From UHGV virus genome UHGV-0209088: a stretch of 64,000 bases of DNA; one strand, written 5' to 3'. Below, piece by piece: positions 1 through 64,000 of this stretch. The notes below the pieces were generated by a model. It searched no databases. It saw only the letters and a list, made by a program, of their open reading frames with translations, and was not told the origin of the DNA. Position 1 is the first letter of the stretch, and every line of letters begins with the position of its first letter. The position numbers were made by a program, and so were the translations under genes. This DNA comes from a virus.

Positions 1-483
1 ATGGCTATTCTGACAGATTCAGGCCGCGCTGCGGTCGCTAATTCCATTAAGGCACAGCCCATTCATCTGGCATGGGGTTCTGGCTCCGTTGACTGGGACG
101 TTTCGCAGCCGCCTGAAAGCATCAGCACCTCTACGCTGCTTGCTGAGGTTGGCCGCCGCAAGGTCACGCAGGCAATGTTCTGTTCGCCGGATCCTCTGGG
201 CGAGATTGTCGTGTCCGAAGGGCGCTTCACTATCTCTAACGAACCGACCAAATTTCTGTATCTGCGCTTCGCGTTCGATTTCCTTGATGCTCAGGACGCT
301 ACTATCCGCGAGCTTGGCGTCTTCGTCGGCACCGAAGCCAAATCGACTACTCCTGCCGGTCAGGACTACCTGCTGCCGGAAGATATCGAAGCGCCGGGCC
401 AGCTGCTGGTGCTCGAATACATCCAAAAGCTCCAGCGTAGTCCGCAGATCCGCCAGCAATTCGAATTCGTTGTTCAATTCTAA
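1..483 (+). CDS. phage virion structural protein in the tail/baseplate module (160 aa; window begins exactly at its ATG, so it could be 5'-partial)
   Basis: Heads a co-directional block of structural ORFs that ends in tail fibers; no recognisable enzymatic motif. Confidence 0.35.
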   Translation: MAILTDSGRAAVANSIKAQPIHLAWGSGSVDWDVSQPPESISTSTLLAEVGRRKVTQAMFCSPDPLGEIVVSEGRFTISNEPTKFLYLRFAFDFLDAQDATIRELGVFVGTEAKSTTPAGQDYLLPEDIEAPGQLLVLEYIQKLQRSPQIRQQFEFVVQF

Positions 484-495
484 GGCCCAGACACT

Positions 496-2517
496 ATGAG
501 CTTAAACGGCTACTATGACCGCTCGGAGGCGGAGCAGGCGAAAGGCTACGAACGCCACGAGTTTCTGGCGGGCCGGGTTCTCCAGTCTTCCGAACTTAAC
601 GAGGTTCAGGCTTACGCCACGGCCCGTGCCAAAGCGCTGGGCGACGCACTGTTCAAAGACGGTGACATCGTTCGTGATGCCCGCGCTATCGTCAACCAGG
701 ATACCGGCGTCACTCAGCTCGAGTCCGGTGCTGTTTACCTGCGCGGGACTGTCCGCGGAGTTCCGAGCGGAACGATTACGATCCCTGTCACCGGGACCGT
801 GATTATCGGCATCTATCTGAACGAAAACACCATCACCGAAGAACAAGACCCGGATCTGCTTGACCCGGCGCGTGAGACGCGAAGCTATCAGGAACCTGGC
901 GCCGCCCGCCTGCAGATCATTCCGCAGTGGGGTTATCAGGGCGACGGCTCATCCGATGGCGAGTTCTTCCCGATCTACTACGTTGATGACGGTCAGCTCC
1001 GCGCCAAAGAAGCGCCTCCGCAACTGGATAGCGTCTCTCAGGCGATCGCGCGCTACGACCGCGACAGTACCGGCTCCAGCTACATTGTTTCCGGCTTGCA
1101 GGTAACGGCCATGAACGACCTGGAGGATGGGACGCAGGTCTACAGCATCAAGGATGGCCGTGCGCGCGTTAACGGGTTCGGTGTTTCCGTCAGTACGGCA
1201 CGCCGTCTGGAATACCCCGCGGTTCCTGATCTTCGTTTTATCGACAGCGAGCCGCACGCGTCTACGACAGCCGGTTCCCAGCGCGTCGAGCTGGACCGCA
1301 CGCCAATTAACGAGATCACGCAGGTTCGCATCACGGCGGAAAAACAGGCCACGATGGTGCATGGCACCTTCTCCGGCGCTCAGGATCCTCTGCCTGATAC
1401 ATCTGTCATTGAAATCGTGGCGGTGAATCAGGGCGGAACCTGGAACGGAACCGCATTTGTTGGCGGAACCACCTATGTCAAGGACAGCGACTATAAACTG
1501 ACCTCCGGCAAGGTGGATTGGTCGCTTCCGGGAAACGAGCCTGCTCCCGGTTCGACCTATTCCGTGGTTTACCGGCACATCACATCGGTTGACCCGACTG
1601 GCGTGGATAACACCGGCTTTACCATCGAAGGCGCGGTAACGGGAACGCTCATCCTAATCAACTACTCGGCAAAGCTGCCGCGTATTGACCGTCTGTGCAT
1701 GGATGAAAGCGGAGCCTTCCTGTGGGTGCAGGGTGTTGCAACCGACTATGATCCGGTTCGCCCATCCATCCAGAGCAACATGCTGGCCATCTGCCAGATT
1801 TACCAGACCTGGGATGGCAATCGCCGCGTCGTCAATGACGGCACCCGTGTGGTCAGGATGGATGAGATTGAAGGGCTGAACTTCCGTCTGGATAACCTGA
1901 CCGACCTGGTGGCTCAGCAGAAGCTGGTTTCAGATATCGGAACGCGTGAAGCGGCCGCCAAGAAGGGCATGTTCGTTGACCCGTTCACCGGCGACGAGCA
2001 GCGCGATCAGGGTATCACCCAGACCGCCGCGGTTCTCGGTTACGCGCTCACGCTGCCGATTGACGGCTATGCAATCTCGGTGAGTTCTGATGTAGCTGGC
2101 CCGACTTCCTGCGAATTCACGCTGGAGCCGATCCTGCAGCAGACCTCCCGCACGGGTGACATGAAAATCAACCCGTACATGGCGTTCACCGTTCCGGCAA
2201 AACCCGTCGTACTGACGCCAAACATAGATCGCTGGACTGAAACGCAGACCACCTGGCTCAGCCCGATTACGCAGAAGTTCATTGTCGATAACGCGATCAA
2301 GGACGCCTACCACTACCGCCTGTACGGCACCAATCTGGCAGGCTGGCCGTCCTATACCACGACCACGACCGAAACCGTGCTCGTCAGTTCGAAGAACTCG
2401 CGCATCGAGAACCTGCGCCAGATCGAAGTGAAGTTCGAAGCCACCGGCTTCGGCCCGAATGAGCAGCTTGTTTCCCTCAAGTTTGACGGGATCTCCGTCA
2501 CGCCTGTTGCGATTTAA
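496..2517 (+). CDS. large tail/baseplate structural protein (673 aa)
   Basis: Sits between a small structural ORF and the tail fibers; the size order small-then-~670-aa resembles a baseplate wedge pair, but no motif is verifiable by eye. Confidence 0.4.
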   Translation: MSLNGYYDRSEAEQAKGYERHEFLAGRVLQSSELNEVQAYATARAKALGDALFKDGDIVRDARAIVNQDTGVTQLESGAVYLRGTVRGVPSGTITIPVTGTVIIGIYLNENTITEEQDPDLLDPARETRSYQEPGAARLQIIPQWGYQGDGSSDGEFFPIYYVDDGQLRAKEAPPQLDSVSQAIARYDRDSTGSSYIVSGLQVTAMNDLEDGTQVYSIKDGRARVNGFGVSVSTARRLEYPAVPDLRFIDSEPHASTTAGSQRVELDRTPINEITQVRITAEKQATMVHGTFSGAQDPLPDTSVIEIVAVNQGGTWNGTAFVGGTTYVKDSDYKLTSGKVDWSLPGNEPAPGSTYSVVYRHITSVDPTGVDNTGFTIEGAVTGTLILINYSAKLPRIDRLCMDESGAFLWVQGVATDYDPVRPSIQSNMLAICQIYQTWDGNRRVVNDGTRVVRMDEIEGLNFRLDNLTDLVAQQKLVSDIGTREAAAKKGMFVDPFTGDEQRDQGITQTAAVLGYALTLPIDGYAISVSSDVAGPTSCEFTLEPILQQTSRTGDMKINPYMAFTVPAKPVVLTPNIDRWTETQTTWLSPITQKFIVDNAIKDAYHYRLYGTNLAGWPSYTTTTTETVLVSSKNSRIENLRQIEVKFEATGFGPNEQLVSLKFDGISVTPVAI

Positions 2518-2528
2518 GGGGATTTTTC

Positions 2529-3743
2529 ATGGCAATTGTTGCCGACGCTAATGGCGTCATCAAAGGTAAGTTCACCATCCCGGCCAATATTCAGGCCGGG
2601 GCAAAGAGCGTTGAGCTGGTCGGTTCTGGCGGCAGTCGTGGCAGCGCGGTCTTCGTAGGCGAGGGGAACCTCGTCAGCGAGGTTCTGCAGAGCGTCACCC
2701 GCACCACCCAGACCTACTACGACCCGCTGGCTCAGACCTTCTCGCTGAGCGAAGAGAACCAGCTCGGCGGGGTGGATATCTTCGTCACTGCCAAGGGCAG
2801 TACGGCGATGAGCGTCCAGATCCGTGAGACGCAGACCGGCTTCCCGACCCAGACCATTCTGGCGGAGGCAACCATCGAGCCGACACAGATCACCGTGGGT
2901 GCCTGGAACCGCTTCACGTTCAATACGCCGGTTCGCGCTCTGGCGAACGTGGAATATGCGATTGTCGTGCTGTGCAACGATCCGCTTGGTTCGGTGGCGA
3001 TTGCTGAACTGGGCAAGTGGGACAGCACCAATGGTCGCTGGGTGACGCAGCAGCCGTATCAGATCGGCGTCCTGCTATCGTCTTCCAACGCCTCAACGTG
3101 GACAGCGCACCAAGACCGTGACCTGACGTTCCGCCTGCTGGCGCGCCGCTACACCCAGGCTGAGCGCACCGTGGATATGGGCACCGTGAGCGTGACGGAC
3201 GCCACCGACATCGTGGTGCTGTCGATGACGGATAATCCCGCGACCGGCGCCGACAGCGAGCTCATCATGACCATGCCGGACGGCTCAACCATCAGCTCCA
3301 GTGACGGCCAGACCATCCGCTTTGCTACCAAGGTGACCGGCAACGTAGGCGTGAAAACTAAACTCAGGGCTACGCAGAAGGCGTCCGCCATGCTGTACCC
3401 GGGGTCACAGCTGGTCGTTGGTACGATTGCCGCGACTGCTGAGTACGTGTCCCGTGCCGTTGATGCTGATGCCGCTGGCTGTACAGTTCGCGTCATCTTC
3501 GATGCCAACGTTCCATCCGGGGCTTCGGTGGCCGTCTACCTCAGTGGTGTGGATTCTGGCGACACCTGGCAGCTGATGTCTCCTGACCCACTCAAGACGC
3601 CGATCCCGGTCGGGGATAATGTCTACGAGTTCAACTACAAGATGGCCAGCGTAATGGAGGCGAAGGTCCGCGTGAAGCTGGTTCTCAGCGGCACGCCTGC
3701 GGCTCGCCCATACGTCTACAACCTCCGCGTCAGTATTGTTTAA
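2529..3743 (+). CDS. tail structural protein (404 aa)
   Basis: Tightly coupled (11-nt gap) to the upstream structural gene and precedes the receptor-binding protein genes. Confidence 0.35.
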   Translation: MAIVADANGVIKGKFTIPANIQAGAKSVELVGSGGSRGSAVFVGEGNLVSEVLQSVTRTTQTYYDPLAQTFSLSEENQLGGVDIFVTAKGSTAMSVQIRETQTGFPTQTILAEATIEPTQITVGAWNRFTFNTPVRALANVEYAIVVLCNDPLGSVAIAELGKWDSTNGRWVTQQPYQIGVLLSSSNASTWTAHQDRDLTFRLLARRYTQAERTVDMGTVSVTDATDIVVLSMTDNPATGADSELIMTMPDGSTISSSDGQTIRFATKVTGNVGVKTKLRATQKASAMLYPGSQLVVGTIAATAEYVSRAVDADAAGCTVRVIFDANVPSGASVAVYLSGVDSGDTWQLMSPDPLKTPIPVGDNVYEFNYKMASVMEAKVRVKLVLSGTPAARPYVYNLRVSIV

Positions 3744-3755
3744 GGAAGATAAAAA

Positions 3756-4124
3756 ATGATCGACCAAAAAACCCCTCGTCTGGCGCTGCCGCTTCCGAAT
3801 ATCGACAACTACCTTGAGGATGATGTCGTCAGATTGGCAGACTCGTTATCAATCCTTGACGGGAAAGTTGCGACTGTAGGCGAGGATGGAAAGGTTCCAG
3901 CTGAGCAAATGCCGGATCTTTCAATGTCATGGGAAGGTGAGCTGGTTACTGGTGGTGGTTCTCCATCGGGGTCGGTAAGCACGTACAGCACTGGAAGCCT
4001 ACCGACCGCGAGCAGCAATGCGCTCAGGACAATCTTTGTGACTGGGATCCTCTCTCATCCAATACCATGTTACAGCGACGGAGCTAGCTGGAGAAAGTTC
4101 TCCGACAACTCTGTGATTGCATGA
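3756..4124 (+). CDS. short protein made mostly of the conserved N-terminal anchor domain of receptor-binding proteins
   Basis: N-terminus PRLALPLPNIDNYLEDDVVRLADSLSILD matches the N-termini of the fiber at 4217 and the tailspike at 61321 (LPLP...DV.RL motif). Confidence 0.4.
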   Translation: MIDQKTPRLALPLPNIDNYLEDDVVRLADSLSILDGKVATVGEDGKVPAEQMPDLSMSWEGELVTGGGSPSGSVSTYSTGSLPTASSNALRTIFVTGILSHPIPCYSDGASWRKFSDNSVIA

Positions 4125-4128
4125 TTTC

Positions 4129-4156
4129 AACCCCGCTTCGGCGGGGTTTTCTTTTG
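4129..4156 (+). terminator. rho-independent terminator
   Basis: CCCCGC-TTCG-GCGGGG hairpin followed by TTTTCTTTT, directly after the stop at 4124. Confidence 0.55.
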
Positions 4157-4216
4157 GCTGCGCACACTTGTTGTGATGTTACACTAAATCAACATCCATC
4201 CACGCAGACGAAAGAT

Positions 4217-5464
4217 ATGTTCGATGACCGTTCTGAGAATTATGAACTGCCGCTCCCCAACGTAGCGAACCCGCTGCGGATCGACGTTGACCGGCTCCGC
4301 ACGACAATCAGCACGCTCGACACGCTGCTGAAGAATATCGAGACAGCCGCCAATGCCGCCATGCACTATGCTGGTGACTGGGACGCGGCCACCAATACTC
4401 CAGCGATGCCTGCTGCGGCGGCCGCGAACAAGGGCGCCTACTACGTCATCTCCGTGTCAGGATCGACGGCGGTGGATGGCACAAACAAATGGGTGGCCGG
4501 AGACTGGATCGTCTCAAACGGCGCGAAATGGGTGCGTATCGCTAACAGCGAGGTGTTCGACGCAGCCGCTATCACGTCTGGCATCTTCGACCAGGCGCGC
4601 ATCCCTGAGATCCCGATTGAGCGGGTGACCGGCCTTCATGATGTGCTGAATGCAGAACTGCCAATCAGCCAGATTACCGGCCTGAACACTGCGCTCGACT
4701 CCAAACAGCCAAACCTCGGATTCACGCCGGTGCAGCAGGGCGGTGGCACCAACCAGCTCACCAACAAGGTGAAGATCGGGTGGGGTACTGACAGCCGCCT
4801 GCGCGTCACGGTGGATAGCACCGATCTCGGTTACTTCTGGACCAGCAACAACCTGAACCCGTCAAGCTACTTCCCGGTTGCCGGAGGTGCCTATACGGGC
4901 ATGGTCTACACCGCATCGATCAATGGCGTGATGGCTCAGGGTGACGGGTCATCCTCTCTCGAGGTCCGCAGCGGAAGTGGTGCTGGCGACGGCGGCATGG
5001 CACTGATGGGTTTCCATGCTCAGGGTTACTACGGGATCAAGCTGGGCCTTCGTTCAGATGGCTACTTCGGCCTTGGCGGCTGGTCATCGGCTGCCTGGCG
5101 CTGGTATTCGGTGCCGAACGGCGACATGGTTGCCTCTGGAAACATCGGCGCTTACTCGGATCCGCGTTTGAAAGACGACGTGGAACTCATCGACGGTGCG
5201 CTGGATATCATCGAGAAGCTGGATGGTGTCCGCTTCACATGGAACCACAAGACTAAGCTCATCGGGAAACCTGGGGAACGCGATATCGGCGTTCTGGCAG
5301 ATCAGGTTGAAGCCGTCCTGCCTGAGCTCGTTTCCCGCTCAATTCCTGATGACGAGAACGATGGCGAACGCTGGCGCGTGGTAGCCTACGACAAGCTGGT
5401 TCCGGTGCTGATTGAGGCCGTGAAGGAGCTGGCTGGTCGGGTGAGAGAACTGGAGGGCCGATAA
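4217..5464 (+). CDS. tail fiber with C-terminal intramolecular chaperone (peptidase S74-like auto-cleaving domain)
   Basis: C-terminal SDPRLKDDVELIDGALDIIEKLDGVRFTWNHK...VAYDKLVPVLIEAVKEL is the classic endosialidase-chaperone motif. Start moved to the internal ATG at 4217 because the track ORF's N-terminus overlaps the terminator; N-terminal LPLP anchor motif present. Confidence 0.7.
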   Translation: MFDDRSENYELPLPNVANPLRIDVDRLRTTISTLDTLLKNIETAANAAMHYAGDWDAATNTPAMPAAAAANKGAYYVISVSGSTAVDGTNKWVAGDWIVSNGAKWVRIANSEVFDAAAITSGIFDQARIPEIPIERVTGLHDVLNAELPISQITGLNTALDSKQPNLGFTPVQQGGGTNQLTNKVKIGWGTDSRLRVTVDSTDLGYFWTSNNLNPSSYFPVAGGAYTGMVYTASINGVMAQGDGSSSLEVRSGSGAGDGGMALMGFHAQGYYGIKLGLRSDGYFGLGGWSSAAWRWYSVPNGDMVASGNIGAYSDPRLKDDVELIDGALDIIEKLDGVRFTWNHKTKLIGKPGERDIGVLADQVEAVLPELVSRSIPDDENDGERWRVVAYDKLVPVLIEAVKELAGRVRELEGR

Positions 5465-5465
5465 T

Positions 5466-6182
5466 ATGGCACTTCATGGTTCTGGCACGATCTGGCTGTC
5501 CCAGATCCGCGATGAATTCGGAAACTGGGGGCCGCCTAACTACCTGTCGCATTACTATCGCGGGCAGCTCACCACAACCAACAATACCAACGTGCCAGCA
5601 AGCGGGCCGATTTACTTCAGTCAGTTCTTCGGCGCGGTAAAAGCTACGTCAGGAACGAGAGACTACGCCTCGCCAGGTTCGTTCACGTTCACAGTACCGC
5701 CGTTCCAGAGGCTGCGCGTGCGCGTCTGGGGTGGTGGTGGCGCGTCATACGGAGGGACGGCTGGCACGCGTAGCTCGTTCAATGGTGTGGTCGGTAACGC
5801 CGGTGGTACGGGCGGCGTCCGCGGCGGCGAAACCAGTGGGCCTAACGTTGGAGGCGCTGGCGGCACCTATTCCGTTCCAAGCGGAGGCAGTGGCGGTAAC
5901 GGTGAAAAGGGCGGCGAGATCTACTACTACAACCTAGCAGCCCGAGCAGCGTCCGGTTCCGGCTCCGTGACATATGGTGGTGGCTCTCACGGTGTCGCGC
6001 AGGGCAACGTCGGTACAATTCGCGGTCTGGGTGGCGGTGGTGGTTATGCTGACTACACGTTCAGCCCGGGGCAGCTCACTGTCGGCGGGCAGTACACCGT
6101 CACGGTCGGTAAGGGCGGCACATCCCCTCAAGGCGCGAGCTACAACGCCAACGATGGCCGCGTCTATATCGACTGGTCGTAA
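5466..6182 (+). CDS. glycine-rich tail fiber-associated protein
   Basis: Long GGxGG-rich stretches; ATG sits 1 nt after the fiber stop (TAATATG). Confidence 0.45.
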   Translation: MALHGSGTIWLSQIRDEFGNWGPPNYLSHYYRGQLTTTNNTNVPASGPIYFSQFFGAVKATSGTRDYASPGSFTFTVPPFQRLRVRVWGGGGASYGGTAGTRSSFNGVVGNAGGTGGVRGGETSGPNVGGAGGTYSVPSGGSGGNGEKGGEIYYYNLAARAASGSGSVTYGGGSHGVAQGNVGTIRGLGGGGGYADYTFSPGQLTVGGQYTVTVGKGGTSPQGASYNANDGRVYIDWS

Positions 6183-6245
6183 ACGCGCCACTCTGTCGGC
6201 CTGAAAGGGTCGTGACACGACAATGCACCTATCCCAACCAGATAG

Positions 6246-6578
6246 GTGCAAATCATGCCTCAGTTCATTTCCAGTTTTCTCAAGCGCTTTAAGGCGCTGG
6301 GCGACAAGTCCGCACTCTTCCTCATCATCCCTGCAGTGGCCGCCCTGTTCTTCATCGACGCAGCGATGGTGAAGACGCTGGTGCAGTGGCTCATCTTCGC
6401 ACCGATCATCGCCGGCGTCGCCATCATGGTCAGCCGGGTGGTGTTCCCGCAGGTAAACCTGACCCAGCTCGTTAAGGAGACGCACGAGGGGAACAAGGCG
6501 TCAGCCATCCTCGCCGGCGCTCTGCTGCTATTCGTCGGCCTGCTGGTCTACGCACTCGTTACGTGGGCCAAAGCATAA
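6246..6578 (+). CDS. holin-like membrane protein
   Basis: 110 aa with about three hydrophobic helices; sits immediately upstream of the endolysin. Confidence 0.4.
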   Translation: MQIMPQFISSFLKRFKALGDKSALFLIIPAVAALFFIDAAMVKTLVQWLIFAPIIAGVAIMVSRVVFPQVNLTQLVKETHEGNKASAILAGALLLFVGLLVYALVTWAKA

Positions 6579-7270
6579 TGGTCAGGTTCCTGCTCCAGAT
6601 CGTGCTGTTCGCGTACTGCATTCCAGCTGCGGCAGCTGACATTCCGAAGGGTGCGGTGAAATACCTGCCGGAGCTGGTCTCCGTCCAACAGGATATCTGG
6701 CCATCCGCGCCGATGCCGTCGTTCCTGGCGGCTCAGGTGGAGCAGGAATCCTGCATTACTCTGACGCACTCGAAATGCTGGAACCCGCGCGCCGAGCTCA
6801 AGACATCTCGCGAGAACGGCATCGGCTTCGGGCAGTTCACCCGGGCATACAAAGCGGACGGCAGCATCAGGTTCGATAAGATCTCTGAGCTTGCCGCGGC
6901 GCACGAAAGCCTGCGCGGGTGGTCATGGGCTACCCGGTACGATCCGCACTTTCAGCTCACAGCCATTGTCGAGATGGATAAGGGCATTTTTAACCGCCAG
7001 AAGGGGGCGGCCACCGACCGTGACCGGCTCTCCTTCACGCTCTCCGCATACAACGGCGGCGAGGCAGGCGTACTGCAGGATCGCAGGCTCTGCGCCAACA
7101 CTCGTGGATGCAACTCGACCCGCTGGAAGGGCCACGTCGCAAACACCAGTCTGAAGTCCAAAGTGCCTCACCCCGGATACAAGAAATCTTTCTACGCCAT
7201 CAACCGCGAATACGTGACCAACGTGCTCGAGGTCCGGCGTCCAAAATATGACCCATACTTTAAGCGGTGA
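6563..7270 (+). CDS. endolysin: SLT-domain lytic transglycosylase with an N-terminal signal/SAR-like hydrophobic segment
   Basis: AQVEQESCITLTHSKCWNPRAELKTSRENGIGFGQFT carries the SLT catalytic-Glu region; hydrophobic N-terminus MVRFLLQIVLFAYCIPAAAA. The start may instead be the ATG at 6578 overlapping the upstream stop. Confidence 0.65.
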   Translation: MGQSIMVRFLLQIVLFAYCIPAAAADIPKGAVKYLPELVSVQQDIWPSAPMPSFLAAQVEQESCITLTHSKCWNPRAELKTSRENGIGFGQFTRAYKADGSIRFDKISELAAAHESLRGWSWATRYDPHFQLTAIVEMDKGIFNRQKGAATDRDRLSFTLSAYNGGEAGVLQDRRLCANTRGCNSTRWKGHVANTSLKSKVPHPGYKKSFYAINREYVTNVLEVRRPKYDPYFKR

Positions 7271-7276
7271 GCCTGA

Positions 7277-7480
7277 ATGGACAACCAATCTGAAGACATC
7301 CGTGAACTCAGCAACAACGTCGTCAGGCTTCAGGAGCAGGTCGCAACCTTGCAGACCGCCGTGAAAGACCTGGTGACCCGCGTCGAGTTCACGCCAGTAA
7401 AGCTGATCGCCTACGGGCTGGCGGGCACCATCCTGTCGTCGGTTCTGATGGCGATCCTTTCAAAGGTGCTGATGAAATGA
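7277..7480 (+). CDS. small protein with a C-terminal transmembrane helix (lysis accessory or holin-like)
   Basis: 67 aa: coiled-coil N-terminus plus a C-terminal TM segment; lies within the lysis cassette. Confidence 0.3.
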   Translation: MDNQSEDIRELSNNVVRLQEQVATLQTAVKDLVTRVEFTPVKLIAYGLAGTILSSVLMAILSKVLMK

Positions 7481-7938
7481 CAGACATTCTCTACAGCCGG
7501 AAGGAGAAGACCTTCTTCTACGCGTGCGCGTACCTTGGCGCACTGTTCGCATCGACCATCATCCTCTGGTGGTCGGTTCTGGTCGGCGGCAACCCGCTGA
7601 CCTTCAAAAGCGCGCACATCGTGAATAACGAGGGCAGGGAGGTCGCTGCTCTCCACGTCGGAGAGGCGGCAGGGATACGGCGCTTCGTTTGCTCGAAACA
7701 ACCCGTTGGCGTCGAGTTCTTCCCCACCCTACGGGATCAAGCCGGTCTCCTCTACCCGCTGCCATCAGGCATGATCGAAGCCCAGAAGGGCTGTGCGTTC
7801 CGAACCTACGGGTTCGTGGTCCCTGATATCCCTCCCGGCGAGTACGTCTACCAGAGCACCATACGATTCCAGGCAAACCTGGTCGGGCGCGATGAGATGT
7901 CCGCCTCTCCCGAAGTCAAACTGAGGATCGTCAAATGA
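7477..7938 (+). CDS. membrane-anchored protein of unknown function inside the lysis cassette
   Basis: N-terminal TM segment (YACAYLGALFASTIILWWSVLV); overlapping start and stop codons with its neighbours. Confidence 0.3.
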   Translation: MTDILYSRKEKTFFYACAYLGALFASTIILWWSVLVGGNPLTFKSAHIVNNEGREVAALHVGEAAGIRRFVCSKQPVGVEFFPTLRDQAGLLYPLPSGMIEAQKGCAFRTYGFVVPDIPPGEYVYQSTIRFQANLVGRDEMSASPEVKLRIVK

Positions 7939-8357
7939 GCCAGATTATCGACGCAGCAACCGCGCCGGCGAAGAAGGCCGCCCTTCCGTGGATTGTGGCC
8001 GCCGTCCTGTTTGCCATCATCGCCACCGGTGCCGCGTGCCTGTATTTCGGCATGCTGATCCAGCGCGGATGGGATGCGGATGATAAAGTCCAGATGGCGA
8101 ACGCCTACGGCGACGCGATGAAGGAGCGGGAGGCCCGCCTGAAGGAACTGCAGGCCAAAGGGGGACTCATCGAGGGCGATTTCCTGACGGCCCTGAAGGG
8201 CATGCAGGTGGTCAACAAGACCTACTACAATGAGGTCCAGAAAGAGACCGAGAAGCTGGTCTACACGGACTGCAAGCTGCCTGACAGCGGCGTGGATCTG
8301 CTGAACAAGCACATCGATGACGTGAACATGCGCCTGATTGGCAAGGGGGCAAAATGA
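7935..8357 (+). CDS. i-spanin (Rz-like)
   Basis: N-terminal TM segment followed by a charged coiled-coil periplasmic domain; immediately precedes a lipoprotein gene. Confidence 0.5.
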   Translation: MSQIIDAATAPAKKAALPWIVAAVLFAIIATGAACLYFGMLIQRGWDADDKVQMANAYGDAMKEREARLKELQAKGGLIEGDFLTALKGMQVVNKTYYNEVQKETEKLVYTDCKLPDSGVDLLNKHIDDVNMRLIGKGAK

Positions 8358-8611
8358 AGACGCTGACCATTATCCTGCTGGCGGCGATGCTGTCCGGATG
8401 CGGCGCGACCTACAAGTACAGTGTCGACGCAGCGGTGAATAAGATGCCCGAGTCCGTCCGCCAGAAGTGCGACCCGGTTCCGAAGGATCTGAAGCACGGT
8501 GCCACGATGGGCGACCAGACGAAGGCTTACGATAACCTGGTGGGCCTCTACGGCGAATGCGCTGAGCGCGATGCCGCAAAGGCCGACTGGATCGCGTCTC
8601 AGGGTCAGTGA
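8354..8611 (+). CDS. o-spanin lipoprotein (Rz1-like)
   Basis: Signal peptide with lipobox LSGCGA; 85 aa. Confidence 0.5.
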   Translation: MKTLTIILLAAMLSGCGATYKYSVDAAVNKMPESVRQKCDPVPKDLKHGATMGDQTKAYDNLVGLYGECAERDAAKADWIASQGQ

Positions 8612-8832
8612 CGGAAGTTCCGCTGGCGGGCTTCCAGCTTTGATTTGCAGTCCACGCAGATTGTGAAACCGTGTTCGCGTCTTGCCGCTGGCATCTCAGC
8701 GTCACAGTATTCGCAGAACTCCGGGCCATATCCGGCGTCGTCAGGGGTGTAGCGCACAGGGGCCGGGCGGGAAGCATTATTGCGCTCCCACTGCATCAGC
8801 TCCTGTTCTTGTGCCTTGTCTTCTTGTGACAT
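8605..8832 (-). CDS. TraR/DksA-family C4 zinc-finger protein
   Basis: CEYCDAEMPAARRE...CVDCK zinc finger in a 75-aa protein; typical neighbour of int/xis regions in lambdoid phages. Confidence 0.7.
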   Translation of the reverse strand: MSQEDKAQEQELMQWERNNASRPAPVRYTPDDAGYGPEFCEYCDAEMPAARREHGFTICVDCKSKLEARQRNFRH

Positions 8833-8898
8833 AATTACTCTCCAAATGAATACGGCCCCGGAAAACCCGGAGCCGTTTTTATTTTCGCGTCACGCTGT

Positions 8899-10188
8899 TC
8901 AGGCCGCTAACTTTACCGGCTCGCCGCTCCCGTTCAGAACGGCATCCAGCCACGCTGACCACTTATCCATGGCCGCTCGCTTCTCAGGCATATAATCCGC
9001 GCGGTCATAGTGCTTGCTGCCCGTGTCGTTCTGGGCGTGCTGCTGGATCAGGTCGCGGGTGAAGCGGTCGATACCGGCGTCCTTGGCCCGGGACTTCCAC
9101 GTCCGGCGCAGGTCGCGCGGCGTGAACGGTTCCATGCCCTCAATGACCGGATTGTAGCCATCCCCGCCGAAGGCCCGGCGAACGGCGTGGGAGACGCTGA
9201 CAGCCCCGAGGATTTCATCGGCGCTGTCCGAGCGGGCAGGGAAGAGGTATCCTTCGCCGTACTTGTCCTTCAGGCGCTTCAGGTCAGGGATGATGACATC
9301 GGGTAACGGAATATCGTGGGGGTACATCCGCCCTTTGGTCTTCTCTTTCGGCATCATCCAGAGCTTGGCGTCGAGGTCGATCTCGTGGCCTTCGATCCGC
9401 AGCGTCTCCTGCACGCGTTGTCCACAGGCAATCAGCATGCGCAATAGTATTTCAGTTCCTTCGCTGAAACCGAAGTTCCCATCCTGACAGCCGAACCAGA
9501 CCGTCTTGATCTCTTCGGCGCTCAGGTTCCGGTCGCGCAGGGTGCGGGCACCCGAATCCTTCGCCACGGCGGCGGCTGGATTCGTGGTCACGCCCCAGTC
9601 CTTACGCTCCTTGACCGTATAGTCATTGGCGGAGGTGATGGCCCATTCGAAGGTCGCCCGCAGGTAACTGCGCGCCTTGTCGGCTGCGCCGCGATTCCCG
9701 TCCTGGTAGTGCTTCGACACGAACTTGATGATGTCGTCAGGGGTGACCGTGGAGGGTGCCCGGTCGCGGCCAATGACATCGGCGGCGTTGTGTTTTGCCT
9801 TCAGGAGCACCCGCTCGACCTCGCTGGTCATGGCGATGTTCTTCGACTTCATGAAGGCGACCCGGGCCTCAAACATGGCCTCTAACGTAATTTCGTTTTT
9901 AACCTTCTCCTTGACCCGTTCACCCGCTGGATCGCCGCCCGCAGCGACCGCCAGAAAGACATCGCGGGCGAGGGAGCGCGCCTTATCCGGGGTGGTGTCC
10001 GAGACCCGGCAGAGGTTCATCTTCCGCTGCTTGCCGTCAGACTTGCGGCGGTACCGGACAACATATGTTTTCCGACCGCTCGACTGGATACGGACGCCGA
10101 ATCCCTGCAGCTCGCTGTCCCAGAGCCACGCATCGCCGGAGGCAGGTGCAACAAGGTTATCAATCGCAGTTTTTGTGATTTTCGGCAT
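8899..10188 (-). CDS. int: tyrosine integrase, P4-type, with an N-terminal DUF4102-like arm-binding domain
   Basis: N-terminus MPKITKTAIDNLVAPASGDAWLWDSELQGFGVRIQSSGRKTYVVRYR; catalytic-domain length and R...HxxR...Y layout. Start taken at the internal ATG with an AAGAGGG Shine-Dalgarno (+/-1 nt). Confidence 0.85.
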   Translation of the reverse strand: MPKITKTAIDNLVAPASGDAWLWDSELQGFGVRIQSSGRKTYVVRYRRKSDGKQRKMNLCRVSDTTPDKARSLARDVFLAVAAGGDPAGERVKEKVKNEITLEAMFEARVAFMKSKNIAMTSEVERVLLKAKHNAADVIGRDRAPSTVTPDDIIKFVSKHYQDGNRGAADKARSYLRATFEWAITSANDYTVKERKDWGVTTNPAAAVAKDSGARTLRDRNLSAEEIKTVWFGCQDGNFGFSEGTEILLRMLIACGQRVQETLRIEGHEIDLDAKLWMMPKEKTKGRMYPHDIPLPDVIIPDLKRLKDKYGEGYLFPARSDSADEILGAVSVSHAVRRAFGGDGYNPVIEGMEPFTPRDLRRTWKSRAKDAGIDRFTRDLIQQHAQNDTGSKHYDRADYMPEKRAAMDKWSAWLDAVLNGSGEPVKLAA

Positions 10189-10248
10189 AAAACCCTCTTT
10201 ACATTTTCGCTCTTCCGATCCTTCGACCGGGTGGATTTCCCCGCGATT

Positions 10249-10268
10249 TAGGGCGCAGCTAGGGCGCA
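10249..10268 (+). promoter_or_regulatory. TAGGGCGCA-gc-TAGGGCGCA direct repeat (11-bp register)
   Basis: Exact 9-mer repeated twice, 60 nt upstream of int. Confidence 0.5.
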
Positions 10269-10387
10269 AAATCCCGGGGTGTTGAGCGTTTTTAGAGGAA
10301 AGGCCGTGAATGGGTCAGAGTGTTAAACCATTGAAATCACGTCCAAAAAAGATTTCGCGTGACTTCCCGGTAAAGCGTGGTTTAAGA

Positions 10388-10431
10388 CTTCCAAGCTGAA
10401 TACGGGGGTTCGATTCCCCTCACCCGCTCCA
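10388..10431 (+). other. attP-like core: 44-nt 3' half of a tRNA-Gly(UCC) gene (anticodon loop to CCA) with no 5' half
   Basis: CTTCCAAGCTGAATACGGGGGTTCGATTCCCCTCACCCGCTCCA has the T-arm GGGGG/TTCGATT/CCCCT, acceptor 3' strand plus CCA, and the anticodon loop CUUCCAA (UCC). Very close to E. coli glyT. No complementary 5' acceptor strand (GCGGGTG) lies upstream. Confidence 0.6.
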
Positions 10432-10522
10432 CTTTTTCCTTCAAAAAACACCAACAATCACAGGCACTAACCTGGATCGGCCCGCCCGGTCAACCGCTAC
10501 GTTTGCGCCCTGAATTTTGAGT

Positions 10523-10542
10523 TAGGGCGCAGGTAGGGCGCA
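10523..10542 (+). promoter_or_regulatory. TAGGGCGCA-gg-TAGGGCGCA direct repeat
   Basis: Exact 9-mers; a single extra copy at 10568-10576 and an inverted partial copy at 10504-10512. Confidence 0.5.
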
Positions 10543-10645
10543 AGAAACGACGGGAAGTCCCGTGATTTAGGGCGCAGGCCCGAGAAGAGCCGCGCTTCCG
10601 GGTTCTTCGCGTTCCAGATAGCCTGTAAGGGGAAGTGTAACTCTG

Positions 10646-10663
10646 TTACTCAAATTTGAGCAA
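10646..10663 (-). promoter_or_regulatory. palindrome TTACTCA-AATT-TGAGCAA (family TTRCTCA-N4-TGAGYAA)
   Basis: 18-bp inverted repeat; the minus strand reads TTGCTC-N17-TTACAC, promoter-like, pointing toward att/int. Confidence 0.45.
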
Positions 10664-10711
10664 GTGCTTTTTAAGGGGGCGCGGATCCCTGCGCCCTGCG
10701 GGTTCGATATG

Positions 10712-10743
10712 TGCGCCCTAAAGTGCGCCCTAACTGCGCCCTA
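10712..10743 (-). promoter_or_regulatory. three tandem TGCGCCCTA copies (minus-orientation TAGGGCGCA) at 11-bp spacing
   Basis: 10712-20, 10724-32, 10735-43; the last copy overlaps the TAG stop of the minus-strand gene ending at 10741. Confidence 0.5.
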
Positions 10744-11499
10744 AATCAGTTTGTCGGACTCGGGCGGTGGGTTGGTGCGGGTGAACTCGCGTACCTTGGA
10801 GGCGAACCGCTCAGCTTCGGAGGCCATACCCTCCAGCCCTCGCCAGGTGCCAAGCGCGCCGGTGTGTTGGATGAAGCGAACGGCATCGGCAATCTCTTTG
10901 ATCGCGCCGTAGCCATTCAGGGACAGTCCTGTCTCGCGCTCAAACTCCGCCAGCTTTTCGAGGGCTTCGCTGGACTTGCGGGTGCGCATTTCCACCTCCC
11001 GCTCGACGCGTGCGCTGTACTGCTCATCCAGCTTCTGCCGCTCCCGCTCGACCGCCGCTCGCACCTCATCCTCATCCACGCCGCCAGCGCGGCGCATCAT
11101 CGCGGCCATAAACGCTCTGGTTGTAGGGATGGCATCGAGTTTCGGAGCCGCAACGATCTGGCGGATGCCTCCCGGCGTCACGTCATAATGGCCCCATGTC
11201 GGCGGCAGTTCGCCCGGCTTGATGATGTCCTTCGGTGCCACAATCCACCAACGGTCGCAGTATTGTTGCACCGGTGAGGACTTCGCCGGGTCTTTGAGTT
11301 CGCGCAGCCAGTCCGACCGGCTGACCTTGATTTCGAAACCATGTATCTCCAGCCCGCGCGACGGGTACATGTTCATGGCCACCGCGTCAGCCCAGCGGCG
11401 TTGGGCGGATCCGGTACCGTCGCCAACCTCGAAAAAGATGGCCCATTCAGGGGAGCAGAAGCACGCCCGGAGCAGCGATTTGACCTCGGGCGTTCTCAT
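10741..11499 (-). CDS. MmcB-like PD-(D/E)XK DNA-repair nuclease family protein
   Basis: N-terminus FFEVGDGTG...RRWADAVAMNMYPSRGLEIHGFEIKVSRSDW matches the D...E.K nuclease-core pattern of MmcB-like proteins; coiled-coil C-terminus. Confidence 0.45.
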   Translation of the reverse strand: MRTPEVKSLLRACFCSPEWAIFFEVGDGTGSAQRRWADAVAMNMYPSRGLEIHGFEIKVSRSDWLRELKDPAKSSPVQQYCDRWWIVAPKDIIKPGELPPTWGHYDVTPGGIRQIVAAPKLDAIPTTRAFMAAMMRRAGGVDEDEVRAAVERERQKLDEQYSARVEREVEMRTRKSSEALEKLAEFERETGLSLNGYGAIKEIADAVRFIQHTGALGTWRGLEGMASEAERFASKVREFTRTNPPPESDKLI

Positions 11500-11690
11500 G
11501 ATGATGCCCTCGGCAGCTTCTGCTCAATGAACGCCATCCCGGGAGCCGGGATAACCCGAAGCCGTCCGTCGCCGCTCAGACCCTCAGCCATCTTAATCAG
11601 GATCTGCATGTGCTCCGGGGGGAGCACCACCTGCTTAACCTCGCCGTCGATCTCTGCGTAGATGACGACGCGGCCAATCTCTCCGCTCAT
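11496..11690 (-). CDS. hypothetical protein (64 aa)
   Basis: ORF with start/stop overlap to its neighbours in the leftward operon. Confidence 0.25.
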   Translation of the reverse strand: MSGEIGRVVIYAEIDGEVKQVVLPPEHMQILIKMAEGLSGDGRLRVIPAPGMAFIEQKLPRASS

Positions 11691-11732
11691 AAATTTCCTT
11701 AGCCACTGGTAGGGTGGCGTGTAATTGAATAA

Positions 11733-11963
11733 CTATTTCCGCGCTGCCTGAACTTCGAAGGTGCGCAGCCTGAGCACTTCGGCCTCGAGCGCTTTGATTC
11801 GCGCCTGGGCCTTCTGCATTTCCGTTTTCGGGCGGCGCTGGATTGCCCGCGGGTCGCGGTGGATGATCCCCAGCACCTGCCCTTTGGTGAGCTTGTACTT
11901 GCGGGCCAGCTGCCCGCTCGTGAGCTCTGTGGTGTTCCATTCCCACACGATCTCGTCACGCAT
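11733..11963 (-). CDS. small HTH DNA-binding protein (76 aa)
   Basis: TSGQLARKYKLTKGQVLGIIHR helix-turn-helix-like segment. Confidence 0.3.
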   Translation of the reverse strand: MRDEIVWEWNTTELTSGQLARKYKLTKGQVLGIIHRDPRAIQRRPKTEMQKAQARIKALEAEVLRLRTFEVQAARK

Positions 11964-13060
11964 CAGATGACCACCGTCACCCGCTCGGCGGCTCGCGTTA
12001 CCGCCGTATAGAGCCAGCGCTGCGCGTCCTCGCGGAACGTCCGGCTCTCATCGAACACCATTACATTGTTCCACTGGCTGCCCTGCGACTTATGCACGGT
12101 CAGGGCGTAGCCGTAGTCGAACTCCTGAAAGCCGCGGCGGTCGTTCCATTTCAGCTTGTCCTCAACGCCGAGGAAGAACTCTTCCCGCACGTCCACATCC
12201 ACCGGCTTCGTCACCATAGGATCGTCGTCGGTCATCACCGGCAGGCTGACGATCCCCTTTTCGTCGGGGAACGCGGCGCGGGTCGCCGTCCAGATGCCGC
12301 CATTCAGCAGCTGCTTCTCCTTGTCGTTCTTCAGGCAGACGAGGCGGTCACCTTCCACCGGGTAGGGCGTGTCAAATCCCTTCAGGCGCCGGATCTTGTC
12401 ATTGAACGTGCGACGCGTGCGGTTCAGGCCAATCAGTACCTGGTCGGCGGCCAGTACCGCCTTCTGCCCGACGCGGTCGCGGCTGATGACCTTGCTGTCG
12501 CCGTACATCCCGACCTGAAGCCGCTTACCCTCGCGGATCTCCATGCTCATCCGGATGATGGGGTTATCCGCTGCCTGACGGTGGATCTCGGTCAGCATCG
12601 CGTCCGGCTTCTGTGAGGTGAAGAACCCGGTACCGCTCACTGGCGGCAGCTGGGCCGGGTCGCCAAGAACCAGCACCTTGGTGCCGAAGGAGAGCAGGTC
12701 TGTTCCCAGCTCTTCGTCCACCATCGAGCATTCATCAATGATGATCAGGCCCGCCGTGGCTACGTTGCTGTCGGGGTTGAGCACGAAAGTCGGCTGCGGG
12801 CCGTCGTCCTCGACCTTGTAAATCATGCTGTGAATGGTCGACGCGCCTTGGCATCCCTTATTCCTGAGCACCAGGCTGGCCTTGCCGGTGAATGCGCCGA
12901 ACAGGACGCGCCCCTTAACCTCATCGCGGATGGCCTGAGCGATAGTGGTCTTGCCGGTACCGGCATAACCAAACAGGCGAAAAACCTGCGGGCCTGACTT
13001 GCTTCTATGCCAATCGTTGACAGCCTTAATTGCCGCTGACTGTTGCGGGCTCCAGCTCAT
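11963..13060 (-). CDS. RecD/Dda-like SF1 DNA helicase (AAA_30 / UvrD_C_2 type)
   Basis: Walker A GYAGTGKT, IIDECSM, GDPAQLPPV, YALTVHKSQGSQW, LYTAVTRA motifs in the canonical order. Confidence 0.7.
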   Translation of the reverse strand: MSWSPQQSAAIKAVNDWHRSKSGPQVFRLFGYAGTGKTTIAQAIRDEVKGRVLFGAFTGKASLVLRNKGCQGASTIHSMIYKVEDDGPQPTFVLNPDSNVATAGLIIIDECSMVDEELGTDLLSFGTKVLVLGDPAQLPPVSGTGFFTSQKPDAMLTEIHRQAADNPIIRMSMEIREGKRLQVGMYGDSKVISRDRVGQKAVLAADQVLIGLNRTRRTFNDKIRRLKGFDTPYPVEGDRLVCLKNDKEKQLLNGGIWTATRAAFPDEKGIVSLPVMTDDDPMVTKPVDVDVREEFFLGVEDKLKWNDRRGFQEFDYGYALTVHKSQGSQWNNVMVFDESRTFREDAQRWLYTAVTRAAERVTVVI

Positions 13061-13115
13061 AACCTTTCCTCAATCAGATAAAGAAATGGCGGGGTCTGGC
13101 CCCGCCTTTTTGCGT

Positions 13116-13394
13116 TTAGGCCACTGCGTCTTTCAGAGCCTTCGCCGCCTTGAACTTCACGGCGCGCTTCGCTTCGATCTGCACTTCTTCACCAGTCTTC
13201 GGGTTGCGACCGGTGCGGGCGGCGCGGAATGTCAGTTCCAGCTTGCCGACTCCGGGGATCAGCGCTTCGCCGTTTTCCAGAATGGATTCCGAGGTGATGT
13301 CCGCCAGGCGAGCGAGGACGTTTTCAGTCTGGGCGACACCCATGCCGGTTTTGGTAGAGAGGGTTTTGATCAGTTCTGCTTTAGTCATTTTCAA
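13116..13394 (-). CDS. HU/IHF-family DNA-binding protein
   Basis: 92 aa; MTKAELIKTLSTKTGMGVAQ...RAARTGRNPKTGEEVQIEAKRAVKFKAAKALKDAV is the HU signature. Confidence 0.8.
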   Translation of the reverse strand: MKMTKAELIKTLSTKTGMGVAQTENVLARLADITSESILENGEALIPGVGKLELTFRAARTGRNPKTGEEVQIEAKRAVKFKAAKALKDAVA

Positions 13395-13395
13395 A

Positions 13396-13638
13396 TTACC
13401 TTGCGGCGTTGCCGCGATATTGGCTTGTGCTGTTGACAGTGTTCAGGTTCTCCCACTCGATCAGTTTGTTGAGTGGGTACATGATACTGCCTCCGATCTT
13501 GGTAAAAGCCGGGCCATTACCCTGGCTTCTCCAGTTTGCCAGCGTCCTGGCGCTGATGTTGCCGTCGTAACGGGCCACTACATCAGCAGGCGTCAGGAAC
13601 TGCTTGGCGGGTTGCTGCTTCTTTGCTTCGACATCCAT
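13396..13638 (-). CDS. AlpA/Vis-family HTH protein (excisionase or regulator candidate)
   Basis: LTPADVVARYDGNISARTLANWRSQGNGPAFTKIGGSIMYPLNKLIEWE matches the Phage_AlpA pattern. Confidence 0.5.
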   Translation of the reverse strand: MDVEAKKQQPAKQFLTPADVVARYDGNISARTLANWRSQGNGPAFTKIGGSIMYPLNKLIEWENLNTVNSTSQYRGNAAR

Positions 13639-13654
13639 GTCGTTTTTCTATCCC

Positions 13655-14764
13655 TTAGAAGACATCATCAGGCTCGCCGGTTTGCGGTGCTGCGGCGTCA
13701 TCCGCTGTTTGCTCCGCGTCGGCTGATGGGGAATTTGCGGGATTTTCCGGGGTCGGCTCTTCCACGGTATTGCTGTTCTCTTCCACGGAATTGCTCTCTT
13801 CCTCGGCACCGGCCTCCGGCGTGGCTTCACGCGGGTCAGGCTGCGGTTCCGGCTTCGGCTTCGTCTGCCGGGCAGGGGTCGCCTTCTTCGCCTGCTGCTG
13901 GCGCTGCTGCGCGCCTTCATGAGACGCCAGTGTCAGTGCTTCGGCAGTGGCGACATTGGCCTCTGTCTCCACCTCACCGAAGTAATCAGCGATCTTTGCG
14001 CCATCCTTAATGGCGTTGAAAATGCCGGTCAGGTCGGCAATCTCGTCGGTGTTCACCGTGTCGAGTCCGTGACCGAGGAACCCTTCGAGGTGCTTGGTGG
14101 TCACGCCGAACTTGGCGAACACCTGCGTCATCTTGCGGACACGCTCGGCTACCGGGATCTCGCTATTGCCAGCCAACGTTTCGCGGCATGCAGCGATCGC
14201 AGCCTCAGATAACCACTTCGGCACCAGCGCCAGGATGCGGCCACGCACCTGCTTGGACGCAACGTTCGCGATCTTGTCGTCAATGTCCTTCTGGTCGCGC
14301 AGCTTGCGCGGGCCTTCTTTGGTGTCCAGAACGTGCATGACGGTGATCTGGCGCTTGGAGTAGTTGTTCTTCTCCATGTCCCACGCGTACACCTCGACCT
14401 CTGACTTTTTATCGTCGCGGGACAGCTCGCGGTGGCCGTACTGGAAGTTGCCGTAGACGCGGGCGATCTCTTCAGCCAGGCGAATGCTGGGGCCAGTCAC
14501 GGAGCTTTTGCCGCGTGGCAGCGTGTAGAACGCAACCGCCGCCAGCGCTGGCAGCCTGCAGGCTTCCATCAGCTCTGCAAAGGCAGCGTTCAGGTCGCGA
14601 GGGAAGCGCTTCGCCAGCATGAGCTGGCCTTGTGCTTCTGCGATGGCGCGCTGCTGCTCAATGGATACGGAACCAGCGTTGACCGGCGAGGGCATCGAAC
14701 CCTGCTGAAATTGATGGAAAGGGTGATCGCCGCCGTGAGTTTGTGAAACCAGTTCTTGAGACAT
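13655..14764 (-). CDS. putative single-strand annealing recombinase (RecT/ERF-like)
   Basis: 369 aa; sits between an SbcC-like ATPase and an HU gene, with a PD-(D/E)XK exonuclease upstream in the same operon; acidic, disordered C-terminus. Family assignment rests on context and size, not on a confirmed motif. Confidence 0.45.
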   Translation of the reverse strand: MSQELVSQTHGGDHPFHQFQQGSMPSPVNAGSVSIEQQRAIAEAQGQLMLAKRFPRDLNAAFAELMEACRLPALAAVAFYTLPRGKSSVTGPSIRLAEEIARVYGNFQYGHRELSRDDKKSEVEVYAWDMEKNNYSKRQITVMHVLDTKEGPRKLRDQKDIDDKIANVASKQVRGRILALVPKWLSEAAIAACRETLAGNSEIPVAERVRKMTQVFAKFGVTTKHLEGFLGHGLDTVNTDEIADLTGIFNAIKDGAKIADYFGEVETEANVATAEALTLASHEGAQQRQQQAKKATPARQTKPKPEPQPDPREATPEAGAEEESNSVEENSNTVEEPTPENPANSPSADAEQTADDAAAPQTGEPDDVF

Positions 14765-14829
14765 TCTGTATTTCTCCTTGCAGGGCGAAGACTTTCGCCC
14801 TTTCTTTATTCAAAAAAGATTATGCCTGT

Positions 14830-16161
14830 TTACTCTGCCGATTGCGATGTTTTTACTTGAAACTCATCGCCGGTTACTCGCGAAACGAACAATTGCAGGT
14901 TCGATTCCAGAGCTTGCTTGCGGAACTCTTCGAACGCGTTCGGATCCAGCAGCTCAATGCCGTCGACGCAGCACACGCCCAGAGCGCCGGCGCGCAGCTT
15001 CGCGATCTCGACAGCCACCCACACCTGCTGAGCAGTGTTGAGGCGGTCGAAATGAACGCCGTCGCGGTAAATCTCACCGTCCTTCACTTCCACGCCAGGG
15101 ATCGGCAGCGAGGCCAGCAGGTCGGCCTTGTACTGATCCAGATCGGCCAGCGCCTTCGTCTGGCGGGCTACGTCGGCATGAAGGTCGATCAGCTCCTTCT
15201 CCATCTGCTGGATGGTCTGCATGGCCTGCTCGCGCTTCGCGTGGGCGCTGCGGTTGGCCTTGATCGACTCCAGCGCGGTGTTGAGCGGCGCTACCGTGTC
15301 GGCGTGCTTCTGGATGGTTTTCTCGCGCTGCTGGCCTGCCAGGCCCTCAATGCGGCGCTCTTCGGTCTGGATGGCTTCAACGTCCGCGACGGCCTTCGCT
15401 TTGATTGCATCAATCTGGCGCTGCGCTTCGGCGCGGATTTCGTCAATCTTCTGCTGATTGGTTTTCTTGATGCCCGTCAACTTGGCGGCGATGCGATCCA
15501 GTTCGGCAGTCTTCTCTTCCTCAGCAGAGCGCACCTTCGCCTGCAGCTCGTCCTCGCTGCCTTCCACACCGCCTGGCGCTTCCGGCATTGCCAGCTTGAG
15601 CTGATTGATCGCGTTATCTTTCTCCTTCACGGCGCGGTTGGTGCCGGTGCGGTCGTCGTACACTTCTTTGTAAACGACTTCGATCACGGACAGCGCGTGA
15701 GTGCCGGGCTCGGCGGTGACCGGGATTCCAGTCATCCCCGCCAGCTTATCGAGGTCAGCTTCCAGCGGCATCGTCTCCAGCAGCACCTTCACGCGGTCCT
15801 GTTTACGGGCGCGCAGGAAGTCTATCGGGTTGATTGACAGCGCATCGGTGAGCTTTTTGATGGCCTCAGCCGGGCGCGAGGTCAGTTTCCCGTCGACGCG
15901 GACTTTGCTGGTGGACTTGTCGGCGGTGACTGTCTTCGACAGCTCGGTACCGTCGTCCAGCACCAGAACGGCTTCGCCCTTTTCAGCGCCTTTGCGCAGC
16001 AGGGTGGCATCGTGCCCGGTGGACAGTGCCGACTTGATCGCTTCCAGCACGCTGGTCTTGCCAGTGCCGTTCGGACCGGAAATTTCGTTGAATCCTTCCG
16101 GCGTAAACTCCAGTTCGGCAATGCCGAGAATATTGCTGATTTTGATCTGCGCGATACGCAT
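14830..16161 (-). CDS. SbcC/RecF/SMC-like AAA ATPase
   Basis: N-terminus MRIAQIKISNILGIAELEFTPEGFNEISGPNGTGKTSVLEAI (Walker A); long coiled-coil middle; D-loop/Walker B region near the C-terminus (LGVCCVDGIELLD). Confidence 0.55.
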   Translation of the reverse strand: MRIAQIKISNILGIAELEFTPEGFNEISGPNGTGKTSVLEAIKSALSTGHDATLLRKGAEKGEAVLVLDDGTELSKTVTADKSTSKVRVDGKLTSRPAEAIKKLTDALSINPIDFLRARKQDRVKVLLETMPLEADLDKLAGMTGIPVTAEPGTHALSVIEVVYKEVYDDRTGTNRAVKEKDNAINQLKLAMPEAPGGVEGSEDELQAKVRSAEEEKTAELDRIAAKLTGIKKTNQQKIDEIRAEAQRQIDAIKAKAVADVEAIQTEERRIEGLAGQQREKTIQKHADTVAPLNTALESIKANRSAHAKREQAMQTIQQMEKELIDLHADVARQTKALADLDQYKADLLASLPIPGVEVKDGEIYRDGVHFDRLNTAQQVWVAVEIAKLRAGALGVCCVDGIELLDPNAFEEFRKQALESNLQLFVSRVTGDEFQVKTSQSAE

Positions 16162-16187
16162 ACATGTTCCTTAGTTGATAGTTTTTG

Positions 16188-16547
16188 TCACTCAGCCGCG
16201 TCGCGGCCAATAAACTGGTTCAGCATGGCCTGTGCCTGCGGTGCCTTGCCCGCGGCTTCGCGCCAGTCTGGATCTTCCACGTCCTGAAGCAGGCAGAGGT
16301 CTTCCCAGAAGTTCACGATCTCTGCCCACTCCCGGGACAAGTGGCCGACGCGCGGCAGGCAGGAACGCAGCTCCGGCGCGGTCTCAAACATCAGGCGGCA
16401 GCGGCGCAGATCTTCCATCGTGCGCGGCAGGTCTTCGCCGTGGTCGCTCAGCGCGTTCTCACCCGTGCAGTAGGTGAAGATGGTCTCGGCGGCAGCGCAG
16501 CGCTCGCCGGTGCTGAGCCACAGCTCAGCGTTCGGTGAAAGGCTCAT
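16188..16547 (-). CDS. hypothetical protein (119 aa)
   Basis: ORF overlaps the exonuclease gene start by 4 nt. Confidence 0.3.
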   Translation of the reverse strand: MSLSPNAELWLSTGERCAAAETIFTYCTGENALSDHGEDLPRTMEDLRRCRLMFETAPELRSCLPRVGHLSREWAEIVNFWEDLCLLQDVEDPDWREAAGKAPQAQAMLNQFIGRDAAE

Positions 16548-17416
16548 AGTTTCATCCAGTTCGGCAATGGAAGTTTTCGGATCTGCTCGCCGTAGTCAGG
16601 CCAGTGGTTGGCGCGGCGGCACTCAACGATGCGCTTGTAGTCGCGCTCGGCAGCCACGCGACCGCGAGCAACGTCAAACTCATCAAGGTAATAGATGCCA
16701 AGGGCGTATGGCGGCTCTTTCTCAAAGCAGAGGAACGCCCAGTTCTCGTTCTGCCAGTCTCCCCCAGCGCGCAGCACGTCCTCATACCAGGCTTGCTGCA
16801 CCGGATAGCGATAGTTGGCGCAGGACTTCCCGAAACCTGCTTCGCTGGCGTCCTCCGTCGATTTGAGATCGACAATGTGAGAGCCGCGCACGCGGTAGTC
16901 GGTCTGACACTTGGTTAGTTCCTGGATGATCTCGCCGGTCTCGTGGTCGATGAGAACGCCGCCTTCACCGTCAGGCACATCCATCATGGCGAAGAACGAC
17001 TGCTCAGGGCGTCCGCCAGTCAGCAGGCCAGCAGCGACAGGGTGCGCCCAGATGGCATCAACGACACGGCGAACGTGGTCGATATTCTCCTGACTGAGGA
17101 TGATCTTGCCTGCGTGCTCCAGCTCATATTCGGCCCATGCCTGCTGGTTCGCCTTGCTGCGGCGGTCATGCGGCAGACCTTTGATCACGCGCATGTCCAT
17201 CGTTTCCGGCTCAAGAATAGCCGTGTGCATCGCCTGGCCAATAAGGAAGACCTGAGACTTCGGATCCTCTTCGTGGTCTGGGTTGATGTACTTCTCCCAG
17301 TAATGCTTTGGCGATTTGCGGGCGATTACATCCAAATGGCTTTTACTGATGCCCGGGGCAGCGTGGTACTGCTCGTTGGTCATATCGACCAGCCCGAGTG
17401 GAATCTCTGCGTTCAC
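16544..17416 (-). CDS. PD-(D/E)XK exonuclease (YqaJ/lambda-Exo/RecE-like)
   Basis: HIVDLKST...Q..Y motif arrangement; pairs with the annealing-protein gene in the same operon. Confidence 0.55.
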   Translation of the reverse strand: MNAEIPLGLVDMTNEQYHAAPGISKSHLDVIARKSPKHYWEKYINPDHEEDPKSQVFLIGQAMHTAILEPETMDMRVIKGLPHDRRSKANQQAWAEYELEHAGKIILSQENIDHVRRVVDAIWAHPVAAGLLTGGRPEQSFFAMMDVPDGEGGVLIDHETGEIIQELTKCQTDYRVRGSHIVDLKSTEDASEAGFGKSCANYRYPVQQAWYEDVLRAGGDWQNENWAFLCFEKEPPYALGIYYLDEFDVARGRVAAERDYKRIVECRRANHWPDYGEQIRKLPLPNWMKL

Positions 17417-17607
17417 ACGTTTTCCTCAAGTAATGGTGAAGGTGTGAGTAAATTGTATGCTCAAAAAAGAGTATCATGCAACTACATTTCATGATTTTTC
17501 CCTTTTACTACTTGGGAATCACGGAAACGCACTATTTGTACTTTGACGTTACTTGATCAAATAAGTTATGCTTTGTTCATTAATCTTTTTTGTAACCGAG
17601 GGAGTTT
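17417..17607. promoter_or_regulatory. divergent early control region between the leftward recombination operon and the rightward replication operon
   Basis: 190-bp AT-rich gap; TTGACG-N17-TTATGC sigma70-like promoter facing right; a TGAGTAA...TGCTCA half-site pair. Confidence 0.4.
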
Positions 17608-17829
17608 ATGAGCACGAATACCTTTGAGGCTGAGTTCAAGCGTCGCGTGGAAGACATTAAAGCGCGTGCGACCGCAGCCGGTACGAGCATTACCGCCTTA
17701 TGCCAGGCGACAGGCATTGCACGAGCGACCCCAGACCGCTGGGCACTACGCACCCCGAAGACCGTGAAACTGGTCGATGAGCTGGAAAGCGCACTGGCCG
17801 AAGTAGAACGGCAGGCGGGTCAGAAGTAG
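17608..17829 (+). CDS. small HTH regulator (Cro-like candidate)
   Basis: 73 aa; SITALCQATGIARATPDRWA helix-turn-helix; first gene of the rightward operon. Confidence 0.35.
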   Translation: MSTNTFEAEFKRRVEDIKARATAAGTSITALCQATGIARATPDRWALRTPKTVKLVDELESALAEVERQAGQK

Positions 17830-17891
17830 CCGCGGACCCTTTTCGATAACCTAATCAATAGTGGGGCGCAGACCTACAGATAAAGCTGCGC

Positions 17892-19586
17892 TTGTATATG
17901 ACTTTTGCTCTCCGAGATTATCAGGAAACAGCTGTAGTTGACGTGCGTATGGCGTTTCGTCTGTACCGGCTCATTCTATTGGTGCTGAGTACCGGTGCGG
18001 GCAAAACGGTAATTTTCAGCTACATCGCCCGCAGTTCGGCATCCAAAGGAAAGCGCGTTCTCATCCTCGCGCACCGGGACCAGCTCATTAAGCAGGCCAG
18101 CCGTAAACTCAACGACTACGGCGCGCGTCACGGCATCATTATGGCGGGATATACGCCTGACCACGCCGCCAAAATACAGGTCGCTTCCGTCCAGACGCTG
18201 GTACGCCGCCTCGACAAAATCCGCTTTGAACCAGATCTCATCGTCATTGATGAAGCGCACCTCTCCGCCGCGGTATCCTACCGCAAGATCCTTGAGCGCT
18301 TCCCAAAGGCGAAGGTGCTGGGCGTCACCGGTTCCCCGTGCCGTCTGGACAACAAGCCGCTGGGCAGGGATCACGGCGGCATCTACGAATACATGGTCAC
18401 CGGCATTTCCATCCGCCAGCTCATCGAGCGCGGCTTTCTGGTGCGCCCGGTGGTCTACGCCCCTGCTGAGCAGATCGACCTGTCCGGCATCAAAAAGAGC
18501 ATGGGCGACTACAACACTGAGGAACTGGCCGCGGTGGTCGATAAGCCGAAACTCATCGGTGACGCCGCAGACCAGTATCAGAAAATCTGTCCCGGCAAGC
18601 CTGCCGTCGCCTGGTGCGTCACCGTCCAGCACGCGCAGCACGTAGCCGATGAATTCAACGCCCGCGGCATTACGGCGGTGATGCTCTGCGGCGAGCACGA
18701 TGGTGCCTACCGCGATGATACCCTGCGTAAGCTGGCAACCGGCGAGGTTAAGGTCGTCACGTTCGTAGGCATTCTGGTCGAAGGCGTGGACGTGCCGGAA
18801 ATCGCCGCGATCCTGCTGCTGCGCCCTACCATGTCCCTAGCGTCCTACCTTCAGGTCATCGGACGCGGCCTGCGCCCGGCAGAGGGGAAGGATTGCTGCT
18901 ACGTCCTCGACCATGCCGGGCTGTCATTCAAGCACGGGCTGGCCGACGAGGAACGCGAGTGGTCCCTCGACTGGGGCGAGAAGAAGAAAAAGGGAAAGGC
19001 CAAGGTCAAAGAGGCCACCGTCGATGTCATCCAGTGCCAGAAGTGCTACGCCGTGTTCTCCCCAGACGCTGGCAAGCTGGCGGCCACCAAGCGGACGATG
19101 GCCGACCCTGCGTTCAAGGGTGAATGCTGCTGCCCGAACTGCGGCGAGGAAGTGAAGCGCAAAGGGCGCAAACTGGACCAGCAGGAAGGCGAGCTGCAGG
19201 AAATCACCCCGGAAATGGCTGAGCGCATGCGTAAGCAGAAGAAGCGCGAGGTGAACAGCGCCCGCACGCTGGAAGACCTGCTCCGCATCGCTGCACAGCG
19301 CGGCTACTCATCCGGCTGGGCACATCAGGTTCACGCGTCCCGCACGCGTAAGCTGGAGAAAGAGCAGGCCGCGATCCTGGCTTCTCGTATTGAGAAGATG
19401 ATCACCGTCTTTGAGCGGGTAGGCGTCACGGTAGAGATGCTGGAAGGCTACCTGAATCACGATGTCAAACTGGCGGATGAGAAAGAGCTCGAAACGCTCA
19501 CCACCGTCTACAACAAGATCAAGACCGGCACGCCGGTATCCGAGTTCTTCACCACTGAAGGTGAAGACGACAAACCAGTATTTTAA
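17892..19586 (+). CDS. SF2 DEAD/DEAH-box DNA helicase with a C-terminal zinc ribbon
   Basis: Motif I LSTGAGKT, motif II VIDEAH, CQKC...CPNC zinc ribbon. Confidence 0.7.
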   Translation: MYMTFALRDYQETAVVDVRMAFRLYRLILLVLSTGAGKTVIFSYIARSSASKGKRVLILAHRDQLIKQASRKLNDYGARHGIIMAGYTPDHAAKIQVASVQTLVRRLDKIRFEPDLIVIDEAHLSAAVSYRKILERFPKAKVLGVTGSPCRLDNKPLGRDHGGIYEYMVTGISIRQLIERGFLVRPVVYAPAEQIDLSGIKKSMGDYNTEELAAVVDKPKLIGDAADQYQKICPGKPAVAWCVTVQHAQHVADEFNARGITAVMLCGEHDGAYRDDTLRKLATGEVKVVTFVGILVEGVDVPEIAAILLLRPTMSLASYLQVIGRGLRPAEGKDCCYVLDHAGLSFKHGLADEEREWSLDWGEKKKKGKAKVKEATVDVIQCQKCYAVFSPDAGKLAATKRTMADPAFKGECCCPNCGEEVKRKGRKLDQQEGELQEITPEMAERMRKQKKREVNSARTLEDLLRIAAQRGYSSGWAHQVHASRTRKLEKEQAAILASRIEKMITVFERVGVTVEMLEGYLNHDVKLADEKELETLTTVYNKIKTGTPVSEFFTTEGEDDKPVF

Positions 19587-19607
19587 CGCCCGAAGGAGGG
19601 TAGCCGC

Positions 19608-20081
19608 ATGGCAAACGATATGAATCAGTGCAACTTCACCGGACGACTGGGCAAAGACCCTGATATCCGACAGGCCGCAAACAGCAAGGTTGCGAACTTC
19701 TCCATCGCGGTAGGCGAGCAGTGGAAGGATCGCCAGACTGGCGAGAAGAAGGAGAAAACGACCTGGGTCAACGTGGTTATCTGGGGAGCGCTGGCAGATA
19801 CCGTCGAGCGCTTCATGGTCAAAGGCACGTTCATCCGCGTGTCGGGTAAGCTGCAGACCCGTCAGTACGAGCAGGACGGCCAGACGCGCTACGCCACGGA
19901 GCTGTTAGCAAACGATCTTCAAATCCTCGGTGGATGGAAGGGTGAGCAGAACGGCGGCGGTTCTGGTGGTTCTGGCAGTGGTCGAACAGGAAGCAGCGGC
20001 GGCGGTCAGCAGCAGCAACAGCGTCCACAGCAGCAGGGCAACCAGCCGCCGATGGACTTTGATGATGACGTGCCATTCTAA
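19608..20081 (+). CDS. ssb: single-stranded DNA-binding protein
   Basis: OB-fold N-terminus (FTGRLGKDPDIR...VVIWGALAD), Gly/Gln-rich linker, C-terminal acidic tip DFDDDVPF. Confidence 0.85.
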   Translation: MANDMNQCNFTGRLGKDPDIRQAANSKVANFSIAVGEQWKDRQTGEKKEKTTWVNVVIWGALADTVERFMVKGTFIRVSGKLQTRQYEQDGQTRYATELLANDLQILGGWKGEQNGGGSGGSGSGRTGSSGGGQQQQQRPQQQGNQPPMDFDDDVPF

Positions 20082-20090
20082 GGAGCACGA

Positions 20091-20447
20091 ATGAAAAGCA
20101 TCGAAGGCATTATCTTCTACATCGCCGGTCCTGTGACCGGCATCGAGGACTGCAACCGTCCTATGTTCGATCAGGCTGAAGGCTGGCTGGCGGAGCAGGG
20201 CGCTATCGCTCTCAATCCGACCGTTCTGCCGGAGGGGCTGCGTTCTCACCAGTCATACATGAATATCTGCATCCCGATGCTGCGCGAGGCGGACGCTGTC
20301 CTGATGCTGCCGGGCTGGCATAAGAGCGCCGGAGCGAAGATGGAATACGACGAGGCCCGTCGTCTGGGTATGCCCATCTTCAGCTTCACCCCGATCCAGG
20401 ATGCATACGCCAGCCTGATGACGGAGGGCGCTGCTAATGGCCACTGA
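20091..20447 (+). CDS. DUF4406-family protein (nucleoside 2-deoxyribosyltransferase-like fold)
   Basis: IFYIAGPVTG...NP...MLPGWHKSAGAKMEYDEARRLGMPI pattern. Confidence 0.45.
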   Translation: MKSIEGIIFYIAGPVTGIEDCNRPMFDQAEGWLAEQGAIALNPTVLPEGLRSHQSYMNICIPMLREADAVLMLPGWHKSAGAKMEYDEARRLGMPIFSFTPIQDAYASLMTEGAANGH

Positions 20448-20898
20448 ATCCACGGTTCAACGTAAAATCTGGCTCGGCCTCGGCGCGATCAGCCGCCTGT
20501 TCCGCCTGAACACCGGACGCGCATGGCTGTCGAATCTCGGCCCGGCCGGCGTGCAGAAGCTGGCAGACGGCGCGGTGCTGATTAAGTCCGCACGCTCCAT
20601 CGCTATCGGGTTCGCGGCACCGTCCGGTGACCCGGTAGAGGGTGCCAGCGACCTCAACGGCTGGACGACGGTCGAGGTAACGCCAGAGATGGTGGGCAAG
20701 CGGGTCGCGATCTATACCGCCATCGAGACAAAGGCCACGAAAGGCGGTCGCAAGCGGGAAGGGCAGATCAATTTCTGCGAACAGGTAGATGCCGCTGGCG
20801 GAATTGCTGGTTTCGCGAACTCGGAAGAGTCAGCCCGTGGTATAGTTGAGAACTGGCTCAAACGTTTCGGCGCAAAAAAGATTAACGCTGGCTACTAA
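20437..20898 (+). CDS. VRR-NUC-like nuclease domain protein
   Basis: AIETKATKGGRKREGQINFCEQV resembles the E.K...Q VRR-NUC core; 153 aa. Confidence 0.4.
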   Translation: MATESTVQRKIWLGLGAISRLFRLNTGRAWLSNLGPAGVQKLADGAVLIKSARSIAIGFAAPSGDPVEGASDLNGWTTVEVTPEMVGKRVAIYTAIETKATKGGRKREGQINFCEQVDAAGGIAGFANSEESARGIVENWLKRFGAKKINAGY

Positions 20899-21102
20899 AG
20901 CGACGCTATACTTCACGCTCCATCCCAAAATTTACCGGGTTAAAGGCTGCGCACGCGGCACCGATGACCCATGATGATTTCGGGCTAGGACACGGGTAGC
21001 TCCCATGTCCGAAAGGCGGTTCCTGCCTCCGCTTGCCCAACTTTTTTATTCGGCAGAAGGCAAAAGGTAGAATGAGTATGCATAACAGGATCTCAAACTG
21101 GG

Positions 21103-23904
21103 GTGATTATGAACAATGACCTCAGCAAAAAACTCAGCCTTTCAGAAACTATAGAGCAGTTCCGCGATGCCATGAGAGATCAGGGCATCGAAACGAAGAG
21201 CCATATCGAAGCTGACGGAAAACTTCATCGCTTCCACGTTGATGGCGATGCTAAAGGATCGCTCAACGGGTTCTACTGCCTGCATTTTGATGAGAAGCCA
21301 GCTGGCATCTTCGGGTGCAATAAGCGCTATGGCTTCGACAAAAAATTCCAGTGGCAGTCCAACCAGAAAACGCAGGAGTGGACACCGGAAGAGCGCGCGG
21401 CGTACAAGGCCCGCGTTGCGAAGGAGCGCGCCGAGAAGGACGCAGCTGAGAAAGCGCGTCATGAGGCTGCCGCCGCCGCTGCCAATGCCCTCTGGGAAGC
21501 GTCATCCGAAGCCTCGGACGATCACCCCTACCTGAAAGCCAAAGGCGTGAAGGCTCACGGCCTGCGCGTCGGTAAGTGGGAGAAGGTCAACAAGGATACC
21601 GGCGAGGTTCGCCTTATCAGCGATAACGCGCTGCTGGTGCCCATCTGCGACCGCACGCGCAAAATCCACTCACTGCAGGCTATCTTCCCGGCCAAATTGA
21701 AGGCCATGGGAGACCGCAACAAGGATTACCAGGCTGACGGTGCCAAGCGCGGCCTGTTCCACACCATCGGCAAACCGCTGATGCACGACGGCAAGCCCGT
21801 TTTCGTGCTCTGTGAGGGGTATGCCACCGGCGCGTCTATCCACGAGTGTACCGGGCACCTGGTGCTGGTCTGCTTCGACGCGGGCAACCTCCCGGTGGTG
21901 GCACAGGCCATCCACGATCGCATGAAGGCGTCGGGGAAAGAGGCTGTCATCATCCTGGCGGCAGATAACGACCGCTGGACCACGCAGCCAGTCGAGAACC
22001 CGGGCGTCTACCACGCGAAGAACGCCGCGAAGGCGGTCAACGGCCTGCTGGTAGTCCCTGATTTCGAGACCCTTGACGGGAACCCGACCGACTTTAACGA
22101 TCTGCACCTGCGGCAGGGTGCGGCGGCCGTTGCCAAGGCGTTTGATGAGACGCTGAACCCTCCGGCGCCGACAGAGGAAGATCTGCCGTGGGATGACACA
22201 CCGACCACACCGGAGCCGCCTCAACCGTCGCAGGATAAGCCACAGGATGACGAGTTCGAAGACGAGCTGGTGAAGAACACCTATTTCACCATTCTCGGCT
22301 ACGACGGCCCGACCTATTTCCTGTTCCAGCACGAGAAGCGTCAGGTGATGGACATCACCAAAAGCGATCTGTCCGATACCGGCCTGATTGAGCTCGCCCC
22401 CATCAACTGGTGGGAAGAGCATTTCCCGGGCGAGAAGGGTGGTATCGACAAAAAGGCCGCGGCAAACTGGCTGTTCCGTCAGGCCAACGCCCGCGGCATC
22501 TATGACCCAAGCAGGATCCGCGGACGCGGGGCCTGGAAGGACAAGGACCGCTATGTGTTCCACCATGGCGACCGCCTGACGGTTGACGGTGTGCCGACCG
22601 ATATAACCCGAATAGCCTCCGCCTATGTTTACCCGATGGCCCGGCGCATGCCGGAACCGGCAGAGAAGATGCTGACGGCTGAGGAAGGGCGGCACCTGCT
22701 GGAAGTCTCCAAGATGATCCGCTGGAGCATGCCTGCCTCTGCCCCGCTTTTCGCTGGCTGGGTTATGCTGGCTCCAATCTGCGGCGCGCTGAAATGGCGT
22801 CCGCACATCTGGCTGACCGGTCCTGCCGGTTCCGGTAAATCGACCATCCAGCGCGATTTTGCATGCGCGCTGACAGCCGGAGTGAACGTCTACGCTCAGG
22901 GTAACTCGACCGAAGCCGGTATCCGCCAGAAGCTGAAGGCTGACGCTATGCCTGTCCTGATGGATGAGGCCGAGTCGAACGATGATAAGGAGCGCGCGAA
23001 GATGGAGCAGATCCTCGCCATGATCCGGCAGTCATCGAGCGAGTCGCAGGCCCAGACGCTGAAGGGCACCATCTCCGGCAGCAGCATGAACTTTTCCATC
23101 CGTTCAATGTTCTGCCTGGCGTCGGTGAACACCAATCTGGACAAGAAGGCCGACGTGGACCGTCTGACCAAGCTGGTGATCCGGTCTCCTGACCCTCTGA
23201 ACGGCGCCGACCACTGGGACAAGCTGGGTGACGAGCTGCATAAGATCTCGACTGATGAGACCATCGCGAGCCGTATGCTGGCCCGGGCGTTGGTGATGCT
23301 CCCTACGATCCTGAAGAACGTTGATGTGTTCACCCGGGCAGCGGCCAGATTTTTCGGCAGCCAGCGCGAGGGCGACCAGTTCGGCACCATGATGGCGGGT
23401 GCCTGGTCTCTCTGCAGTGATGAGGTAGCGACCGATGAGCAGGCCGACAAAATGATGACCAGATACGACTGGGGCGAGCACACGGAAGACAACGAGCAGG
23501 ACGACGCAGAACGAGCCCTGGAAGCCGTCCTCGGTGCCAAGATCAGAATGGGCACCGCTGGTGATCTGACGGTCTACGAGCTGGTGAGAGAGAGCCTGAC
23601 GGCCTACAAGGAAATGGATAGCGTGACCGCAAAAGAGGCTGATGCAGCTCTGCGGCGCCATGGGATCCGCGTGGACCTGAAAACCGACGCGCTCCTGTTC
23701 GGAACGAGCGTTTCCAACCTGAAGAAGCTGGTGGAGAGAACCAGCTTTGTTACTGACCTGCGTGGTCAATTGCTGCGCCTGCCGGATGCTCACCGCAACG
23801 AGGACAAGGCGCTCTGGTTCAATGGTCACAAGTCCAAGTGCGTGGCGATTAAGCTCAGCCCGCTGCTGAAGGATGATTCAGGGCCGGAAGAGCTACCCAT
23901 CTGA
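21103..23904 (+). CDS. replicative primase-helicase (TOPRIM primase fused to a D5/P4-alpha-like ATPase)
   Basis: TOPRIM block VFVLCEGYATGASIHE...LAADNDRW; Walker A LTGPAGSGKST and Walker B VLMDEAES; 933 aa. Confidence 0.7.
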   Translation: MIMNNDLSKKLSLSETIEQFRDAMRDQGIETKSHIEADGKLHRFHVDGDAKGSLNGFYCLHFDEKPAGIFGCNKRYGFDKKFQWQSNQKTQEWTPEERAAYKARVAKERAEKDAAEKARHEAAAAAANALWEASSEASDDHPYLKAKGVKAHGLRVGKWEKVNKDTGEVRLISDNALLVPICDRTRKIHSLQAIFPAKLKAMGDRNKDYQADGAKRGLFHTIGKPLMHDGKPVFVLCEGYATGASIHECTGHLVLVCFDAGNLPVVAQAIHDRMKASGKEAVIILAADNDRWTTQPVENPGVYHAKNAAKAVNGLLVVPDFETLDGNPTDFNDLHLRQGAAAVAKAFDETLNPPAPTEEDLPWDDTPTTPEPPQPSQDKPQDDEFEDELVKNTYFTILGYDGPTYFLFQHEKRQVMDITKSDLSDTGLIELAPINWWEEHFPGEKGGIDKKAAANWLFRQANARGIYDPSRIRGRGAWKDKDRYVFHHGDRLTVDGVPTDITRIASAYVYPMARRMPEPAEKMLTAEEGRHLLEVSKMIRWSMPASAPLFAGWVMLAPICGALKWRPHIWLTGPAGSGKSTIQRDFACALTAGVNVYAQGNSTEAGIRQKLKADAMPVLMDEAESNDDKERAKMEQILAMIRQSSSESQAQTLKGTISGSSMNFSIRSMFCLASVNTNLDKKADVDRLTKLVIRSPDPLNGADHWDKLGDELHKISTDETIASRMLARALVMLPTILKNVDVFTRAAARFFGSQREGDQFGTMMAGAWSLCSDEVATDEQADKMMTRYDWGEHTEDNEQDDAERALEAVLGAKIRMGTAGDLTVYELVRESLTAYKEMDSVTAKEADAALRRHGIRVDLKTDALLFGTSVSNLKKLVERTSFVTDLRGQLLRLPDAHRNEDKALWFNGHKSKCVAIKLSPLLKDDSGPEELPI

Positions 23905-23924
23905 TGGCGGGACGCAGACAAAAG

Positions 23925-23955
23925 AAAGCCGGGCATTGCCCGGCTCTTTTATTTC
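23925..23955 (+). terminator. rho-independent terminator
   Basis: AGCCGGGCA-TT-GCCCGGCT hairpin then CTTTTATTT, 20 nt after the primase stop. Confidence 0.6.
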
Positions 23956-24179
23956 CCGTTCCAGGTCAGCCAGAGGGCCAAACCGATAACGAATATGGTT
24001 GCAACCAGCGCCCCATCGATCACGTATCCCCCTGTTTGTCTTTGCGAGTGGTCCACATGATGTGCGTATCGCGGCAAACGTCAGGGAAGATAGCTATCGT
24101 GTTTCGGTGCTGGATAAGGCACTGGTGAACCCCGGTTTTCGCGTAAATTTGTCTGGCTTTGGCAATGGCCAGCTCGATG

Positions 24180-24566
24180 TTATTCATGATTACCTCTGAT
24201 TGACGTATAGCCCTTCCCCATGTACCGCGGCGTCATCACGGTAGTGACAACGTGACTGCCGGTCTTCGGGTCAGGAACGACCACAAAATAGCAGGTCTCG
24301 TAGAACAGCACGTACCCGCCGCGCTCCTGAGCGACGCGGATGACCCGCTTTATGCCGGCGCGCTTCGCACGCTCCAGGCAGGCCAGAACGGCATTATGCA
24401 GCATCGGCAGGATGTCCGCTGCCGGGCGATCGCAGCGCTCAACGAAGCGGTCAATCGCGTGCAGCGATATGGTGTAGTGCCTGAAAAGGATTGACCCGCC
24501 CTGCATCATGACCGCCTCCGGCGCGCCATCAACGGGAATTCGTTTAAGCCGTCCCTGAGTCTCCAT
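24180..24566 (-). CDS. hypothetical protein
   Basis: Track ORF 24180..24641; start trimmed to the internal ATG to reduce overlap with the upstream gene. Confidence 0.3.
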   Translation of the reverse strand: METQGRLKRIPVDGAPEAVMMQGGSILFRHYTISLHAIDRFVERCDRPAADILPMLHNAVLACLERAKRAGIKRVIRVAQERGGYVLFYETCYFVVVPDPKTGSHVVTTVMTPRYMGKGYTSIRGNHE

Positions 24567-24783
24567 CCTCACCCCCTTTGAGTATGTCCAGGACCTCCAG
24601 AATGCTGCGGCTATTGCCCAGAACGTAAGAAGAGAAGCCACCAGATGACTTGATGGTCTGCTGCGCCTTCATGGCGTCTGCCGGAGAGCAAACGTTCGGC
24701 ACGCTGGCGTTGATGAGCGTCCTGTTAAACGAGAGCTGCTGCTCGAGCAGTTCGGTCAGCTTCGCTATGGTCGGGTCTTTCAC
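24544..24783 (-). CDS. hypothetical protein (79 aa)
   Basis: ORF in the leftward operon. Confidence 0.3.
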   Translation of the reverse strand: MKDPTIAKLTELLEQQLSFNRTLINASVPNVCSPADAMKAQQTIKSSGGFSSYVLGNSRSILEVLDILKGGEDGDSGTA

Positions 24784-25088
24784 ATAGTGTCCTTAGCCGC
24801 GGCGCGGCGGTTCGGTGCAATGCTGGTGGCTTTGGCGACAGAGAGGATCCTCCGCCAGTCTTTCTGACGCAGCTCTTCGATGATCTCTCGGGCAGTTCCG
24901 ATCCTGGTCAGGTGAATGCTGCCGGTAGTGCCGTTGATGCTGGCGCGGTAATGGCATCCCCCGCTTTTATAGCGTTGGTTGTACTCCATGAACACGGAGC
25001 CAGCCTCGCCGCTATCGACATTGTGCTTCACGTTCAGATTGCGGATGAAACGCAGGAGATCATTGCCGGTGACGCGTTTTGTTTTCAT
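24780..25088 (-). CDS. hypothetical protein (102 aa)
   Basis: ORF in the leftward operon; ATGA overlap with the downstream gene. Confidence 0.3.
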   Translation of the reverse strand: MKTKRVTGNDLLRFIRNLNVKHNVDSGEAGSVFMEYNQRYKSGGCHYRASINGTTGSIHLTRIGTAREIIEELRQKDWRRILSVAKATSIAPNRRAAAKDTM

Positions 25089-25127
25089 GGCGCTTAATCC
25101 AAAAAAGGGGCCGAAGCCCCTTTGAAA

Positions 25128-25460
25128 TCAACCGGCGTGGCGCGCTTTGTTGATGGCGCGACCTTTACGCTTCTTCGCTTCACGCTTGTGAATGGCGGCG
25201 TTCTTCGGTGCCGGGCTGCGGCGACCTTTGCCCTTGCCGGAACGCTCGCGACGGAGGCGTCCCTCGTCGGATTCAGCGATAGGAGCGGCAACAAATCGCG
25301 GCAAGCGGTGGGCGAAGAATGCGCCACTGAACAGGGTGAGAAACTTGCGAACGTTAGAAAACATAGAAACCTCGTTATTGATAAGTGAAACCACGGAAGC
25401 CGGTAATAATAACCTGCCAATTGCAGCCAGCCGGGCGGACCATCTTAGCAGCCCAACCAC
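25128..25460 (-). CDS. small, highly basic protein (start possibly at the internal Met, 25364)
   Basis: Lys/Arg-rich C-terminus RRERSGKGKGRRSPAPKNAAIHKREAKKRKGRAINKARHAG. Confidence 0.3.
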   Translation of the reverse strand: MVGLLRWSARLAAIGRLLLPASVVSLINNEVSMFSNVRKFLTLFSGAFFAHRLPRFVAAPIAESDEGRLRRERSGKGKGRRSPAPKNAAIHKREAKKRKGRAINKARHAG

Positions 25461-25581
25461 CCTTAATCAGTGAGAACAGATGCTTTTCTGCTGCTTTGAC
25501 ATCGGTATGATTATGAACAATTGGGAGTGTCATAGTTTTAGTCCGGTAGTTGCTTGACCTGGTTATTTAAATATAACATCG

Positions 25582-25599
25582 TTACTCAAATATGAGCAA
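25582..25599 (-). promoter_or_regulatory. palindrome TTACTCA-AATA-TGAGCAA
   Basis: On the minus strand this reads TTGCTC-N17-TTATAT, a sigma70-like promoter, immediately after the terminator. Confidence 0.45.
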
Positions 25600-25628
25600 G
25601 AAATAAATAACCCCGCATTAGCGGGGTT
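25598..25628 (-). terminator. rho-independent terminator (minus strand)
   Basis: CCCCGC-TAAT-GCGGGG hairpin followed by TTATTTATTT on the minus strand, just past the stop at 25633. Confidence 0.6.
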
Positions 25629-25632
25629 GGTG

Positions 25633-26469
25633 TCATTCGCCTTCTGGCTGATAAGCGATCAGAACTGGTTTCCCGCATCCCGGGCAGAACCGCATCCTGT
25701 TTTCGTTCGGTCCATCTTCGAAGAACAGCCAGGACGCTCCGCACTTCCCATTCCACGAGTGTTCCTGACCGTCGAATGACCATTCGCAGGTGGCGCCGCC
25801 GACACGCTCGACCAGCGCCGCGGCATCCTCTGCGATCTTCTCGGCACGCTGGAGAAGTTCGCTCTTCGGTTTTGAACCATCCTGAACTGCCGGAGAGTTG
25901 CCAGTCTGGAGCATGGCGGCACGGCAGGAGTCAGGGGGAGTGAAACCAATCACTTGGTCTCCCTCTTTCACCAGGCGCAGTAGCATAGCCAGGTTGTCAA
26001 TGATTTCAGATTCAACGTTCGACCACTCTTCGCGACCTTCGGTGTAGTGAATTACGGCCTTTATGACCTCGCCGCTTTCCTCTGCCACCTTGTTCAGCAC
26101 GTAGTTCGGCTGCGGAAACTTACGCATCGCTTTATCAGCTCTGATTCTTGCAGCAGCTACCAGCGATGCGAAGTAATCCGGCACTACCGGCGCTGGCTGC
26201 GGTGTGGTACGTCGAGCGTACCGAAACCCGGCGCGGAATGCGTCCGATAGCTGGCTGTGACCGTCAACCTTCAGCCGATGAAGCTGTAACGCAGCATTAA
26301 GCTCATCGTCGGTTACAGCCAATGGATCGCTGTCCATTGCGGCCAGCAGCTGGCGCATTCCTGAAATTGCAATATCAAGATAAACCGACTGCACGCCCCG
26401 ACTGATAAGCCCTTCCAGACCTTCAATCGCGTCCTCTGCCTGCTCTCTAGCTACATTGCTGATACCCAT
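25633..26469 (-). CDS. MazG-like all-alpha NTP pyrophosphohydrolase with a C-terminal zinc ribbon
   Basis: AEESGEVIKAV...VESEIIDNLAMLLRL (EExxE...D MazG motif); C-terminal CEW...CGASW...CPGCG; start set at the ATG with a GAGGTG Shine-Dalgarno. Confidence 0.5.
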   Translation of the reverse strand: MGISNVAREQAEDAIEGLEGLISRGVQSVYLDIAISGMRQLLAAMDSDPLAVTDDELNAALQLHRLKVDGHSQLSDAFRAGFRYARRTTPQPAPVVPDYFASLVAAARIRADKAMRKFPQPNYVLNKVAEESGEVIKAVIHYTEGREEWSNVESEIIDNLAMLLRLVKEGDQVIGFTPPDSCRAAMLQTGNSPAVQDGSKPKSELLQRAEKIAEDAAALVERVGGATCEWSFDGQEHSWNGKCGASWLFFEDGPNENRMRFCPGCGKPVLIAYQPEGE

Positions 26470-26476
26470 AAACACC

Positions 26477-26695
26477 TCACTGCAAAATTTTGAATTCAAC
26501 GAAATCAGCGTACTCGTGCGCCGACGCGTTCGTGCTGTACTTTTCGCGGAGGATCTTCTGCACGTTCCACCAGTGGAACCGGCTGCCGATGATGCCGTTC
26601 GCGACACGGACGCGATCCTTGCGGAGCCATTGGAACCGGTGGGCAACCTCTTCGGCTACCCAGTCGGCTGGCATTGGCGGTCTTGCTGCGGTCAT
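26477..26695 (-). CDS. hypothetical protein (72 aa)
   Basis: ORF; ATGA overlap with the upstream gene. Confidence 0.3.
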   Translation of the reverse strand: MTAARPPMPADWVAEEVAHRFQWLRKDRVRVANGIIGSRFHWWNVQKILREKYSTNASAHEYADFVEFKILQ

Positions 26696-27111
26696 TTCGC
26701 CAGCTCCTTCACAAGGAGTTCGACGGTAGAGACTGTATCAGCAATGAGGTCTGGCGCGTTATCATAGCGCCCGGAGGCCAGCATCCCATCCATGGCAGCC
26801 AGAAGCGCATGCTGGCGGAAGAGCTCAGGCGACATTGGCGCGATGCCTGTCATGCCCATGCTGGCGGAAACCGGGTAGCCGGACGCTTTCATCTGGTCGA
26901 TAGTTCGCTGGCGCAGGGCAGACTCGCGATACAGTTCTTCTTTTTCCGCGCGCAGACGCTCGTTCTCTTCGTGCAGGCCGATTTTGATAGCCAGCGTGTC
27001 TTCATTGAACTGAGCTGACTTTTCCAGCTCGTCGCACAGACGCTGCACCGTGTGCATGTTTGGGTAGGCACCACGGGCGGCAGCGATCAGGTTCTTGATA
27101 TCGTCTTTCAC
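26692..27111 (-). CDS. hypothetical coiled-coil protein
   Basis: GTG start preceded by the conserved GAGGAAAGGAT Shine-Dalgarno. Confidence 0.3.
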   Translation of the reverse strand: MKDDIKNLIAAARGAYPNMHTVQRLCDELEKSAQFNEDTLAIKIGLHEENERLRAEKEELYRESALRQRTIDQMKASGYPVSASMGMTGIAPMSPELFRQHALLAAMDGMLASGRYDNAPDLIADTVSTVELLVKELAK

Positions 27112-27154
27112 AATCCTTTCCTCGATGAGGCCAGCCCGGAGGCTGGCTAGGTGG

Positions 27155-27382
27155 TTAACGGTACTCGGTGGCGTCGACGCAGACGGCGTAGAACGTCTTA
27201 CCTTTGAAAATGTACGGAGAACTGTAAACGCCCGGAACACAGCCGTCGTCGCCAGGCATATCGCGCAGGGAGTAGACCTCCTTCAGCGCCACTTGCTTTT
27301 CAATGACAGCATCGGTGCGGCAACCGGACAGCAGCGTAGTCACCAGCAGCGCATATAGAGTGATAAGCAGGTTACTCTTCAT
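27155..27382 (-). CDS. small lipoprotein (75 aa)
   Basis: MKSNLLITLYALLVTTLLSGC gives a signal peptide plus lipobox; overlaps the upstream stop (ATGAAGAGTAA). Confidence 0.4.
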   Translation of the reverse strand: MKSNLLITLYALLVTTLLSGCRTDAVIEKQVALKEVYSLRDMPGDDGCVPGVYSSPYIFKGKTFYAVCVDATEYR

Positions 27383-27869
27383 ACGCGGCCTGCATTGCGT
27401 CGTAGAGGCCATCGTCGTCGGCGTTGTACATTTCCACCCAGTCGGCCCAGTTAGTGGCGACGGCCAGCCACTCTTTCCCGCGGTGCGCCATCTCAGGGAT
27501 CTTCCCGCCGAACTCCGGTACCGCCTCGATAAGGCGGATGCAGCGCCCGAGGTCGTCGGGGTCGTGGGGATAGGCCAGATGCGGCGGGTTCCGCCCCCAA
27601 AACAGCACCTGCTGGTCGTAGTCGGAGAGCGCCCATGCCATGTACTCGCTGCTGGCGCCCACATCGTCACTGTCCAGCCACGCCTTCAATCCCATGGCAG
27701 GCGCAGCCTTCACGATGGGCTTGGCGAACTCTTCCACGATGCTATTGGCGGCCGCGATAACGGCATTGAACAGACGCGGCTGGGCGGTCAGGCCCGGAAC
27801 CTGCCGGATGAGCTCGTCGCTGATGGCGGAAATCAGTTCGATCTGATTGAGTTGAATGCCTTCTTTCAC
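27372..27869 (-). CDS. hypothetical protein (165 aa)
   Basis: GTG start after the GAGGAAAGGAT Shine-Dalgarno; N-terminus VKEG parallels VKDD of the gene at 27111. Confidence 0.35.
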   Translation of the reverse strand: MKEGIQLNQIELISAISDELIRQVPGLTAQPRLFNAVIAAANSIVEEFAKPIVKAAPAMGLKAWLDSDDVGASSEYMAWALSDYDQQVLFWGRNPPHLAYPHDPDDLGRCIRLIEAVPEFGGKIPEMAHRGKEWLAVATNWADWVEMYNADDDGLYDAMQAAYEE

Positions 27870-27910
27870 AATCCTTTCCTCAGTAATGCGCCCCGAAGGG
27901 CGCACGTTGG

Positions 27911-28699
27911 TTATTTGCCTACGTTCAGGATCTTTCCGGTGCCGGAGCCGTCCACGACCAGCGTGCATTTGTCGTTTGCGGCGCAGGTAGCGATCGCCTG
28001 GTTGTATTCGTGCTGCAGGAACTCAGGGGTGAGAGACTGAGCGATTTTCTGGTTCGCCAGCCCTTCCTGCTCGCGGATTTGCACCAGCTTTCTGGCGGTA
28101 TCCAGCCGCTTGCCTGCGGTAACGTTCTCCTGGATTGACCGCTCAATCGTCGGGTCGGTCTGAACGTTGGTCACCACGACGCGGGTGATCGTGAAGGTGC
28201 CGGCGCTTGCCGCATCGAGCTGGCGCTGCGTCTCGGACTTGATCTCCTGTTCCAGCTTCGGTCGATTGGCATGGATGGTCAGGCTGTCCATGCGGGACAC
28301 TGCGTCCATGGAGACGCTACGCCCGAGGGTGTCGATCATCACGTATCCAGGGCGGTAGAAGCTATCGCCATCCAGTCTGGAGCTCTGCCCGGAGTAGCTG
28401 GCCTGGAAGTGGGGCAGCTGAGCTGGGTTCGTGGTGTAGTAGATCACCACGTCCAGTTCGCGCAGGGTAAGGTTGTCGGCGGCGCGCGGCGTCATTTTTG
28501 CAATGGAGACGCTGGTTTCCTTCACCGTGTACTCATCCACGCTTGACAGGAACGCAGTGTACATGCCGGTCACCGGCTCGTTTTCAACCTTACCGAACGA
28601 GGTGCGAACCCCTGCGTTACCCTGGTCAATGATGCCGAAGCACCCCGTCAGCTGGGTACATGCCGCCAGCAGAACCAGCCCCGCGATTAGTCTTTTCAT
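27911..28699 (-). CDS. SPFH/band-7 (stomatin/prohibitin-like) domain lipoprotein
   Basis: Signal plus lipobox LLAAC; GIIDQGNAGVRTSFGKVENEPVTG is the SPFH-domain N-terminus typical of HflK/C and QmcA-like proteins. Confidence 0.55.
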   Translation of the reverse strand: MKRLIAGLVLLAACTQLTGCFGIIDQGNAGVRTSFGKVENEPVTGMYTAFLSSVDEYTVKETSVSIAKMTPRAADNLTLRELDVVIYYTTNPAQLPHFQASYSGQSSRLDGDSFYRPGYVMIDTLGRSVSMDAVSRMDSLTIHANRPKLEQEIKSETQRQLDAASAGTFTITRVVVTNVQTDPTIERSIQENVTAGKRLDTARKLVQIREQEGLANQKIAQSLTPEFLQHEYNQAIATCAANDKCTLVVDGSGTGKILNVGK

Positions 28700-28707
28700 A
28701 AGTTTCC

Positions 28708-28905
28708 TTAGTTGATTAAGTTCAAAACAAGGGCCAAACCACAGCCCGCTATCACTGCTGAAACAACGCCGAATAATGCCCGGCGCGCGATGCGCTTGTT
28801 ACGGCGCTTGTTAAAGTACGGTGTCATCGTTGCCAGATACAGAACCACGTATACGGCGGCGAACAGCAGCGCGAAGATGAGCACTGCACGCAATATCATG
28901 AACAT
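28708..28905 (-). CDS. small two-TM membrane protein
   Basis: MFMILRAVLIFALLFAAVYVVLYLA...FGVVSAVIAGCGLALVLNLI; AGGAAA Shine-Dalgarno; the pairing with an SPFH gene is reminiscent of NfeD-type partners. Confidence 0.35.
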   Translation of the reverse strand: MFMILRAVLIFALLFAAVYVVLYLATMTPYFNKRRNKRIARRALFGVVSAVIAGCGLALVLNLIN

Positions 28906-28943
28906 AAAATTTCCTGATAGCGCCCCGCGGGGCGCGGTGTGGG

Positions 28944-29732
28944 TTAGTAATCGCCGTTCGGGTAGCTGAAGTCTTCGGGATCGCAATCAAACACGAGATC
29001 GGCCTGACCGTAATACAGCGCGACCATGTAGCGTTCCCAGTCGTTGTGGATCAGCCCCAGTGACACGATGTGCTGCACCGCCTTGTCGCCCAGCTTGGCA
29101 CTATAGATGCGGTATACCGGATGCCCGTTTTCGTCTTTACCTTCTTCCAGGCGCGAGGCGATGCTGTTTTCCAGGTCGTATTTGCTGCGTTGCCGCGATG
29201 AGTAGGAATAGCCACTGCCGCTATCTTTTTGCTGCTTGTCAAAGTAGATATGCAGGTATTTACCATCCTCGTCGCAGCGGACGTCCGGTGCTTCCCAGCC
29301 TTCCCGAGAAGCCTCTTCCTGATGCTCTTCGATGAAGCTCTCAATCAGCTTGCTCAGGAGAACACGCTTCGGAACAGCGCTATCAGCCATCACTGAGGCC
29401 AGCGCCTCTTCCGCTTTTTGCACCATGTCATCAGCGATGCCAGAAGACTGCCACTTGGCGCGCAGAGCATTGGTTACCAGCTCGTTATAGCGACCAACCT
29501 CCAGGAGGCTATCAACATTCGACGGCAAAGCGGATTTAAACGCTTCGCTCATAACTTTGCCGAAATCGCCATATGAACGGAAGGCTTCGCCAACCAAATC
29601 CTTGAACATCTTCTCAATACCGGCGTCGATGATCTCGACGGCCTTCGGGCTGGTTGCAAAGTCGACGCAGCGCCGGGTCAGCAGATCGGCAAGCGAAGTA
29701 TTGACGTTTACCGGGGTGTTTTCGTTGCTCAT
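28944..29732 (-). CDS. hypothetical protein (262 aa)
   Basis: ORF in the leftward operon. Confidence 0.35.
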   Translation of the reverse strand: MSNENTPVNVNTSLADLLTRRCVDFATSPKAVEIIDAGIEKMFKDLVGEAFRSYGDFGKVMSEAFKSALPSNVDSLLEVGRYNELVTNALRAKWQSSGIADDMVQKAEEALASVMADSAVPKRVLLSKLIESFIEEHQEEASREGWEAPDVRCDEDGKYLHIYFDKQQKDSGSGYSYSSRQRSKYDLENSIASRLEEGKDENGHPVYRIYSAKLGDKAVQHIVSLGLIHNDWERYMVALYYGQADLVFDCDPEDFSYPNGDY

Positions 29733-29785
29733 ATCCTTTCCTTAATAGTGGTGGTGAAAGCGCCCTGTTTTAGGTGCTGATGTTG

Positions 29786-30013
29786 CTATTCTGCAGCCTG
29801 CTCAGCAGATTTATCTGCGAGTTCCGCTTCCTTTTGGATCAAATCAGCGTGTGCCTGGTTGAGCTGATCCAGCATTTTCTGTCGAAGTTCAGCTGGCATA
29901 GAAATGAACATCATCCTGGTGACCCCGATGATACTGCCGCTGACCTCACCGGTGTGGGTATCAGCCCAGTATTTAGCCCTGGCTGACCACGGTGCTTTTT
30001 TATTACTCGCCAT
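29786..30013 (-). CDS. hypothetical protein (75 aa)
   Basis: ORF; coiled-coil C-terminus. Confidence 0.3.
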   Translation of the reverse strand: MASNKKAPWSARAKYWADTHTGEVSGSIIGVTRMMFISMPAELRQKMLDQLNQAHADLIQKEAELADKSAEQAAE

Positions 30014-30375
30014 ATTAAGTTCCTGTGTTGTTGGTGAATTTGCAACCGGCCCGCACGCGAACCGGTGGTAAAGTCACCAGAGTTTCCAGATGGCAAAAGC
30101 CATCGACCAGCATGCAGCAGGAAAGTAGACAAGCGTCACGCGGCGAGCTGCAGCCGGGTGGAGCGTCATAAGCCAGTCTATGATCATCGAACACCTCACT
30201 TGAAAAAGTTGAAGAAGATTGCCAGCGGTACCGCGATAGCCAGCGTCAAAATAATCGTCAGCAAGCAGCTGCGGCGCTCTTCTTTGTTACGGAACCGGGA
30301 CGCCTCAGTCATCAGGTCTTTCACGGAAATTACCTCTTTGTAATTGCTTTGTGTCGTTAGAGAAATACTATTGCA

Positions 30376-30393
30376 TTACTCAAAAATGAGCAA
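30376..30393 (-). promoter_or_regulatory. palindrome TTACTCA-AAAA-TGAGCAA
   Basis: The minus strand reads TTGCTC-N17-TAGTAT, a sigma70-like promoter upstream of two small membrane ORFs. Confidence 0.45.
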
Positions 30394-30399
30394 GCGTTT

Positions 30400-30882
30400 T
30401 TAAACATTATTTCTTGATTTCCCGCTTACCCAGACAACAACACGCTGATACGGTACCTCCATCTTCTCAGCGATATCTTTACGCGATACCCCGGCTTCAA
30501 AGAGCTGGCGGCAAAGGCTGACATCTTCGTCGCTGTACTTCTTCCTCAGCAGAGGCAGGCCGATTGCCCAGCATTTCTTTTTGATCGACGCCTCGGTTCG
30601 GTTGAGGGCCACCGCCATTTCCGCAGGGGTCATCGTCTGGTGGTTGGCCTCGAGGAAGGCCATCTCTTCGAATGACCACTCAACCCAGTTCTGCTGTCTT
30701 ACCGGCTTGATCCCGGCCCGTTGCATCCTGGTGCGGACGGAAGAGAATGAACGGCCCATCATGGCGGCTACCTGGCGCGCCGGATACAGACGCGCGAGCT
30801 CGCGCAGCCTATCCATGTCCTCGGTAGTCCAGCGCGTTCTGTCGAAGTTGGTTCTCACCTTTCTCGGTGTTTTGGTGCCCAT
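30400..30882 (-). CDS. DNA-binding protein with repeated HTH-like modules
   Basis: Repeated TEDMDRLRELARLYPARQVAAMMGRS / FEEMAFLEANHQTMTPAEMAVALNRT modules. Confidence 0.4.
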   Translation of the reverse strand: MGTKTPRKVRTNFDRTRWTTEDMDRLRELARLYPARQVAAMMGRSFSSVRTRMQRAGIKPVRQQNWVEWSFEEMAFLEANHQTMTPAEMAVALNRTEASIKKKCWAIGLPLLRKKYSDEDVSLCRQLFEAGVSRKDIAEKMEVPYQRVVVWVSGKSRNNV

Positions 30883-30917
30883 AAAGCTCCAAAGCCCGCG
30901 CTAGGCGGGCAGGTAAG

Positions 30918-31325
30918 TTATTGCCAGGTCACACCTGCAGCGACGAGCTGGCGACAGTGACGGATGACTTCGGCGCGGGTTACATCACCAATGCGCCACG
31001 GAGAGTAGAACGGCTCCTTGTCCACCGGCTCGCCACCGGAGATTTCAATGTCATCTGCATTGCCGATCCCATCCCAGTCGGTCGTCTGCTGGATCAGAGC
31101 GCTATGCAATAGGAAGAATGCATCGTAACTGTCGGCCTCACCCCAGTAGTCAACGGTGCAAACCTGCCATTCCTGGTACCAGAGTCCACCGATATAGGCT
31201 TCATCAAGGGTGAACGCCTCTGGCGGATACTGCTTCGGCATAAGAGCAATCAGGAGACGCATCGCCTCAGTGCTAAACTTCTTCTCAATGCGCGCTTTGA
31301 GGTTGGTGTACTTTTTACGTCCCAT
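30918..31325 (-). CDS. hypothetical protein (135 aa)
   Basis: ATG preceded by GAGGAAAGGAT. Confidence 0.35.
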   Translation of the reverse strand: MGRKKYTNLKARIEKKFSTEAMRLLIALMPKQYPPEAFTLDEAYIGGLWYQEWQVCTVDYWGEADSYDAFFLLHSALIQQTTDWDGIGNADDIEISGGEPVDKEPFYSPWRIGDVTRAEVIRHCRQLVAAGVTWQ

Positions 31326-31367
31326 ATCCTTTCCTCAGTGATGCCCGCGCGGGGCGGGCAGGGTGGA

Positions 31368-32012
31368 TTATTCGTCGTCTTCCTTATCGGTGACGGTCGT
31401 CAGGTCGTAGAACTGGCCATAGGTCAGCTGCTGGAACTCTGGCGGGATCTCGACGCTGCCGTGGCGCACCTCTCCAGGCTCCTTCGCCTTGCTGTTCGGG
31501 ATCGCGAACAACAGGCAGTCATCGCGTCCCGGGCAGCGGCCACCGTAGGTGGTGAGCATGCTGATACCCCAGCCGCGATCAGCTGCGCTCCCGAAGCCGG
31601 TTCGCAGTACCCCGTAGTGATCAATGATGTAGGCTTGCCATACCGGCAGGCTCTTCAGCTTCTCATTTGCCGCGCGAAGCGACGCATCCAGCTTCTTGTT
31701 GAACTCCCGGCCATCGGCGGTGTTGGCCTTGCCGCGAGCAATGATGACGTGCTGGTCACCTAAGAAGTCGCGTCTCTTGACAGTCATCTGGCAGGGGAAC
31801 TGGTGGTCCGAAGGCCACGCCAGACTCTGGATCAGCCCACCCTTATCGCCCCAACCGGCGCTGTCGATAAAGCCTGCGGCGCCAAACTCGCCAAGGATGC
31901 CGTTGATGATCTCCTTGCGCTGCTCTTCGATAGCGTTGTACCCGTCAATCAGGGCTTTAACCGCTGGACCCTCGACTTTGTAATAGTCGTAGTGCTTTGC
32001 GTTCTTTGACAT
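31368..32012 (-). CDS. hypothetical protein (214 aa)
   Basis: Immediately downstream of, and translationally coupled to, the PAPS-reductase-like gene. Confidence 0.35.
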   Translation of the reverse strand: MSKNAKHYDYYKVEGPAVKALIDGYNAIEEQRKEIINGILGEFGAAGFIDSAGWGDKGGLIQSLAWPSDHQFPCQMTVKRRDFLGDQHVIIARGKANTADGREFNKKLDASLRAANEKLKSLPVWQAYIIDHYGVLRTGFGSAADRGWGISMLTTYGGRCPGRDDCLLFAIPNSKAKEPGEVRHGSVEIPPEFQQLTYGQFYDLTTVTDKEDDE

Positions 32013-32023
32013 ATGTTCCTCTC

Positions 32024-32803
32024 TTATTGTCGCTGGCTCGGCATGCGTGCGGCCAGCTCGTCACGGGTGTCGCCCGAAAACATCTGGATGATGCCGTCGA
32101 ACGTGTTCTTGCCGCGGTACATCACCAGGTCGGTACCGCAGCGGGATTCCATCATGCGAACGTCGTCGGCGGTCAGGATGTCCCAGAACTGGCGCGCCAG
32201 CTCCGGTTCGTCCTTGGCGGCCAGCGCGATTTTCTGGATGGATTTCTTGATGCAGAAGACGCAGTTCCCCAGGTGCTCGGGGATCTGCAGGTCGAACGCC
32301 TGCTGGCTCCACCAGTTGATGACATCCTGCTTCCCGAAGTCGGAGATCTCGGCCAGGTAGTGAACTGGCGGCTTGCCGGTCAGGCGCTTCGGCTCGTCGG
32401 CGCGAATGCCTATCCACGTATTGTAGGCATTACGGCCAATGTGCTCGTCACAGTATTTCTTGAACGGCCCCAGCTTCATGCGGTCTGTGCAGAACTCGCC
32501 GCCGACATATGGCGTGCCGTATTTGCGGAGCATATCGACCCACGGCGTCAGGTCTGGGCCGATCTCATCGAGCGTTACGACGCGGTAGCCGTTGCCCTTG
32601 CCCAGAACAGGGTTCACCACCACGCGAAGGCAGACCAGATCAATGCCCCAGTGTTTCACCGCGTCACGGATGAAGTCATAGGTTTTCGGGTGCTCGGCAC
32701 CGGTGTCCATGAACACAAAGCGGGTGTCCGGGTCACGCTGGCGCATCAGGTGCGCGAGATAGGCAGAGGTGCGCCCACCGGAGAAACTTACGACATTGAT
32801 CAC
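32024..32803 (-). CDS. PAPS-reductase-family PP-loop ATP pyrophosphatase
   Basis: N-terminal PP-loop VVSFSGGRTSAYLAH (SGGxxS); GTG start after GAGGAAAGGATA. Confidence 0.6.
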   Translation of the reverse strand: MINVVSFSGGRTSAYLAHLMRQRDPDTRFVFMDTGAEHPKTYDFIRDAVKHWGIDLVCLRVVVNPVLGKGNGYRVVTLDEIGPDLTPWVDMLRKYGTPYVGGEFCTDRMKLGPFKKYCDEHIGRNAYNTWIGIRADEPKRLTGKPPVHYLAEISDFGKQDVINWWSQQAFDLQIPEHLGNCVFCIKKSIQKIALAAKDEPELARQFWDILTADDVRMMESRCGTDLVMYRGKNTFDGIIQMFSGDTRDELAARMPSQRQ

Positions 32804-32821
32804 TATCCTTTCCTCGGTTGA

Positions 32822-33307
32822 TTACTGGTTCCGCAGCTTGCGCAGCTGCGCTTTCACGGCCTCGAGCGAGCGGCCCAGGTGCTCAGCGATAGCCTTTTGC
32901 GTCATGCCCTGCTGGCGGAGAAGCAGGAGTTCCACATTCTGCTCAGGCGTCCACCGGGGCTTAATGAATGCCAGGCTGATGCCGAACTGCTGCGCCAGCT
33001 CATTCACATAGCGCTCGGACAGACGCATGCTTTCTCCTATTCGCCATGCTGGCATCTGCCCGGCCCGAAGTGCGATCGCGTACCGGATGCGGCGGCGCCG
33101 GTTGATGCGTCTGGCGTTCCGCTTCCAGTATCTCTGGTTCGAAGCGCTGATGGCCTGCTTTCGTTCTGCCCGCTGCCGCTCCTTACTGGCGCGCTCACAC
33201 GCCTTGCAGTAGCTTCGCAGGCCGTCTGCCCGTCGCTTGTCCCTGGTGAAACTGCTGGCCGGTTTATCCTCTTCGCACCGGCAGCAGCGTTTAGTGTCAG
33301 GGTTCAT
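32822..33307 (-). CDS. zinc-ribbon plus sigma-70 region-4/LuxR-like HTH protein
   Basis: N-terminal CCRCE...CKAC; C-terminal QGMTQKAIAEHLGRSLEAVKAQLRKLR. Confidence 0.4.
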   Translation of the reverse strand: MNPDTKRCCRCEEDKPASSFTRDKRRADGLRSYCKACERASKERQRAERKQAISASNQRYWKRNARRINRRRRIRYAIALRAGQMPAWRIGESMRLSERYVNELAQQFGISLAFIKPRWTPEQNVELLLLRQQGMTQKAIAEHLGRSLEAVKAQLRKLRNQ

Positions 33308-33311
33308 TACA

Positions 33312-33647
33312 TCAGTGGGCTATCGCAGCCCGGCGAGCGCGGCATTGTTCGCAGTCGCATTCGCCGTTGTCAGTACGGTTCTTAGTGACCAGGGCGTCCA
33401 CCACCTCATACGGCACAGTCGCGCCGTTCATTTTCAGCATTTCGAGGCCAGCGATGAGAGCATTATCAGCCAGCTCTTCGTCGGAATTGATCAGGGCGCA
33501 AATACGCTTTTTCTGCATGATTTCATCGTTCCCGGTCACAACGCACGCCACGTATGGGATACGGTTAGTGGTGCAAACTTCGTGCAGCTCCGTGATGAGA
33601 GCGTTGAGCTTTTCTTCGACTTCAGGTGCCAGTTTAAAGGTTTTCAT
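33312..33647 (-). CDS. hypothetical protein (111 aa) with a C-terminal CxC...C...C cluster
   Basis: Start set at the Met with an AAGGAA Shine-Dalgarno; GECDCEQCRARR. Confidence 0.3.
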   Translation of the reverse strand: MKTFKLAPEVEEKLNALITELHEVCTTNRIPYVACVVTGNDEIMQKKRICALINSDEELADNALIAGLEMLKMNGATVPYEVVDALVTKNRTDNGECDCEQCRARRAAIAH

Positions 33648-33660
33648 AGAATTTCCTTGG

Positions 33661-33843
33661 TTAGAGAATAGTGGGGTGTGCCTTTCCGGTAGCCGCGAAA
33701 TGCTCGGCTTCCGCTTGCGTTCTGAAATACTGACCGAGACAGCCATGCTGGCCCAACCACGGATACTCACGCCCGGCGTGGTATGCTATTTTTCCAACTG
33801 CTACGGCGTACTGGTTCTCGCCGGTCTTGATGAGTGTATGCAC
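33661..33843 (-). CDS. hypothetical protein (60 aa)
   Basis: GTG start after GAGGAAAGGATC (track ORF extends further 5'). Confidence 0.25.
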   Translation of the reverse strand: MHTLIKTGENQYAVAVGKIAYHAGREYPWLGQHGCLGQYFRTQAEAEHFAATGKAHPTIL

Positions 33844-33883
33844 GATCCTTTCCTCGTTTAGCCCCGTCGCCGGGGCGGGTTGG

Positions 33884-34276
33884 TTAGAACTCGCCGTAAC
33901 GGCCAGATTGTGGATCGAGCGGCGCGAACTTCGCTTCCATCTGGTCCTGATGCGCGGCGTCCATCCAGCCAGCGTCTTCAAGGTGGCGCTCGTAGGCGGC
34001 GTCAGGGTCGGAATGGTCGCAGAACTGCTCGTAAAGGTAGTCCTCGGTTTCTTTGTGCCATTCCTTAAAAGAGGACAGCGCGGCGTTAATCATCACCGGA
34101 GACTGGGAAGCGAACAGCACCTTCTTCTCGGTGCGCTCAGCACTGCCAGTCAGTGCCCAACGCAGGACAACGACTTTGCCCTCGCCACCGATTTCGACGT
34201 TCAGGTTATGGGCCGGCTTGGTCATTACCAGATCAGTCACCAGCAATTCGAATTCTTCTTTGGTCATGCGTTTCAT
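33884..34276 (-). CDS. hypothetical protein (130 aa)
   Basis: First ORF after a long (~230 nt) leader. Confidence 0.35.
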   Translation of the reverse strand: MKRMTKEEFELLVTDLVMTKPAHNLNVEIGGEGKVVVLRWALTGSAERTEKKVLFASQSPVMINAALSSFKEWHKETEDYLYEQFCDHSDPDAAYERHLEDAGWMDAAHQDQMEAKFAPLDPQSGRYGEF

Positions 34277-34484
34277 GGGCCTTGCCTCTTCTATGATTAT
34301 TGGCTGAGCGGCGGTTCGTTCGTCTTGCGCCTCGGTTCAAGAGCCAGTCTCGCGTTCTCCCTTTCGGGTAGTGGGACTGGGTTTGGCCTCACGGTTGGGA
34401 ATCCTGACACTACGATCAAGCCCCTGCGTTGCGCATCTCCCCTGGCATCCTTGCCCGCCGCTCCTTGAAAGTAACTATATTGCA

Positions 34485-34502
34485 TTACTCAAATATGAGC
34501 AA
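34485..34502 (-). promoter_or_regulatory. palindrome TTACTCA-AATA-TGAGCAA
   Basis: The minus strand reads TTGCTC-N17-TATAGT, promoter-like, after the terminator. Confidence 0.45.
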
Positions 34503-34526
34503 GTAGTTTTTACGATTTCCGTTGCA

Positions 34527-34556
34527 AATAAAGGAAAAACCCGCCGAAGCGGGTCA
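34527..34556 (-). terminator. rho-independent terminator (minus strand)
   Basis: ACCCGC-TTCG-GCGGGT hairpin followed by TTTTTCCTTTATTT on the minus strand, overlapping the stop at 34554. Confidence 0.6.
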
Positions 34557-34769
34557 TTTGTTTTCTTCCATTTCTTCGTAGAGCCGTTCGTCTACGTAGC
34601 CTTCCCACTTCCCGCGGATGAAGATGACATCCTCACCGCACGGGTGCCGACTGTCGATGACTATATCCCGCCTGATGCACTGGTGCTTCCGCATCAAGTA
34701 GTTCACCACCTCGGGGAAGTCGTCGGCGCTATCCCAGATATCGTCGGGGTGGTAGCGGACCTTTGGCAT
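34554..34769 (-). CDS. hypothetical protein (71 aa)
   Basis: ORF. Confidence 0.3.
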   Translation of the reverse strand: MPKVRYHPDDIWDSADDFPEVVNYLMRKHQCIRRDIVIDSRHPCGEDVIFIRGKWEGYVDERLYEEMEENK

Positions 34770-34777
34770 GCTGCCGC

Positions 34778-34963
34778 CTACCCGTGACGGTTCGTGTTGC
34801 TGGCGTTCTTTACCGCAGCAATCAGATCGCTGGCGGAGACCGTTCGCTTCTCATCACCGATATTCAGCACCACGAGATCAGGGTCGTTCCAGTGCGAGTG
34901 GACCCGCACCGGTGTGTTGGCCACGTCGCCGCGGGTGGGTACCTCGTTGCTGACGGCGATCAT
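34778..34963 (-). CDS. hypothetical protein (61 aa)
   Basis: ORF; ATGA overlap. Confidence 0.25.
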   Translation of the reverse strand: MIAVSNEVPTRGDVANTPVRVHSHWNDPDLVVLNIGDEKRTVSASDLIAAVKNASNTNRHG

Positions 34964-35316
34964 AGCAGGCGCTCCAGCTCAGCCAGGTCGGCTTCAATTT
35001 CGCCAAGACGCCGCGCTTCGTATTCCAGCTGCTCGAGGTGAACGACCAGCATCCCGCGCGGCTCGGAATCATCATCTTCGCTACCGCCGCCTGTTCGCGG
35101 TTCAAGGCCGCGAAGTCGGGTCAGGAGGCCGGAAACGCGACTGCCGATATTGTTGATGACGTGCAGGTTATCCATCGCCTGGTCCCGGCACTTCTCCATC
35201 GTGGTGGGGTTGTACGCTATTTTGGATGATGCCACCAGGTTAGCGCTGTCGTCCGAACCCAGTTTCGTCGGCTGGACAAAGCCGTTAGATCGGTTTGCGT
35301 TAGATGGGTTTGCCAT
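34960..35316 (-). CDS. hypothetical protein (118 aa)
   Basis: Start set at the ATG with an AAGAGGAA Shine-Dalgarno; first gene of the leftward operon, leaving the iteron region. Confidence 0.3.
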   Translation of the reverse strand: MANPSNANRSNGFVQPTKLGSDDSANLVASSKIAYNPTTMEKCRDQAMDNLHVINNIGSRVSGLLTRLRGLEPRTGGGSEDDDSEPRGMLVVHLEQLEYEARRLGEIEADLAELERLL

Positions 35317-35483
35317 GGGTAGTTCCTCTTTATGAATGGAGGCCCATTGTCCCAGCGGGCGAAGCGGAACTTCAAATCGCATCCTCTATCGTCGCGATTG
35401 GCTGCGCTCATCGAGCAGCGGAACCGCCTGGCGCTCGCGGCGCGACACCACCGCCAAAGAGGCGCACGGCACGACGCAGCACT

Positions 35484-36030
35484 CAGTTCCACCTTTACCG
35501 CAAAGCATTGATTGCGCGCATAAACCTTATGGAACTGAAAACGGAACCAGCGCTCAGTTCCAGTTCCAGTTCCATCTACAGTTCCATTTGCTCAGCGGCT
35601 CATTAACGGAGGCGGAACTGCCAGCCGGAACTTCTGGCCGGAACTGCTGGTTCCGCTACGCAGATCAATAGCTTACGCTGATTACACCACCCCGTAAGCA
35701 TGAGTCAGTTCCGGGGCGGTTCCAGTATTTATCTATATAAATCAGGTGCTTGCTCAAAATTGATGAAATGGAACTGCTTTTTTGCGGAAAAATACAATAC
35801 CCATACATGTGTGTGAGTGGGGGTGAGGGTGTAACAGATTTGATCATGACACCTCATTCTCACGTAGTCCTATGTAGGGTGTAGAATTCAGTTCCAGTAT
35901 GTGTGTTTGTCTCTATATAATATATATATCTTATTGATAAATAATAATAATAATAATAGGAGGGGATGGAACTGGTGCCGGAACTTTGCCGGAACTGGAT
36001 GGAACTCAGCAGCACACCCAGTTCCATTAC
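35484..36030. repeat. iteron array: at least 20 GGAACTG/CAGTTCC hexamers or heptamers in both orientations around an AT-rich core with (TA)n and (AAT)n tracts
   Basis: Includes CAGTTCCAGTTCCAGTTCC at 35547-35565; GGAACTGccagccGGAACTtctggccGGAACTGctgGTTCC; GGAACTGgtgccGGAACTttgccGGAACTGgatGGAACT; AT-rich core 35921-35965; no ORF plausible. Confidence 0.7.
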
Positions 36031-36143
36031 CCGGAAATAGTAATAAACTCCCGCATTGTCACTAAAAATATTCCTAAATCTGTTCTCTACTTGCTCATTT
36101 TTGTTTTATACTCCCGGCATCACAGGTCAGTGGTGTCAACAGC

Positions 36144-36683
36144 ATGGTCGAATACTTCACGATTCCCGAGCTGCCCGATAAGCAAATGTTCAGATGCGAA
36201 CGCAGGAATGCCACTCTCCAGGTGGCTTCCTGTGCTTCCATGTGGAAGGCAGCCAACAGCAAGAACAGCGCCGAGTGCAACATGTCATGCCGGACTTGCA
36301 GTCTGGGTGCCGTGCATGCTGGTGAGGGCGACGCACAAATGTCCCACCTGCGTGGCATCGAGATCTGCTCGCGGTGTCATCGTGTCGGTATGCGCCTGAT
36401 AGGCGGTGATATCTGCGTCAGCTGCTGGAACAGGCAGAGGGAAGTCATCATCGGGAAGAATGCCCGCGGGCGTAAACCTCTCAACCATCCCCCCATTGTG
36501 CCGCACGAAATCACCGTCATGACCGGGAAGAAACTGGTCACCATCAAACGCACCCACGCGGTCTGTACCGAAGAGCTGGTTATCTCAGCACTGCGCGACA
36601 GCACCAGGCAGGTGTTCTTTGGGTTTCATTCGAAAGGTCAGACAGGTGTGCAGGCTATGCCTGTGCAGGGGGAATTGTTTTGA
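36144..36683 (+). CDS. Cys-rich putative zinc-binding protein (179 aa)
   Basis: Multiple CxxC pairs (CSRCHRVG...CVSCWNRQ); first gene to the right of the iteron region. Confidence 0.35.
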   Translation: MVEYFTIPELPDKQMFRCERRNATLQVASCASMWKAANSKNSAECNMSCRTCSLGAVHAGEGDAQMSHLRGIEICSRCHRVGMRLIGGDICVSCWNRQREVIIGKNARGRKPLNHPPIVPHEITVMTGKKLVTIKRTHAVCTEELVISALRDSTRQVFFGFHSKGQTGVQAMPVQGELF

Positions 36684-37033
36684 TGCAGAGTATGCAACAA
36701 TCCGAGGCGTTACAGTCAGATTCTGCAACGCTTAAAAAAAACGAGCAATGGGAGCTGGAGCCGCATATCTGCCGTCACTGCTTCGGAAGGCTGGTCTCCC
36801 GCCCGGTTCCTGGCGGTGCCCTGCGCATCTACCGCTGCAGCAACTGCGGGGCTGAGGCCCAGCACAGCCACGCCGACGCACTGTGCTGCTGCGGCATCAA
36901 GATTAAGCGCGCCGGACGCAACGGCACCAAATCGGGATCCATGGTCGATGCCGGCGTGCGGTGCATTCCGAACCCTGAGCGATCGCTGATGTTCCCGAGC
37001 GAGATTGTGGCCAGCGAGGTCGTGCGAAAATGA
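36680..37033 (+). CDS. Cys-rich putative zinc-ribbon protein (117 aa)
   Basis: CRHCFGRL...CSNCGAEA...CCCG. Confidence 0.35.
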   Translation: MMQSMQQSEALQSDSATLKKNEQWELEPHICRHCFGRLVSRPVPGGALRIYRCSNCGAEAQHSHADALCCCGIKIKRAGRNGTKSGSMVDAGVRCIPNPERSLMFPSEIVASEVVRK

Positions 37034-37407
37034 GAATTCTCATCACCGGCGAACTGGATCATGTGTCCACCGTTCGTGCGATCCTCGACGCTGCTCACAA
37101 CAAACGCCGCATAAGCCTGCTGCTGCACCATGGGCGGTCAGCTGCTGCTGGCATCGCTGAGAAGTGGGCCAATGATACCGGCGTGCTCGTGGCTGAGTTG
37201 GAATGGGTAGGCGGTCAATGCTGGTGGGATATTGCCAGCGTCATCATCGCGTTCCCGCCTCCGGTCATCGATGCCTGCTCGCTGCCGAATGCGGACGCAA
37301 TGCTGGATGATTGCCGCTCGCACGGAATGAAAATCTGGAAGCCAGTTGCTTGGCCTGATTACGAGCCGATGACTCAGCAGGAGCGCGAGGAAAGGCCGTT
37401 TGATTAG
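37030..37407 (+). CDS. DUF2493/SLOG-like Rossmann-fold protein
   Basis: MRILITGELDHVSTVRAILDAAH...LLLHHGRSAAAGIAEKWA pattern. Confidence 0.3.
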   Translation: MRILITGELDHVSTVRAILDAAHNKRRISLLLHHGRSAAAGIAEKWANDTGVLVAELEWVGGQCWWDIASVIIAFPPPVIDACSLPNADAMLDDCRSHGMKIWKPVAWPDYEPMTQQEREERPFD

Positions 37408-37422
37408 AAATCAGCTCTCAAA

Positions 37423-37435
37423 GCTGATGCTCTAA
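37423..37435 (+). repeat. GCTGATGCTCTAA post-stop motif
   Basis: Same 13-mer (Y = C/T at position 6) lies within 20 nt after four + strand stops (37407, 41263, 44366, 51909). Confidence 0.4.
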
Positions 37436-37483
37436 AACTTTATTCATTGCCAAATCAATAACTTAATGAAATCGCCCAAGTAT

Positions 37484-37503
37484 TAGGGCGCACATAGGGC
37501 GCA
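37484..37503 (+). promoter_or_regulatory. TAGGGCGCA-ca-TAGGGCGCA direct repeat
   Basis: Exact 9-mers. Confidence 0.5.
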
Positions 37504-37537
37504 GATTATTCAAAAAAGATAAGTTGACAGGTGGTAT

Positions 37538-37555
37538 TTACTCAAAAATGAGTGA
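37538..37555 (+). promoter_or_regulatory. palindrome TTACTCA-AAAA-TGAGTGA
   Basis: Preceded by TTGACA at 37523; upstream of the gene at 37568. Confidence 0.4.
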
Positions 37556-37567
37556 TAAGATTACTGC

Positions 37568-37891
37568 GTGTTCAACAACAACCCAAGGATATACATCATG
37601 ACCAAGAATGCAAAGCGCTACACGTCCGTGAGCAAGGGCGGAGAATTCGAGCTCGTTGGTACGTCCAGCGGCGCCGGTCAGCGCAAGGGTGACGTGGTTA
37701 TCGTCTACCGAAACGTTGAAACCGGTCAGGTTCTCCACCGCGAGCCGGAAGACTTCGCGATGCGGATGAAGCCTGCCGCGCCAAGCATCAACGCTCAGCT
37801 TGTGGCGGCTCTTGAAGCGGTCGTGAACGGTGACCGTCTCGCGATTACCAAAGCGCAGGCAGCACTTGATGCGGCTAAGGGGGCTGTGTGA
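37568..37891 (+). CDS. hypothetical protein (107 aa)
   Basis: ORF downstream of the regulatory cassette. Confidence 0.35.
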   Translation: MFNNNPRIYIMTKNAKRYTSVSKGGEFELVGTSSGAGQRKGDVVIVYRNVETGQVLHREPEDFAMRMKPAAPSINAQLVAALEAVVNGDRLAITKAQAALDAAKGAV

Positions 37892-38328
37892 AATTCTCCA
37901 AATTCTCTGAGCTGGTTGCGCGCCTCTGGTCTAATCCGCAGACCCAGCGGCGCGATCCTGAAGTGACCATCCTCATCAACGCGCCCGGAAGAATCGGGCC
38001 GTCACCATCGGTCGAGGTCGAAGCCATTCATGCTGGATTCGACTGGGACGCAGGGCAGGTGATCATTTTCCCGACCCATCCGTTGACCGTGCTCACCCCA
38101 GAGCAGGTATCCGCCATCGAAGAGAGCGTGCGCAAAGGCCAGTCGTGGCATGCCTACGAGGCGCATAAGAAAAACCGTGCTGAGATCAAAGAGCTTACAG
38201 CCCAGCGCGACGAGCTGCTGGCGGCGCTGGAAACCATCATCCTGTTCACGAAGCCTTCGAAAAGCAATGCGGTTGCCCTGCACAATGCCCATGAAGTCAT
38301 CGCCCGGGTCAAAGGCGGTGCCTCATGA
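37888..38328 (+). CDS. hypothetical protein (146 aa)
   Basis: ATGA overlap with the upstream gene. Confidence 0.35.
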   Translation: MKFSKFSELVARLWSNPQTQRRDPEVTILINAPGRIGPSPSVEVEAIHAGFDWDAGQVIIFPTHPLTVLTPEQVSAIEESVRKGQSWHAYEAHKKNRAEIKELTAQRDELLAALETIILFTKPSKSNAVALHNAHEVIARVKGGAS

Positions 38329-38747
38329 GCGAATGGATTGACCCGTTCTACGAGTCGCCGCCGACCGGGAAGGTGGTTGAGGGCGACTACGGCACGTTCA
38401 CGCTGCGCATCATGAAGCGGGATGGCGAGTGGAAGAGCGAGAGCGGCGGTCTGCTGGTTCAGGGCAGGCCAGCCCGCTGGCGTCTGCTGCCGGAGACTCC
38501 AAAAACCGGCAACGCCTGCAGCTGGAAAGCGCCGCTGGTGACCCTAGCCACCGGCGAGCAGGTGCCAAGCGACAGCAAAGCCTGGAAGGACGAGTGCGAG
38601 GCCCGGCACATCCTGAATTTACCGACCAAAGCGGCTCGCCTCGAGCTGCTGGACCAAATCGAGAAGCGGCGCGGAGCCGACGCAGCCAATGAGCTGCGCC
38701 AGCGCGTGCTGCTGCTGTGGGAACTAACCAAGGGGGCATCGCAATGA
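38325..38747 (+). CDS. hypothetical protein (140 aa)
   Basis: ATGA overlap. Confidence 0.35.
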   Translation: MSEWIDPFYESPPTGKVVEGDYGTFTLRIMKRDGEWKSESGGLLVQGRPARWRLLPETPKTGNACSWKAPLVTLATGEQVPSDSKAWKDECEARHILNLPTKAARLELLDQIEKRRGADAANELRQRVLLLWELTKGASQ

Positions 38748-38992
38748 AAACACTGAGAACGCTGTGGGAGTACGTTCTGTTCATGGTGCCGCACATCACC
38801 ACCTCGGAGGTCGTATACGAGCTGGCTGATGGCGGCGTGTGGGTTCCGGTCTGTGAGGTCAAGCACATCCAGCCGGGCGAGTTTTACGAGAAGGTCGGCA
38901 AGGTTCGCTCCTTCCAGTGGCTGTGGTTCGGCTTCGATTTTCAGGAAGAATACCCGCTGCGCAAATTCGATAACCGGAGGCCGCGTGGATAA
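38717..38992 (+). CDS. hypothetical protein (91 aa)
   Basis: ORF. Confidence 0.3.
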   Translation: MGTNQGGIAMKTLRTLWEYVLFMVPHITTSEVVYELADGGVWVPVCEVKHIQPGEFYEKVGKVRSFQWLWFGFDFQEEYPLRKFDNRRPRG

Positions 38993-39248
38993 ATTCGAAC
39001 CGGTGAGAACCGTCGCGGACATGAAAACCCTCGACCTTGAGCAGGTGTCCGATGGATACCTCGCAGCCATTGACGGCTATGTCCTGAAAGGCACTGAGAG
39101 CCGCAGTTTCGTGCATGGCTGGCGCAACGGCATGGTCGACGCTGGTCAGGTATGCCCAGATGAGCACCAGCAGGCCCTGGCGCGCGACATCATCGCCACC
39201 AAGTACGATCTCTTTGACCGCGGGGGCCAGGATGGCAATTCTGATTGA
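38985..39248 (+). CDS. hypothetical protein (87 aa, GTG start)
   Basis: GTGGATAA start/stop overlap with a GGAGG Shine-Dalgarno 4 nt upstream. Confidence 0.3.
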   Translation: MDKFEPVRTVADMKTLDLEQVSDGYLAAIDGYVLKGTESRSFVHGWRNGMVDAGQVCPDEHQQALARDIIATKYDLFDRGGQDGNSD

Positions 39249-39825
39249 TAGCGGCACGCCGGAGGCGGATAAGAACTTCTGGGCCACTACGCCGGAGTGC
39301 TTTCAGGATGGGCAGGCGCTCTACGGTCGCCCGTTCGCGGTCGATGTGTGCGCCGAGCCGCTGACTGCGAAATGCCAGCGCTACTACGGCAACCCGGCAC
39401 TGTACGACGCGGTGCTGGACTACCGCACCGGCGCTGATGTCCGCGCCATGATGCGTGAATCCGGCAACATCTGCGTCGCCCTCGACTCTCTGGCGGTCGA
39501 TTGGCCCGAGCACTGGTGGTGCAATCCACCGTTCGATCACAAGCTGGCATTCATCGGGCAGGCCCGCCGTCAGCAGGCCGCAGGCCGTCCCGGCATGATG
39601 CTGCTGCCGTATGAGCCGCTGGCTGGCTGGTGGCGCAAGCGCCTTGCGTTCGGCGTCATCGTCTACGAGCCTGATGGCCGCTACCAGTTCTGCGAGCGTG
39701 ACGGCGTGACCCGCAAGCAGGGTGCAAACTTTGGTTCCGCGCTGGTGGTATTCCCGACCCATCACATAGGCGAGTCTCCGCGCATAAGATTTGAACGCGG
39801 TATTGGACAGCTTGCTCAAAAATGA
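39229..39825 (+). CDS. phage-type DNA N6-adenine methyltransferase (Dam family)
   Basis: WWCNPPFDHK catalytic motif IV (NPPF); start placed at the internal MAILIDSG. Confidence 0.6.
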   Translation, partial: RMAILIDSGTPEADKNFWATTPECFQDGQALYGRPFAVDVCAEPLTAKCQRYYGNPALYDAVLDYRTGADVRAMMRESGNICVALDSLAVDWPEHWWCNPPFDHKLAFIGQARRQQAAGRPGMMLLPYEPLAGWWRKRLAFGVIVYEPDGRYQFCERDGVTRKQGANFGSALVVFPTHHIGESPRIRFERGIGQLAQK

Positions 39826-39882
39826 AATAGAATATCGCTTTCCGCGCCGGGCGGCTCCCGGCATCCTCCCGAGGAAAGGAAT

Positions 39883-40098
39883 GTGAAACTACTCCGCGCA
39901 TTTCGGGGCATCTTTGGCTCACCGGCGTCTAACATCTGGTTCGGCGGATACTTCCTGTGCCGCTTCCTGTGGCTCGTGAAAGATTACCCGCATAGCGGGC
40001 GCACAGCATGGGACATCGCCTACGTCGTCATCATCGGCATCGCTGCCGTCTACCTCTCCACCCGTGGCATCCGCAGATTCCGTAAGGGGTGCGCATGA
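39883..40098 (+). CDS. small membrane protein (71 aa)
   Basis: Two hydrophobic helices. Confidence 0.3.
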   Translation: MKLLRAFRGIFGSPASNIWFGGYFLCRFLWLVKDYPHSGRTAWDIAYVVIIGIAAVYLSTRGIRRFRKGCA

Positions 40099-40976
40099 GC
40101 GAATTCAACTATCTGACCGGGCGCCCGGAGCTATTCGAGAACGCGCCAGCCGACGCGCTGGTGGTGCTGGAGCATGAGGACGGCCGCCTGTTCTATGCGA
40201 TCGCCCACGACCTGGGCGCGAAATACTGGAACGAGGACGGCTCCCCGGGCAGCAAGGTCGGCCTGATTGCCCTGCACAAGAAAACCCGCGTCATTGCCAG
40301 CCGCGTGCGTACTGGGGGCTTGCGCCCGGCAGAACCGAAGCGAGACCCGATCCCAAAATCCCGGATTGAACGCATCCAGCAGGCGCAGAACGGCCTGAAG
40401 AAGGCTATCAGTCAGCCGTTCCCTGTTGCGCCAAAACCTGAGCCTAAGCCAGCGCCGGTGAAGGTTGACCCGCAAAAGGTCGCGCCGAAGCGCAAAACCC
40501 CAAACGTTGCCTGCCCGAAGTGCGGCGTCACCGGCATTCACGCCTGCATGGGCGCGCCCGTTTCGTGGAGCGAGCAGGACAAACAGCGCTTGGATGACGC
40601 CGTGAAGCAGATCAACGCTGCGGAGACGAAACCGCGGATAGTAGCTGGCGATGGCTTCGTGTCCATCCTCGATTTGGCTAATCGTTCAGGCTGCGCGGTG
40701 CTGACCATCTACGCCAAAGGGACATTCATGGTTACCACTGCGGTGGCCAGTTCCGGCGACCGTATTGACGTTCAGCTCGATCCAAAGAGCGGTAAAATCC
40801 GGGTCCGCAAGGTTGAGCAGGGCGGGGCTAAGCTGGCCGGAGGGCAGACATTCTCATGCGCTGGCGGCGCGAGACTATTCCACTTTGCAAATGGCGCGAA
40901 GAAGGTTCGCATCGAACTGACCAAAGTAGATGGCTGGTGGCAGGGTCAGGCTGAGCTGGTGCGGGTGAAGCCATGA
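40089..40976 (+). CDS. hypothetical protein (295 aa) with a Pro/Lys-rich linker and CPKCG motif
   Basis: ORF. Confidence 0.35.
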   Translation: MRMSEFNYLTGRPELFENAPADALVVLEHEDGRLFYAIAHDLGAKYWNEDGSPGSKVGLIALHKKTRVIASRVRTGGLRPAEPKRDPIPKSRIERIQQAQNGLKKAISQPFPVAPKPEPKPAPVKVDPQKVAPKRKTPNVACPKCGVTGIHACMGAPVSWSEQDKQRLDDAVKQINAAETKPRIVAGDGFVSILDLANRSGCAVLTIYAKGTFMVTTAVASSGDRIDVQLDPKSGKIRVRKVEQGGAKLAGGQTFSCAGGARLFHFANGAKKVRIELTKVDGWWQGQAELVRVKP

Positions 40977-41263
40977 GCCAGCGAATGGTAAGGCCGTTGC
41001 CGGTGTGGACCGAGAAGGCCACCGGTAAGCAGGTATGGGCGCTGCAGGTAGGGCGCATCATCCCGTGCCCGCGTGGAGTGTCCATCTACCCGAAGGACGA
41101 GCGCTACGCCGCGTTTGAGATGCCGCTGTGGTGGTCTGCGACCACACGGGTGGCCGAGGGCGATTTCGTCGTGTGGGAAACAGGTGAGCCGGTGTTCAGC
41201 TGGAAGCCTGCCGAGTTCGAAGCGCGGTTCCGGCCTGCTGCCGACAGCAAAACAGACCCGTAG
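40973..41263 (+). CDS. hypothetical protein (96 aa)
   Basis: ATGA overlap. Confidence 0.3.
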   Translation: MSQRMVRPLPVWTEKATGKQVWALQVGRIIPCPRGVSIYPKDERYAAFEMPLWWSATTRVAEGDFVVWETGEPVFSWKPAEFEARFRPAADSKTDP

Positions 41264-41264
41264 G

Positions 41265-41277
41265 CTGATGCTCTAAC
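41265..41277 (+). repeat. GCTGATGCTCTAA post-stop motif
   Basis: 2 nt after the stop at 41263. Confidence 0.4.
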
Positions 41278-41324
41278 ACGGCAAAGCCAGAGGATACGCG
41301 GCCTCGCGGGGCCGCAAATCAATT

Positions 41325-41344
41325 TAGGGCGCACATAGGGCGCT
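41325..41344 (+). promoter_or_regulatory. TAGGGCGCA-ca-TAGGGCGCt direct repeat
   Basis: Ends about 20 nt before the start codon at 41364, so it lies in the 5' UTR or overlaps the promoter. Confidence 0.5.
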
Positions 41345-41363
41345 AAATCACCAAAAATGAGGA

Positions 41364-41708
41364 ATGAAGATGGACAATCAGCACCGCAAGATCGTCGGCT
41401 ATCGCGAGCTGACACAGGCCGAAATCGACCTGATGAACGAAATCAAAGCGAAAGGGAAGGAGCTGTTAGCGCTCCATGACAAAGTGGTGGAGTTGATTGG
41501 CGAACAGGATTTGGTGCCAGCAATCATGGCTGCTGCAGACCATAACTCTAAGGGTATGTCTTACATGATCCCACCTAAGCAGGACGCTGATGTCATGGCG
41601 CGACACGCAATCGCAGAACCACGCCGCTGGGCGTCCATCGGCAAGACCGATCTCCAGAAGGGCATCATGGCGCTGGTGCGCGCCGTAGCCCAGCCGACTG
41701 ACTGCTAA
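41364..41708 (+). CDS. hypothetical protein (114 aa)
   Basis: GAGGA Shine-Dalgarno. Confidence 0.35.
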   Translation: MKMDNQHRKIVGYRELTQAEIDLMNEIKAKGKELLALHDKVVELIGEQDLVPAIMAAADHNSKGMSYMIPPKQDADVMARHAIAEPRRWASIGKTDLQKGIMALVRAVAQPTDC

Positions 41709-41734
41709 CCAGCGCACCGCGCTAAGGAAAGGAA

Positions 41735-41956
41735 ATGCTCAAGAAAGTTATTCTGGCTGCACTGGTATACCTGCTCATCGGCGGGATCCTCAACGGCTTC
41801 GCGATCGATGAGAGCGCGAAGAAATGCGGGGGGAAAGTAAACGATATCGAAGGGTATGCTGAATCCGCTCTGCTCTGGCCTTCTCTGATGGCAACCGGCT
41901 TCGTTCTGGCGGTAATGGGTACAGAGCTGGACAGTACCTGTACGACCACAAAATAA
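41735..41956 (+). CDS. small membrane protein (73 aa)
   Basis: Two TM helices. Confidence 0.3.
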   Translation: MLKKVILAALVYLLIGGILNGFAIDESAKKCGGKVNDIEGYAESALLWPSLMATGFVLAVMGTELDSTCTTTK

Positions 41957-41961
41957 CCCCA

Positions 41962-42168
41962 GTGCCACGGACGGCGCCCAACAACCACCGAGGCACTGAA
42001 ATGATCGAACAGACTGACCGCCTGACCCAACTGACCACCGGCATCGCAAAGCTGCTGGACGCTGCCCTGGCTCTGCCTGCTGATACTGACCGCGATGCAG
42101 CGGCCCGACAGCTGGCCCGCTCCCTCATCGAAGAAGCCTACAAAGCGATCCCGACTACCGCCGCCTGA
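41962..42168 (+). CDS. hypothetical protein (68 aa)
   Basis: ORF. Confidence 0.3.
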   Translation: MPRTAPNNHRGTEMIEQTDRLTQLTTGIAKLLDAALALPADTDRDAAARQLARSLIEEAYKAIPTTAA

Positions 42169-42228
42169 CTACCCTCCCTCCAGTCGTGATGCCAACGTGT
42201 CCGGTACATTGTTACCGGACATTTTTTT

Positions 42229-42849
42229 ATGACCGAACCGAAGAAACCAACCAGGGCGAGGAAAGCGCCCGCGAAACCCGGCGCCACAAAGGCGAGCGGG
42301 GTATCCGCTATTGGGCAGAAGGTCACCGACGCCGCCAAGACTGGCCGCCGTGGCTTTTCCGATGAGCTGAAAGCTGCCGCCCGCGCGCTGTGGGAGGGCG
42401 ACCCGAATATCAGCATGGCTGATGTCGCCGCAGAGGTGGGCGTCACCGTGCGCGCCATGCGGCGCTGGAGCCAGGATGAGAACTGGTCGAAGCGTCAGGC
42501 CGATATGTCCGAGCGCGCTCATGCGGCTGCCGACCAGTACAAGAACAAGCTCTCTGAGCTGGGGCCGGAGATCACCACCGAGCAGCAGAAGCAGGCCGAG
42601 TCCGACGCAGCGGAGGAGACCGCCGTGCAGCTGCGCGCCCAGGTGCTCGACCGCCACCGGAAGGAATGGAACGCGCCGCGCAAGCTCTCCTACGACGCGG
42701 TGAAGGCCAAGAACTTCGACCAGATGAAGATGGCCAAAATCACGGCTGAGGCGCTGACCCTGATCCAGAACGGCGAGCGCAAGGCGTGGGGCATCGATTC
42801 CGGGGGCGATGGGCAAACCAACGTGAAAGTCATTATTGAGCGTGAGTGA
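42229..42849 (+). CDS. HTH DNA-binding protein (terminase-small-subunit-like HTH)
   Basis: ISMADVAAEVGVTVRAMRRWSQDENW winged-HTH segment; basic N-terminus; coiled-coil C-terminus. Confidence 0.35.
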   Translation: MTEPKKPTRARKAPAKPGATKASGVSAIGQKVTDAAKTGRRGFSDELKAAARALWEGDPNISMADVAAEVGVTVRAMRRWSQDENWSKRQADMSERAHAAADQYKNKLSELGPEITTEQQKQAESDAAEETAVQLRAQVLDRHRKEWNAPRKLSYDAVKAKNFDQMKMAKITAEALTLIQNGERKAWGIDSGGDGQTNVKVIIERE

Positions 42850-44366
42850 TGGATAAAAACCTCGAAAAGATGCTGGGCTTCCGGCCTGATGCCATCCCGC
42901 AAATGCGGCTCAAGCCGGTTGAATCTCTGGTGGCCTACGCCCGCAACACCCGCACCCATTCAAAGGTGCAGGTCGAGCAGATCAAGCGCTCTATGCTGGA
43001 GTTCGGATGGACGAACCCCATTCTGGCGGATGATATGGGCATCGTGGCCGGGCATGGTCGCGTTATGGCTGCCGAAGAGCTGTACAAGGCCGGTGAGCAG
43101 ATCCTCTTCCCGAACGGCACGCCGATCCCCATCGGCCAGGTGCCGGTCATCGATTGCACCGGCTGGTCAGACGCGCAGCGCCGGGCGTACATCATCGCGG
43201 ATAACAAGCTGGCCCTGAACGCCGGCTGGGACGATGACATGCTGAGCCTCGAGCTGAAGGAGCTGGACGCGGCGGGCTATGACCTGGATGTCATCGGGTT
43301 CGATGAGAACGAGCTCGCGGAGCTGCTGGCCGATCCCGAGCTGGATCTTGATAGCGACAAAGACCCGGATGAGACACCGGACCTGCCTGATGCGCCGGCG
43401 AGCCGCGAGGGCGACACCTGGATCCTCGGCGCGCACCGGGTTCACTGCGGCAGCGCGACCAGTATGGATGCATGGGACCACCTGATGCAGGGCGAACTGG
43501 CCAACGCGGTATGGACCGACCCGCCATACAACGTCGATCTGGGCCTGAAGAACAAGCGGATGGATAAAGCCATTGGCGGCGAGCGGTTCGCCACTGGTGC
43601 GATCGCCAACGACAAGATGAGCCTGGAAGAGTTTGAGGCGCTGCTCTACGACGCGTTCAGCTGCCTGTTCTCGGTCATGCAGGCAGGGGCGGCCATCTAC
43701 GTGGCCCATTCCGACAAGGCCGGGCGCGAGTTCCGCGAGCAGTTCGAAAGGGCTGGCCTGCACTTTAGCCAGATGCTCATCTGGAAGAAGAACGTCCACG
43801 TTCTGGGGATGGCCGATTTCCAGCCCATTCACGAGCCGATCATGTACGGCTGGAAGAAGGGGAGCCGTCACAAGTGGCACGGCGGCCGCAAGCAGACCAC
43901 CGTCATGGAGATAGGCGAGGGCGGTCCGATCTCCCGGGATGAAGCCGGGCGCTGGCTCATCAAGGTGGGTGACAGCGTGCTGGTCGTGGACGGCCAGGCG
44001 GAACTGGCGGAGATCCCCTCGACCGTGTTCAATGTGCCGAAGCCGGAGAAGTCCGGCCTGCACCCGACGCAGAAGCCGGTGGAGCTCATCGAGCGCATGC
44101 TGCGCAACTCTGCCCGCGGCGGCGATATCGTGGTGGATGCGTTCGGCGGTTCGGGCTCAACGCTGATTGCCGCTGACCGTCTGGGCATGTGCGCCAGGCT
44201 GATGGAGCTGGAGCCGCGCTTTGTCGATGTCATCGTTCGCCGCTGGCAGGACTACACCGGGCGCCGGGCGGTTCACGCGCTCACCGGCGAGGAATTCCCC
44301 GAAGAGGGGCAGGAGCGGAAGACCGGCCCAATCCTCACCGACAACAGCGATACGGATGTGTTTTAG
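42846..44366 (+). CDS. ParB-like nuclease domain fused to an N4-C/N6-A DNA methyltransferase
   Basis: ParB N-domain (AYARNTRTHS...GHGRVMAA); MTase motif IV DPPYN; C-terminal SAM-binding region FGGSGST. Confidence 0.75.
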   Translation: MMDKNLEKMLGFRPDAIPQMRLKPVESLVAYARNTRTHSKVQVEQIKRSMLEFGWTNPILADDMGIVAGHGRVMAAEELYKAGEQILFPNGTPIPIGQVPVIDCTGWSDAQRRAYIIADNKLALNAGWDDDMLSLELKELDAAGYDLDVIGFDENELAELLADPELDLDSDKDPDETPDLPDAPASREGDTWILGAHRVHCGSATSMDAWDHLMQGELANAVWTDPPYNVDLGLKNKRMDKAIGGERFATGAIANDKMSLEEFEALLYDAFSCLFSVMQAGAAIYVAHSDKAGREFREQFERAGLHFSQMLIWKKNVHVLGMADFQPIHEPIMYGWKKGSRHKWHGGRKQTTVMEIGEGGPISRDEAGRWLIKVGDSVLVVDGQAELAEIPSTVFNVPKPEKSGLHPTQKPVELIERMLRNSARGGDIVVDAFGGSGSTLIAADRLGMCARLMELEPRFVDVIVRRWQDYTGRRAVHALTGEEFPEEGQERKTGPILTDNSDTDVF

Positions 44367-44384
44367 CTGTAAACAGAGTTCTAA

Positions 44385-44397
44385 GCTGACGCTCTAA
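44385..44397 (+). repeat. GCTGACGCTCTAA post-stop motif
   Basis: 19 nt after the stop at 44366. Confidence 0.4.
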
Positions 44398-44401
44398 GTA
44401 G

Positions 44402-44440
44402 AAACGGCAATGCAAATCAATGCGTTGCCGTTTTCGTTTG
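44402..44440 (+). terminator. rho-independent terminator
   Basis: AACGGCAA...TTGCCGTT hairpin followed by TTTCGTTTG. Confidence 0.5.
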
Positions 44441-44444
44441 TGGT

Positions 44445-44464
44445 TAGGGCGCATATAGGGCGCA
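44445..44464 (+). promoter_or_regulatory. TAGGGCGCA-ta-TAGGGCGCA direct repeat
   Basis: Exact 9-mers. Confidence 0.5.
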
Positions 44465-44478
44465 CCGCAAAGTATTTC

Positions 44479-44496
44479 TTGCTCATATTTGAGTAA
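44479..44496 (+). promoter_or_regulatory. palindrome TTGCTCA-TATT-TGAGTAA
   Basis: TTGCTC-N17-TTACAC promoter-like; heads a ~105-nt leader shared with the 48105 locus. Confidence 0.45.
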
Positions 44497-44601
44497 CTGC
44501 GTTACACTTCACTTGAGGTAACGGCTATTCCCGCGTTACCGGACCCAGTTCTACTGGCGTGACAAAAACAATCAACCGCGAACCAACGCGGTAGGGATTT
44601 T

Positions 44602-46383
44602 ATGAATATTACATATGGCTCTGTGTGCAGCGGCATCGAAGCTGCATCCATTGCATGGGAGCCGCTGGGGCTGAAGCCAGCGTGGTTTTCCGAGATTGAG
44701 GCTTTTCCGTCTGCTGTTCTGAAGCACCACTGGCCGCACGTCAGCAACCTCGGAGATATGACCAAAATCGCCGCCGCTGTGCGTGCTGGCACCGTTCCTG
44801 CTCCAGACATAGGCGTGGGTGGCACACCTTGTCAGGCATTTTCAGTCGCTGGCGCTCGCGCTGGCCTTTCAGACCCTCGCGGTCAACTCACCATTTCATA
44901 CGTGGAATTAGCCGATGCAATTGACGACACCCGAACCGCAGCCGGAAAACAGCCAGCCATCTTCGTCTGGGAGAACGTGCCCGGAGTCCTCAGCTCCAAA
45001 GACAACGCTTTCGGAGCCTTCCTTGGACTGCTTGCCGGGGAAGACTGTGAGCTACAACCGCCAGGGGGAAAATGGAAGAACGCTGGTTGTGTGCTTGGAC
45101 CCAAAAGAACAATCGCGTGGCGGGTCGTTGATGCCCAATATTTCGGAGTGGCCCAACGACGCCGCCGTGTGTTTGTTGTCGCAAGTGCTCGAACCGATTT
45201 CGATCCCCGAAAAGTATTTTTTGAGTCCGAAGGCGTGCGCCGGGATACTGCGCCGAGCCGAAGCGCGGGGTCGGCAGTTGCCGCCCTTACTGCGAATGGC
45301 GTTGGAACATGTGGTGCGGACGACAACCAAGGACAAGCAGGACACCTGATCGCTGCGTTCGGCGGTGGGAACTGCTCAGGCGCGCTGGATGTAGCGGCCT
45401 GCCTGACAGCGCGCGGCCAGCGCATTGACTTCGAAGTCGAGACCTTTCTCGCCCAGTACAGCAGCACCGGGCAGGGCGCATGGGCTGAGGGCTTTGGCAC
45501 GCTGCGCGCCAGAGAGCAGGAGAGCCACGAGCATCTGGCGGTGATGGCCGTTCACGGCACGCAGGATCCTGACACGCTCAACGAGCTGGCGCACACGCTG
45601 GGGCGCAATCAGGGGCAGGAGAACGCCGTCATCGCGTTCAACAGCAAAGACCACGGGCAGGATGCCGCGGAGGAAATATCCCCGACGCTGCGCTCCGCTG
45701 GTCACGGTACCAGCCACGCGAACGCTGGCGCGCCGCCTGCTGTGGCCTATGGCTTCCAGCCGCGTATTGCCCGCAACGGTCGCGGCGATATGGGCGATGT
45801 TTGCCACGCTCTTACTGCGGAGGCCGGGGAGACCGGGAAGGGGGATTCTGCGCCGCATGTGGCCGTTGCCTTCGCTGAGAACAGCCGCGGCGAAATCCGC
45901 CTTCAGGATGGCGACGGCGGCATCACCGGCCCGCTGTCTACCGGGGGCGGAAAGCCAGGGCAGGGTTATCCGGCAGTGGTCGCCTTTCAGGAACGCGGTC
46001 GCGCTGATGGTCGCACGCTGGAGATTAACGGCGATCTGGCCTACGCGCTGACAGCGCCAAACGGCGGTGGCCGGGCGCAGGAGCGGAACATTGTCGATTT
46101 CCGCACAATGGCCGTGCGTCGCCTGACGCCGCGCGAGTGCGAGCGCCTGCAGGGCTTCCCCGATGACCACACGCTCATCCCATACGGGAAGGCTATCAGG
46201 CCGGAGAAGCTGGAAGCGGACTACGCAAAATATCTGATGCGCGGCGGTCGCATGACCTTTGACGAGTGCTGCCGCGCTGCCGCTGATGGCCCGCGTTACA
46301 AGGCAATCGGCAATTCAATGGCGGTGCCGTGCATGGCTTGGATCGGTCGCCGCATCCTGCAACAGCTCGAGGGGGCTATGTGA
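44602..46383 (+). CDS. DNA cytosine-C5 methyltransferase (Dcm-like) with a long C-terminal extension
   Basis: Motif I region [13 protein letters not shown] motif [15 protein letters not shown] motif FVWENVPG. Confidence 0.8.
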
Positions 46384-47063
46384 AAGATATCTACCAGAAG
46401 ATAAACGGCGATGAGTACCGCGGCGTGTGGGTCGTAGGTGACCTGCACGGCTGCTACACCAACCTGATGAACCGGCTGGACGCAGTCGGTTTCGACCCGG
46501 CGCAGGATCTGCTGGTTTCGGTTGGCGACCTGATTGACCGCGGGGCGGAGAACGTCGAGTGCCTGGACCTGATTAATCAGCCGTGGTTCCGGGCAGTGCG
46601 CGGAAACCATGAGCAGATGATGCTGGACGCGCTGCTCAATGGGGGCAGCTTCGGTCACTGGATGTCGAACGGTGGTGGCTGGTGGCACAGCATGGATTAT
46701 GAGCAGGATATGCGGCTGAAATCCCTGCTCCCCAAGGTAGCTGGTCTGCCGCTGATCATCGAGCTGGAGAAGGGTGGGAAGAAGTTCGTCATCTGCCATG
46801 CTGACTACCCGAAAGAAGAGTACGAATTCGGAAAGCCGGTAGTCGAGCAGGATGTCATCTGGAACCGCGAGCGTGTCAGCACGTCAATGGATCTGGTGGA
46901 TAAGGTGCCGGTGAATGACCTGCTCATTCCTGGCGCTGATCTGTTCATCTTCGGGCATACGCCAGCGCGACAGCCAATGCGTTTCAGCAACCAGCTCTAC
47001 ATCGACACCGGTGCCGTGTTCACCGGCAATCTGACACTGGTCAATCTTGGGGAAGTTCTGTGA
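46380..47063 (+). CDS. Ser/Thr protein phosphatase (lambda-PPase-type metallophosphoesterase)
   Basis: GDLHG...GDLIDRG...RGNHE motifs; GTG start overlaps the Dcm stop (ATGTGA). Confidence 0.75.
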
Positions 47064-47248
47064 AGACGCTGCTGAAGGTGGTTCTGTGGGTGGCGGGGAT
47101 AGCCGCCTTTATCTGGCTGCTTGGGGTTGCCGGTGAACATGATCGCCAAGACTGCGAGGTGCGTATCGCGCAGGAGCTTGGCACAACCGCTCGCTACATC
47201 GACGGCCATTGCATGGTGAAAGGGTACGGGAGGGTGGATGGCCGGTAA
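47060..47248 (+). CDS. small membrane protein (62 aa)
   Basis: One TM helix. Confidence 0.3.
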
Positions 47249-47606
47249 ACGCCTCAACATCATCCTTGAGCCACGGAAGGCCGGGATCTGCCTCAAGGCG
47301 CAGGTGCGCGCAACGCTGGTGGCGCTGGATGGCCGCTGGTTCATCGGTACCAACGGAGTGAGATCACCGCAGGAGGTCTGCCCGCGCGCTGGCTCTCCCC
47401 ACTTCACCGGGTATGAGGCGTGCAAGGGTATCTGCCGTCAGGAGTCGCATGCAGAAGTGAGCGCCATCAATCTGGCGGGAGAAGCCGCCCGCGGCGCCAC
47501 GATCTACCTCGAGGGGCACTTCGCCGCGTGTCCGGATTGCCAGGCGGCAGCCGACGCAGCTGGCATCGCGCAAATCATCATCGGCGCACCGCCAGTGCAA
47601 CAGTAG
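47238..47606 (+). CDS. dCMP/cytidine-deaminase-family zinc-dependent deaminase
   Basis: HAEVSAI zinc-binding motif and ACPDC...AAGIAQII, matching the dCMP-deaminase HAE...PCxxC...AGI pattern. Confidence 0.6.
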   Translation: MAGKRLNIILEPRKAGICLKAQVRATLVALDGRWFIGTNGVRSPQEVCPRAGSPHFTGYEACKGICRQESHAEVSAINLAGEAARGATIYLEGHFAACPDCQAAADAAGIAQIIIGAPPVQQ

Positions 47607-47670
47607 ATCATTTTGGTTGGATCCCGCCTCAATAGACGCTATTGGTGCCTTCCGTAACAGGAGGGCACCT

Positions 47671-48030
47671 ATGAGCCGCGCACTTACCCCTGAAGAACTA
47701 CGCAATAACGTCCTGAACCACGTCCGCCTGATGGTCGAATACTGGGCCACCCTGCCGGGCCTTGATGAGCACGCGCGCTGCGATGGCGTGGCGTTCTCGA
47801 TCCTCACCATGATTGACGGCAGCGCAGACCAGCCGCCGATGGCGCTGGTGGCGCTCTCCAGCGATGAGGACAAGCAGTATTACGTCGAGAAGGGCGAGAA
47901 CTGGGTCGAGCACGGCACCGTCATCAACGATGATGTGATGCTGCACGAGGAATATAACGCGCCTGAGCGCGCCGAATATGCCAAGTCCGTCATGAAATCA
48001 GCTGTGAAAGCTGACGACCAGAAGAACTAA
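47671..48030 (+). CDS. hypothetical protein (119 aa)
   Basis: Start set at the Met with an AGGAGGG Shine-Dalgarno. Confidence 0.35.
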   Translation: MSRALTPEELRNNVLNHVRLMVEYWATLPGLDEHARCDGVAFSILTMIDGSADQPPMALVALSSDEDKQYYVEKGENWVEHGTVINDDVMLHEEYNAPERAEYAKSVMKSAVKADDQKN

Positions 48031-48070
48031 CCTCTATAAATTCAATCACCTGCGCTGCGCCCTGACATTC

Positions 48071-48090
48071 TAGGGCGCAGGTAGGGCGCA
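48071..48090 (+). promoter_or_regulatory. TAGGGCGCA-gg-TAGGGCGCA direct repeat
   Basis: Exact 9-mers. Confidence 0.5.
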
Positions 48091-48104
48091 ATGTTCAATA
48101 TTAC

Positions 48105-48122
48105 TTGCTCAAATATGAGTAA
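48105..48122 (+). promoter_or_regulatory. palindrome TTGCTCA-AATA-TGAGTAA
   Basis: TTGCTC-N17-TTACAT promoter-like; heads a leader homologous to 44479-44601. Confidence 0.45.
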
Positions 48123-48225
48123 TTGAGTTACATTATCGGCTATCCCGTTTATTCACGGGAAACATGGCCCAGCGCTGCTGGCGTGACGACAATCAATAAG
48201 CCGCGAAAAACGCGGCGAGGAATTT

Positions 48226-49476
48226 ATGAATCGATATGAACTACACCTCGGCAACTGCCTTGAGGTGTTGAAGGACTTACCAGACAACTCCGTAGACAGT
48301 ATCGTCACCGACCCGCCATACGGCCTTAGCTTCATGAACAAGAAGTGGGATTATGATGTGCCGAGCGTCGAGGTATGGTCCGAATGCCTGCGAGTTCTGA
48401 AACCTGGCGGTCATTTGCTGTCGTTCGCTGGTACCAGAACTCAGCACAGAATGGCCTGCAACATAGAGGACGCTGGCTTCGAGATCCGCGACATGGTGTC
48501 ATTCCTCTACGACACTAATGAAACCGCTCAGGCACTGATTGAAAGCCTGACACCGGAACAGTTGAAAATGCTGGACGCCACCTTCGGTCGAGACTCTATG
48601 CTTGCATGGGTGTACGGCAGCGGTTTCCCTAAATCTCACAACCTCAAAGATGACTGGACAGGCTGGGGCACCGCCCTGAAACCAGCGCTGGAGCCAATCA
48701 CCGTAGCCCGTAAGCCGTTCAGAGGAACCGTTGCGGCAAACGTGCTGAAGCATGGCACCGGTGCTCTGAATATTGATGTGTGCCGTATCTCAACGGCAGA
48801 TAAGCTCGGTGGTGGCGCGGAAAAGGCGAAGAATGCTGGTCTAATCCATGAAGGGTGGCAGCGTCCGTGGATGAGCGACCCGCAAGCCGCTGAAGCGTAT
48901 GCGAAACGGATAAGAGAAAATGTCGAGAAGAGCGAAGCGCTAGGCCGCTGGCCTGCCAACTTGATTCACGACGGCAGCGATGAGGTTCTTGACCTTTTCC
49001 CTGAGACCAAATCAGGGGTCATGAAAGCAGGAACCCGGCGCGCTGCTCAGGATGAGCCTGGGAGCGTTTGTTACGGTACATACGGCGGCAATGCCGCGAG
49101 CACCGATACCTATGGGGATTCCGGTAGTGCTGCCCGTTTCTTCTACTGCGCGAAAGCTACTCGCAAAGACCGTAACGAGGGAATGCAGGATCCAGGCCCG
49201 CAGTTCGAACACGGCGCGACGCTGCGCAAGGTGGAGAATACCGAAACCAAAGGCAACAACCATCCGACAGTGAAGCCGACAGACCTGATGGCCTATCTAT
49301 GCAGGCTGGTCACGCCTCCTGGCGGAGTGGTGCTCGACCCTTTCATGGGAAGCGGAAGCACTGGAAAGGCGGCAATGCGAGAAGGGTTCCGATTTATCGG
49401 CATTGAGATGGACGCGGACTACCTTGCGATCGCTGAGGCGCGCATTGCGCATGAGGCCGGGAAGGGGGCAGCATGA
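48226..49476 (+). CDS. beta-class amino (N6-A or N4-C) DNA methyltransferase
   Basis: N-terminal motif IV DPPYGL; C-terminal motif I FMGSGSTGKAA. Confidence 0.75.
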   Translation: MNRYELHLGNCLEVLKDLPDNSVDSIVTDPPYGLSFMNKKWDYDVPSVEVWSECLRVLKPGGHLLSFAGTRTQHRMACNIEDAGFEIRDMVSFLYDTNETAQALIESLTPEQLKMLDATFGRDSMLAWVYGSGFPKSHNLKDDWTGWGTALKPALEPITVARKPFRGTVAANVLKHGTGALNIDVCRISTADKLGGGAEKAKNAGLIHEGWQRPWMSDPQAAEAYAKRIRENVEKSEALGRWPANLIHDGSDEVLDLFPETKSGVMKAGTRRAAQDEPGSVCYGTYGGNAASTDTYGDSGSAARFFYCAKATRKDRNEGMQDPGPQFEHGATLRKVENTETKGNNHPTVKPTDLMAYLCRLVTPPGGVVLDPFMGSGSTGKAAMREGFRFIGIEMDADYLAIAEARIAHEAGKGAA

Positions 49477-49958
49477 TGCCCGAGCAACCAAAACGCATCT
49501 CGTATAACGAGAGAGGTGCAACTGCGCCTTACGACCCGCGAGAGGTTTTTCCGCCCGAACTGACTGAATCCAGCAGAAAGATGACTCGCATTCTGGCGCG
49601 CGGCGGGCTGCAAAAACACATCCGCCAGTTCGGCGCTGATGGGCGCTTTACCTTCCACGCCGGGCTGACGGTCGAAGAGGCGGCAGCGCCAGGGATAGTC
49701 GAGGCTGTGAAGCGGTCGACGCTGCATGAGTTCGCCTCCGGTGACCTGGTGGTCATCCGCGGCACCACCGAAGCCGTTGAGATCGAGAAGGTCTGCGGCG
49801 TGTTCCTGATCCTGCGCTCATACGGCGATGGCGGCTGCAACGCGTTCCGCCGCGTGAACCCGCCGCACGGTCGATACAGCTACGGGCGCATTCACATCTA
49901 CAAAGGGCATGTTGAGCCAAACGGGAGGGTCTATGGACCTGGAAAAACACAGAAATAA
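49473..49958 (+). CDS. hypothetical protein (161 aa)
   Basis: ATGA overlap. Confidence 0.35.
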   Translation: MMPEQPKRISYNERGATAPYDPREVFPPELTESSRKMTRILARGGLQKHIRQFGADGRFTFHAGLTVEEAAAPGIVEAVKRSTLHEFASGDLVVIRGTTEAVEIEKVCGVFLILRSYGDGGCNAFRRVNPPHGRYSYGRIHIYKGHVEPNGRVYGPGKTQK

Positions 49959-50208
49959 GAACGGCACCATCAACGGTGTCAGTGCGCTCGGTGAGTTCAC
50001 GGGGCTGGGGCAGGGGGAGGTTCAGGCCATCTTCCAGCAGGTGAAGGAGAACAACGCCAAACTGGAAGCCTGCCAGTACCATGAGTTCGAACTGCACGAG
50101 CAGGGACCAGTAGTCAGCCGATGGAAATATCGTTGCGCCCACTGCGGCGGCATCATCAACGGCAGTGACTACCGCTGGCACGAGCTCGGGCGCAGGGCAA
50201 AGCCGTAA
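49933..50208 (+). CDS. hypothetical protein with a CxxC pair (91 aa from the internal Met)
   Basis: CAHCGG. Confidence 0.3.
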   Translation: MDLEKHRNKNGTINGVSALGEFTGLGQGEVQAIFQQVKENNAKLEACQYHEFELHEQGPVVSRWKYRCAHCGGIINGSDYRWHELGRRAKP

Positions 50209-50211
50209 GGG

Positions 50212-50547
50212 TCAGGCGACGATCCCCCTGACCGTCGCCATCACCTTTACCAGCGTCTCATCATCGACGCGTCCGAGCTGGTCCGCGTGCGATGCCTCAA
50301 TGGTGGCCAGCTTCACGGGCCGTATCATCGAAGGGGCGGGAAGCCCCGCCTTCTCATGACCGAATATAACCACATCATTATCCCACTGCCGGTTCTCGGC
50401 GCTGGTTATCATCGCCACCCAGAGCAGTGAGCTATCCGGTCCTATGCCGCCGCCAGAAACGACCAGAGCTGGCCTGTGCTGGCGGGTATTCTTGTCGGTG
50501 TAGGGGAAAGGTACGCGAACAACATCCCCCTGCTTAAAGGTTGGCAT
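50212..50547 (-). CDS. PemK/MazF-family toxin (type II toxin-antitoxin)
   Basis: MPTFKQGDVVRVPFPYTD...RPALVVS is the MazF/PemK N-terminal signature; overlaps the antitoxin stop by 14 nt. Confidence 0.6.
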   Translation of the reverse strand: MPTFKQGDVVRVPFPYTDKNTRQHRPALVVSGGGIGPDSSLLWVAMITSAENRQWDNDVVIFGHEKAGLPAPSMIRPVKLATIEASHADQLGRVDDETLVKVMATVRGIVA

Positions 50548-50764
50548 AGGCTCTCCGGTCCGCTTCGCTGTCCCACTCACTGAACGTCACGAACGGATCG
50601 TCAGCCTGCTGCGTTACCTCGGCGCGCATGAGCACGACGCGGCCATCTTCAATCTGGTAGGCCAGCTCGTCTCCAGGCTTCAGGTTGAGTGCATTGCGCA
50701 CTGCCTGCGGGATCGTCGTCTGGGCCTTGCTGGTCATCCTGCTGGTTATCACCGGCACCTCCAT
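50534..50764 (-). CDS. AbrB/MazE/SpoVT-type antitoxin
   Basis: TSKAQTTIPQAVRNALNLKPGDELAYQIEDGRVVL swapped-hairpin AbrB motif; start approximate. Confidence 0.5.
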   Translation of the reverse strand: MEVPVITSRMTSKAQTTIPQAVRNALNLKPGDELAYQIEDGRVVLMRAEVTQQADDPFVTFSEWDSEADRRAYANL

Positions 50765-51060
50765 TGCTCCATCTGATGTAAGGAATTTCCTTACCGATCG
50801 CAAGGGGGATGTATGCTGCGCTGCACAACATTGGTTTTCAAGGAGTCAAGCCCGCAATTGTCCGTGATATTGTGCATCGTAGCATGCTGAATTTCGAATC
50901 AGCGATCCTCGTCAACAACTTATCTTAGTCCTGCATACGGGACGGAACAGCCATGCTTGTCCGTATGCTAGCCCTCCCAATCAACGAAATTAGAACACAC
51001 CCATAAGAAGTGCCCATAGGCACCGATTCGATAAGAAAATAATCGCTTCTGGGGCTATTT

Positions 51061-51909
51061 ATGGAAGTAATTACTCGCATCCGCAGTGAGTCCGCGGAGT
51101 TGCGTCGCGTATCCGATCTAAAGGTCTATGAGTTCAAGGGGCATCAGGGAACGGACAATCTTAAATCCAATGATCATTTCGCCGTACTTATGAACAGCGG
51201 CGGTAGACTGAGCGTACAGTGGGAAGGCAATAAAACCTTGTGCAATGAAGTTGACGCAGGGGATGTGATATTCAGCCCGTCAGGCTCGACAATCTCATGC
51301 AATCATCGAGAGGCCGTAAGCAGCTCTTTCATAGCACTGAAACAGTCAGTGTTCGTGAACGCTTCGAAAGATCATGTTGATTACGGTAGTATTGATTTTA
51401 CCGGGCGACACATCAGGCGGCCAGTGACCACGACCATGGCCATGACCCTTCGCAACCTGAGTTCAGTTGAATCCTATCAGGAATGGCCGATGCTGATCGA
51501 GTCTGCCACTCTCGCGTTTGTGATAGCGCTGATTTCTGCGCTGTCTCCTGCTGCTACAAAGGCGTTCCGTGAAAAGCCATACGGGATAGGTGATGTGCGC
51601 AAGAAGCGGGTGGTTGAGTACATCGACGCGCACCTCACCAGAACGATATCCCTGGCTGAACTGGCGTATGAGGTTGGACTGAGCCAGTACCACTTCTCGC
51701 GGCTTTTCAAGAAGCGCTTCGGCATGAGTATCATGGAATACATCAGCATGCGTCGGGTTGAGGTGGCGAAGGAAAAGCTGCAACTGACCGGCGATACGCT
51801 GGCGAGTATCGCCCACGACTGCGGGTTTTGCAGTCAAAGCCACTTCACTGGGGTTTTCGTGAGGATCACCGGCGTTACGCCAGCAGCGTACCGTAATGGC
51901 GCAAAGTAG
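51061..51909 (+). CDS. AraC/XylS-family transcriptional regulator (AT-rich moron)
   Basis: C-terminal dual HTH (LSQYHFSRLFKKRFGMS...IAHDCGFCSQSHFTGVF); gene GC content visibly lower than flanking DNA. Confidence 0.8.
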   Translation: MEVITRIRSESAELRRVSDLKVYEFKGHQGTDNLKSNDHFAVLMNSGGRLSVQWEGNKTLCNEVDAGDVIFSPSGSTISCNHREAVSSSFIALKQSVFVNASKDHVDYGSIDFTGRHIRRPVTTTMAMTLRNLSSVESYQEWPMLIESATLAFVIALISALSPAATKAFREKPYGIGDVRKKRVVEYIDAHLTRTISLAELAYEVGLSQYHFSRLFKKRFGMSIMEYISMRRVEVAKEKLQLTGDTLASIAHDCGFCSQSHFTGVFVRITGVTPAAYRNGAK

Positions 51910-51927
51910 GAGGATCAGCTACTCAGG

Positions 51928-51940
51928 CTGACGCTCTAAA
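51928..51940 (+). repeat. GCTGACGCTCTAA post-stop motif
   Basis: 19 nt after the stop at 51909. Confidence 0.4.
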
Positions 51941-51987
51941 TGTGATCGCTGGTTAAAATCAAGGAATTGCCGTGAGCGCTCTGAAAT

Positions 51988-52007
51988 CAGGGCGCAGATA
52001 GGGCGCA
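51988..52007 (+). promoter_or_regulatory. cAGGGCGCA-ga-TAGGGCGCA direct repeat
   Basis: One mismatch in the first copy. Confidence 0.45.
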
Positions 52008-52053
52008 ACAACACGCAAAATCGTCGTGACCATACACTGGCTGCATCATTCTT

Positions 52054-55000
52054 TTGCGGCCAGTATGTATGCGACTCGTTCTCCTCAAAGCTCAGAAGTT
52101 TGCCAACCAGGCGGGTTATTACCTGCTGAACGGTCGTTGGCACAAAACCTCGCAGGATAAGCCTGCTCCGAAAGGCGCGCCGGTTTCCGCGCATCCTCAC
52201 TCCGCGGGTAAACCCGTCGCGAAAGAGACGCTGGCTGACCACGAGTGGCAGCAGCTGCAGCTCCCTGCCGAGAACGTCAACGCGAAGACCTTCAACAAGC
52301 AGCTCGACCAGCTCAAAGCGGCGGCCGTCGCCGGTGACGTGACTGGCATTCTGGGAAGCGGCTATGGCACGAACACCTACGGCAAAAAACTCGCGATCAT
52401 TGCGAACCACGTTCTCGGGCTGCTGGGCAGTGACCATAAGGTTACCCCGGGCCAGAAAGCTGGCACGCACGCCGCTGTGCAAACCGCGCCAGAGATCGAG
52501 GCAGAAGCGCCAGCGCCGAAGCCGGAGCCAAAAGCAGAGCCGGAGCCGAAGGCCGAAGAGAAACCTGCAGCGCCGGCGCCGGAGAAAAAGGCCGACGCAG
52601 AACTGGCGGTGCCGGAGTTTGCCGAAGGCAAGCAGGCCAAAGGCGTGAAGGCCCACTACGAGAAGGTGGCGAAGAAGATCATCCGCGCCGCCAAGGCCGG
52701 TGACCTGTCTGCGCTCCAGTTCATGGCAAAACCTGACCAGACGAGCTGGAAGGGTAAGACCGACAACAGCAAGAAGCTGATAGCGCTGCACCAGGCGGCG
52801 ATCGCTTACGCTCAGGCCAACAAGCCGGCTGGCAAAGACATCCAGCATCCGGACGCGGAGAAGCAGGCCGCGAAGGAGGCGAAGGAGCTCGCGAAAGAGC
52901 AGGGCACTCCTGAGAAGGCACCAGAACCGGAGAAGAAGCCGAAGCCAGCCAAAGCGGAAGAGCCGAAATTCACCGACAAGGGGACGCTCGCCAATCCGTC
53001 CGGATACGGGAAGACTTTCGCCAACCTGAAACAGGCCAACGCCGCGGCTGAGAAGCTGAAGGCGCAGGGGCATGATGTCTATGTCACCGCGCAGCACCCG
53101 TATCAGGTGAAACTCAATAAGCCGGAGCCGAAGCAGGAAGCCAAACCAGATCCGAAGCCGGAGCCGGCGAAGCAGGAAACCAAAGAACAGCCTAAAGGCG
53201 ACGCAGCCGGCAAGCTGTCCCAGATCCCGTGGGACAACCTGCTGCTGCCGGACAGCAACAAGAACGCCAAGAGCCACAACAAGCAGGTCGCCAAGATTAA
53301 GGCGATGGCTGAGGCTGGCGACATCGAGGGGCTGAAAAACTTCAAGGCTGGCACCAACACCTACGGCAAGAAGCAAAACCTGCTGGCCCAGACTGCACTG
53401 GCGGCGCTGGAAGAGTCTGCGCCTGCACCCAAGGCTGAGGAGAAGGCAGCGCCGGATGAGAAGCCGAAGGCCGCTGAACCTGCCGCCAATGGGTTGCCGA
53501 AGAAGCCGGACAACGCCGGTAAGTGGCAAGACACGGTGGATGCGCTGGAAGGTTGGGCGAAGAGCGGCAATCTCACCGAAGCCGAGAGCATGTATTACGA
53601 CCTGTATTCGCTGGTCGATGAAATGCCGGACGCAATGCCGATCCTGCACTACGCCCAGGATGTGGTCTCTCACATCAAGAAGGCTGGGGCAGAACAGGGT
53701 GGCAAGCCGCAGAAGCCGACCGGCCTCACCAGCGTCCACTGGAACTCGACCGTCAACGAGATCGAAGCGCAGATGGAGGCCGGGAACGAAGCCTATCTCC
53801 AGACCAAGGTAGAGCAGACTGCTGGCCTGGCGTCTGCCGAAGCGAAGTCTGTACATGATTACGCCGTTGGCGCGCTTGGGTTCGTGCAGGACCAGAAGCA
53901 GGGCAACAGCGCCAGCACCGAAAACGACGGCCCGATGGAAGGGGAGACCAAGCAGGGCGCGAACGGCACGCTCGTGTTCCACAATGGCCGCTGGCACAAA
54001 CAGGGCGATGAGAAGGCGGCAGAGAAACCGGCGCCAGCTGGCCCGGCTGATGTCGAGATCCCGACCTTCAACGGCCCCAATGCCACCCATAACGCGTGGC
54101 TGCAGAAGGCCGCTGAGGCGCTGAAAGAGAAGGTGGTTTCCGAGGGCAAGGACGGCCTGAAACAGCCGCTGACGAACCACAAGAATGGCTCGGTAACGGT
54201 CAACATCGCTGGCGTGAAGGTCGGCAAGGCCAGCGTGACCAGCTCAAACCCCGCGATCGCGAAATTCGCCCAGTTCGTGGATGAGCTGAAAGCCTCTGTC
54301 GGCAAGGTGAAGAAGGCCAAGCCGGCACCGAAGGCGACGCAGGCTCCAGCGCCGGCCGCCGAGCCGGAGCAGCCGAAGCAGCTCGAGAGCATGGACAGCT
54401 GGACGCAGACTGGCGGCCAAGGCGGTTCGAACCCTGGCGGGAAGTTCAAGGACGAGAACGGCGTCGAGTGGTACTGCAAGTTCCCAGAGAACGACCATAT
54501 CGCGAAGGCCGAGGTGCTGGCCGCGAAGCTCTACTCCGCGCTGGGCCTGAACGCTCAGGATGCGAAGCTCGTCACCAAAGATGGCAAGGTGGGCATCGCC
54601 AGCCGCTGGGTGAACGTCAAGAAAGCATCTCCGAAAGAGCTGGCCCAGACCCCGGGCGTTCTCGAAGGCTTCGCCGCTGACGCGTGGCTCGCGAACTGGG
54701 ATGTGGTGGGTCTCGGCTTCGATAACCTGCAGGTGGATGACCAGGGGCACGCCATGCGCGTCGACGCTGGTGGCTCCCTCATGTACCGGGCTCAGGGCAG
54801 CAAGAAGGCGTTCGGGGAACACGTCACCGAGCTGGACAGCCTGCGCGATCCGAAAATCAACCCGCAGGCGGCCGCAGTGTTCGGCCAGATGTCTGAGGCT
54901 GACATCACGGCGTCGGTGGCGAAGGTCGCGCAGATCTCCGATGCGCAGATCCGCATCATGGTGAACAACTTCGGCCCGGGCGATAAGGCCGAGCGGAAGG

Positions 55001-56121
55001 CGCTGGCTGAGACGCTGATTGCGCGCAAGAACGACCTGATCGCGAAGTACCCGAAGTCCGTGAAGGTCAAGAAGAAGCGCCTCGACCCGGAAAACCTGCC
55101 GGTGAAAGAGGATCGCCTGCCGAAAGAGCACGACTTCGCCAACTGGAACGGCCCGGGCGCCGGTCTGTCAGGGAAGGCTCACGTCAACGCCGCCAACCAG
55201 AAGGTTGAGAGCGAGATGCTGGCCATCGCGAAATCGGGCAACCTGACCAAGCTGAAGGACTACAAATTCCAGCCGGTTGACATTGCCACGGGCGAACCGA
55301 AAGGCGAACCGATCCCGGTGGGCCAGCACCCGTCGAAGCATGTGCAGCAGTTCCACCAGGACCTGATTCAGGCGCTGGATGAAATCGCGAACCCGCCGCA
55401 GCCGCTGAAGATCTTCCAGGAATCCGACCTGAACACGTTGGATGAGCTGGATATGGCCTTCCCGTCGAAGAAATTCGGCACGACGGTCAACGCCGTTCAT
55501 TCGAACGAGAAGATGGGATTTTGGGTGGTTCTCGGCGGCGTCCACAAGGCGGCCGAGAAGTTCATGCCGAAGAAGATCACCCACTTCACCACTCAGGCTA
55601 TCGACGCGGCCTACCAGAAGTTCAAGGAGGGTTCGAAGCTGGCGAAGCACTTCGTTCTCTCCGTGCAGGCGTCAGGCAGCTACAACGACCTGTTCCGCGA
55701 GGGCAAGGAGACGGACCACGCCGGGAACAAGCTGTCTGATGTGGCGAAAGCCGCGATGGAGTTTGCCACCGAGCAGCCGGAAGGGACGACCGTCTACCGC
55801 TGGCAGCACATGACCAAGGACATGGTGGACAAGATCATGAGCGCGCCGGACGGTACGGTGTTCCAGGCGACCGGCCCTATGTGTACCTCGATGTCGCCTA
55901 CGGCCACCTCGCACTTTGGCCCGCACCGGATCACCATCCATTACGCGAAGGGTGCGAAGGCGGTCGAGAGCTTCGGATCCGGCAAGTTCGCGGGCGAGAA
56001 GGAAGTCACAACGTTACCGAACAGCCGGTTCGTCATTCTCAAGAAAGAGATGGTCCCGGCTGGCAGCGGGAAACGCATGGAGCTGGAAGTGCTTATGCTT
56101 CCGCCTGACCTTGGGTTATAA
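52054..56121 (+). CDS. giant multidomain protein (1355 aa): N-terminal tandem repeats, kinase-like motif set, C-terminal ADP-ribosyltransferase-like (R-S-ExE) domain
   Basis: Repeated ~45-aa modules ending NTYGKK; Pro/Glu/Lys-rich PEPK linkers; GGQGGSNPGGKF / WYCKF / DAWLAN / RVDAGG (kinase-like); VYRW ... CTSMS ... AGEKEV (Arg-Ser-ExE ART triad). Start codon uncertain (TTG at 52054 or ATG at 52069). Confidence 0.45.
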   Translation: MRPVCMRLVLLKAQKFANQAGYYLLNGRWHKTSQDKPAPKGAPVSAHPHSAGKPVAKETLADHEWQQLQLPAENVNAKTFNKQLDQLKAAAVAGDVTGILGSGYGTNTYGKKLAIIANHVLGLLGSDHKVTPGQKAGTHAAVQTAPEIEAEAPAPKPEPKAEPEPKAEEKPAAPAPEKKADAELAVPEFAEGKQAKGVKAHYEKVAKKIIRAAKAGDLSALQFMAKPDQTSWKGKTDNSKKLIALHQAAIAYAQANKPAGKDIQHPDAEKQAAKEAKELAKEQGTPEKAPEPEKKPKPAKAEEPKFTDKGTLANPSGYGKTFANLKQANAAAEKLKAQGHDVYVTAQHPYQVKLNKPEPKQEAKPDPKPEPAKQETKEQPKGDAAGKLSQIPWDNLLLPDSNKNAKSHNKQVAKIKAMAEAGDIEGLKNFKAGTNTYGKKQNLLAQTALAALEESAPAPKAEEKAAPDEKPKAAEPAANGLPKKPDNAGKWQDTVDALEGWAKSGNLTEAESMYYDLYSLVDEMPDAMPILHYAQDVVSHIKKAGAEQGGKPQKPTGLTSVHWNSTVNEIEAQMEAGNEAYLQTKVEQTAGLASAEAKSVHDYAVGALGFVQDQKQGNSASTENDGPMEGETKQGANGTLVFHNGRWHKQGDEKAAEKPAPAGPADVEIPTFNGPNATHNAWLQKAAEALKEKVVSEGKDGLKQPLTNHKNGSVTVNIAGVKVGKASVTSSNPAIAKFAQFVDELKASVGKVKKAKPAPKATQAPAPAAEPEQPKQLESMDSWTQTGGQGGSNPGGKFKDENGVEWYCKFPENDHIAKAEVLAAKLYSALGLNAQDAKLVTKDGKVGIASRWVNVKKASPKELAQTPGVLEGFAADAWLANWDVVGLGFDNLQVDDQGHAMRVDAGGSLMYRAQGSKKAFGEHVTELDSLRDPKINPQAAAVFGQMSEADITASVAKVAQISDAQIRIMVNNFGPGDKAERKALAETLIARKNDLIAKYPKSVKVKKKRLDPENLPVKEDRLPKEHDFANWNGPGAGLSGKAHVNAANQKVESEMLAIAKSGNLTKLKDYKFQPVDIATGEPKGEPIPVGQHPSKHVQQFHQDLIQALDEIANPPQPLKIFQESDLNTLDELDMAFPSKKFGTTVNAVHSNEKMGFWVVLGGVHKAAEKFMPKKITHFTTQAIDAAYQKFKEGSKLAKHFVLSVQASGSYNDLFREGKETDHAGNKLSDVAKAAMEFATEQPEGTTVYRWQHMTKDMVDKIMSAPDGTVFQATGPMCTSMSPTATSHFGPHRITIHYAKGAKAVESFGSGKFAGEKEVTTLPNSRFVILKKEMVPAGSGKRMELEVLMLPPDLGL

Positions 56122-56142
56122 TGTATATTATTTGAGGAATAG

Positions 56143-56643
56143 ATTATGACCGATAAGAAAGAGATCGAGGGCACGCCGGAACGCGCCGCCGACCGCGGGC
56201 GCGAGGTGGATCTCGGGTTCAGCATGGACCCGCGCCCCTCTCTGGGTAATGCCGATGTTGTGCGCGAGCTGGTGTCGAAATTCGGCTCCGAAGTCGTGGC
56301 GGTCCGCCGTGACTACCTGGAAGACAAGCTGACCGGGCCGGAGGCTCAGGCCCGCATCCGCGACCTGGCGCGCGATTACGGCGCCATTGTCATGGGGCGC
56401 GACGCAGACTATTTCTCGCTGCCATGGAACAGCGAGGCCCGGCTTGGCCGCCGCATCAAGCTGGTTGTGCCGGCTGTCGAGGGCGTGAACGATCCCGGCG
56501 AGCTGCTGTTCCTGACCGTGGGAACCTCCCTTTCGAGTCTGGCGGCAAGCCACGAAGCTGGCCGGGTGACCGATAAAGAGGCCGAGCACCATACCAAGGA
56601 CATGCTCGAGGATACCGCCAATCTGATACTGGGGCTGCGCTGA
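56143..56643 (+). CDS. hypothetical protein (165 aa), candidate partner or immunity protein of the giant protein
   Basis: Begins 21 nt after the giant gene and is coupled (ATGA) to the NUDIX gene. Confidence 0.3.
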   Translation: MMTDKKEIEGTPERAADRGREVDLGFSMDPRPSLGNADVVRELVSKFGSEVVAVRRDYLEDKLTGPEAQARIRDLARDYGAIVMGRDADYFSLPWNSEARLGRRIKLVVPAVEGVNDPGELLFLTVGTSLSSLAASHEAGRVTDKEAEHHTKDMLEDTANLILGLR

Positions 56644-57413
56644 TGGACTTCCTGAAAGCTCACGTTAAGGGCTACTCTCGCCGGGACGGCACCTATGTCC
56701 CGCCGCACGAGCGCAAGGACGGGCCGGGTGCAGCACCGGAGAAACCGGTCTACCACCACCCGCGGCTGAGCGAGAACGGCCACAAGGTGCAGATCAAGAA
56801 CCCGACGCACGCTTCATCCCACACCACCTGGCACAACCCGAAGGCGGTGGCCACGTTCGTGCCGAACGGCGATGTGCCTGCCTCCCTCAACGGCGTCGCG
56901 CTGACCAGATGGAAGAACCCGCCTCGCACTCTGGAGGGCTGGGACTACGTGGACGGCGTGAACGATGACCTGCAGGAACCGCCGTTTCACCTGCCCGATG
57001 GCAAGCACGCGAGCTCAGGCGTCATCATCGAAGAGCCTGACGGGCGCGTCTGGGTGATTTCCCCCACCAACCAGTTCGGCGGCTACGAGGCCACGTTCCC
57101 GAAAGGGACGGCGGAGCCGGAGCTGTCGCTGCAGGCCAACGCCATCAAAGAGGCGTTCGAAGAGTCCGGCCTGAAGGTGGAGATCACCGGCTTTATCGGG
57201 GATTTCGAGCGCACCACGTCGGTGGCGCGGATGTACAAGGCCCGACGCATCGGCGGGTCGCCGGTCCATATGGGCTGGGAAACCCAGGCGGTCCACCTCG
57301 TTCCCAAAGAACAAATGTACAAATTACTCAATATGTGGCCGGATCATCCCATAGCTGAAAGTATTGGCGCTGGTAAAGCACCAGTAAAGCCAAGTAAAAA
57401 AATTGTGGAATGA
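56643..57413 (+). CDS. NUDIX hydrolase with an ~110-aa N-terminal extension
   Basis: Nudix box GTAEPELSLQANAIKEAFEESGL (Lys in place of the usual Arg in the REUxEE core). Confidence 0.6.
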   Translation: MDFLKAHVKGYSRRDGTYVPPHERKDGPGAAPEKPVYHHPRLSENGHKVQIKNPTHASSHTTWHNPKAVATFVPNGDVPASLNGVALTRWKNPPRTLEGWDYVDGVNDDLQEPPFHLPDGKHASSGVIIEEPDGRVWVISPTNQFGGYEATFPKGTAEPELSLQANAIKEAFEESGLKVEITGFIGDFERTTSVARMYKARRIGGSPVHMGWETQAVHLVPKEQMYKLLNMWPDHPIAESIGAGKAPVKPSKKIVE

Positions 57414-57425
57414 TCTATTGTAACC

Positions 57426-57443
57426 TTAATCATTTTTGAGTAA
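57426..57443 (+). promoter_or_regulatory. degenerate palindrome TTAATCA-TTTT-TGAGTAA
   Basis: Same family as TTRCTCA-N4-TGAGYAA, abutting the terminator. Confidence 0.35.
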
Positions 57444-57446
57444 GCT

Positions 57447-57485
57447 AACCCTCGTCAGGTAAACAACTAACGAGGGTTTTTTATT
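57447..57485 (+). terminator. rho-independent terminator
   Basis: CCCTCGT...ACGAGGG hairpin followed by TTTTTTATT. Confidence 0.55.
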
Positions 57486-57884
57486 ATGTGGATCATGCTG
57501 AACAATGCTTTCATTTCTGTAGTCGATAAAGCGCCGAACCCTGAACAGCTCGTGGTTCGTGCTCGTGTGGAAGGCCACATCGAGGCGGTATTCCCGCAGG
57601 CTGAGGTCATCCGTGATGCGTCCGGCGACTACCTGTTCCGGGCCTTCATTGACCGCCGTGTTGTGGCGGCTGCGATGCAGCGCGCGGTAATGGACATCGA
57701 CTACCCGAACTTCAAAAACAGCATCAAAGACGACCGCTACCACGATGCCTGTTCCAGCGTCTGGGGTGTGATGTCACGGTTGCAGCCGGTTCGCCCGTAC
57801 TCCGGTCGTCCATCCCGCAACTATGACCTGTTTGGCGCTGGCGGCGCTGGCAAAACTTCAACCCGCGCGAAAAAGGCTCGCTAA
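57486..57884 (+). CDS. hypothetical protein (132 aa)
   Basis: ORF starts right at the terminator's T-tract with no Shine-Dalgarno; start uncertain. Confidence 0.3.
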   Translation: MWIMLNNAFISVVDKAPNPEQLVVRARVEGHIEAVFPQAEVIRDASGDYLFRAFIDRRVVAAAMQRAVMDIDYPNFKNSIKDDRYHDACSSVWGVMSRLQPVRPYSGRPSRNYDLFGAGGAGKTSTRAKKAR

Positions 57885-59632
57885 TGAACGCTGTAGTCCA
57901 GAACCTGCACGGCGAGCTGGTCGATGGCATGGAGTTCTTCGCTCCGGCCTCGACCGACCTGCTGGACAGCCTGCTGGGGCAGTACAAGCAGCTCCGGGCC
58001 GACATCGAAATGATGGCAGGGCTGGTAACCACTCACCACGCGTCAGTTTACCATTTCCTGAACGGGAACAGAGGCGACCGCGACCGCACCCATCGTAGCG
58101 TGGCGGAGATCTTCAAGCTGGAAGGTGCCATCGGCAGCCTGAACGCTGAGTTCTGGTCGAAGGCGCTCAAATTGACCGACGTGTACGAGTACATGCCCAA
58201 CAACCGGCGCGAAGAGTGGAACGAGCAGATCCGCAACCCGCTGGGGGTGAAAGCTCCGCGCATCAGCGATTACGATTTACGCCATGGCGTAGAGCAGAAG
58301 GAATGGACAGTCGCCCCTCTGCCAGATTTCGAGGAAGAGGCGGTGCGTCCTACTATCATGGCGCTGCTCAATGCGCGCCAGCAGTTCTTCTCTGAGCGCG
58401 TTGACGGGATTTTCCGCGCGCTGTCCGGCGAGCATGTGACGAACCGCCCTGAAGGCTTCGGGAAGCGCATGATCCTCGCCCGCGTCTTCAACGAGTGGGG
58501 CAGCACAGACTACAAAATGGCTGGCTACATTCACGATTTGCGCATCGTGATCGCCAAGTTCATGGGCCGCGACGAGCCAAATGGGTGGGCACCGACCGAC
58601 GCCGCTCTGCTGGCAGCACGTCGCCGCCCTGGCGAGTGGTTAACGATTGACGGCGGCGCGCTGCGCATTCGTGGCTATCTGAAGGGTACGGCGCATCTGG
58701 AAGTTCACCCAGAAATGGCTTGGCGTCTTAACTGCATTCTGGCGCAGCTCTACCCGCTGGCGATCCCGCCGCAGTTCCGCCAGAAGCCGAAGCGCAAGCT
58801 CAAAGACTTTGTGATGATGGGCAAGCCGTTGCCGTTCGCGGTGCTGGGAGTGCTCGCAGGGATGAAGGCCGAGAAGCATACGCCATGGCGTGCTGATCGC
58901 TGGGAAGAACCACGCCAGCCTCTCACCACTAACCCGTTCAACCGTCGATTTGAATGGCGTGATGAGGGTAAGGCCGTCCTTTCTCAGGCTGAAAAGGTGC
59001 TGGAGAGTATCGGCGGCGTGAAGGTGATGGCCGGGCCGAAACAGAATATCGCGATCTGGGAGTTCGACTATGAGCCGGGCAGCGTTCTGGACGAGATTAT
59101 CGCGTCTGGCTGCATACCAGACCATCAATCGCACCAGTATTACCCGACGCCTGATGGTCTGGCGGAACTGGCCGAGAGCATTCTCGAAATCGGCCCCGAG
59201 CATAAGTGTCTGGAGCCGAGCGCAGGGCAGGGCGGTCTGGCGAAGTACATGCCAGCCGAGCGCACGACCTGCGTGGAGATCTCCAAGCTGCATTGCAAGG
59301 TGCTGGAGGCGAAGGGCTTCAACGTGCAGCAGGCAGATTTCATCGCGTGGGCGGATACCGTCAAATACCCGATCTTCGATCGCGTTCTGATGAACCCGCC
59401 GTTCTCCGAAGGCCGGGCAAAGGCTCACGTAGAGGCCGCTGCCTCGCTGGTGAAGAAGGGTGGCCGTCTTGTGGCGATCCTGCCGTCAGGGATACGCAAT
59501 ACCGATATCCTGCCGGGCTGGGATGTGAGCTGGACGCAGGTATTTGATAATGAATTCGGCGGCACGTCCGTCTCGGTGGTCATCCTGAAGGCTGACCGTA
59601 AAGCAGATAACCGGAAGGCTTCGGCCCTCTAA
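57884..59632 (+). CDS. large fusion: ~400-aa N-terminal domain of unknown function plus a C-terminal amino (N6-A-type) DNA methyltransferase
   Basis: C-terminus has motif I LEPSAGQGGLAKY and motif IV NPPF (MNPPFSEG). Confidence 0.6.
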   Translation: MNAVVQNLHGELVDGMEFFAPASTDLLDSLLGQYKQLRADIEMMAGLVTTHHASVYHFLNGNRGDRDRTHRSVAEIFKLEGAIGSLNAEFWSKALKLTDVYEYMPNNRREEWNEQIRNPLGVKAPRISDYDLRHGVEQKEWTVAPLPDFEEEAVRPTIMALLNARQQFFSERVDGIFRALSGEHVTNRPEGFGKRMILARVFNEWGSTDYKMAGYIHDLRIVIAKFMGRDEPNGWAPTDAALLAARRRPGEWLTIDGGALRIRGYLKGTAHLEVHPEMAWRLNCILAQLYPLAIPPQFRQKPKRKLKDFVMMGKPLPFAVLGVLAGMKAEKHTPWRADRWEEPRQPLTTNPFNRRFEWRDEGKAVLSQAEKVLESIGGVKVMAGPKQNIAIWEFDYEPGSVLDEIIASGCIPDHQSHQYYPTPDGLAELAESILEIGPEHKCLEPSAGQGGLAKYMPAERTTCVEISKLHCKVLEAKGFNVQQADFIAWADTVKYPIFDRVLMNPPFSEGRAKAHVEAAASLVKKGGRLVAILPSGIRNTDILPGWDVSWTQVFDNEFGGTSVSVVILKADRKADNRKASAL

Positions 59633-59641
59633 GGAATATGT

Positions 59642-60043
59642 GTGAACAATGAAGAACTGGCAGCGCAGGTTTCTGCGCTGCACATCCAGCCGGGCACAGT
59701 GGTGGTTCTGAGCCTGAATCTGGACGCTGATAATTTCGAAGCGGCCAAAGCCATGGCGGAGCAACTGCGCATGGCTATCCCAGAACAAAACAAACTCCTT
59801 GTGCTCCAGCGCCCGGCAGAAATTCAGGCGCTGGATGAAGCACAGATGCGCGAGCTGGGGTGGGTGCGCTGGGAGAAGGTAGAGCCGCTGATCGGGTGCG
59901 CTGAGCTGCTGGCTGACAATCTTCGCCGCGACGCCGAGAACGTGTCTGATGACATGGAAGCGGCTGGAATGGAGCGCCACGCCGATAACATTGATGCTCT
60001 GGTGCGTCAGGTCAAAGGCACCCAGCCGGAGCTGCCGCTATGA
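59642..60043 (+). CDS. hypothetical protein (133 aa, GTG start)
   Basis: AAGGAA Shine-Dalgarno. Confidence 0.3.
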   Translation: MNNEELAAQVSALHIQPGTVVVLSLNLDADNFEAAKAMAEQLRMAIPEQNKLLVLQRPAEIQALDEAQMRELGWVRWEKVEPLIGCAELLADNLRRDAENVSDDMEAAGMERHADNIDALVRQVKGTQPELPL

Positions 60044-60303
60044 GCAAATACGACCGCACCATCATTGGCCGCGATGCCAGAGGCAATCCGGTAGCCGTCA
60101 CGGTCGATGTCTACCGCGTTCTGGACGCGTTCGATGTAACCGACCCGGCATTGCAGCACCTCGCGAAGAAAGCGCTGTGCGCTGGCCTGCGCGGGCATAA
60201 AGACCTGGGTCAGGATCTCAAAGACATCCTGCTGTCTGCTCAGAAGGCACTCGCTTTGCACCTCGACAAGCAGGAGCTGGTGGAGGTGCCCCATGGGGAC
60301 TAA
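60040..60303 (+). CDS. hypothetical protein (87 aa)
   Basis: ATGA overlap. Confidence 0.3.
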   Translation: MSKYDRTIIGRDARGNPVAVTVDVYRVLDAFDVTDPALQHLAKKALCAGLRGHKDLGQDLKDILLSAQKALALHLDKQELVEVPHGD

Positions 60304-60559
60304 AACCATCTGGGACGGCGAGCAGCTGCCGCCGACAGGCTGCGAGGTGCTGATCCACCTGGCGAGCGTGGACAAGTGGGTGCCGTATACCGTGGAAGGC
60401 TTCACTATCAAGAAGCAGCCCGAGGGTTACGACCAGTACACGATCCATGTCACCGTCTATCGGACAGAAGGCGGCAAGAAGATCACCAATTGCCGCCTGC
60501 TGGGGGATATTCGCCCGGTGGACTGGCGGGAAGGGGAAGGGATCAGCTCCCAAGGCTGA
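60293..60559 (+). CDS. hypothetical protein (88 aa)
   Basis: ORF. Confidence 0.3.
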   Translation: MGTKTIWDGEQLPPTGCEVLIHLASVDKWVPYTVEGFTIKKQPEGYDQYTIHVTVYRTEGGKKITNCRLLGDIRPVDWREGEGISSQG

Positions 60560-60615
60560 ATCTGCGCACGAAATCCGCCAGTGCTTTCAATGGCTGGCGG
60601 CACAAATCCACGAGA

Positions 60616-60635
60616 TAGGGCGCTCATAGGGCGCA
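60616..60635 (+). promoter_or_regulatory. TAGGGCGCt-ca-TAGGGCGCA direct repeat
   Basis: Abuts the Shine-Dalgarno of the gene at 60646. Confidence 0.5.
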
Positions 60636-60645
60636 GGAGAAAGGA

Positions 60646-61047
60646 ATGAGCAATTTTAGAGGTGAAAAATTAAACCCCCTGGAAGTGATAAAGCAACAGA
60701 TTGGTATTACTTGCGACCATATCACTTATGACCCGACACTGAGAAAATCAAAATCCCAGTACCAGAGAATCCGCCAGTGCTCACATGACGGAACGATGAT
60801 CTTCACATGCGAATTGCTGGCAGATACCCTGCTGGACCTCATAAATATGCGGTCGTATGCCAAGAACTTCCCACCAGAAGAAGGAAAAACGGTTGTGGGA
60901 ATCAAGTACACGGTAGGTTCTCTTTGGCTTAGCACTGTTTGGGGAACGGTAGAATTACCAGCGGGAACATACCCCGGGCAATGCCAGCGCACCAGAATGT
61001 CTGTTGTCTGCGAATACATTTACGCAGAAGCACCGCAGCCGGAATAA
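60646..61047 (+). CDS. hypothetical protein (133 aa), AT-rich moron
   Basis: GC content clearly below that of its neighbours; Cys-containing. Confidence 0.35.
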   Translation: MSNFRGEKLNPLEVIKQQIGITCDHITYDPTLRKSKSQYQRIRQCSHDGTMIFTCELLADTLLDLINMRSYAKNFPPEEGKTVVGIKYTVGSLWLSTVWGTVELPAGTYPGQCQRTRMSVVCEYIYAEAPQPE

Positions 61048-61052
61048 CGCTT

Positions 61053-61283
61053 ATGACCCCGCAGGTCGAAAACGCCCTACGCTCTGTGGCAAGGGAATGC
61101 CGCAAAGCCGTGCTGGAGGCCATCGAGGATAAGCCAAAGGCGCAGCACGACGCCATAACTACCGCGCTGCTGGACCAGTACGCCACGCGCATCAAATCCC
61201 TACCGCCTGGCACATTCTCTGCGAAGCTCTGGCTGGTCTACTACATCCGCCTCATCGATAAGGAAGCACGGGGTAAGTCGTGA
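61053..61283 (+). CDS. hypothetical protein (76 aa)
   Basis: Start set at the internal Met of track ORF 60939..61283. Confidence 0.3.
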   Translation: MTPQVENALRSVARECRKAVLEAIEDKPKAQHDAITTALLDQYATRIKSLPPGTFSAKLWLVYYIRLIDKEARGKS

Positions 61284-61320
61284 CAGCACAATGGCGTAAA
61301 TTTCTGAGGACTTTTACGCC

Positions 61321-64000
61321 ATGGCTATTACTGACGAACGCACACCCCAATTTAACCTTCCGCTTCCCGTCAAAACTAACGCGCTGAAGGATGACGTTGA
61401 GCGTTTACGAGAAGGGCTTATCCTCCTCGATCAGCTGATCGTATCCGCAACCAAATTATCTTCGGAAGGTGGTTCTGAGTTTATTTTTGGCTTGGGGAAC
61501 ATAATCGGGACAACCAGCGAGATCCTGGCATCCACTAAAAATCCTCAAGCATACCAGACGAACGGGTTCTACGCGCAGAACGACGGTGGTGAAGGTGTCT
61601 GGAAATTCACCGGTAATACTGATGCGTCTAAGGCTGGAACCCACGCCATTACCAAGGGCATGGTCTATAACGCCAATGGTAATGAGTATGCGCTTGATAT
61701 CAGCTCCGGCAAAGTCAGCGTTCTGGCTAACGGTGCCAAAGCGTATACTTACGCGCAATGCGTCGACCAAACGACCGACAACTTTGTTTGCGTAGGTCAA
61801 GCCCATAATGGCATCACTTCGCTTCTGCCCCCAGCTGTCTCTACCTCGAACAACGTAGCGACCTATCAAGGTGGAAAGCGCCTTTCTATTACGTGCCCGT
61901 CAAACATCTGGCGTATCGGTAAGGAGCACATCAAGCTGGTATCCGGTGTTGACTACCGCTGGGATGGCGCTCGCTTCATGGTATACGCAGGCTTGTCGTA
62001 TACTTACGCCGCTACCGGGAAGAAACTGAACGGCGCGTGCCATGGGTACGACGAGATCAAGGAAAAATGGGAAGCCGTAGGTAGGCAGAGTTATTGGGGA
62101 TCGGTAAGCGCGCAGAACATCAATATTTACGGCGGCATCTTCTACGGTGATCACGCCATTAACAAGCAAGCTAATGATTGCTCTGCCGGTGTCGCTATCC
62201 TTGTGCTTAACCCTGAATACGTGAACCTATACGGAGTTTACACCCGCGGGTTCACTTGGGATGCTGTCGGTATTCCAGCTCAGCTGGCGGAAACCAACTA
62301 CAAAACCGTTTATGGGAACAAGTTTGACGATAACGAAAAAGACTATCGTTATGTCCTTGATTACATGGTTGAAGCAGGCGTAACCAGCCGCTTTGGCAAC
62401 TTCTATGGCTTCAACTGCACCAACTGCCAGTTCTCTGGTGGCCGCCGCGGTACTTACCGCAACGGTTCTGACTGGTCGCACTTCACTGGCGGCAAGATCA
62501 CCCAGGAACTCGCATGGCAAACTCCGGGTAACGTGTCTGGCGATGTCCCTCAGTACATTGGCGTCATCACTGGGACCGGCTTCCATTGTTCTGGGGCTTA
62601 TACATCTCCTGCTGCAGCGAAGGGGTATAACCCTTCAGAGAGCGTCTTCTATACCAGCGCAAGAAACCATGTGTTCACAGGTCTCTATACCGAATGGGCC
62701 TATAACCTGTTCACGATTTCAGCCTTTACATTTGTCGGTGCGGCATCTCGATTGCAGAGTCTGCATATCGACTGCGTAAGCACGTACAAAGATGATTTCA
62801 TGAACTACAATCAGGTCAAGTTTGAGCAAGGCTGCTTCGGGACCGTTGATGATGCTGGTAACTACATTTATCCAGCAGGATTCGCACATTTTGACCTACC
62901 GAACGGTGCTACTTGCTGGTCGTGGGGAACGCCGGTTCGTGATTTAGGGGCTTTCCGCCACGGAGGCTTCGATACCAAGTTTGGCCCGTACAATATGTAC
63001 ATGACTGCCGGAACTGACTGGGAGTCATGGCGCGACCGTCCGTATGCGAAAGAAATGTTTAACGCTTACGGTCTTCAGATCAACAGCGGCACCGTTTTCC
63101 TGCCGTGGCAGACGCCAGCTATCAAGTCCATGGCTTGTATCTGGATTAAAGACCTGACCGGTAATTTTGACCCACGAAATGTTGTGGCCTGGCAGACAGC
63201 AGCAAGCCAGGATGGTAGCAACAGCGACGAAGCGCTGTACAAATCGTTCGGCGAGAAGATGTTCGATTATGGCAACGGCTACAAGATGATCATGGTCGCT
63301 CAGAAACGCCTGAGCGCACATGACGGCCTTTATTCTTATGCCCGTAACCCGAACATCGTCATTACCGTTCCGCCTGAGACGCCAATCGTAATTAAAGCTG
63401 TTGAAGCCTATACTGGCGGTGTACCGATGTTCCCGAACGGTTGCGCCAACTACGAGCCTGAATCTCCATGCACCAGCGTCCTGAGCACTGTCTCTAACCA
63501 GGTAGGTCAGGACAGCAGCCTTGGCGGTGGATTGTTCGTAAACGGCGACGTAATTGCTCCGTGGGTTCATAAACGTCGCACTCAGACCGGGTATCGGATC
63601 ACTCCTAGCCTTACAGCGGGATATGGCGTGACCAAACGCATGGTAACTGGCGGCGTGACGCTTGAGAGTGCTTATAAAGTCGCTTTCAGCGCGACCATCG
63701 ACTCGGTGGATAGCACCAAAGGTCTGACTACAATAACTGTTCCGTCAGCTCAGCTGCCGTATGTTGCTGTTGGTATTCCGCTATATGTCACCGGTGGTTC
63801 AAGTACCAGCACGACGGGACAGGTTCATCTGCTGAAACGCTTGATGAATGCCGATGGAACTGCGACCGCAAAATATGTCGTAATGGGCGTCATTGGCGCC
63901 GCAGGCGATACGCTGACGATTGATCAGGCTCAGCTACCAGCTTACAGCTTCTATTCCGACTACAGCGTGAATACCCTGACTGCGACATCGGTCACGATCA
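61321..64000 (+). CDS. tailspike/receptor-binding protein, 3'-partial (runs off the window; no stop found)
   Basis: ATG at 61321 with a GAGGA Shine-Dalgarno; N-terminus TPQFNLPLPVKTNALKDDVERLREGL shares the LPLP anchor motif with the genes at 3756 and 4217; open frame of more than 890 codons with a Gly/Asn/Tyr/Thr-rich composition typical of beta-helical tailspikes; absent from the ORF track because it never terminates in the window. Confidence 0.6.
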   Translation, partial: MAITDERTPQFNLPLPVKTNALKDDVERLREGLILLDQLIVSATKLSSEGGSEFIFGLGNIIGTTSEILASTKNPQAYQTNGFYAQNDGGEGVWKFTGNTDASKAGTHAITKGMVYNANGNEYALDISSGKVSVLANGAKAYTYAQCVDQTTDNFVCVGQAHNGITSLLPPAVSTSNNVATYQGGKRLSITCPSNIWRIGKEHIKLVSGVDYRWDGARFMVYAGLSYTYAATGKKLNGACHGYDEIKEKWEAVGRQSYWGSVSAQNINIYGGIFYGDHAINKQANDCSAGVAILVLNPEYVNLYGVYTRGFTWDAVGIPAQLAETNYKTVYGNKFDDNEKDYRYVLDYMVEAGVTSRFGNFYGFNCTNCQFSGGRRGTYRNGSDWSHFTGGKITQELAWQTPGNVSGDVPQYIGVITGTGFHCSGAYTSPAAAKGYNPSESVFYTSARNHVFTGLYTEWAYNLFTISAFTFVGAASRLQSLHIDCVSTYKDDFMNYNQVKFEQGCFGTVDDAGNYIYPAGFAHFDLPNGATCWSWGTPVRDLGAFRHGGFDTKFGPYNMYMTAGTDWESWRDRPYAKEMFNAYGLQINSGTVFLPWQTPAIKSMACIWIKDLTGNFDPRNVVAWQTAASQDGSNSDEALYKSFGEKMFDYGNGYKMIMVAQKRLSAHDGLYSYARNPNIVITVPPETPIVIKAVEAYTGGVPMFPNGCANYEPESPCTSVLSTVSNQVGQDSSLGGGLFVNGDVIAPWVHKRRTQTGYRITPSLTAGYGVTKRMVTGGVTLESAYKVAFSATIDSVDSTKGLTTITVPSAQLPYVAVGIPLYVTGGSSTSTTGQVHLLKRLMNADGTATAKYVVMGVIGAAGDTLTIDQAQLPAYSFYSDYSVNTLTATSVTI

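Follow-up and report, generated by a model that had tools for sequence, protein, structure and literature searches.

The com-mom system of phage Mu places a DNA-modification gene under translational control through a leader hairpin that occludes the translation start until a small zinc-finger protein, the product of the gene immediately upstream, opens the hairpin. In anti-CRISPR operons, control is by a single helix-turn-helix protein, Aca2, which binds the DNA of the promoter as well as the leader of the mRNA. The ompA-type 5′-UTR of E. coli is said to be a portable stabiliser that works before foreign coding regions, as Emory, Bouvet and Belasco reportedly described in 1992. Candidate structured RNAs upstream of phage N6-adenine methyltransferase genes have been catalogued from IMG/VR (Fremin et al. 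2023, PMC10690425), and PMC13551039 provides context for Aca2 and the control of anti-CRISPR operons.

We analysed a 64-kb stretch of DNA, hereafter the window, from a temperate phage whose whole genome measures ~90 kb, of which ~30 kb lie outside the window. Two methyltransferase genes in it are headed by 5′ leaders that an earlier note, made from this DNA, had described as homologous, structured and portable. Both enzymes are orphan methyltransferases without a nuclease partner, unlike those of restriction-modification systems. As the note had claimed, their coding sequences are unrelated (PF00145 versus PF01555), with no significant similarity between the proteins (best blastp E-value 0.46). 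The ~160-aa protein encoded behind the second of the two slots is conserved, and its C-terminal half was tentatively modelled as an SH3/KOW/Tudor-like barrel. A covariance model located the leader proper at these two genes only in the 64 kb, and the Dam, ParB-methyltransferase and DUF4942 methyltransferase genes of the same phage were without it in the window. The surrounding features are as follows.

44401–44439, + strand: intrinsic terminator, a 14-bp stem followed by TTTTCGTTT, closing the upstream ParB-methyltransferase operon.
44602–46383, + strand: cargo gene 1, C5 cytosine methyltransferase of 593 aa (PF00145, E = 2.3e-35).
48226–49476, + strand: cargo gene 2, beta-class N6/N4 methyltransferase of 416 aa (PF01555, E = 1.7e-31).
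49473–49958, + strand: 161-aa ORF coupled to cargo gene 2.

The two window leaders are homologous, although the enzymes that follow them are not related. Between the base after the −10 hexamer and the base before the ATG (44509–44601 and 48135–48225), 64 of 96 columns are identical in a global alignment, whose score of 27 lies far above that of 1000 shuffled controls (−6.3 ± 4.1, maximum 9.5); for the core taken alone (hairpin H2 up to the ATG), identity is 49/66. The sequences quoted in the earlier note were found at its coordinates, and the similarity extends through the leader, beyond the promoter motifs, so an explanation by promoter motifs alone fails. Upstream of each leader lie a TAGGGCGCA pair and the palindrome TTGCTCAnnnnTGAGTAA. 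The hairpin of the CCGCG-CGCGG type that had been noted before the Shine-Dalgarno and ATG is present in both (loop N5 or N6) and was recovered by single-sequence folding in each. The core begins with hairpin H2, continues with a GGNGUNA motif and then a single-stranded tract rich in A and C, and closes with hairpin H3; a further hairpin, H1, lies 5′ of it. The elements in front of cargo gene 1 are:

44445–44464, + strand: TAGGGCGCA direct-repeat pair with 11-bp phasing, centred ~60 bp 5′ of the predicted transcription start.
44479–44508, + strand: promoter with palindrome TTGCTCATATTTGAGTAA, a −35-like TTGCTC in its left arm and a −10 hexamer TACACT at 44503–44508.
44517–44540, + strand: H1, 5′-proximal hairpin, GGTAACG, 10-nt loop, CGTTACC (minimum-free-energy fold).
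44545–44557, + strand: H2, CCAGT, loop TCT, ACTGG (fold and compensatory changes).
44558–44574, + strand: single-stranded CGTGAC, then A/C-rich linker (predicted unpaired).
44575–44592, + strand: H3, ACCGCG, loop AACCAA, CGCGGT, abutting the Shine-Dalgarno (fold and compensatory changes).
44593–44604, + strand: Shine-Dalgarno AGGGA and ATG.

Those in front of cargo gene 2 are:

48056–48090, + strand: one inverted box, then a TAGGGCGCA pair.
48105–48134, + strand: promoter with palindrome TTGCTCAAATATGAGTAA and a −10 hexamer TACATT at 48129–48134.
48138–48169, + strand: H1, inner stem TCCCG, 8-nt loop, CGGGA at 48143–48160 (minimum-free-energy fold), with a tentative outer helix of GGCTAT with ATGGCC that is only partly kept.
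48169–48181, + strand: H2, CCAGC, loop GCT, GCTGG (fold and compensatory changes).
48182–48199, + strand: CGTGAC, then A/C-rich linker GACAATCAATAA (predicted unpaired).
48200–48216, + strand: H3, GCCGCG, loop AAAAA, CGCGGC (fold and compensatory changes).
48217–48228, + strand: Shine-Dalgarno GAGGAA and ATG.

The linker also occurs as a partial copy elsewhere in the window, where it serves as the spacer between two cistrons, ahead of the Shine-Dalgarno of an AAA-ATPase gene; it is missing from the orthologous region of contig L037.

16174–16191, − strand: partial linker copy GTGACAAAAACTATCAAC (17 of 18 nt match, 0.01 expected).

Compared with the described systems, the locus shares with Mu com-mom a phage DNA-modification gene with a leader hairpin; however, H3 leaves the Shine-Dalgarno and the ATG outside its stem, and no Com-like gene was found. 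The resemblance to ompA lies in a 5′-terminal hairpin (a position that here follows from the predicted start), an unpaired segment 5′ of H3 and a second hairpin adjoining the Shine-Dalgarno, but there is no sequence relationship, and the phage leader is repeated in one phage and restricted to methyltransferase genes. With Aca2 control it has in common counter-defence genes, a strong operator-bearing promoter, a leader that folds close to the ribosome-binding site and exchangeable cargo genes behind a fixed control region. In contrast to the Aca2 RNA hairpin, which repeats the DNA operator, the hairpins of the phage leader have no relationship to either the palindrome or the TAGGGCGCA boxes. 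The catalogue of Fremin et al. (PMC10690425) likewise holds computational predictions of uncharacterised structures that lie no more than 25 nt from the start codons of methyltransferase genes on viral contigs. Scans of IMG/VR with leader-derived patterns, one of them followed by a covariance-model screen, returned no copy of the leader; as the catalogue was built from IMG/VR, the leader is, judging by these scans, probably absent from it.

Covariance model R1 recovered 26 leader copies (49–90 bits) on 14 related contigs, two of them in the window. Methyltransferases of three unrelated families follow 22 of these copies (PF00145, 12; PF01555, 8; phrog_757, 2), and the leader is thus associated with methyltransferase genes. 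The remaining four (L047, L057, L040 and L058) precede a ~160-aa ORF that normally lies 3′ of the methyltransferase and here stands directly behind the leader, the methyltransferase being absent. The sample represents one narrow phage clade, and the copies are therefore not independent; moreover, leader subtype partly tracks cargo family, so part of the association could reflect shared descent instead of function. The description of the leader as portable and reused for methyltransferases agrees with these data, since in the relatives the core heads at least three unrelated families, sometimes without the promoter module. Between the window and L039, whose flanking genes are 82–86% identical, the dcm-type core is identical in 65/65 nt with a different methyltransferase gene behind it, the breakpoint falling at the ATG; the beta-type core is identical at 60/65 positions, and all five changes are in loops or unpaired positions. 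In Aeromonas phage ST4, the leader shows 78–82% nucleotide identity and the primase 71% amino acid identity to those of the window, and megablast aligned no flanking sequence. Two cores occur within one gene array in L050 and L053. In some relatives, minus-strand toxin-antitoxin genes lie downstream of slot 2.

Regarding the promoter module, the box pair and palindromic promoter do head both leaders, as had been reported, but they are not special to these genes, as they recur across the window: it contains about eight palindromes (17 strand-wise matches versus 0.25 expected), the box pairs number about nine (36 matches versus 17.7 expected), and six other palindromic promoters are without a leader. 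The promoter geometry suggests a transcription start 1–3 nt before H1. Because some copies are without the promoter module (L050 at 10412, L051 at 10795 and L053 at 11426), the core is a separate unit, separable from this module; in L058, another gene cassette is inserted between promoter and core. H1 is missing from the copies that have no box pair and palindrome. Where it is present, the foot base pair of the dcm-type H1 is G-C in the window, U-A in L039 and G.U in L048, and the inner stem of the beta-type H1 is invariant among relatives while its loop varies.

The covariation analysis, for which 19 distinct cores were aligned with MAFFT and their paired cells compared with 500 shuffles, supports H2 and H3 and with them the description of the leader as structured. 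Pairing was found in 92.8% of the cells versus 83.9% in the shuffles, 7/11 core pairs have changed on both sides, and none of the 500 shuffles reached the observed values; when the pairing partners were shifted by 1–3 columns, pairing fell to 27–52%. H3 is 99% paired, with four of its six pairs covarying and stem variants CCGCG, CCACG, CCGAG and GCTGTG, and the H2 hairpin is kept through seven different stem sequences; both hairpins are conserved via compensatory changes. The columns G-G-N-G-T-N-A are invariant in alignment A2. H3 stems are GC-rich and 5–7 bp long, and in the ST4 group their loops read GCAAA, GCUAA or GCCAA. The 3′ AA is the sole invariant part of the H3 loop; hairpin loops are otherwise little conserved, which leaves few features for specific recognition. 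The unpaired tract measures 10–14 nt, and H3 ends 0–3 nt before the Shine-Dalgarno across copies (0–1 nt in the window, ~10 nt before the ATG); its distance to the Shine-Dalgarno and ATG is fixed in all 26. Folding energies are alike for plus and minus strands. In 4 of the 19 H3 stems, G.U pairs on the plus strand correspond to A.C mismatches on the minus strand, and the reverse was seen in none. The hairpins are inferred to form in RNA rather than in DNA.

Several modes of control were considered. Occlusion of the ribosome-binding site by H3 does not agree with a stem that ends before the Shine-Dalgarno. The mean unpaired probability of the start region was 0.45 with the native leader versus 0.46 with a shuffled one; as the native leader does not raise the accessibility of the site, structure alone predicts no effect on translation. 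An upstream ORF was discarded because the ATG in AACATGGCC is ATA in L040 and L048 and is missing from the dcm-type leaders; an ORF opened at GUGAC would span from 3 to >18 codons, with frames shifting among copies. The search for a small antisense RNA, which the earlier note had advised, gave no partner in the 64-kb window of the ~90-kb phage: the longest complementary runs in the window were 11–14, against up to 16–18 in shuffles, and a scan found no promoter-like site for an antisense RNA on either strand. The locus resembles the C-protein or antisense control of restriction-modification genes in a dedicated control of DNA methyltransferase expression, here apparent only, and differs from it in that the window yielded neither an antisense partner nor a promoter for one. 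The comparison stays no more than an analogy. Family scans of the neighbouring ORFs identified no candidate binding protein.

We tentatively propose, at somewhat short of even confidence, that the leader, a folded stretch of mRNA, acts in cis from the sense strand and constitutes the constant front of exchangeable methyltransferase slots in a clade of temperate phages of ~90 kb, where it is likely an operator for a common regulator or else a stabiliser of the mRNA. Transcription would start at the palindrome-bearing promoter, just before H1, and the transcript would fold H2, followed by GGNGUNA and the unpaired tract, and then H3 before the Shine-Dalgarno. The core (H2, tract and H3) would most likely act after transcription, at the translation start, its likeliest role being that of a common operator through which a putative trans-acting factor sets the timing or dose of the resident methyltransferase. 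H1 and H3 may in addition serve as 5′ hairpins that shield the message from decay.

This last role could also be the only one. If the leader were only an mRNA stabiliser or processing module of the ompA 5′-UTR type, without a dedicated regulator, H1 would shield the primary 5′ end, RNase E would cut the A/C-rich tract and H3 would shield the processed message. The 5′-proximal hairpin, the unpaired tract and the hairpin adjoining the Shine-Dalgarno are consistent with this, and so are the start predicted 1–3 nt before H1, the loss of H1 together with the box pair and palindrome, and a structure that leaves the ribosome-binding site free. However, neither the restriction of the leader to methyltransferase slots nor the conserved GGNGUNA motif is explained, and we regard a role as stabiliser alone as possible but doubtful. 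The leader could, alternatively, be a passive junction for methyltransferase swaps, homogenised by recombination, with non-regulatory hairpins and an ordinary ribosome-binding site. A cargo swap that breaks exactly at the ATG behind an identical core, the four copies with no methyltransferase behind them, a core that, as expected from gene conversion, has diverged less than the sequence around it, and a linker that by itself also spaces the ribosome-binding sites of other genes (window 16174–16191; L054 at 3034) all speak for it. Nevertheless, recombination needs identity and not structure, whereas these stems change in sequence yet keep their pairing, and substitutions avoid them; this makes a passive junction unlikely.

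H3 with the T-rich complement of the linker might also constitute an intrinsic terminator on the minus strand, stopping antisense or convergent transcription or ending a cis-antisense RNA that would span the ribosome-binding site. A lenient consensus scan flags 48216–48200 and 44592–44575, the minus-strand folds are as stable as those of the plus strand, and toxin-antitoxin genes lie on that strand in some relatives; but the U-tracts are interrupted (UUAUUGAUUG and UGAUUGUUUUUG) and far weaker than those of clear terminators such as 44401–44439, four H3 stems acquire A.C mismatches, no minus-strand genes lie between 36 and 52 kb of the window, and the antisense promoter, which the scan did not find, would sit in non-conserved cargo genes. 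H2 and the fixed spacing between H3 and the Shine-Dalgarno would also be left without explanation, and we judge this very unlikely. The layout recalls boxA, spacer and boxB of a nut-like site that would load a phage antitermination factor onto RNA polymerase after two operator-controlled promoters. As with lambda nutL and nutR, two copies of the element follow promoters that are alike, and each joins a single-stranded box and spacer to a short GC hairpin (5–7 bp) with A-rich loops such as AAAAA and GCAAA. Unlike nut, it has no boxA (no match to YGCUCUUWA within 44400–44620 or 48050–48230; 35 boxA-like matches in the whole window versus 33.6 expected), its window loops begin with A and not with the G of GNRA-like boxB (those of the ST4 group begin with G), some copies are without a promoter or stand in tandem within one array (L050 and L053), and the leader is missing behind six further palindromic promoters. 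No N-like arginine-rich protein appeared in family scans of neighbouring ORFs. The hairpin locked beside the Shine-Dalgarno in all 26 copies points to translation and against such a site, which we hold to be highly improbable. A riboswitch for S-adenosylmethionine (SAM) or S-adenosylhomocysteine (SAH) would suit a leader tied to SAM-dependent enzymes of unrelated folds, the cofactor being the one property common to all of them. Even so, no Rfam family reached its gathering score anywhere in the window and, at E up to 10, the two leaders gave only noise of 9–14 bits; the conserved nucleotides belong to the stems and a single unpaired tract and not to loops or junctions, with H2 loops down to 3 nt; the leaders showed neither a pseudoknot nor any alternative pairing that involves the Shine-Dalgarno; and in four copies, the ORF that follows does not encode a methyltransferase. 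A riboswitch is accordingly rejected as extremely unlikely.

Returning to the reading of the leader as a structured mRNA operator, it looks, from its sequence, like a new and dedicated control element. If the core acts as such a common operator, every methyltransferase in the slot, whatever its family, would come under the same control of timing or dose. A more specific version, which we consider speculative and unlikely, is that an anti-restriction regulon extends over the whole phage and has the core as its RNA operator, with one dedicated RNA-binding factor recognising H2, GGNGUNA, the tract and H3 beside the ribosome-binding site; the conserved 160-aa protein behind slot 2 is one candidate for this factor. 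Such an anti-restriction regulon would resemble the Aca control of anti-CRISPR genes, yet would operate on RNA.

We compared the two leaders of the window, which, together with the ORF that follows the second one, are located as follows.

44509-44601: leader before the C5 methyltransferase gene (dcm-type)
48135-48225: leader before the N6/N4 methyltransferase gene (beta-type)
49473-49958: 161-aa ORF, next after the N6/N4 methyltransferase gene

The sequences quoted for these leaders in the earlier note are present as stated, and the proposal that they are homologous was confirmed, given that 64 of 96 columns are identical over the stretch between the −10 hexamer and the ATG (alignment score 27, versus −6.3 ± 4.1 with a maximum of 9.5 over 1000 shuffles). 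As also proposed, the coding sequences behind them are unrelated, since the two enzymes exhibited no significant similarity (best E = 0.46). Besides a 5'-proximal hairpin (H1), each leader includes a core formed by the H2 hairpin, a GGNGUNA motif, an A/C-rich unpaired linker, and the H3 hairpin that precedes the Shine-Dalgarno; the parts of the leaders include H2, H3, GGCGUGAC and the linker. Counted from H2 up to the ATG, 49 of 66 positions are identical, and a covariance model of the core (R1) detected it in the 64 kb only at the two methyltransferase sites.

A copy of the linker alone, GTGACAAAAACTATCAAC, was observed on the minus strand at 16174-16191 (17 of 18 nt as in the dcm-type leader), where it takes in the stop codon of one gene together with the nucleotides that lead up to the Shine-Dalgarno of an AAA-ATPase gene (14830-16161); the orthologous region of the related phage contig L037 does not have it. 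A spacer similar to the linker, CAAAAACAATCAA, precedes another gene at position 3034 of contig L054. The idea that the UGA of CGUGAC is the stop codon of the upstream gene is true for the partial copy at 16191 alone and fails at the cores of contigs L050, L051, and L053.

The leaders had been described as structured, and single-sequence folds agreed with this, giving three hairpins, with an unpaired tract separating H2 from H3. The covariation analysis suggested in the earlier note was carried out on a MAFFT alignment of 19 distinct cores using a structure that we specified. Paired cells reached 92.8%, compared with 83.9% in shuffles, and 7 of 11 pairs had changed on both sides; the observed values were reached in 0 of 500 shuffles, a control that overstates independence because the aligned cores are related. 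Stronger arguments for the structure are the slide control, in which displacing the partners by 1-3 columns reduced pairing to 27-52%, and the variety of the stem sequences. H3 is 99% paired, with the stems CCGCG/CGCGG, CCACG/CGTGG, CCGAG/CTCGG, and GCTGTG/CACAGC, and H2 is kept as a 4-6-bp hairpin with seven stem sequences, its conservation being understated by column-wise counts because its loop varies in length. Support for H1 is weaker: the stem is conserved and the loop is variable, the foot pair of the dcm-type being G-C, U-A, or G.U, and the outer helix of the beta-type being kept in part. The invariant unpaired positions correspond to G-G-N-G-U-N-A after H2, several A's of the linker, and the 3' AA of the H3 loop. 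When the beta-type core of the window was compared with that of phage contig L039, all 5 differences were found in loops or unpaired positions, the flanking genes being 82-86% identical.

R1 detected 26 copies of the core in 14 contigs (49-90 bits), distributed according to the gene directly behind them as follows.

Genes directly behind the leader core
C5 methyltransferase (PF00145; at least three N-terminal types): 12 copies
N6/N4 methyltransferase (PF01555; two types): 8 copies
Third methyltransferase family (phrog_757, E = 1.9e-75): 2 copies
160-aa ORF, which in the window lies 3' of the methyltransferase: 4 copies

The claim that the leader is portable and reused for methyltransferases was therefore borne out, with 22 of 26 copies before three families and a clear exchange of cargo in L039, where the dcm-type core is identical to that of the window (65/65) and is followed by the phrog_757 enzyme and not by the 593-aa C5 enzyme; homology between both sequences stops at the ATG and returns with the following gene. 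The leader subtype partly follows the cargo family, so shared descent accounts for some of the association with methyltransferases. The other methyltransferases of these phages (Dam, ParB-methyltransferase, and DUF4942 type) do not carry the leader. The model of the 161-aa ORF (mean pLDDT 74.6) gave weak matches to KOW, Tudor, and PWWP barrels, with E of 0.02 or worse.

The earlier note also placed the same box pair and a palindromic promoter at the beginning of both leaders. They are indeed found there, but they are not specific to the leaders, as both recur across the window far above chance: the TAGGGCGCA box has 36 matches with up to one mismatch (17.7 expected), and the palindrome TTGCTCAnnnnTGAG(T/C)AA has 17 strand-wise matches (0.25 expected).

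Direct repeats of the TAGGGCGCA box in 11-bp phase
10249-10268
10523-10576
10712-10743, minus strand
37484-37503
41325-41344
44445-44464
48071-48090
51988-52007
60616-60635

Palindrome TTGCTCAnnnnTGAG(T/C)AA with a TAnnnT hexamer
10646-10663, minus strand
25582-25599, minus strand
30376-30393, minus strand
34485-34502, minus strand
37538-37555
44479-44496
48105-48122
57426-57443

The common order of this module is a terminator, the box pair, the palindrome, whose left arm holds a −35-like TTGCTC, and the TAnnnT −10 hexamer; at the other sites of the window, different leaders follow. Conversely, the cores at L050 10412, L051 10795, and L053 11426 lie inside gene arrays and have neither box pair nor palindrome. 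Judging from their sequence, the promoter-like palindrome sites probably constitute a dispersed operator-promoter set, and the boxes suggest a putative binding site for a regulator of the Cox/Apl/excisionase type that may also act at attP. The box includes GCGC, a common target of C5 methylation. Repeats of the box cluster on both sides of the attP region and are also found in pairs 5' of accessory genes, in some cases just 11-47 nt from the start codon (the Acb2/Tad1-like gene at 41364, a 1355-aa ORF at 52054, and an ORF at 60646). One palindrome site adjoins a minus-strand ORF (30400-30882) that encodes two helix-turn-helix motifs and gave a weak match of GcrA-like type. At 12565-13990 of contig L058, an inserted YadA-anchor gene, which brings its own terminator and leader hairpin, separates the promoter from the core, and the displaced core has one broken or non-standard pair in each hairpin. 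At 9146-9384 of the related phage contig L051, two tandem Y RNA-like (YrlA) modules (E = 3.6e-7 and 5.9e-6, below the Rfam gathering score) are under the same palindromic promoter just 5' of a Ro60/TROVE gene, in the position that is occupied in the window by the first methyltransferase slot (the leader plus the exchangeable gene behind it); a TROVE gene is also present in L054 (12089-13408).

The window is a temperate tailed phage or prophage that includes tail-fibre genes, helicases, and a 933-aa primase, as well as the following features.

8899-10269, minus strand: tyrosine integrase, beside the tRNA-Gly-like gene fragment listed next
about 10386-10432: 3' ~45 nt of a tRNA-Gly(UCC)-like gene (anticodon loop, T arm, and CCA-proximal acceptor), adjoining the integrase

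No complete tRNA was called, and the fragment together with the integrase is the signature expected of an attachment site within a tRNA gene. Between ~36 and 52 kb every gene is rightward, and many are accessory or counter-defence genes, encoding a Dam-like methyltransferase, an Acb2/Tad1-like protein, a homologue of the ParB-methyltransferase fusions (in which Pfam detects the N6/N4 methylase domain only), the C5 methyltransferase, a phosphatase, a deaminase-like protein, the beta-class N6/N4 methyltransferase, and an AraC-family regulator. Genes for sponges of immune signalling nucleotides (Acb2/Tad1-like and Sequestin-like) share this arm with the methyltransferases in the window (41364-41708) and in L049, L050, L054, and L056, which marks the arm as a counter-defence region.

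A near-identity search of phage, plasmid, and E. coli collections revealed no close relative of the window. Among GenBank phages, Aeromonas phage ST4 (90.6 kb; primase 71% identical in amino acids) is the closest, followed by further myovirus-type phages of ~90 kb. By megablast, ST4 aligned with the beta-type leader and not with its flanks, at a site immediately 5' of a C5 methyltransferase gene. Scanning for exact matches to the promoter motif yielded one short contig and two phage contigs from metagenomes (about 91-94 kb, with 80-86% identity to the window); twelve further contigs were reached through ParB-methyltransferase homologues. R1 found no copy in the more distant relatives L003-L007, L055, and L056, nor among 80 IMG/VR loci collected with a loose gapped pattern, which indicates that the leader is confined to one clade. 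Exact-pattern scans of IMG/VR returned nothing or chance matches alone, the E. coli genome search gave no match, and the plasmid search gave coding-sequence matches only. The scan of genome contigs gave two loci, one of which was later found to hold a real copy: this 59.5 kb scaffold of Microvirga sp. 2YAF29 carries the full unit of promoter, leader, and N6/N4 methyltransferase, which belongs to the enterobacterial/aeromonad phage clade, the assembly being alphaproteobacterial; the scaffold may represent either a real prophage or contamination. A more divergent leader, missed by the covariance model, precedes a third N6/N4 methyltransferase in ST4 (ST4_001, 1517-1620) and L049 (7282-7450); it contains the box pair, CGTGAC, an A-rich spacer, and the GC hairpin ACGGGGC/GCCCCGT followed by the ATG, and has no palindrome.

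Regarding the mechanism, the leader has no match to known RNA families. A hairpin that occludes or opens the ribosome-binding site was rejected, since H3 ends before the Shine-Dalgarno and the accessibility of the start region is 0.45 with the native leader and 0.46 with a shuffled one; an insulator that holds this site open was discarded because native and shuffled leaders are equally accessible. An upstream ORF or leader peptide has neither start codon nor frame conserved, and the conserved loops, junctions, or pseudoknot of a riboswitch are absent. The search for a small antisense RNA proposed in the earlier note, made for an RNA acting in trans, found no complementarity above shuffled controls within the window. 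The k-turn, parS half-site, RfaH ops, CsrA GGA pair, Hfq ARN repeats, and MetJ box were dropped, by eye, for lack of fit.

The best-supported reading is that the element is a sense-strand structured leader, acting in cis, which serves as the constant front of exchangeable methyltransferase slots. As its role, we favor an operator for a putative shared trans-acting factor at the translation start, because the element is tied to the methyltransferase slots, lies within the footprint of the ribosome, and alone neither opens nor closes the start site. Nearly as likely is an ompA-like role in stabilization or processing, and both roles could coexist. A passive recombination junction would account for the exact breakpoints, but it leaves the compensatory changes unexplained. 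The layout is similar to that of a nut site; however, boxA is absent and the hairpin is locked to the Shine-Dalgarno. A weaker rival is a minus-strand terminator formed by H3 and a T-rich tail, which the terminator scan flags at both sites and which folding energies do not tell apart from a plus-strand element. Nevertheless, the tails are interrupted and weak compared with the clear terminators of the phage, the G.U pairs of four H3 stems turn into A.C mismatches on the minus strand, this arm of the window has no leftward genes, and neither H2 nor the fixed spacing between H3 and the Shine-Dalgarno would be explained.

We rate the leader as belonging to a known kind, the structured cis-acting mRNA leader. 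It resembles the ompA 5' UTR in architecture and portability, Mu com-mom in the translational control of a DNA-modification gene (a feature of Mu), the Aca-type control of anti-CRISPR operons in the fixed control region with swapped cargo, and the lambda nut sites in the duplicated leader behind operator promoters, but it is probably a member of none of them. Our literature search on the motifs and the phage group found nothing relevant. Four uncharacterised candidates in a large catalogue of putative phage RNA structures precede N6-adenine methyltransferase genes (PMC10690425), and scans of the source collection of that catalogue, using patterns derived from the present leader, gave no copy of it.

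Orphan methyltransferases are numerous in phages and allow escape from restriction, and methylation that is excessive or badly timed can be harmful to the host, for instance via methylation-dependent nucleases. To our knowledge, how phages control methyltransferase genes is largely unknown outside Mu mom. That the leader does not change when the enzyme behind it is exchanged suggests that control is a property of the slot and not of the gene. If the leader is regulatory, it would provide a compact model of ~70 nt for the post-transcriptional control of counter-defence genes, and also a marker for methyltransferase slots in related phages; if it is not, it would still be a clean and well-sampled case of modular exchange at a structured gene boundary.

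Follow-up and report, generated by a model that had tools for sequence, protein, structure and literature searches.

A tailed-phage cassette with kinase-like, ADP-ribosyltransferase and NUDIX domains as a candidate Alt-like effector set related to HopAG1

Head-packaged ADP-ribosyltransferases (ARTs) of the Alt/VIP2 family, encoded near packaging genes, have already been published (PMC5512222, PMC9503650), and the kinase of polyvalent proteins has been described as a truncated Ser/Thr/Tyr-type enzyme with an HxD motif, found in elements of Verrucomicrobia, Chlamydia, and Bacteroidetes (PMC5512222, PMC5576092). A Bacteroides prophage encodes the ART Bxa together with two immunity proteins, Bsi and BAH (PMC11699363), and HopAG1 of Pseudomonas syringae is encoded in the hopAG1-hopAH1-hopAI1 operon (PMC9963460, PMC11002349). 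An earlier, sequence-only reading of the locus studied here had known of no described phage module with its architecture; this was too strong a claim in view of the published Alt/VIP2 ARTs and of GenBank phage records that already label close homologues 'ADP-ribosyltransferase' or 'NUDIX hydrolase'. In the literature, we found no account of the CtkA-like kinase domain, of ART and NUDIX domains linked to it, or of the relationship to HopAG1.

The analysed window is a 64,000-nucleotide stretch of the virus genome UHGV-0209088 carrying a tail fibre, an integrase, a helicase, a primase, and four methyltransferases; it is the genome of a temperate ~90-kb tailed phage, called temperate because of the integrase. 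The cassette occupies 52054-57413, between a DNA-methyltransferase block and the packaging genes, and probably reaches as far as 57884 (Table 1). Terminase is absent from the 64-kb window, so that the closeness of the cassette to packaging genes is deduced from relatives, and no promoter or terminator signals fixing the timing of cassette expression were found. The open reading frames of the giant, 165-aa, NUDIX, MazF-like, MazE-like, and AraC proteins lie where the sequence-only reading had placed them, every motif that it quoted is present at the residues it gave, and its NUDIX, MazEF-like, and AraC calls agree with Pfam matches.

Table 1. Positions of features of the cassette and its surroundings, numbered from the first nucleotide of the window
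Feature	Position	Strand	Evidence or remark
Methyltransferases	48226-49476 and 57884-59632		On either side of the locus
MazF/PemK-like toxin ORF	50212-50580	-	Pfam PemK_toxin, 48 bits, E 1.6e-12
PrlF/MazE-type antitoxin ORF	50534-50803	-	Pfam PrlF_antitoxin, 44.5 bits, E 1.9e-11; MazE_antitoxin, 34.4 bits, E 2e-8
AraC-family regulator	51061-51909	+	Pfam HTH_AraC, E 1.7e-26
Giant ORF (putative effector)	52054-56121	+	1355 aa from TTG 52054
Conserved N-terminal segment, residues 6-62	52069-52239	+	Holds first GRWHK motif
Repeat copy 1, residues 63-125	52240-52428	+	Iterated HMM, E 3.6e-31; ends NTYGKK-LAIIANHVLGLLG
Repeat copy 2, divergent, residues 203-251	52660-52806	+	Iterated HMM, E 8.6e-7
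Repeat copy 3, with NTYGKK, residues 391-453	53224-53412	+	Iterated HMM, E 3e-31
Repeat copy 4, partial/divergent, residues 481-515	53494-53598	+	Iterated HMM, E 1.5e-10
P/E/K/A-rich low-complexity linkers (n=5)	52465-52641, 52843-52986, 53098-53214, 53386-53511, 54289-54396	+	Composition scan
Short conserved motif GPxEGxTKxGAxGxLVxxNGRWxK, residues 621-650	53914-54003	+	
Atypical protein-kinase-like domain, residues 778-1000	54385-55053	+	CtkA/CotH/PI4K2/HipA branch
Conserved middle region, residues 1005-1184	55066-55605	+	Alignment A2
R-S-ExE ART domain, residues ~1185-1355	55606-56118	+	R1249, T1278-S1279, E1315-K-E1317
165-aa all-helical protein, conserved partner gene	56146-56643	+	
NUDIX hydrolase, 256 aa	56643-57413	+	PF00293, 39 bits (cutoff 21.1), E 1e-9
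132-aa ORF	57486-57884	+	Directly 3' of the NUDIX gene in all relatives

The MazF- and MazE-like genes overlap at 50534-50580, with the AbrB/SpoVT-type antitoxin upstream, in the layout of type II toxin-antitoxin systems (MazEF/PemIK). The pair is an accessory neighbour outside the conserved cassette, with which it is not kept together in relatives; two of these (L003 and L004) have a different MazE/PemK pair at the equivalent position. The AraC gene is a neighbouring moron in a low-GC island (0.49, compared with ~0.60 nearby), as its earlier description as AT-rich implied, and has a counterpart (39% identity) at the equivalent place only in ST4 among the relatives; the methyltransferases noted on both sides of the locus were also confirmed. 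The phage is temperate and its cassette adjoins typical morons, MazEF and the low-GC AraC; the cassette might itself be a prophage-expressed defence, superinfection-exclusion, or abortive-infection moron that uses ADP-ribosylation and phosphorylation to poison the cell or phages entering it. Known defence systems include all three domain types, ART, kinase, and Nudix. The cassette has normal GC, however, unlike the morons; all relatives keep it as a core, syntenic element running in the same direction as the replication-to-packaging gene train, whereas AraC and MazEF vary; and both head-domain fusions and a virion annotation occur among the relatives. A PADLOC search for defence systems gave no match for the giant, 165-aa, or NUDIX protein, leaving the earlier suggestion of a defence module without support, and we regard it as very unlikely.

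Among ~90-kb phages with the cassette (ST4, Jeremy, Dolphis, Mecenats66, and fHe-Yen8-01), the order giant protein, ~165-aa helical protein, NUDIX, ~130-aa ORF is kept upstream of terminase, with 3-7 kb separating the NUDIX gene from terminase and portal farther downstream. The hosts of cassette phages (P. putida, Aeromonas, E. coli, and Morganella) are free-living and diverse. In GenBank record OR620963 (Yersinia phage fHe-Yen8-01), the homologues of the giant, 165-aa, and NUDIX proteins all bear the note 'phage particle associated protein' or 'particle associated protein'. These virion-association notes stand in the record of this one relative, no publication behind them was found, and the 165-aa protein matches its homologue there weakly (30% over 69 aa).

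The true start of the giant ORF is probably the in-frame ATG at 52069, giving 1350 aa, because the annotated ST4 homologue starts at the residue matching M6. Full-length homologues occur in ST4, Jeremy, fHe-Yen8-01, and metagenomic phage contigs; residues ~3-144 are 83% identical to ST4 and 68% to Jeremy, and residues 6-62, also kept in fHe-Yen8-01, are a candidate virion-targeting region. The first part of the protein had been described as at least four tandem modules of ~45 aa, each ending in NTYGKK. Two strong and two divergent copies are present, but the module measures ~63 aa and the copies are not tandem, because P/E/K/A-rich linkers and other segments separate them; NTYGKK is found at just two places, residues 107 and 435. 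Fainter repeat traces were seen by iterated HMM at residues 562-584 and 1048-1071, and the linkers stand out in the composition profile by a strong purine (AT) skew. The short motif at residues 621-650 is 59% identical to one homologue (L003) and 41% to another (P0006), and in these two and a third (P0039) it adjoins a WGR domain. A Pfam search of the UHGV-0209088 giant protein recognised neither a WGR domain nor any domain for head anchoring, such as MuF or portal. The middle region, in which an HP(S) motif is invariant and the repeat module recurs weakly, is restricted to the phage subfamily, with custom HMM matches in 12 loci.

Residues 778-1000 adopt a bilobal kinase fold, which had been set beforehand as a refutable test of the kinase-like assignment and was confirmed. 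The catalytic set comprises K809 (ATP-binding Lys), E820 (alphaC Glu), D876/N881 (D-x4-N), and D904 (metal-binding Asp), in agreement with secondary-structure positions; in alignment A1, four of these residues (K809, E820, N881, and D904) never vary, and D876 is at least 90% conserved. The domain in the UHGV-0209088 protein has no Pfam, NCBIfam, or PHROG match, its relatives give sub-threshold HipA_C matches only, and the kinase profile reached LepB in the PDB at E 0.24. Its nearest structural neighbours include lipid kinases (MavQ and PI4K2A) as well as protein kinases. Judged by its residues, the domain is a catalytically intact kinase of the CtkA/CotH/HipA type, although identity to CtkA (Helicobacter pylori, PDB 3akj), Bacillus CotH, HipA, and type II PI4K is only 11-17%, and it differs from the CtkA and HipA families in being embedded in phage effectors and reaching no Pfam family threshold. 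The wider family comprises 5,905 clusters, has no Pfam model, and frequently carries fusions with ART, NUDIX, and MuF or minor-capsid domains: 14 of 42 sampled kinase-containing proteins have MuF and 2 of 42 have Phage_min_cap2 (16/42 together), and an ART lies within the kinase-bearing protein at 37 of 79 genome loci.

For the C-terminal domain, the giant protein alone gave weak matches to Pfam ADPrib_exo_Tox (E 0.048) and Vip2 (E 0.15) and did not reach the PF03496 gathering score (13.4 bits against a cutoff of 23.4), which homologues from Jeremy (32.6 bits) and locus L005 (29.9 bits) pass. Searched against the PDB, the 16-sequence family profile (A2) matched Vip2 (E 7.9e-10), Vis (3.4e-6), and SpvB (1.3e-5), with VsdC, C3larvin, CdtA, iota toxin, and C3 ranked lower. 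The motifs align to those of Vip2 (TVYR1249W to TVYRW, CT-S1279 to STS, and GE1315KE1317 to SEKE); S1279, E1315, and E1317 are invariant in the 16 ART homologues of alignment A2, and residue 1249 is R in most and K in a few. The invariant residues and the Vip2 profile match bear out the R-S-ExE fold proposed earlier, and on sequence grounds the domain is an ART of the R-S-E clade (Alt/VIP2/C2-C3-like).

Downstream, the start codon of the NUDIX gene overlaps the stop codon of the 165-aa ORF, whose product falls to 30% identity across distant relatives. The NUDIX protein has a ~120-aa N-terminal extension specific to its family, and its closest solved structure is the Ap4A hydrolase 3i7u (E 9.5e-6). 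Compared with the consensus GX5EX7REUXEEXGU, its Nudix box GTAEPELSLQANAIKEAFEESGL retains the core EUXEEXGU, with R replaced by K and the first Glu one position early; the HopAG1 Nudix box deviates in the same way. Homologues spanning the full length of the NUDIX protein occur fused to a kinase-like domain; in such proteins of ~530 aa, the NUDIX part is 45-57% identical to the phage NUDIX, and one protein (P0064) holds kinase, NUDIX, and ART in a single chain. The 132-aa ORF, which has no Pfam or PADLOC match, is found by tblastn at 38-78% identity in the same position in L001, L002, L003, L005, L006, L007, L009, L085, and L086 and may be the fourth gene of the cassette.

Toxin, small protein, and ADP-ribose-acting enzyme follow one another as in Bxa-Bsi-BAH (PMC11699363), which would be expected of a polymorphic-toxin-like module whose giant toxin is freed at lysis or sent to competitors, the 165-aa protein serving as binding immunity and the NUDIX, in parallel to Bxa with Bsi and BAH, as enzymatic immunity, ridding the producer of the ADP-ribose mark or disabling it. 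Enzymatic features are absent from the 165-aa ORF, whose coupling to the toxin gene is tight, and relatives vary their N-terminal carriers and C-terminal cargo in a polymorphic-toxin-like manner. However, many relatives, and the translocated effector HopAG1 as well, carry the NUDIX in one polypeptide with kinase and/or ART, and an enzyme conferring immunity would not travel with its toxin. Nudix enzymes, furthermore, cleave the pyrophosphate, so that phosphoribose stays on the target and the residue is not restored. Homologues of both the small protein and the NUDIX are annotated as particle-associated, and a 165-aa protein acting as transient inhibitor or chaperone is compatible with a virion-delivered effector as well. 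The immunity roles suggested earlier for the NUDIX and 165-aa proteins are thus weakened, and we consider such a module unlikely.

We consider it reasonably probable that the cassette is an Alt-like, virion-delivered set of host-takeover or counter-defence effectors. Of the three hypotheses offered by the sequence-only reading, this is the one favoured by the MuF and minor-capsid fusions, the proximity of terminase and portal, and the fHe-Yen8-01 notes. We infer that, like T4 Alt, the cassette proteins become part of the virion and enter the cell together with the DNA, with the ~63-aa helical modules and extended P/E/K/A linkers perhaps forming a scaffold or a virion-targeting or ejection region. 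Once inside, the atypical kinase would phosphorylate host proteins, and the arginine-type (ExE) Alt/Vip2-like ART would ADP-ribosylate host proteins using NAD+. The NUDIX may be a co-delivered third activity acting on an ADP-ribose- or NAD-type pyrophosphate, either trimming protein-bound ADP-ribose to phosphoribose, irreversibly for the host, or eliminating immune signals that are nucleotides or derive from ADP-ribose. The 165-aa helical protein may be a dedicated partner, whether a chaperone/adaptor or a temporary inhibitor that silences the enzymes in the producing cell.

A sub-variant of virion delivery, and not an alternative to it, is that three independent effectors travel together in polyvalent style with no common pathway, the NUDIX then being an anti-signalling or decapping enzyme. 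Unrelated activities do come together in polyvalent proteins (PMC5512222), fusions of the kinase-like domain with Acb1, 2H phosphoesterase, WGR, and C5 methylase domains occur as well, and cassette-type NUDIX occurs at only 13 of 79 kinase loci. The triad nevertheless recurs in differing orders in distant lineages, namely proteobacterial phages, an 828-aa metagenome protein, and HopAG1, and we hold such independence to be a possible but tentative reading.

The cassette resembles T4 Alt and the Alt/VIP2 ARTs in several respects: the R-S-ExE ART matches Vip2 best, the gene lies near packaging genes, relatives are MuF-fused or annotated as virion-associated, and host-protein modification is predicted at the start of infection. 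It differs from T4 Alt in that the protein is much larger, with a repeat/linker N-terminal half and an extra CtkA-like kinase domain but neither a MuF nor a T4-type capsid-targeting region that could be detected, packaging here being only predicted, and in that dedicated partners, the small helical protein and the NUDIX, are encoded downstream. As a multi-effector phage polypeptide, with kinase and ART in one 1355-aa protein, it resembles the polyvalent proteins and MuF-anchored polymorphic toxins (PMC5512222, PMC5576092), which are likewise large multi-enzyme proteins of mobile elements; relatives of the phage protein swap carrier and cargo domains and include the MuF and minor-capsid fusions. 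In contrast to the polyvalent-protein kinase, the phage kinase resembles CtkA and HipA, its C-lobe is complete, and its catalytic loop reads DAWLANWD. With Bxa it shares a prophage ART following a carrier N-terminus (dispensable in Bxa) and followed by a small protein and an ADP-ribose-acting enzyme, but BAH, as an ADP-ribosylhydrolase, undoes the modification, something of which a Nudix enzyme is incapable, and the phage NUDIX, unlike BAH, is fused with toxin domains in relatives.

HopAG1 consists of an ART, a phage-type kinase, and a phage-type NUDIX. It was recognised at locus L042 by its operon partners GH5 (HopAH1) and VRP3/SpvC (HopAI1), an identity also given by PMC11002349. Its central kinase-like domain, unmentioned in the papers searched, which give ART and NUDIX only (PMC9963460, PMC11002349), is 38% identical to the phage domain (E 2e-46); residues 503-694 are 44% identical to the phage NUDIX including the family-specific extension (E 5e-48); and its N-terminal ART is a distant R-S-ExE match by iterated HMM only (E 3.6e-5). 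This homology of three domains to a type III effector raises the prospect that the cassette encodes a lysogenic-conversion or eukaryote-directed toxin acting on animal, plant, or protist cells, as HopAG1 does in plants. The kinase family is present in many copies in Endozoicomonas, an animal symbiont, and in Gastranaerophilales of the gut, and the nearest solved ARTs, Vip2, iota toxin, and C3, target eukaryotic proteins. Yet the cassette has no secretion signal, receptor-binding domain, or translocation domain, it occurs in phages of free-living, diverse hosts, the Endozoicomonas domain is fused to phage MuF, and transfer is more simply explained as running from phage to effector; we therefore find a eukaryote-directed role most improbable. 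HopAG1 is one 715-aa chain in the order ART-kinase-NUDIX with a type III secretion N-terminus and acts in plant cells, whereas the phage version uses two genes (kinase-ART, followed by NUDIX), has a large N-terminus of repeats, and comes with a small partner protein. Because its genes are split, its domain order differs, and its context is a phage, the cassette is a relative of the HopAG1 family and not a member of it.

The C-terminal domain of the giant protein, in which an R-S-ExE ADP-ribosyltransferase (ART) had been read from motif spacing, proved to be such a domain once a family profile was used. A phmmer search of the PDB with the giant-protein sequence alone returned Vip2 at a marginal E of 0.15, and a profile built from 16 homologues returned Vip2 at 8e-10 and, ranking below it, Vis, SpvB, VsdC, C3larvin, CdtA, iota toxin, and C3. 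The TVYRW, (C)TS, and EKE segments of the giant protein align with the R, STS, and ExE of Vip2, and S1279, E1315, and E1317 are invariant in these homologues. Within the clade of C2/C3-like toxins, the ExE pair is an arginine-specific signature.

Homologues of residues 770-1355 delimit residues ~778-1000 as a discrete module of ~220 aa that moves among very different proteins. In an alignment of 31 such modules, K809, E820, N881, D883, and D904 are invariant and D876 is kept in at least 90%, and the positions agree with the Gly-rich loop, beta3 Lys, alphaC Glu, D-x4-N loop, and DFG-like Asp put forward in the sequence-only reading. No model for this kinase-like domain was found in Pfam, NCBIfam, or PHROG; its profile reached LepB in the PDB at E 0.24, and HipA_C matches in relatives were sub-threshold. 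Searched as a single sequence, the giant protein gave ADPrib_exo_Tox at E 0.048 and nothing else in Pfam, and no match in PHROGs, NCBIfam, or PADLOC; single-sequence searches are nearly blind here, so that family profiles and a structure model are needed. Among 1.84 billion representatives, the kinase-like profile retrieved 5,905 clusters (clustering at 50% identity) at E <= 1e-3 and 3,527 at E <= 1e-30. A scan of one genome per species yielded 130 relatives, almost always within proteins of 600 to >4,000 aa; proteins with the domain reach 7004 aa, and some hold two to five copies (e.g., the 3416-aa relative P0207, with five matched stretches). Endozoicomonas spp. (loci L023-L034) carry many paralogous proteins of ~1350 aa in which an N-terminal phage MuF domain precedes the kinase-like domain, with at least five loci of such paralogues in E. 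atrinae.

Pfam analysis of 42 sampled kinase-containing proteins identified ADPrib_exo_Tox and MuF in 14 each, PF01129 ART in 7, NUDIX in 6, minor capsid protein 2 in 2, and Acb1 in 1. An iterated ART HMM placed an ART and the kinase-like domain in the same protein at 37 of 79 loci, a rough figure, as the model was still gaining at the last round. Single chains combine the kinase-like domain with NUDIX and ART (P0064), with 2H phosphoesterase and ART (P0076), and with minor capsid protein 2 and ART (P0060). Over its full length, the window NUDIX protein is homologous (45-57% identity) to the first ~300 aa of longer proteins (~530 aa) that end in a further copy of the kinase-like domain, and at three loci (L003, L005, and L009) such a NUDIX-kinase fusion lies within the cassette, beside a giant kinase-ART protein. 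Acb1 (anti-CBASS), a C5 DNA methylase, and a WXG100-like domain were each seen in one different protein of the sample.

All of the ORFs named in the sequence-only reading are present where it had placed them. For the giant gene, the in-frame ATG is a likelier start than the TTG because the closest annotated homologue begins at the corresponding position. The N-terminal half is organized differently from the proposed run of at least four tandem modules ending in NTYGKK: this motif occurs twice, and the copies of the repeat, a module of ~63 aa by an iterated HMM on the giant protein, are interspersed rather than tandem, since five P/E/K/A-rich linkers separate them. Self-BLAST found no internal repeats; the iterated HMM did detect them. 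In relatives, a WGR domain adjoins the conserved GPxEGxTKxGAxGxLVxxNGRWxK motif; the window protein has no WGR domain and retains the adjacent GRWHK-type motif alone. When the first 140 aa served as the query for further cargo proteins with this "carrier", two fragments alone were returned, and scans for promoters and terminators yielded nothing beyond the chance level. An antisense ORF of 753 aa (51919-54180, minus strand) is nested entirely in conserved coding sequence of the giant gene and was rejected as a composition artefact; its source is the purine-rich, low-complexity coding strand, where AT skew reaches 0.57.

Features of the window and of the HopAG1 locus (window nucleotides unless a locus is named; residues are those of the giant protein)
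Feature	Position	Strand	Residues	Remarks
Tail-fibre genes	496-5464
Integrase	8899-10269	-		tyrosine or serine integrase homologue, phrog_1, E 8e-48
DNA methyltransferase	42846-44366	+
DNA methyltransferase	44602-46383	+
DNA methyltransferase	48226-49476	+
Giant gene	52054-56121	+	1-1355	1355 aa from TTG; in-frame ATG at 52069
GRWHK, second conserved copy	52120-52146		27	near N terminus
Repeat module, strong copies			63-125, 391-453	iterated HMM
Repeat module, divergent copies			203-251, 481-515	iterated HMM
Repeat module, weak traces			562-584, 1048-1071	iterated HMM
GPxEGxTKxGAxGxLVxxNGRWxK	53914-54003		621-650	short conserved motif
132-aa ORF	57486-57884	+		directly after NUDIX gene; no match in Pfam or PADLOC
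DNA methyltransferase	57884-59632	+		phrog_6263; weak match to MADS defence methyltransferase Mad2
P. cerasi HopAG1	L042 5179-7323			715 aa

The giant gene is the first member of a conserved cassette. Megablast and tblastn recovered the locus in eight phage isolates with genomes of 86-95 kb: Aeromonas phage ST4; Pseudomonas phages Jeremy, Dolphis, and Touem01; Escherichia phage ECML-606-1; Enterobacter phage phiT5282EW; Yersinia phage fHe-Yen8-01; and Morganella phage Mecenats66. Several of these records annotate the giant gene as "ADP-ribosyltransferase" and the third gene as "NUDIX hydrolase". The order giant gene, ~160-aa ORF, NUDIX gene, ~130-aa ORF is constant in isolated phages and metagenomic phage contigs and extends to prophages of Microvirga, Geminicoccus, and others; in relatives, terminase and portal genes lie 3-7 kb downstream of the NUDIX gene. 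In the window, the 165-aa ORF has a GAGGAA ribosome-binding site and its stop overlaps the NUDIX start codon. The 165-aa protein may serve as a chaperone or inhibitor, which we regard as candidate roles. P0109, also of 165 aa, is 72% identical to it, and the gene in the corresponding slot of phage Jeremy (L002 10527-11030) was negative by BLAST against the window protein and positive by family HMM. The 132-aa ORF may be a fourth cassette member: all relatives examined have it in that place (38-78% identity, nine loci), independent of the methyltransferase that comes next in the window.

Helicase and primase genes are also present in the window, a phage genome whose integrase homologue indicates a temperate lifestyle. 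Its four DNA methyltransferase genes, one with a ParB-domain fusion, are an unusually heavy anti-restriction load. Pfam bore out the NUDIX, MazEF-like, and AraC assignments made from sequence: the NUDIX domain scored E 1e-9, the PemK/MazF toxin, paired with a PrlF/MazE antitoxin, E 1.6e-12, and the AraC regulator, which lies in a GC dip (0.49 versus ~0.60 around it), E 1.7e-26. Both AraC and MazEF fall outside the conserved cassette, AraC being common to the window and ST4 only. A different PemK/MazE-like pair, in divergent orientation as in the window, sits directly upstream of the giant gene at L003 (3174-3742, minus strand) and L004 (276-844, minus strand), where tblastn with the window MazF gave no match. 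Given this variability and the different pair in the L003 slot, the site before the cassette looks like a moron insertion hotspot; the L003 and L004 pairs could reflect either such a hotspot or a recurrent association. Besides the AraC island, GC dips to 0.50-0.53 (versus ~0.60) at 48000-48499 and 60500-62000 may mark additional morons.

A set of effectors carried in the virion and injected into the host is the best-supported interpretation of the cassette. In GenBank OR620963 (fHe-Yen8-01), a 2146-aa full-length homologue of the giant protein is noted as "phage particle associated protein", and the next two genes, homologues of the small ORF (30% identity, E 1e-6) and of the NUDIX gene (53% identity, E 8e-100), as "particle associated protein". 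A literature search found neither a publication behind these notes nor a proteomics paper for related phages. The particle notes, taken with the fusions to MuF and minor capsid domains and with the site upstream of terminase, favor the Alt-like effector already suggested from sequence and agree with published accounts of Alt/VIP2 ARTs packaged in phage heads and of polyvalent proteins (PMC5512222, PMC9503650). In this model, an arginine-type ART and an atypical kinase in one giant protein would act on host components as infection starts, along with the Nudix enzyme and the small partner protein. A conjugative-element polyvalent protein was dropped as a candidate, since a search of the plasmid collection returned no match. 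Alternatively, the NUDIX enzyme could confer immunity to a polymorphic toxin, a reading for which Bxa-Bsi-BAH is a precedent (PMC11699363); it is disfavored because NUDIX elsewhere shares a chain with the toxin domains and cannot restore a modified residue. The idea of a defence or abortive-infection module has no support, with PADLOC's lack of a match to the giant, 165-aa, or NUDIX proteins counting against it.

The same enzymes compose a plant-pathogen effector. Three P. syringae-complex genomes (L042, L043, and L054) carry the kinase-like domain. The P. cerasi copy is part of a 715-aa protein, and the two genes directly after it encode a GH5 protein and a VRP3/SpvC-family protein. Since these match the reported hopAG1-hopAH1-hopAI1 operon (PMC11002349), the protein is HopAG1. 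Residues ~101-268 of HopAG1 form a distant R-S-ExE ART. The window kinase-like domain shares 38% identity with residues 275-495 (E 2e-46), and the window NUDIX protein, its special N-terminal extension included, shares 44% identity with residues 503-694 (E 5e-48). HopAG1 is described as an N-terminal ART with a C-terminal NUDIX (PMC9963460), and the searchable HopAG1 literature makes no mention of a kinase domain. Its central third, between these two parts, gains a testable assignment as a CtkA-like kinase. To our knowledge, HopAG1 is a core P. syringae effector that is biochemically uncharacterized; with three enzymes in common, the tractable phage system and the plant effector should be mutually informative.

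A more ambitious proposal, which we consider rather unlikely, is that kinase, ART, and NUDIX constitute one conserved pathway writing a composite mark that the host cannot reverse. ADP-ribosylation of an arginine would fall to the ART, and trimming of the mark to phosphoribose to the NUDIX; the kinase would either prime the target or add a phosphate, on the ribose or on a neighboring residue. The pathway would have arisen in phage ejection proteins, and P. syringae would later have acquired it in its entirety as the type III effector HopAG1. If so, phage-delivered kinases would make up a very large and uncurated family, with the CtkA-like domain as its founder. More generally, the three enzymes may form one pathway or be independent cargo: that the triad turns up repeatedly, in varying order and in separate lineages, speaks for coupling, and the many further fusion partners of the kinase-like domain speak for modular independence.

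Head-packaged ARTs are an accepted early phage weapon, and we know of none besides T4 Alt that has been studied in depth. The cassette would represent a widespread second design, in which the ART is coupled to an atypical kinase outside all curated families, despite about 5,900 protein clusters, and both to a dedicated Nudix enzyme and a small helical partner. GenBank already lists the gene family under "ADP-ribosyltransferase", and the strategy in general has been described before, so the system is not categorically new. What appear to be undescribed are the large uncurated family of CtkA-like kinases, the systematic linkage of these kinases with ART, NUDIX, and head domains, the small partner proteins that are conserved, and the homology of the whole enzyme set to HopAG1. 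The recurrent linkage of ART, kinase, and Nudix hints at a multi-step ADP-ribose chemistry, comparable in spirit to that of the Legionella SidE enzymes.
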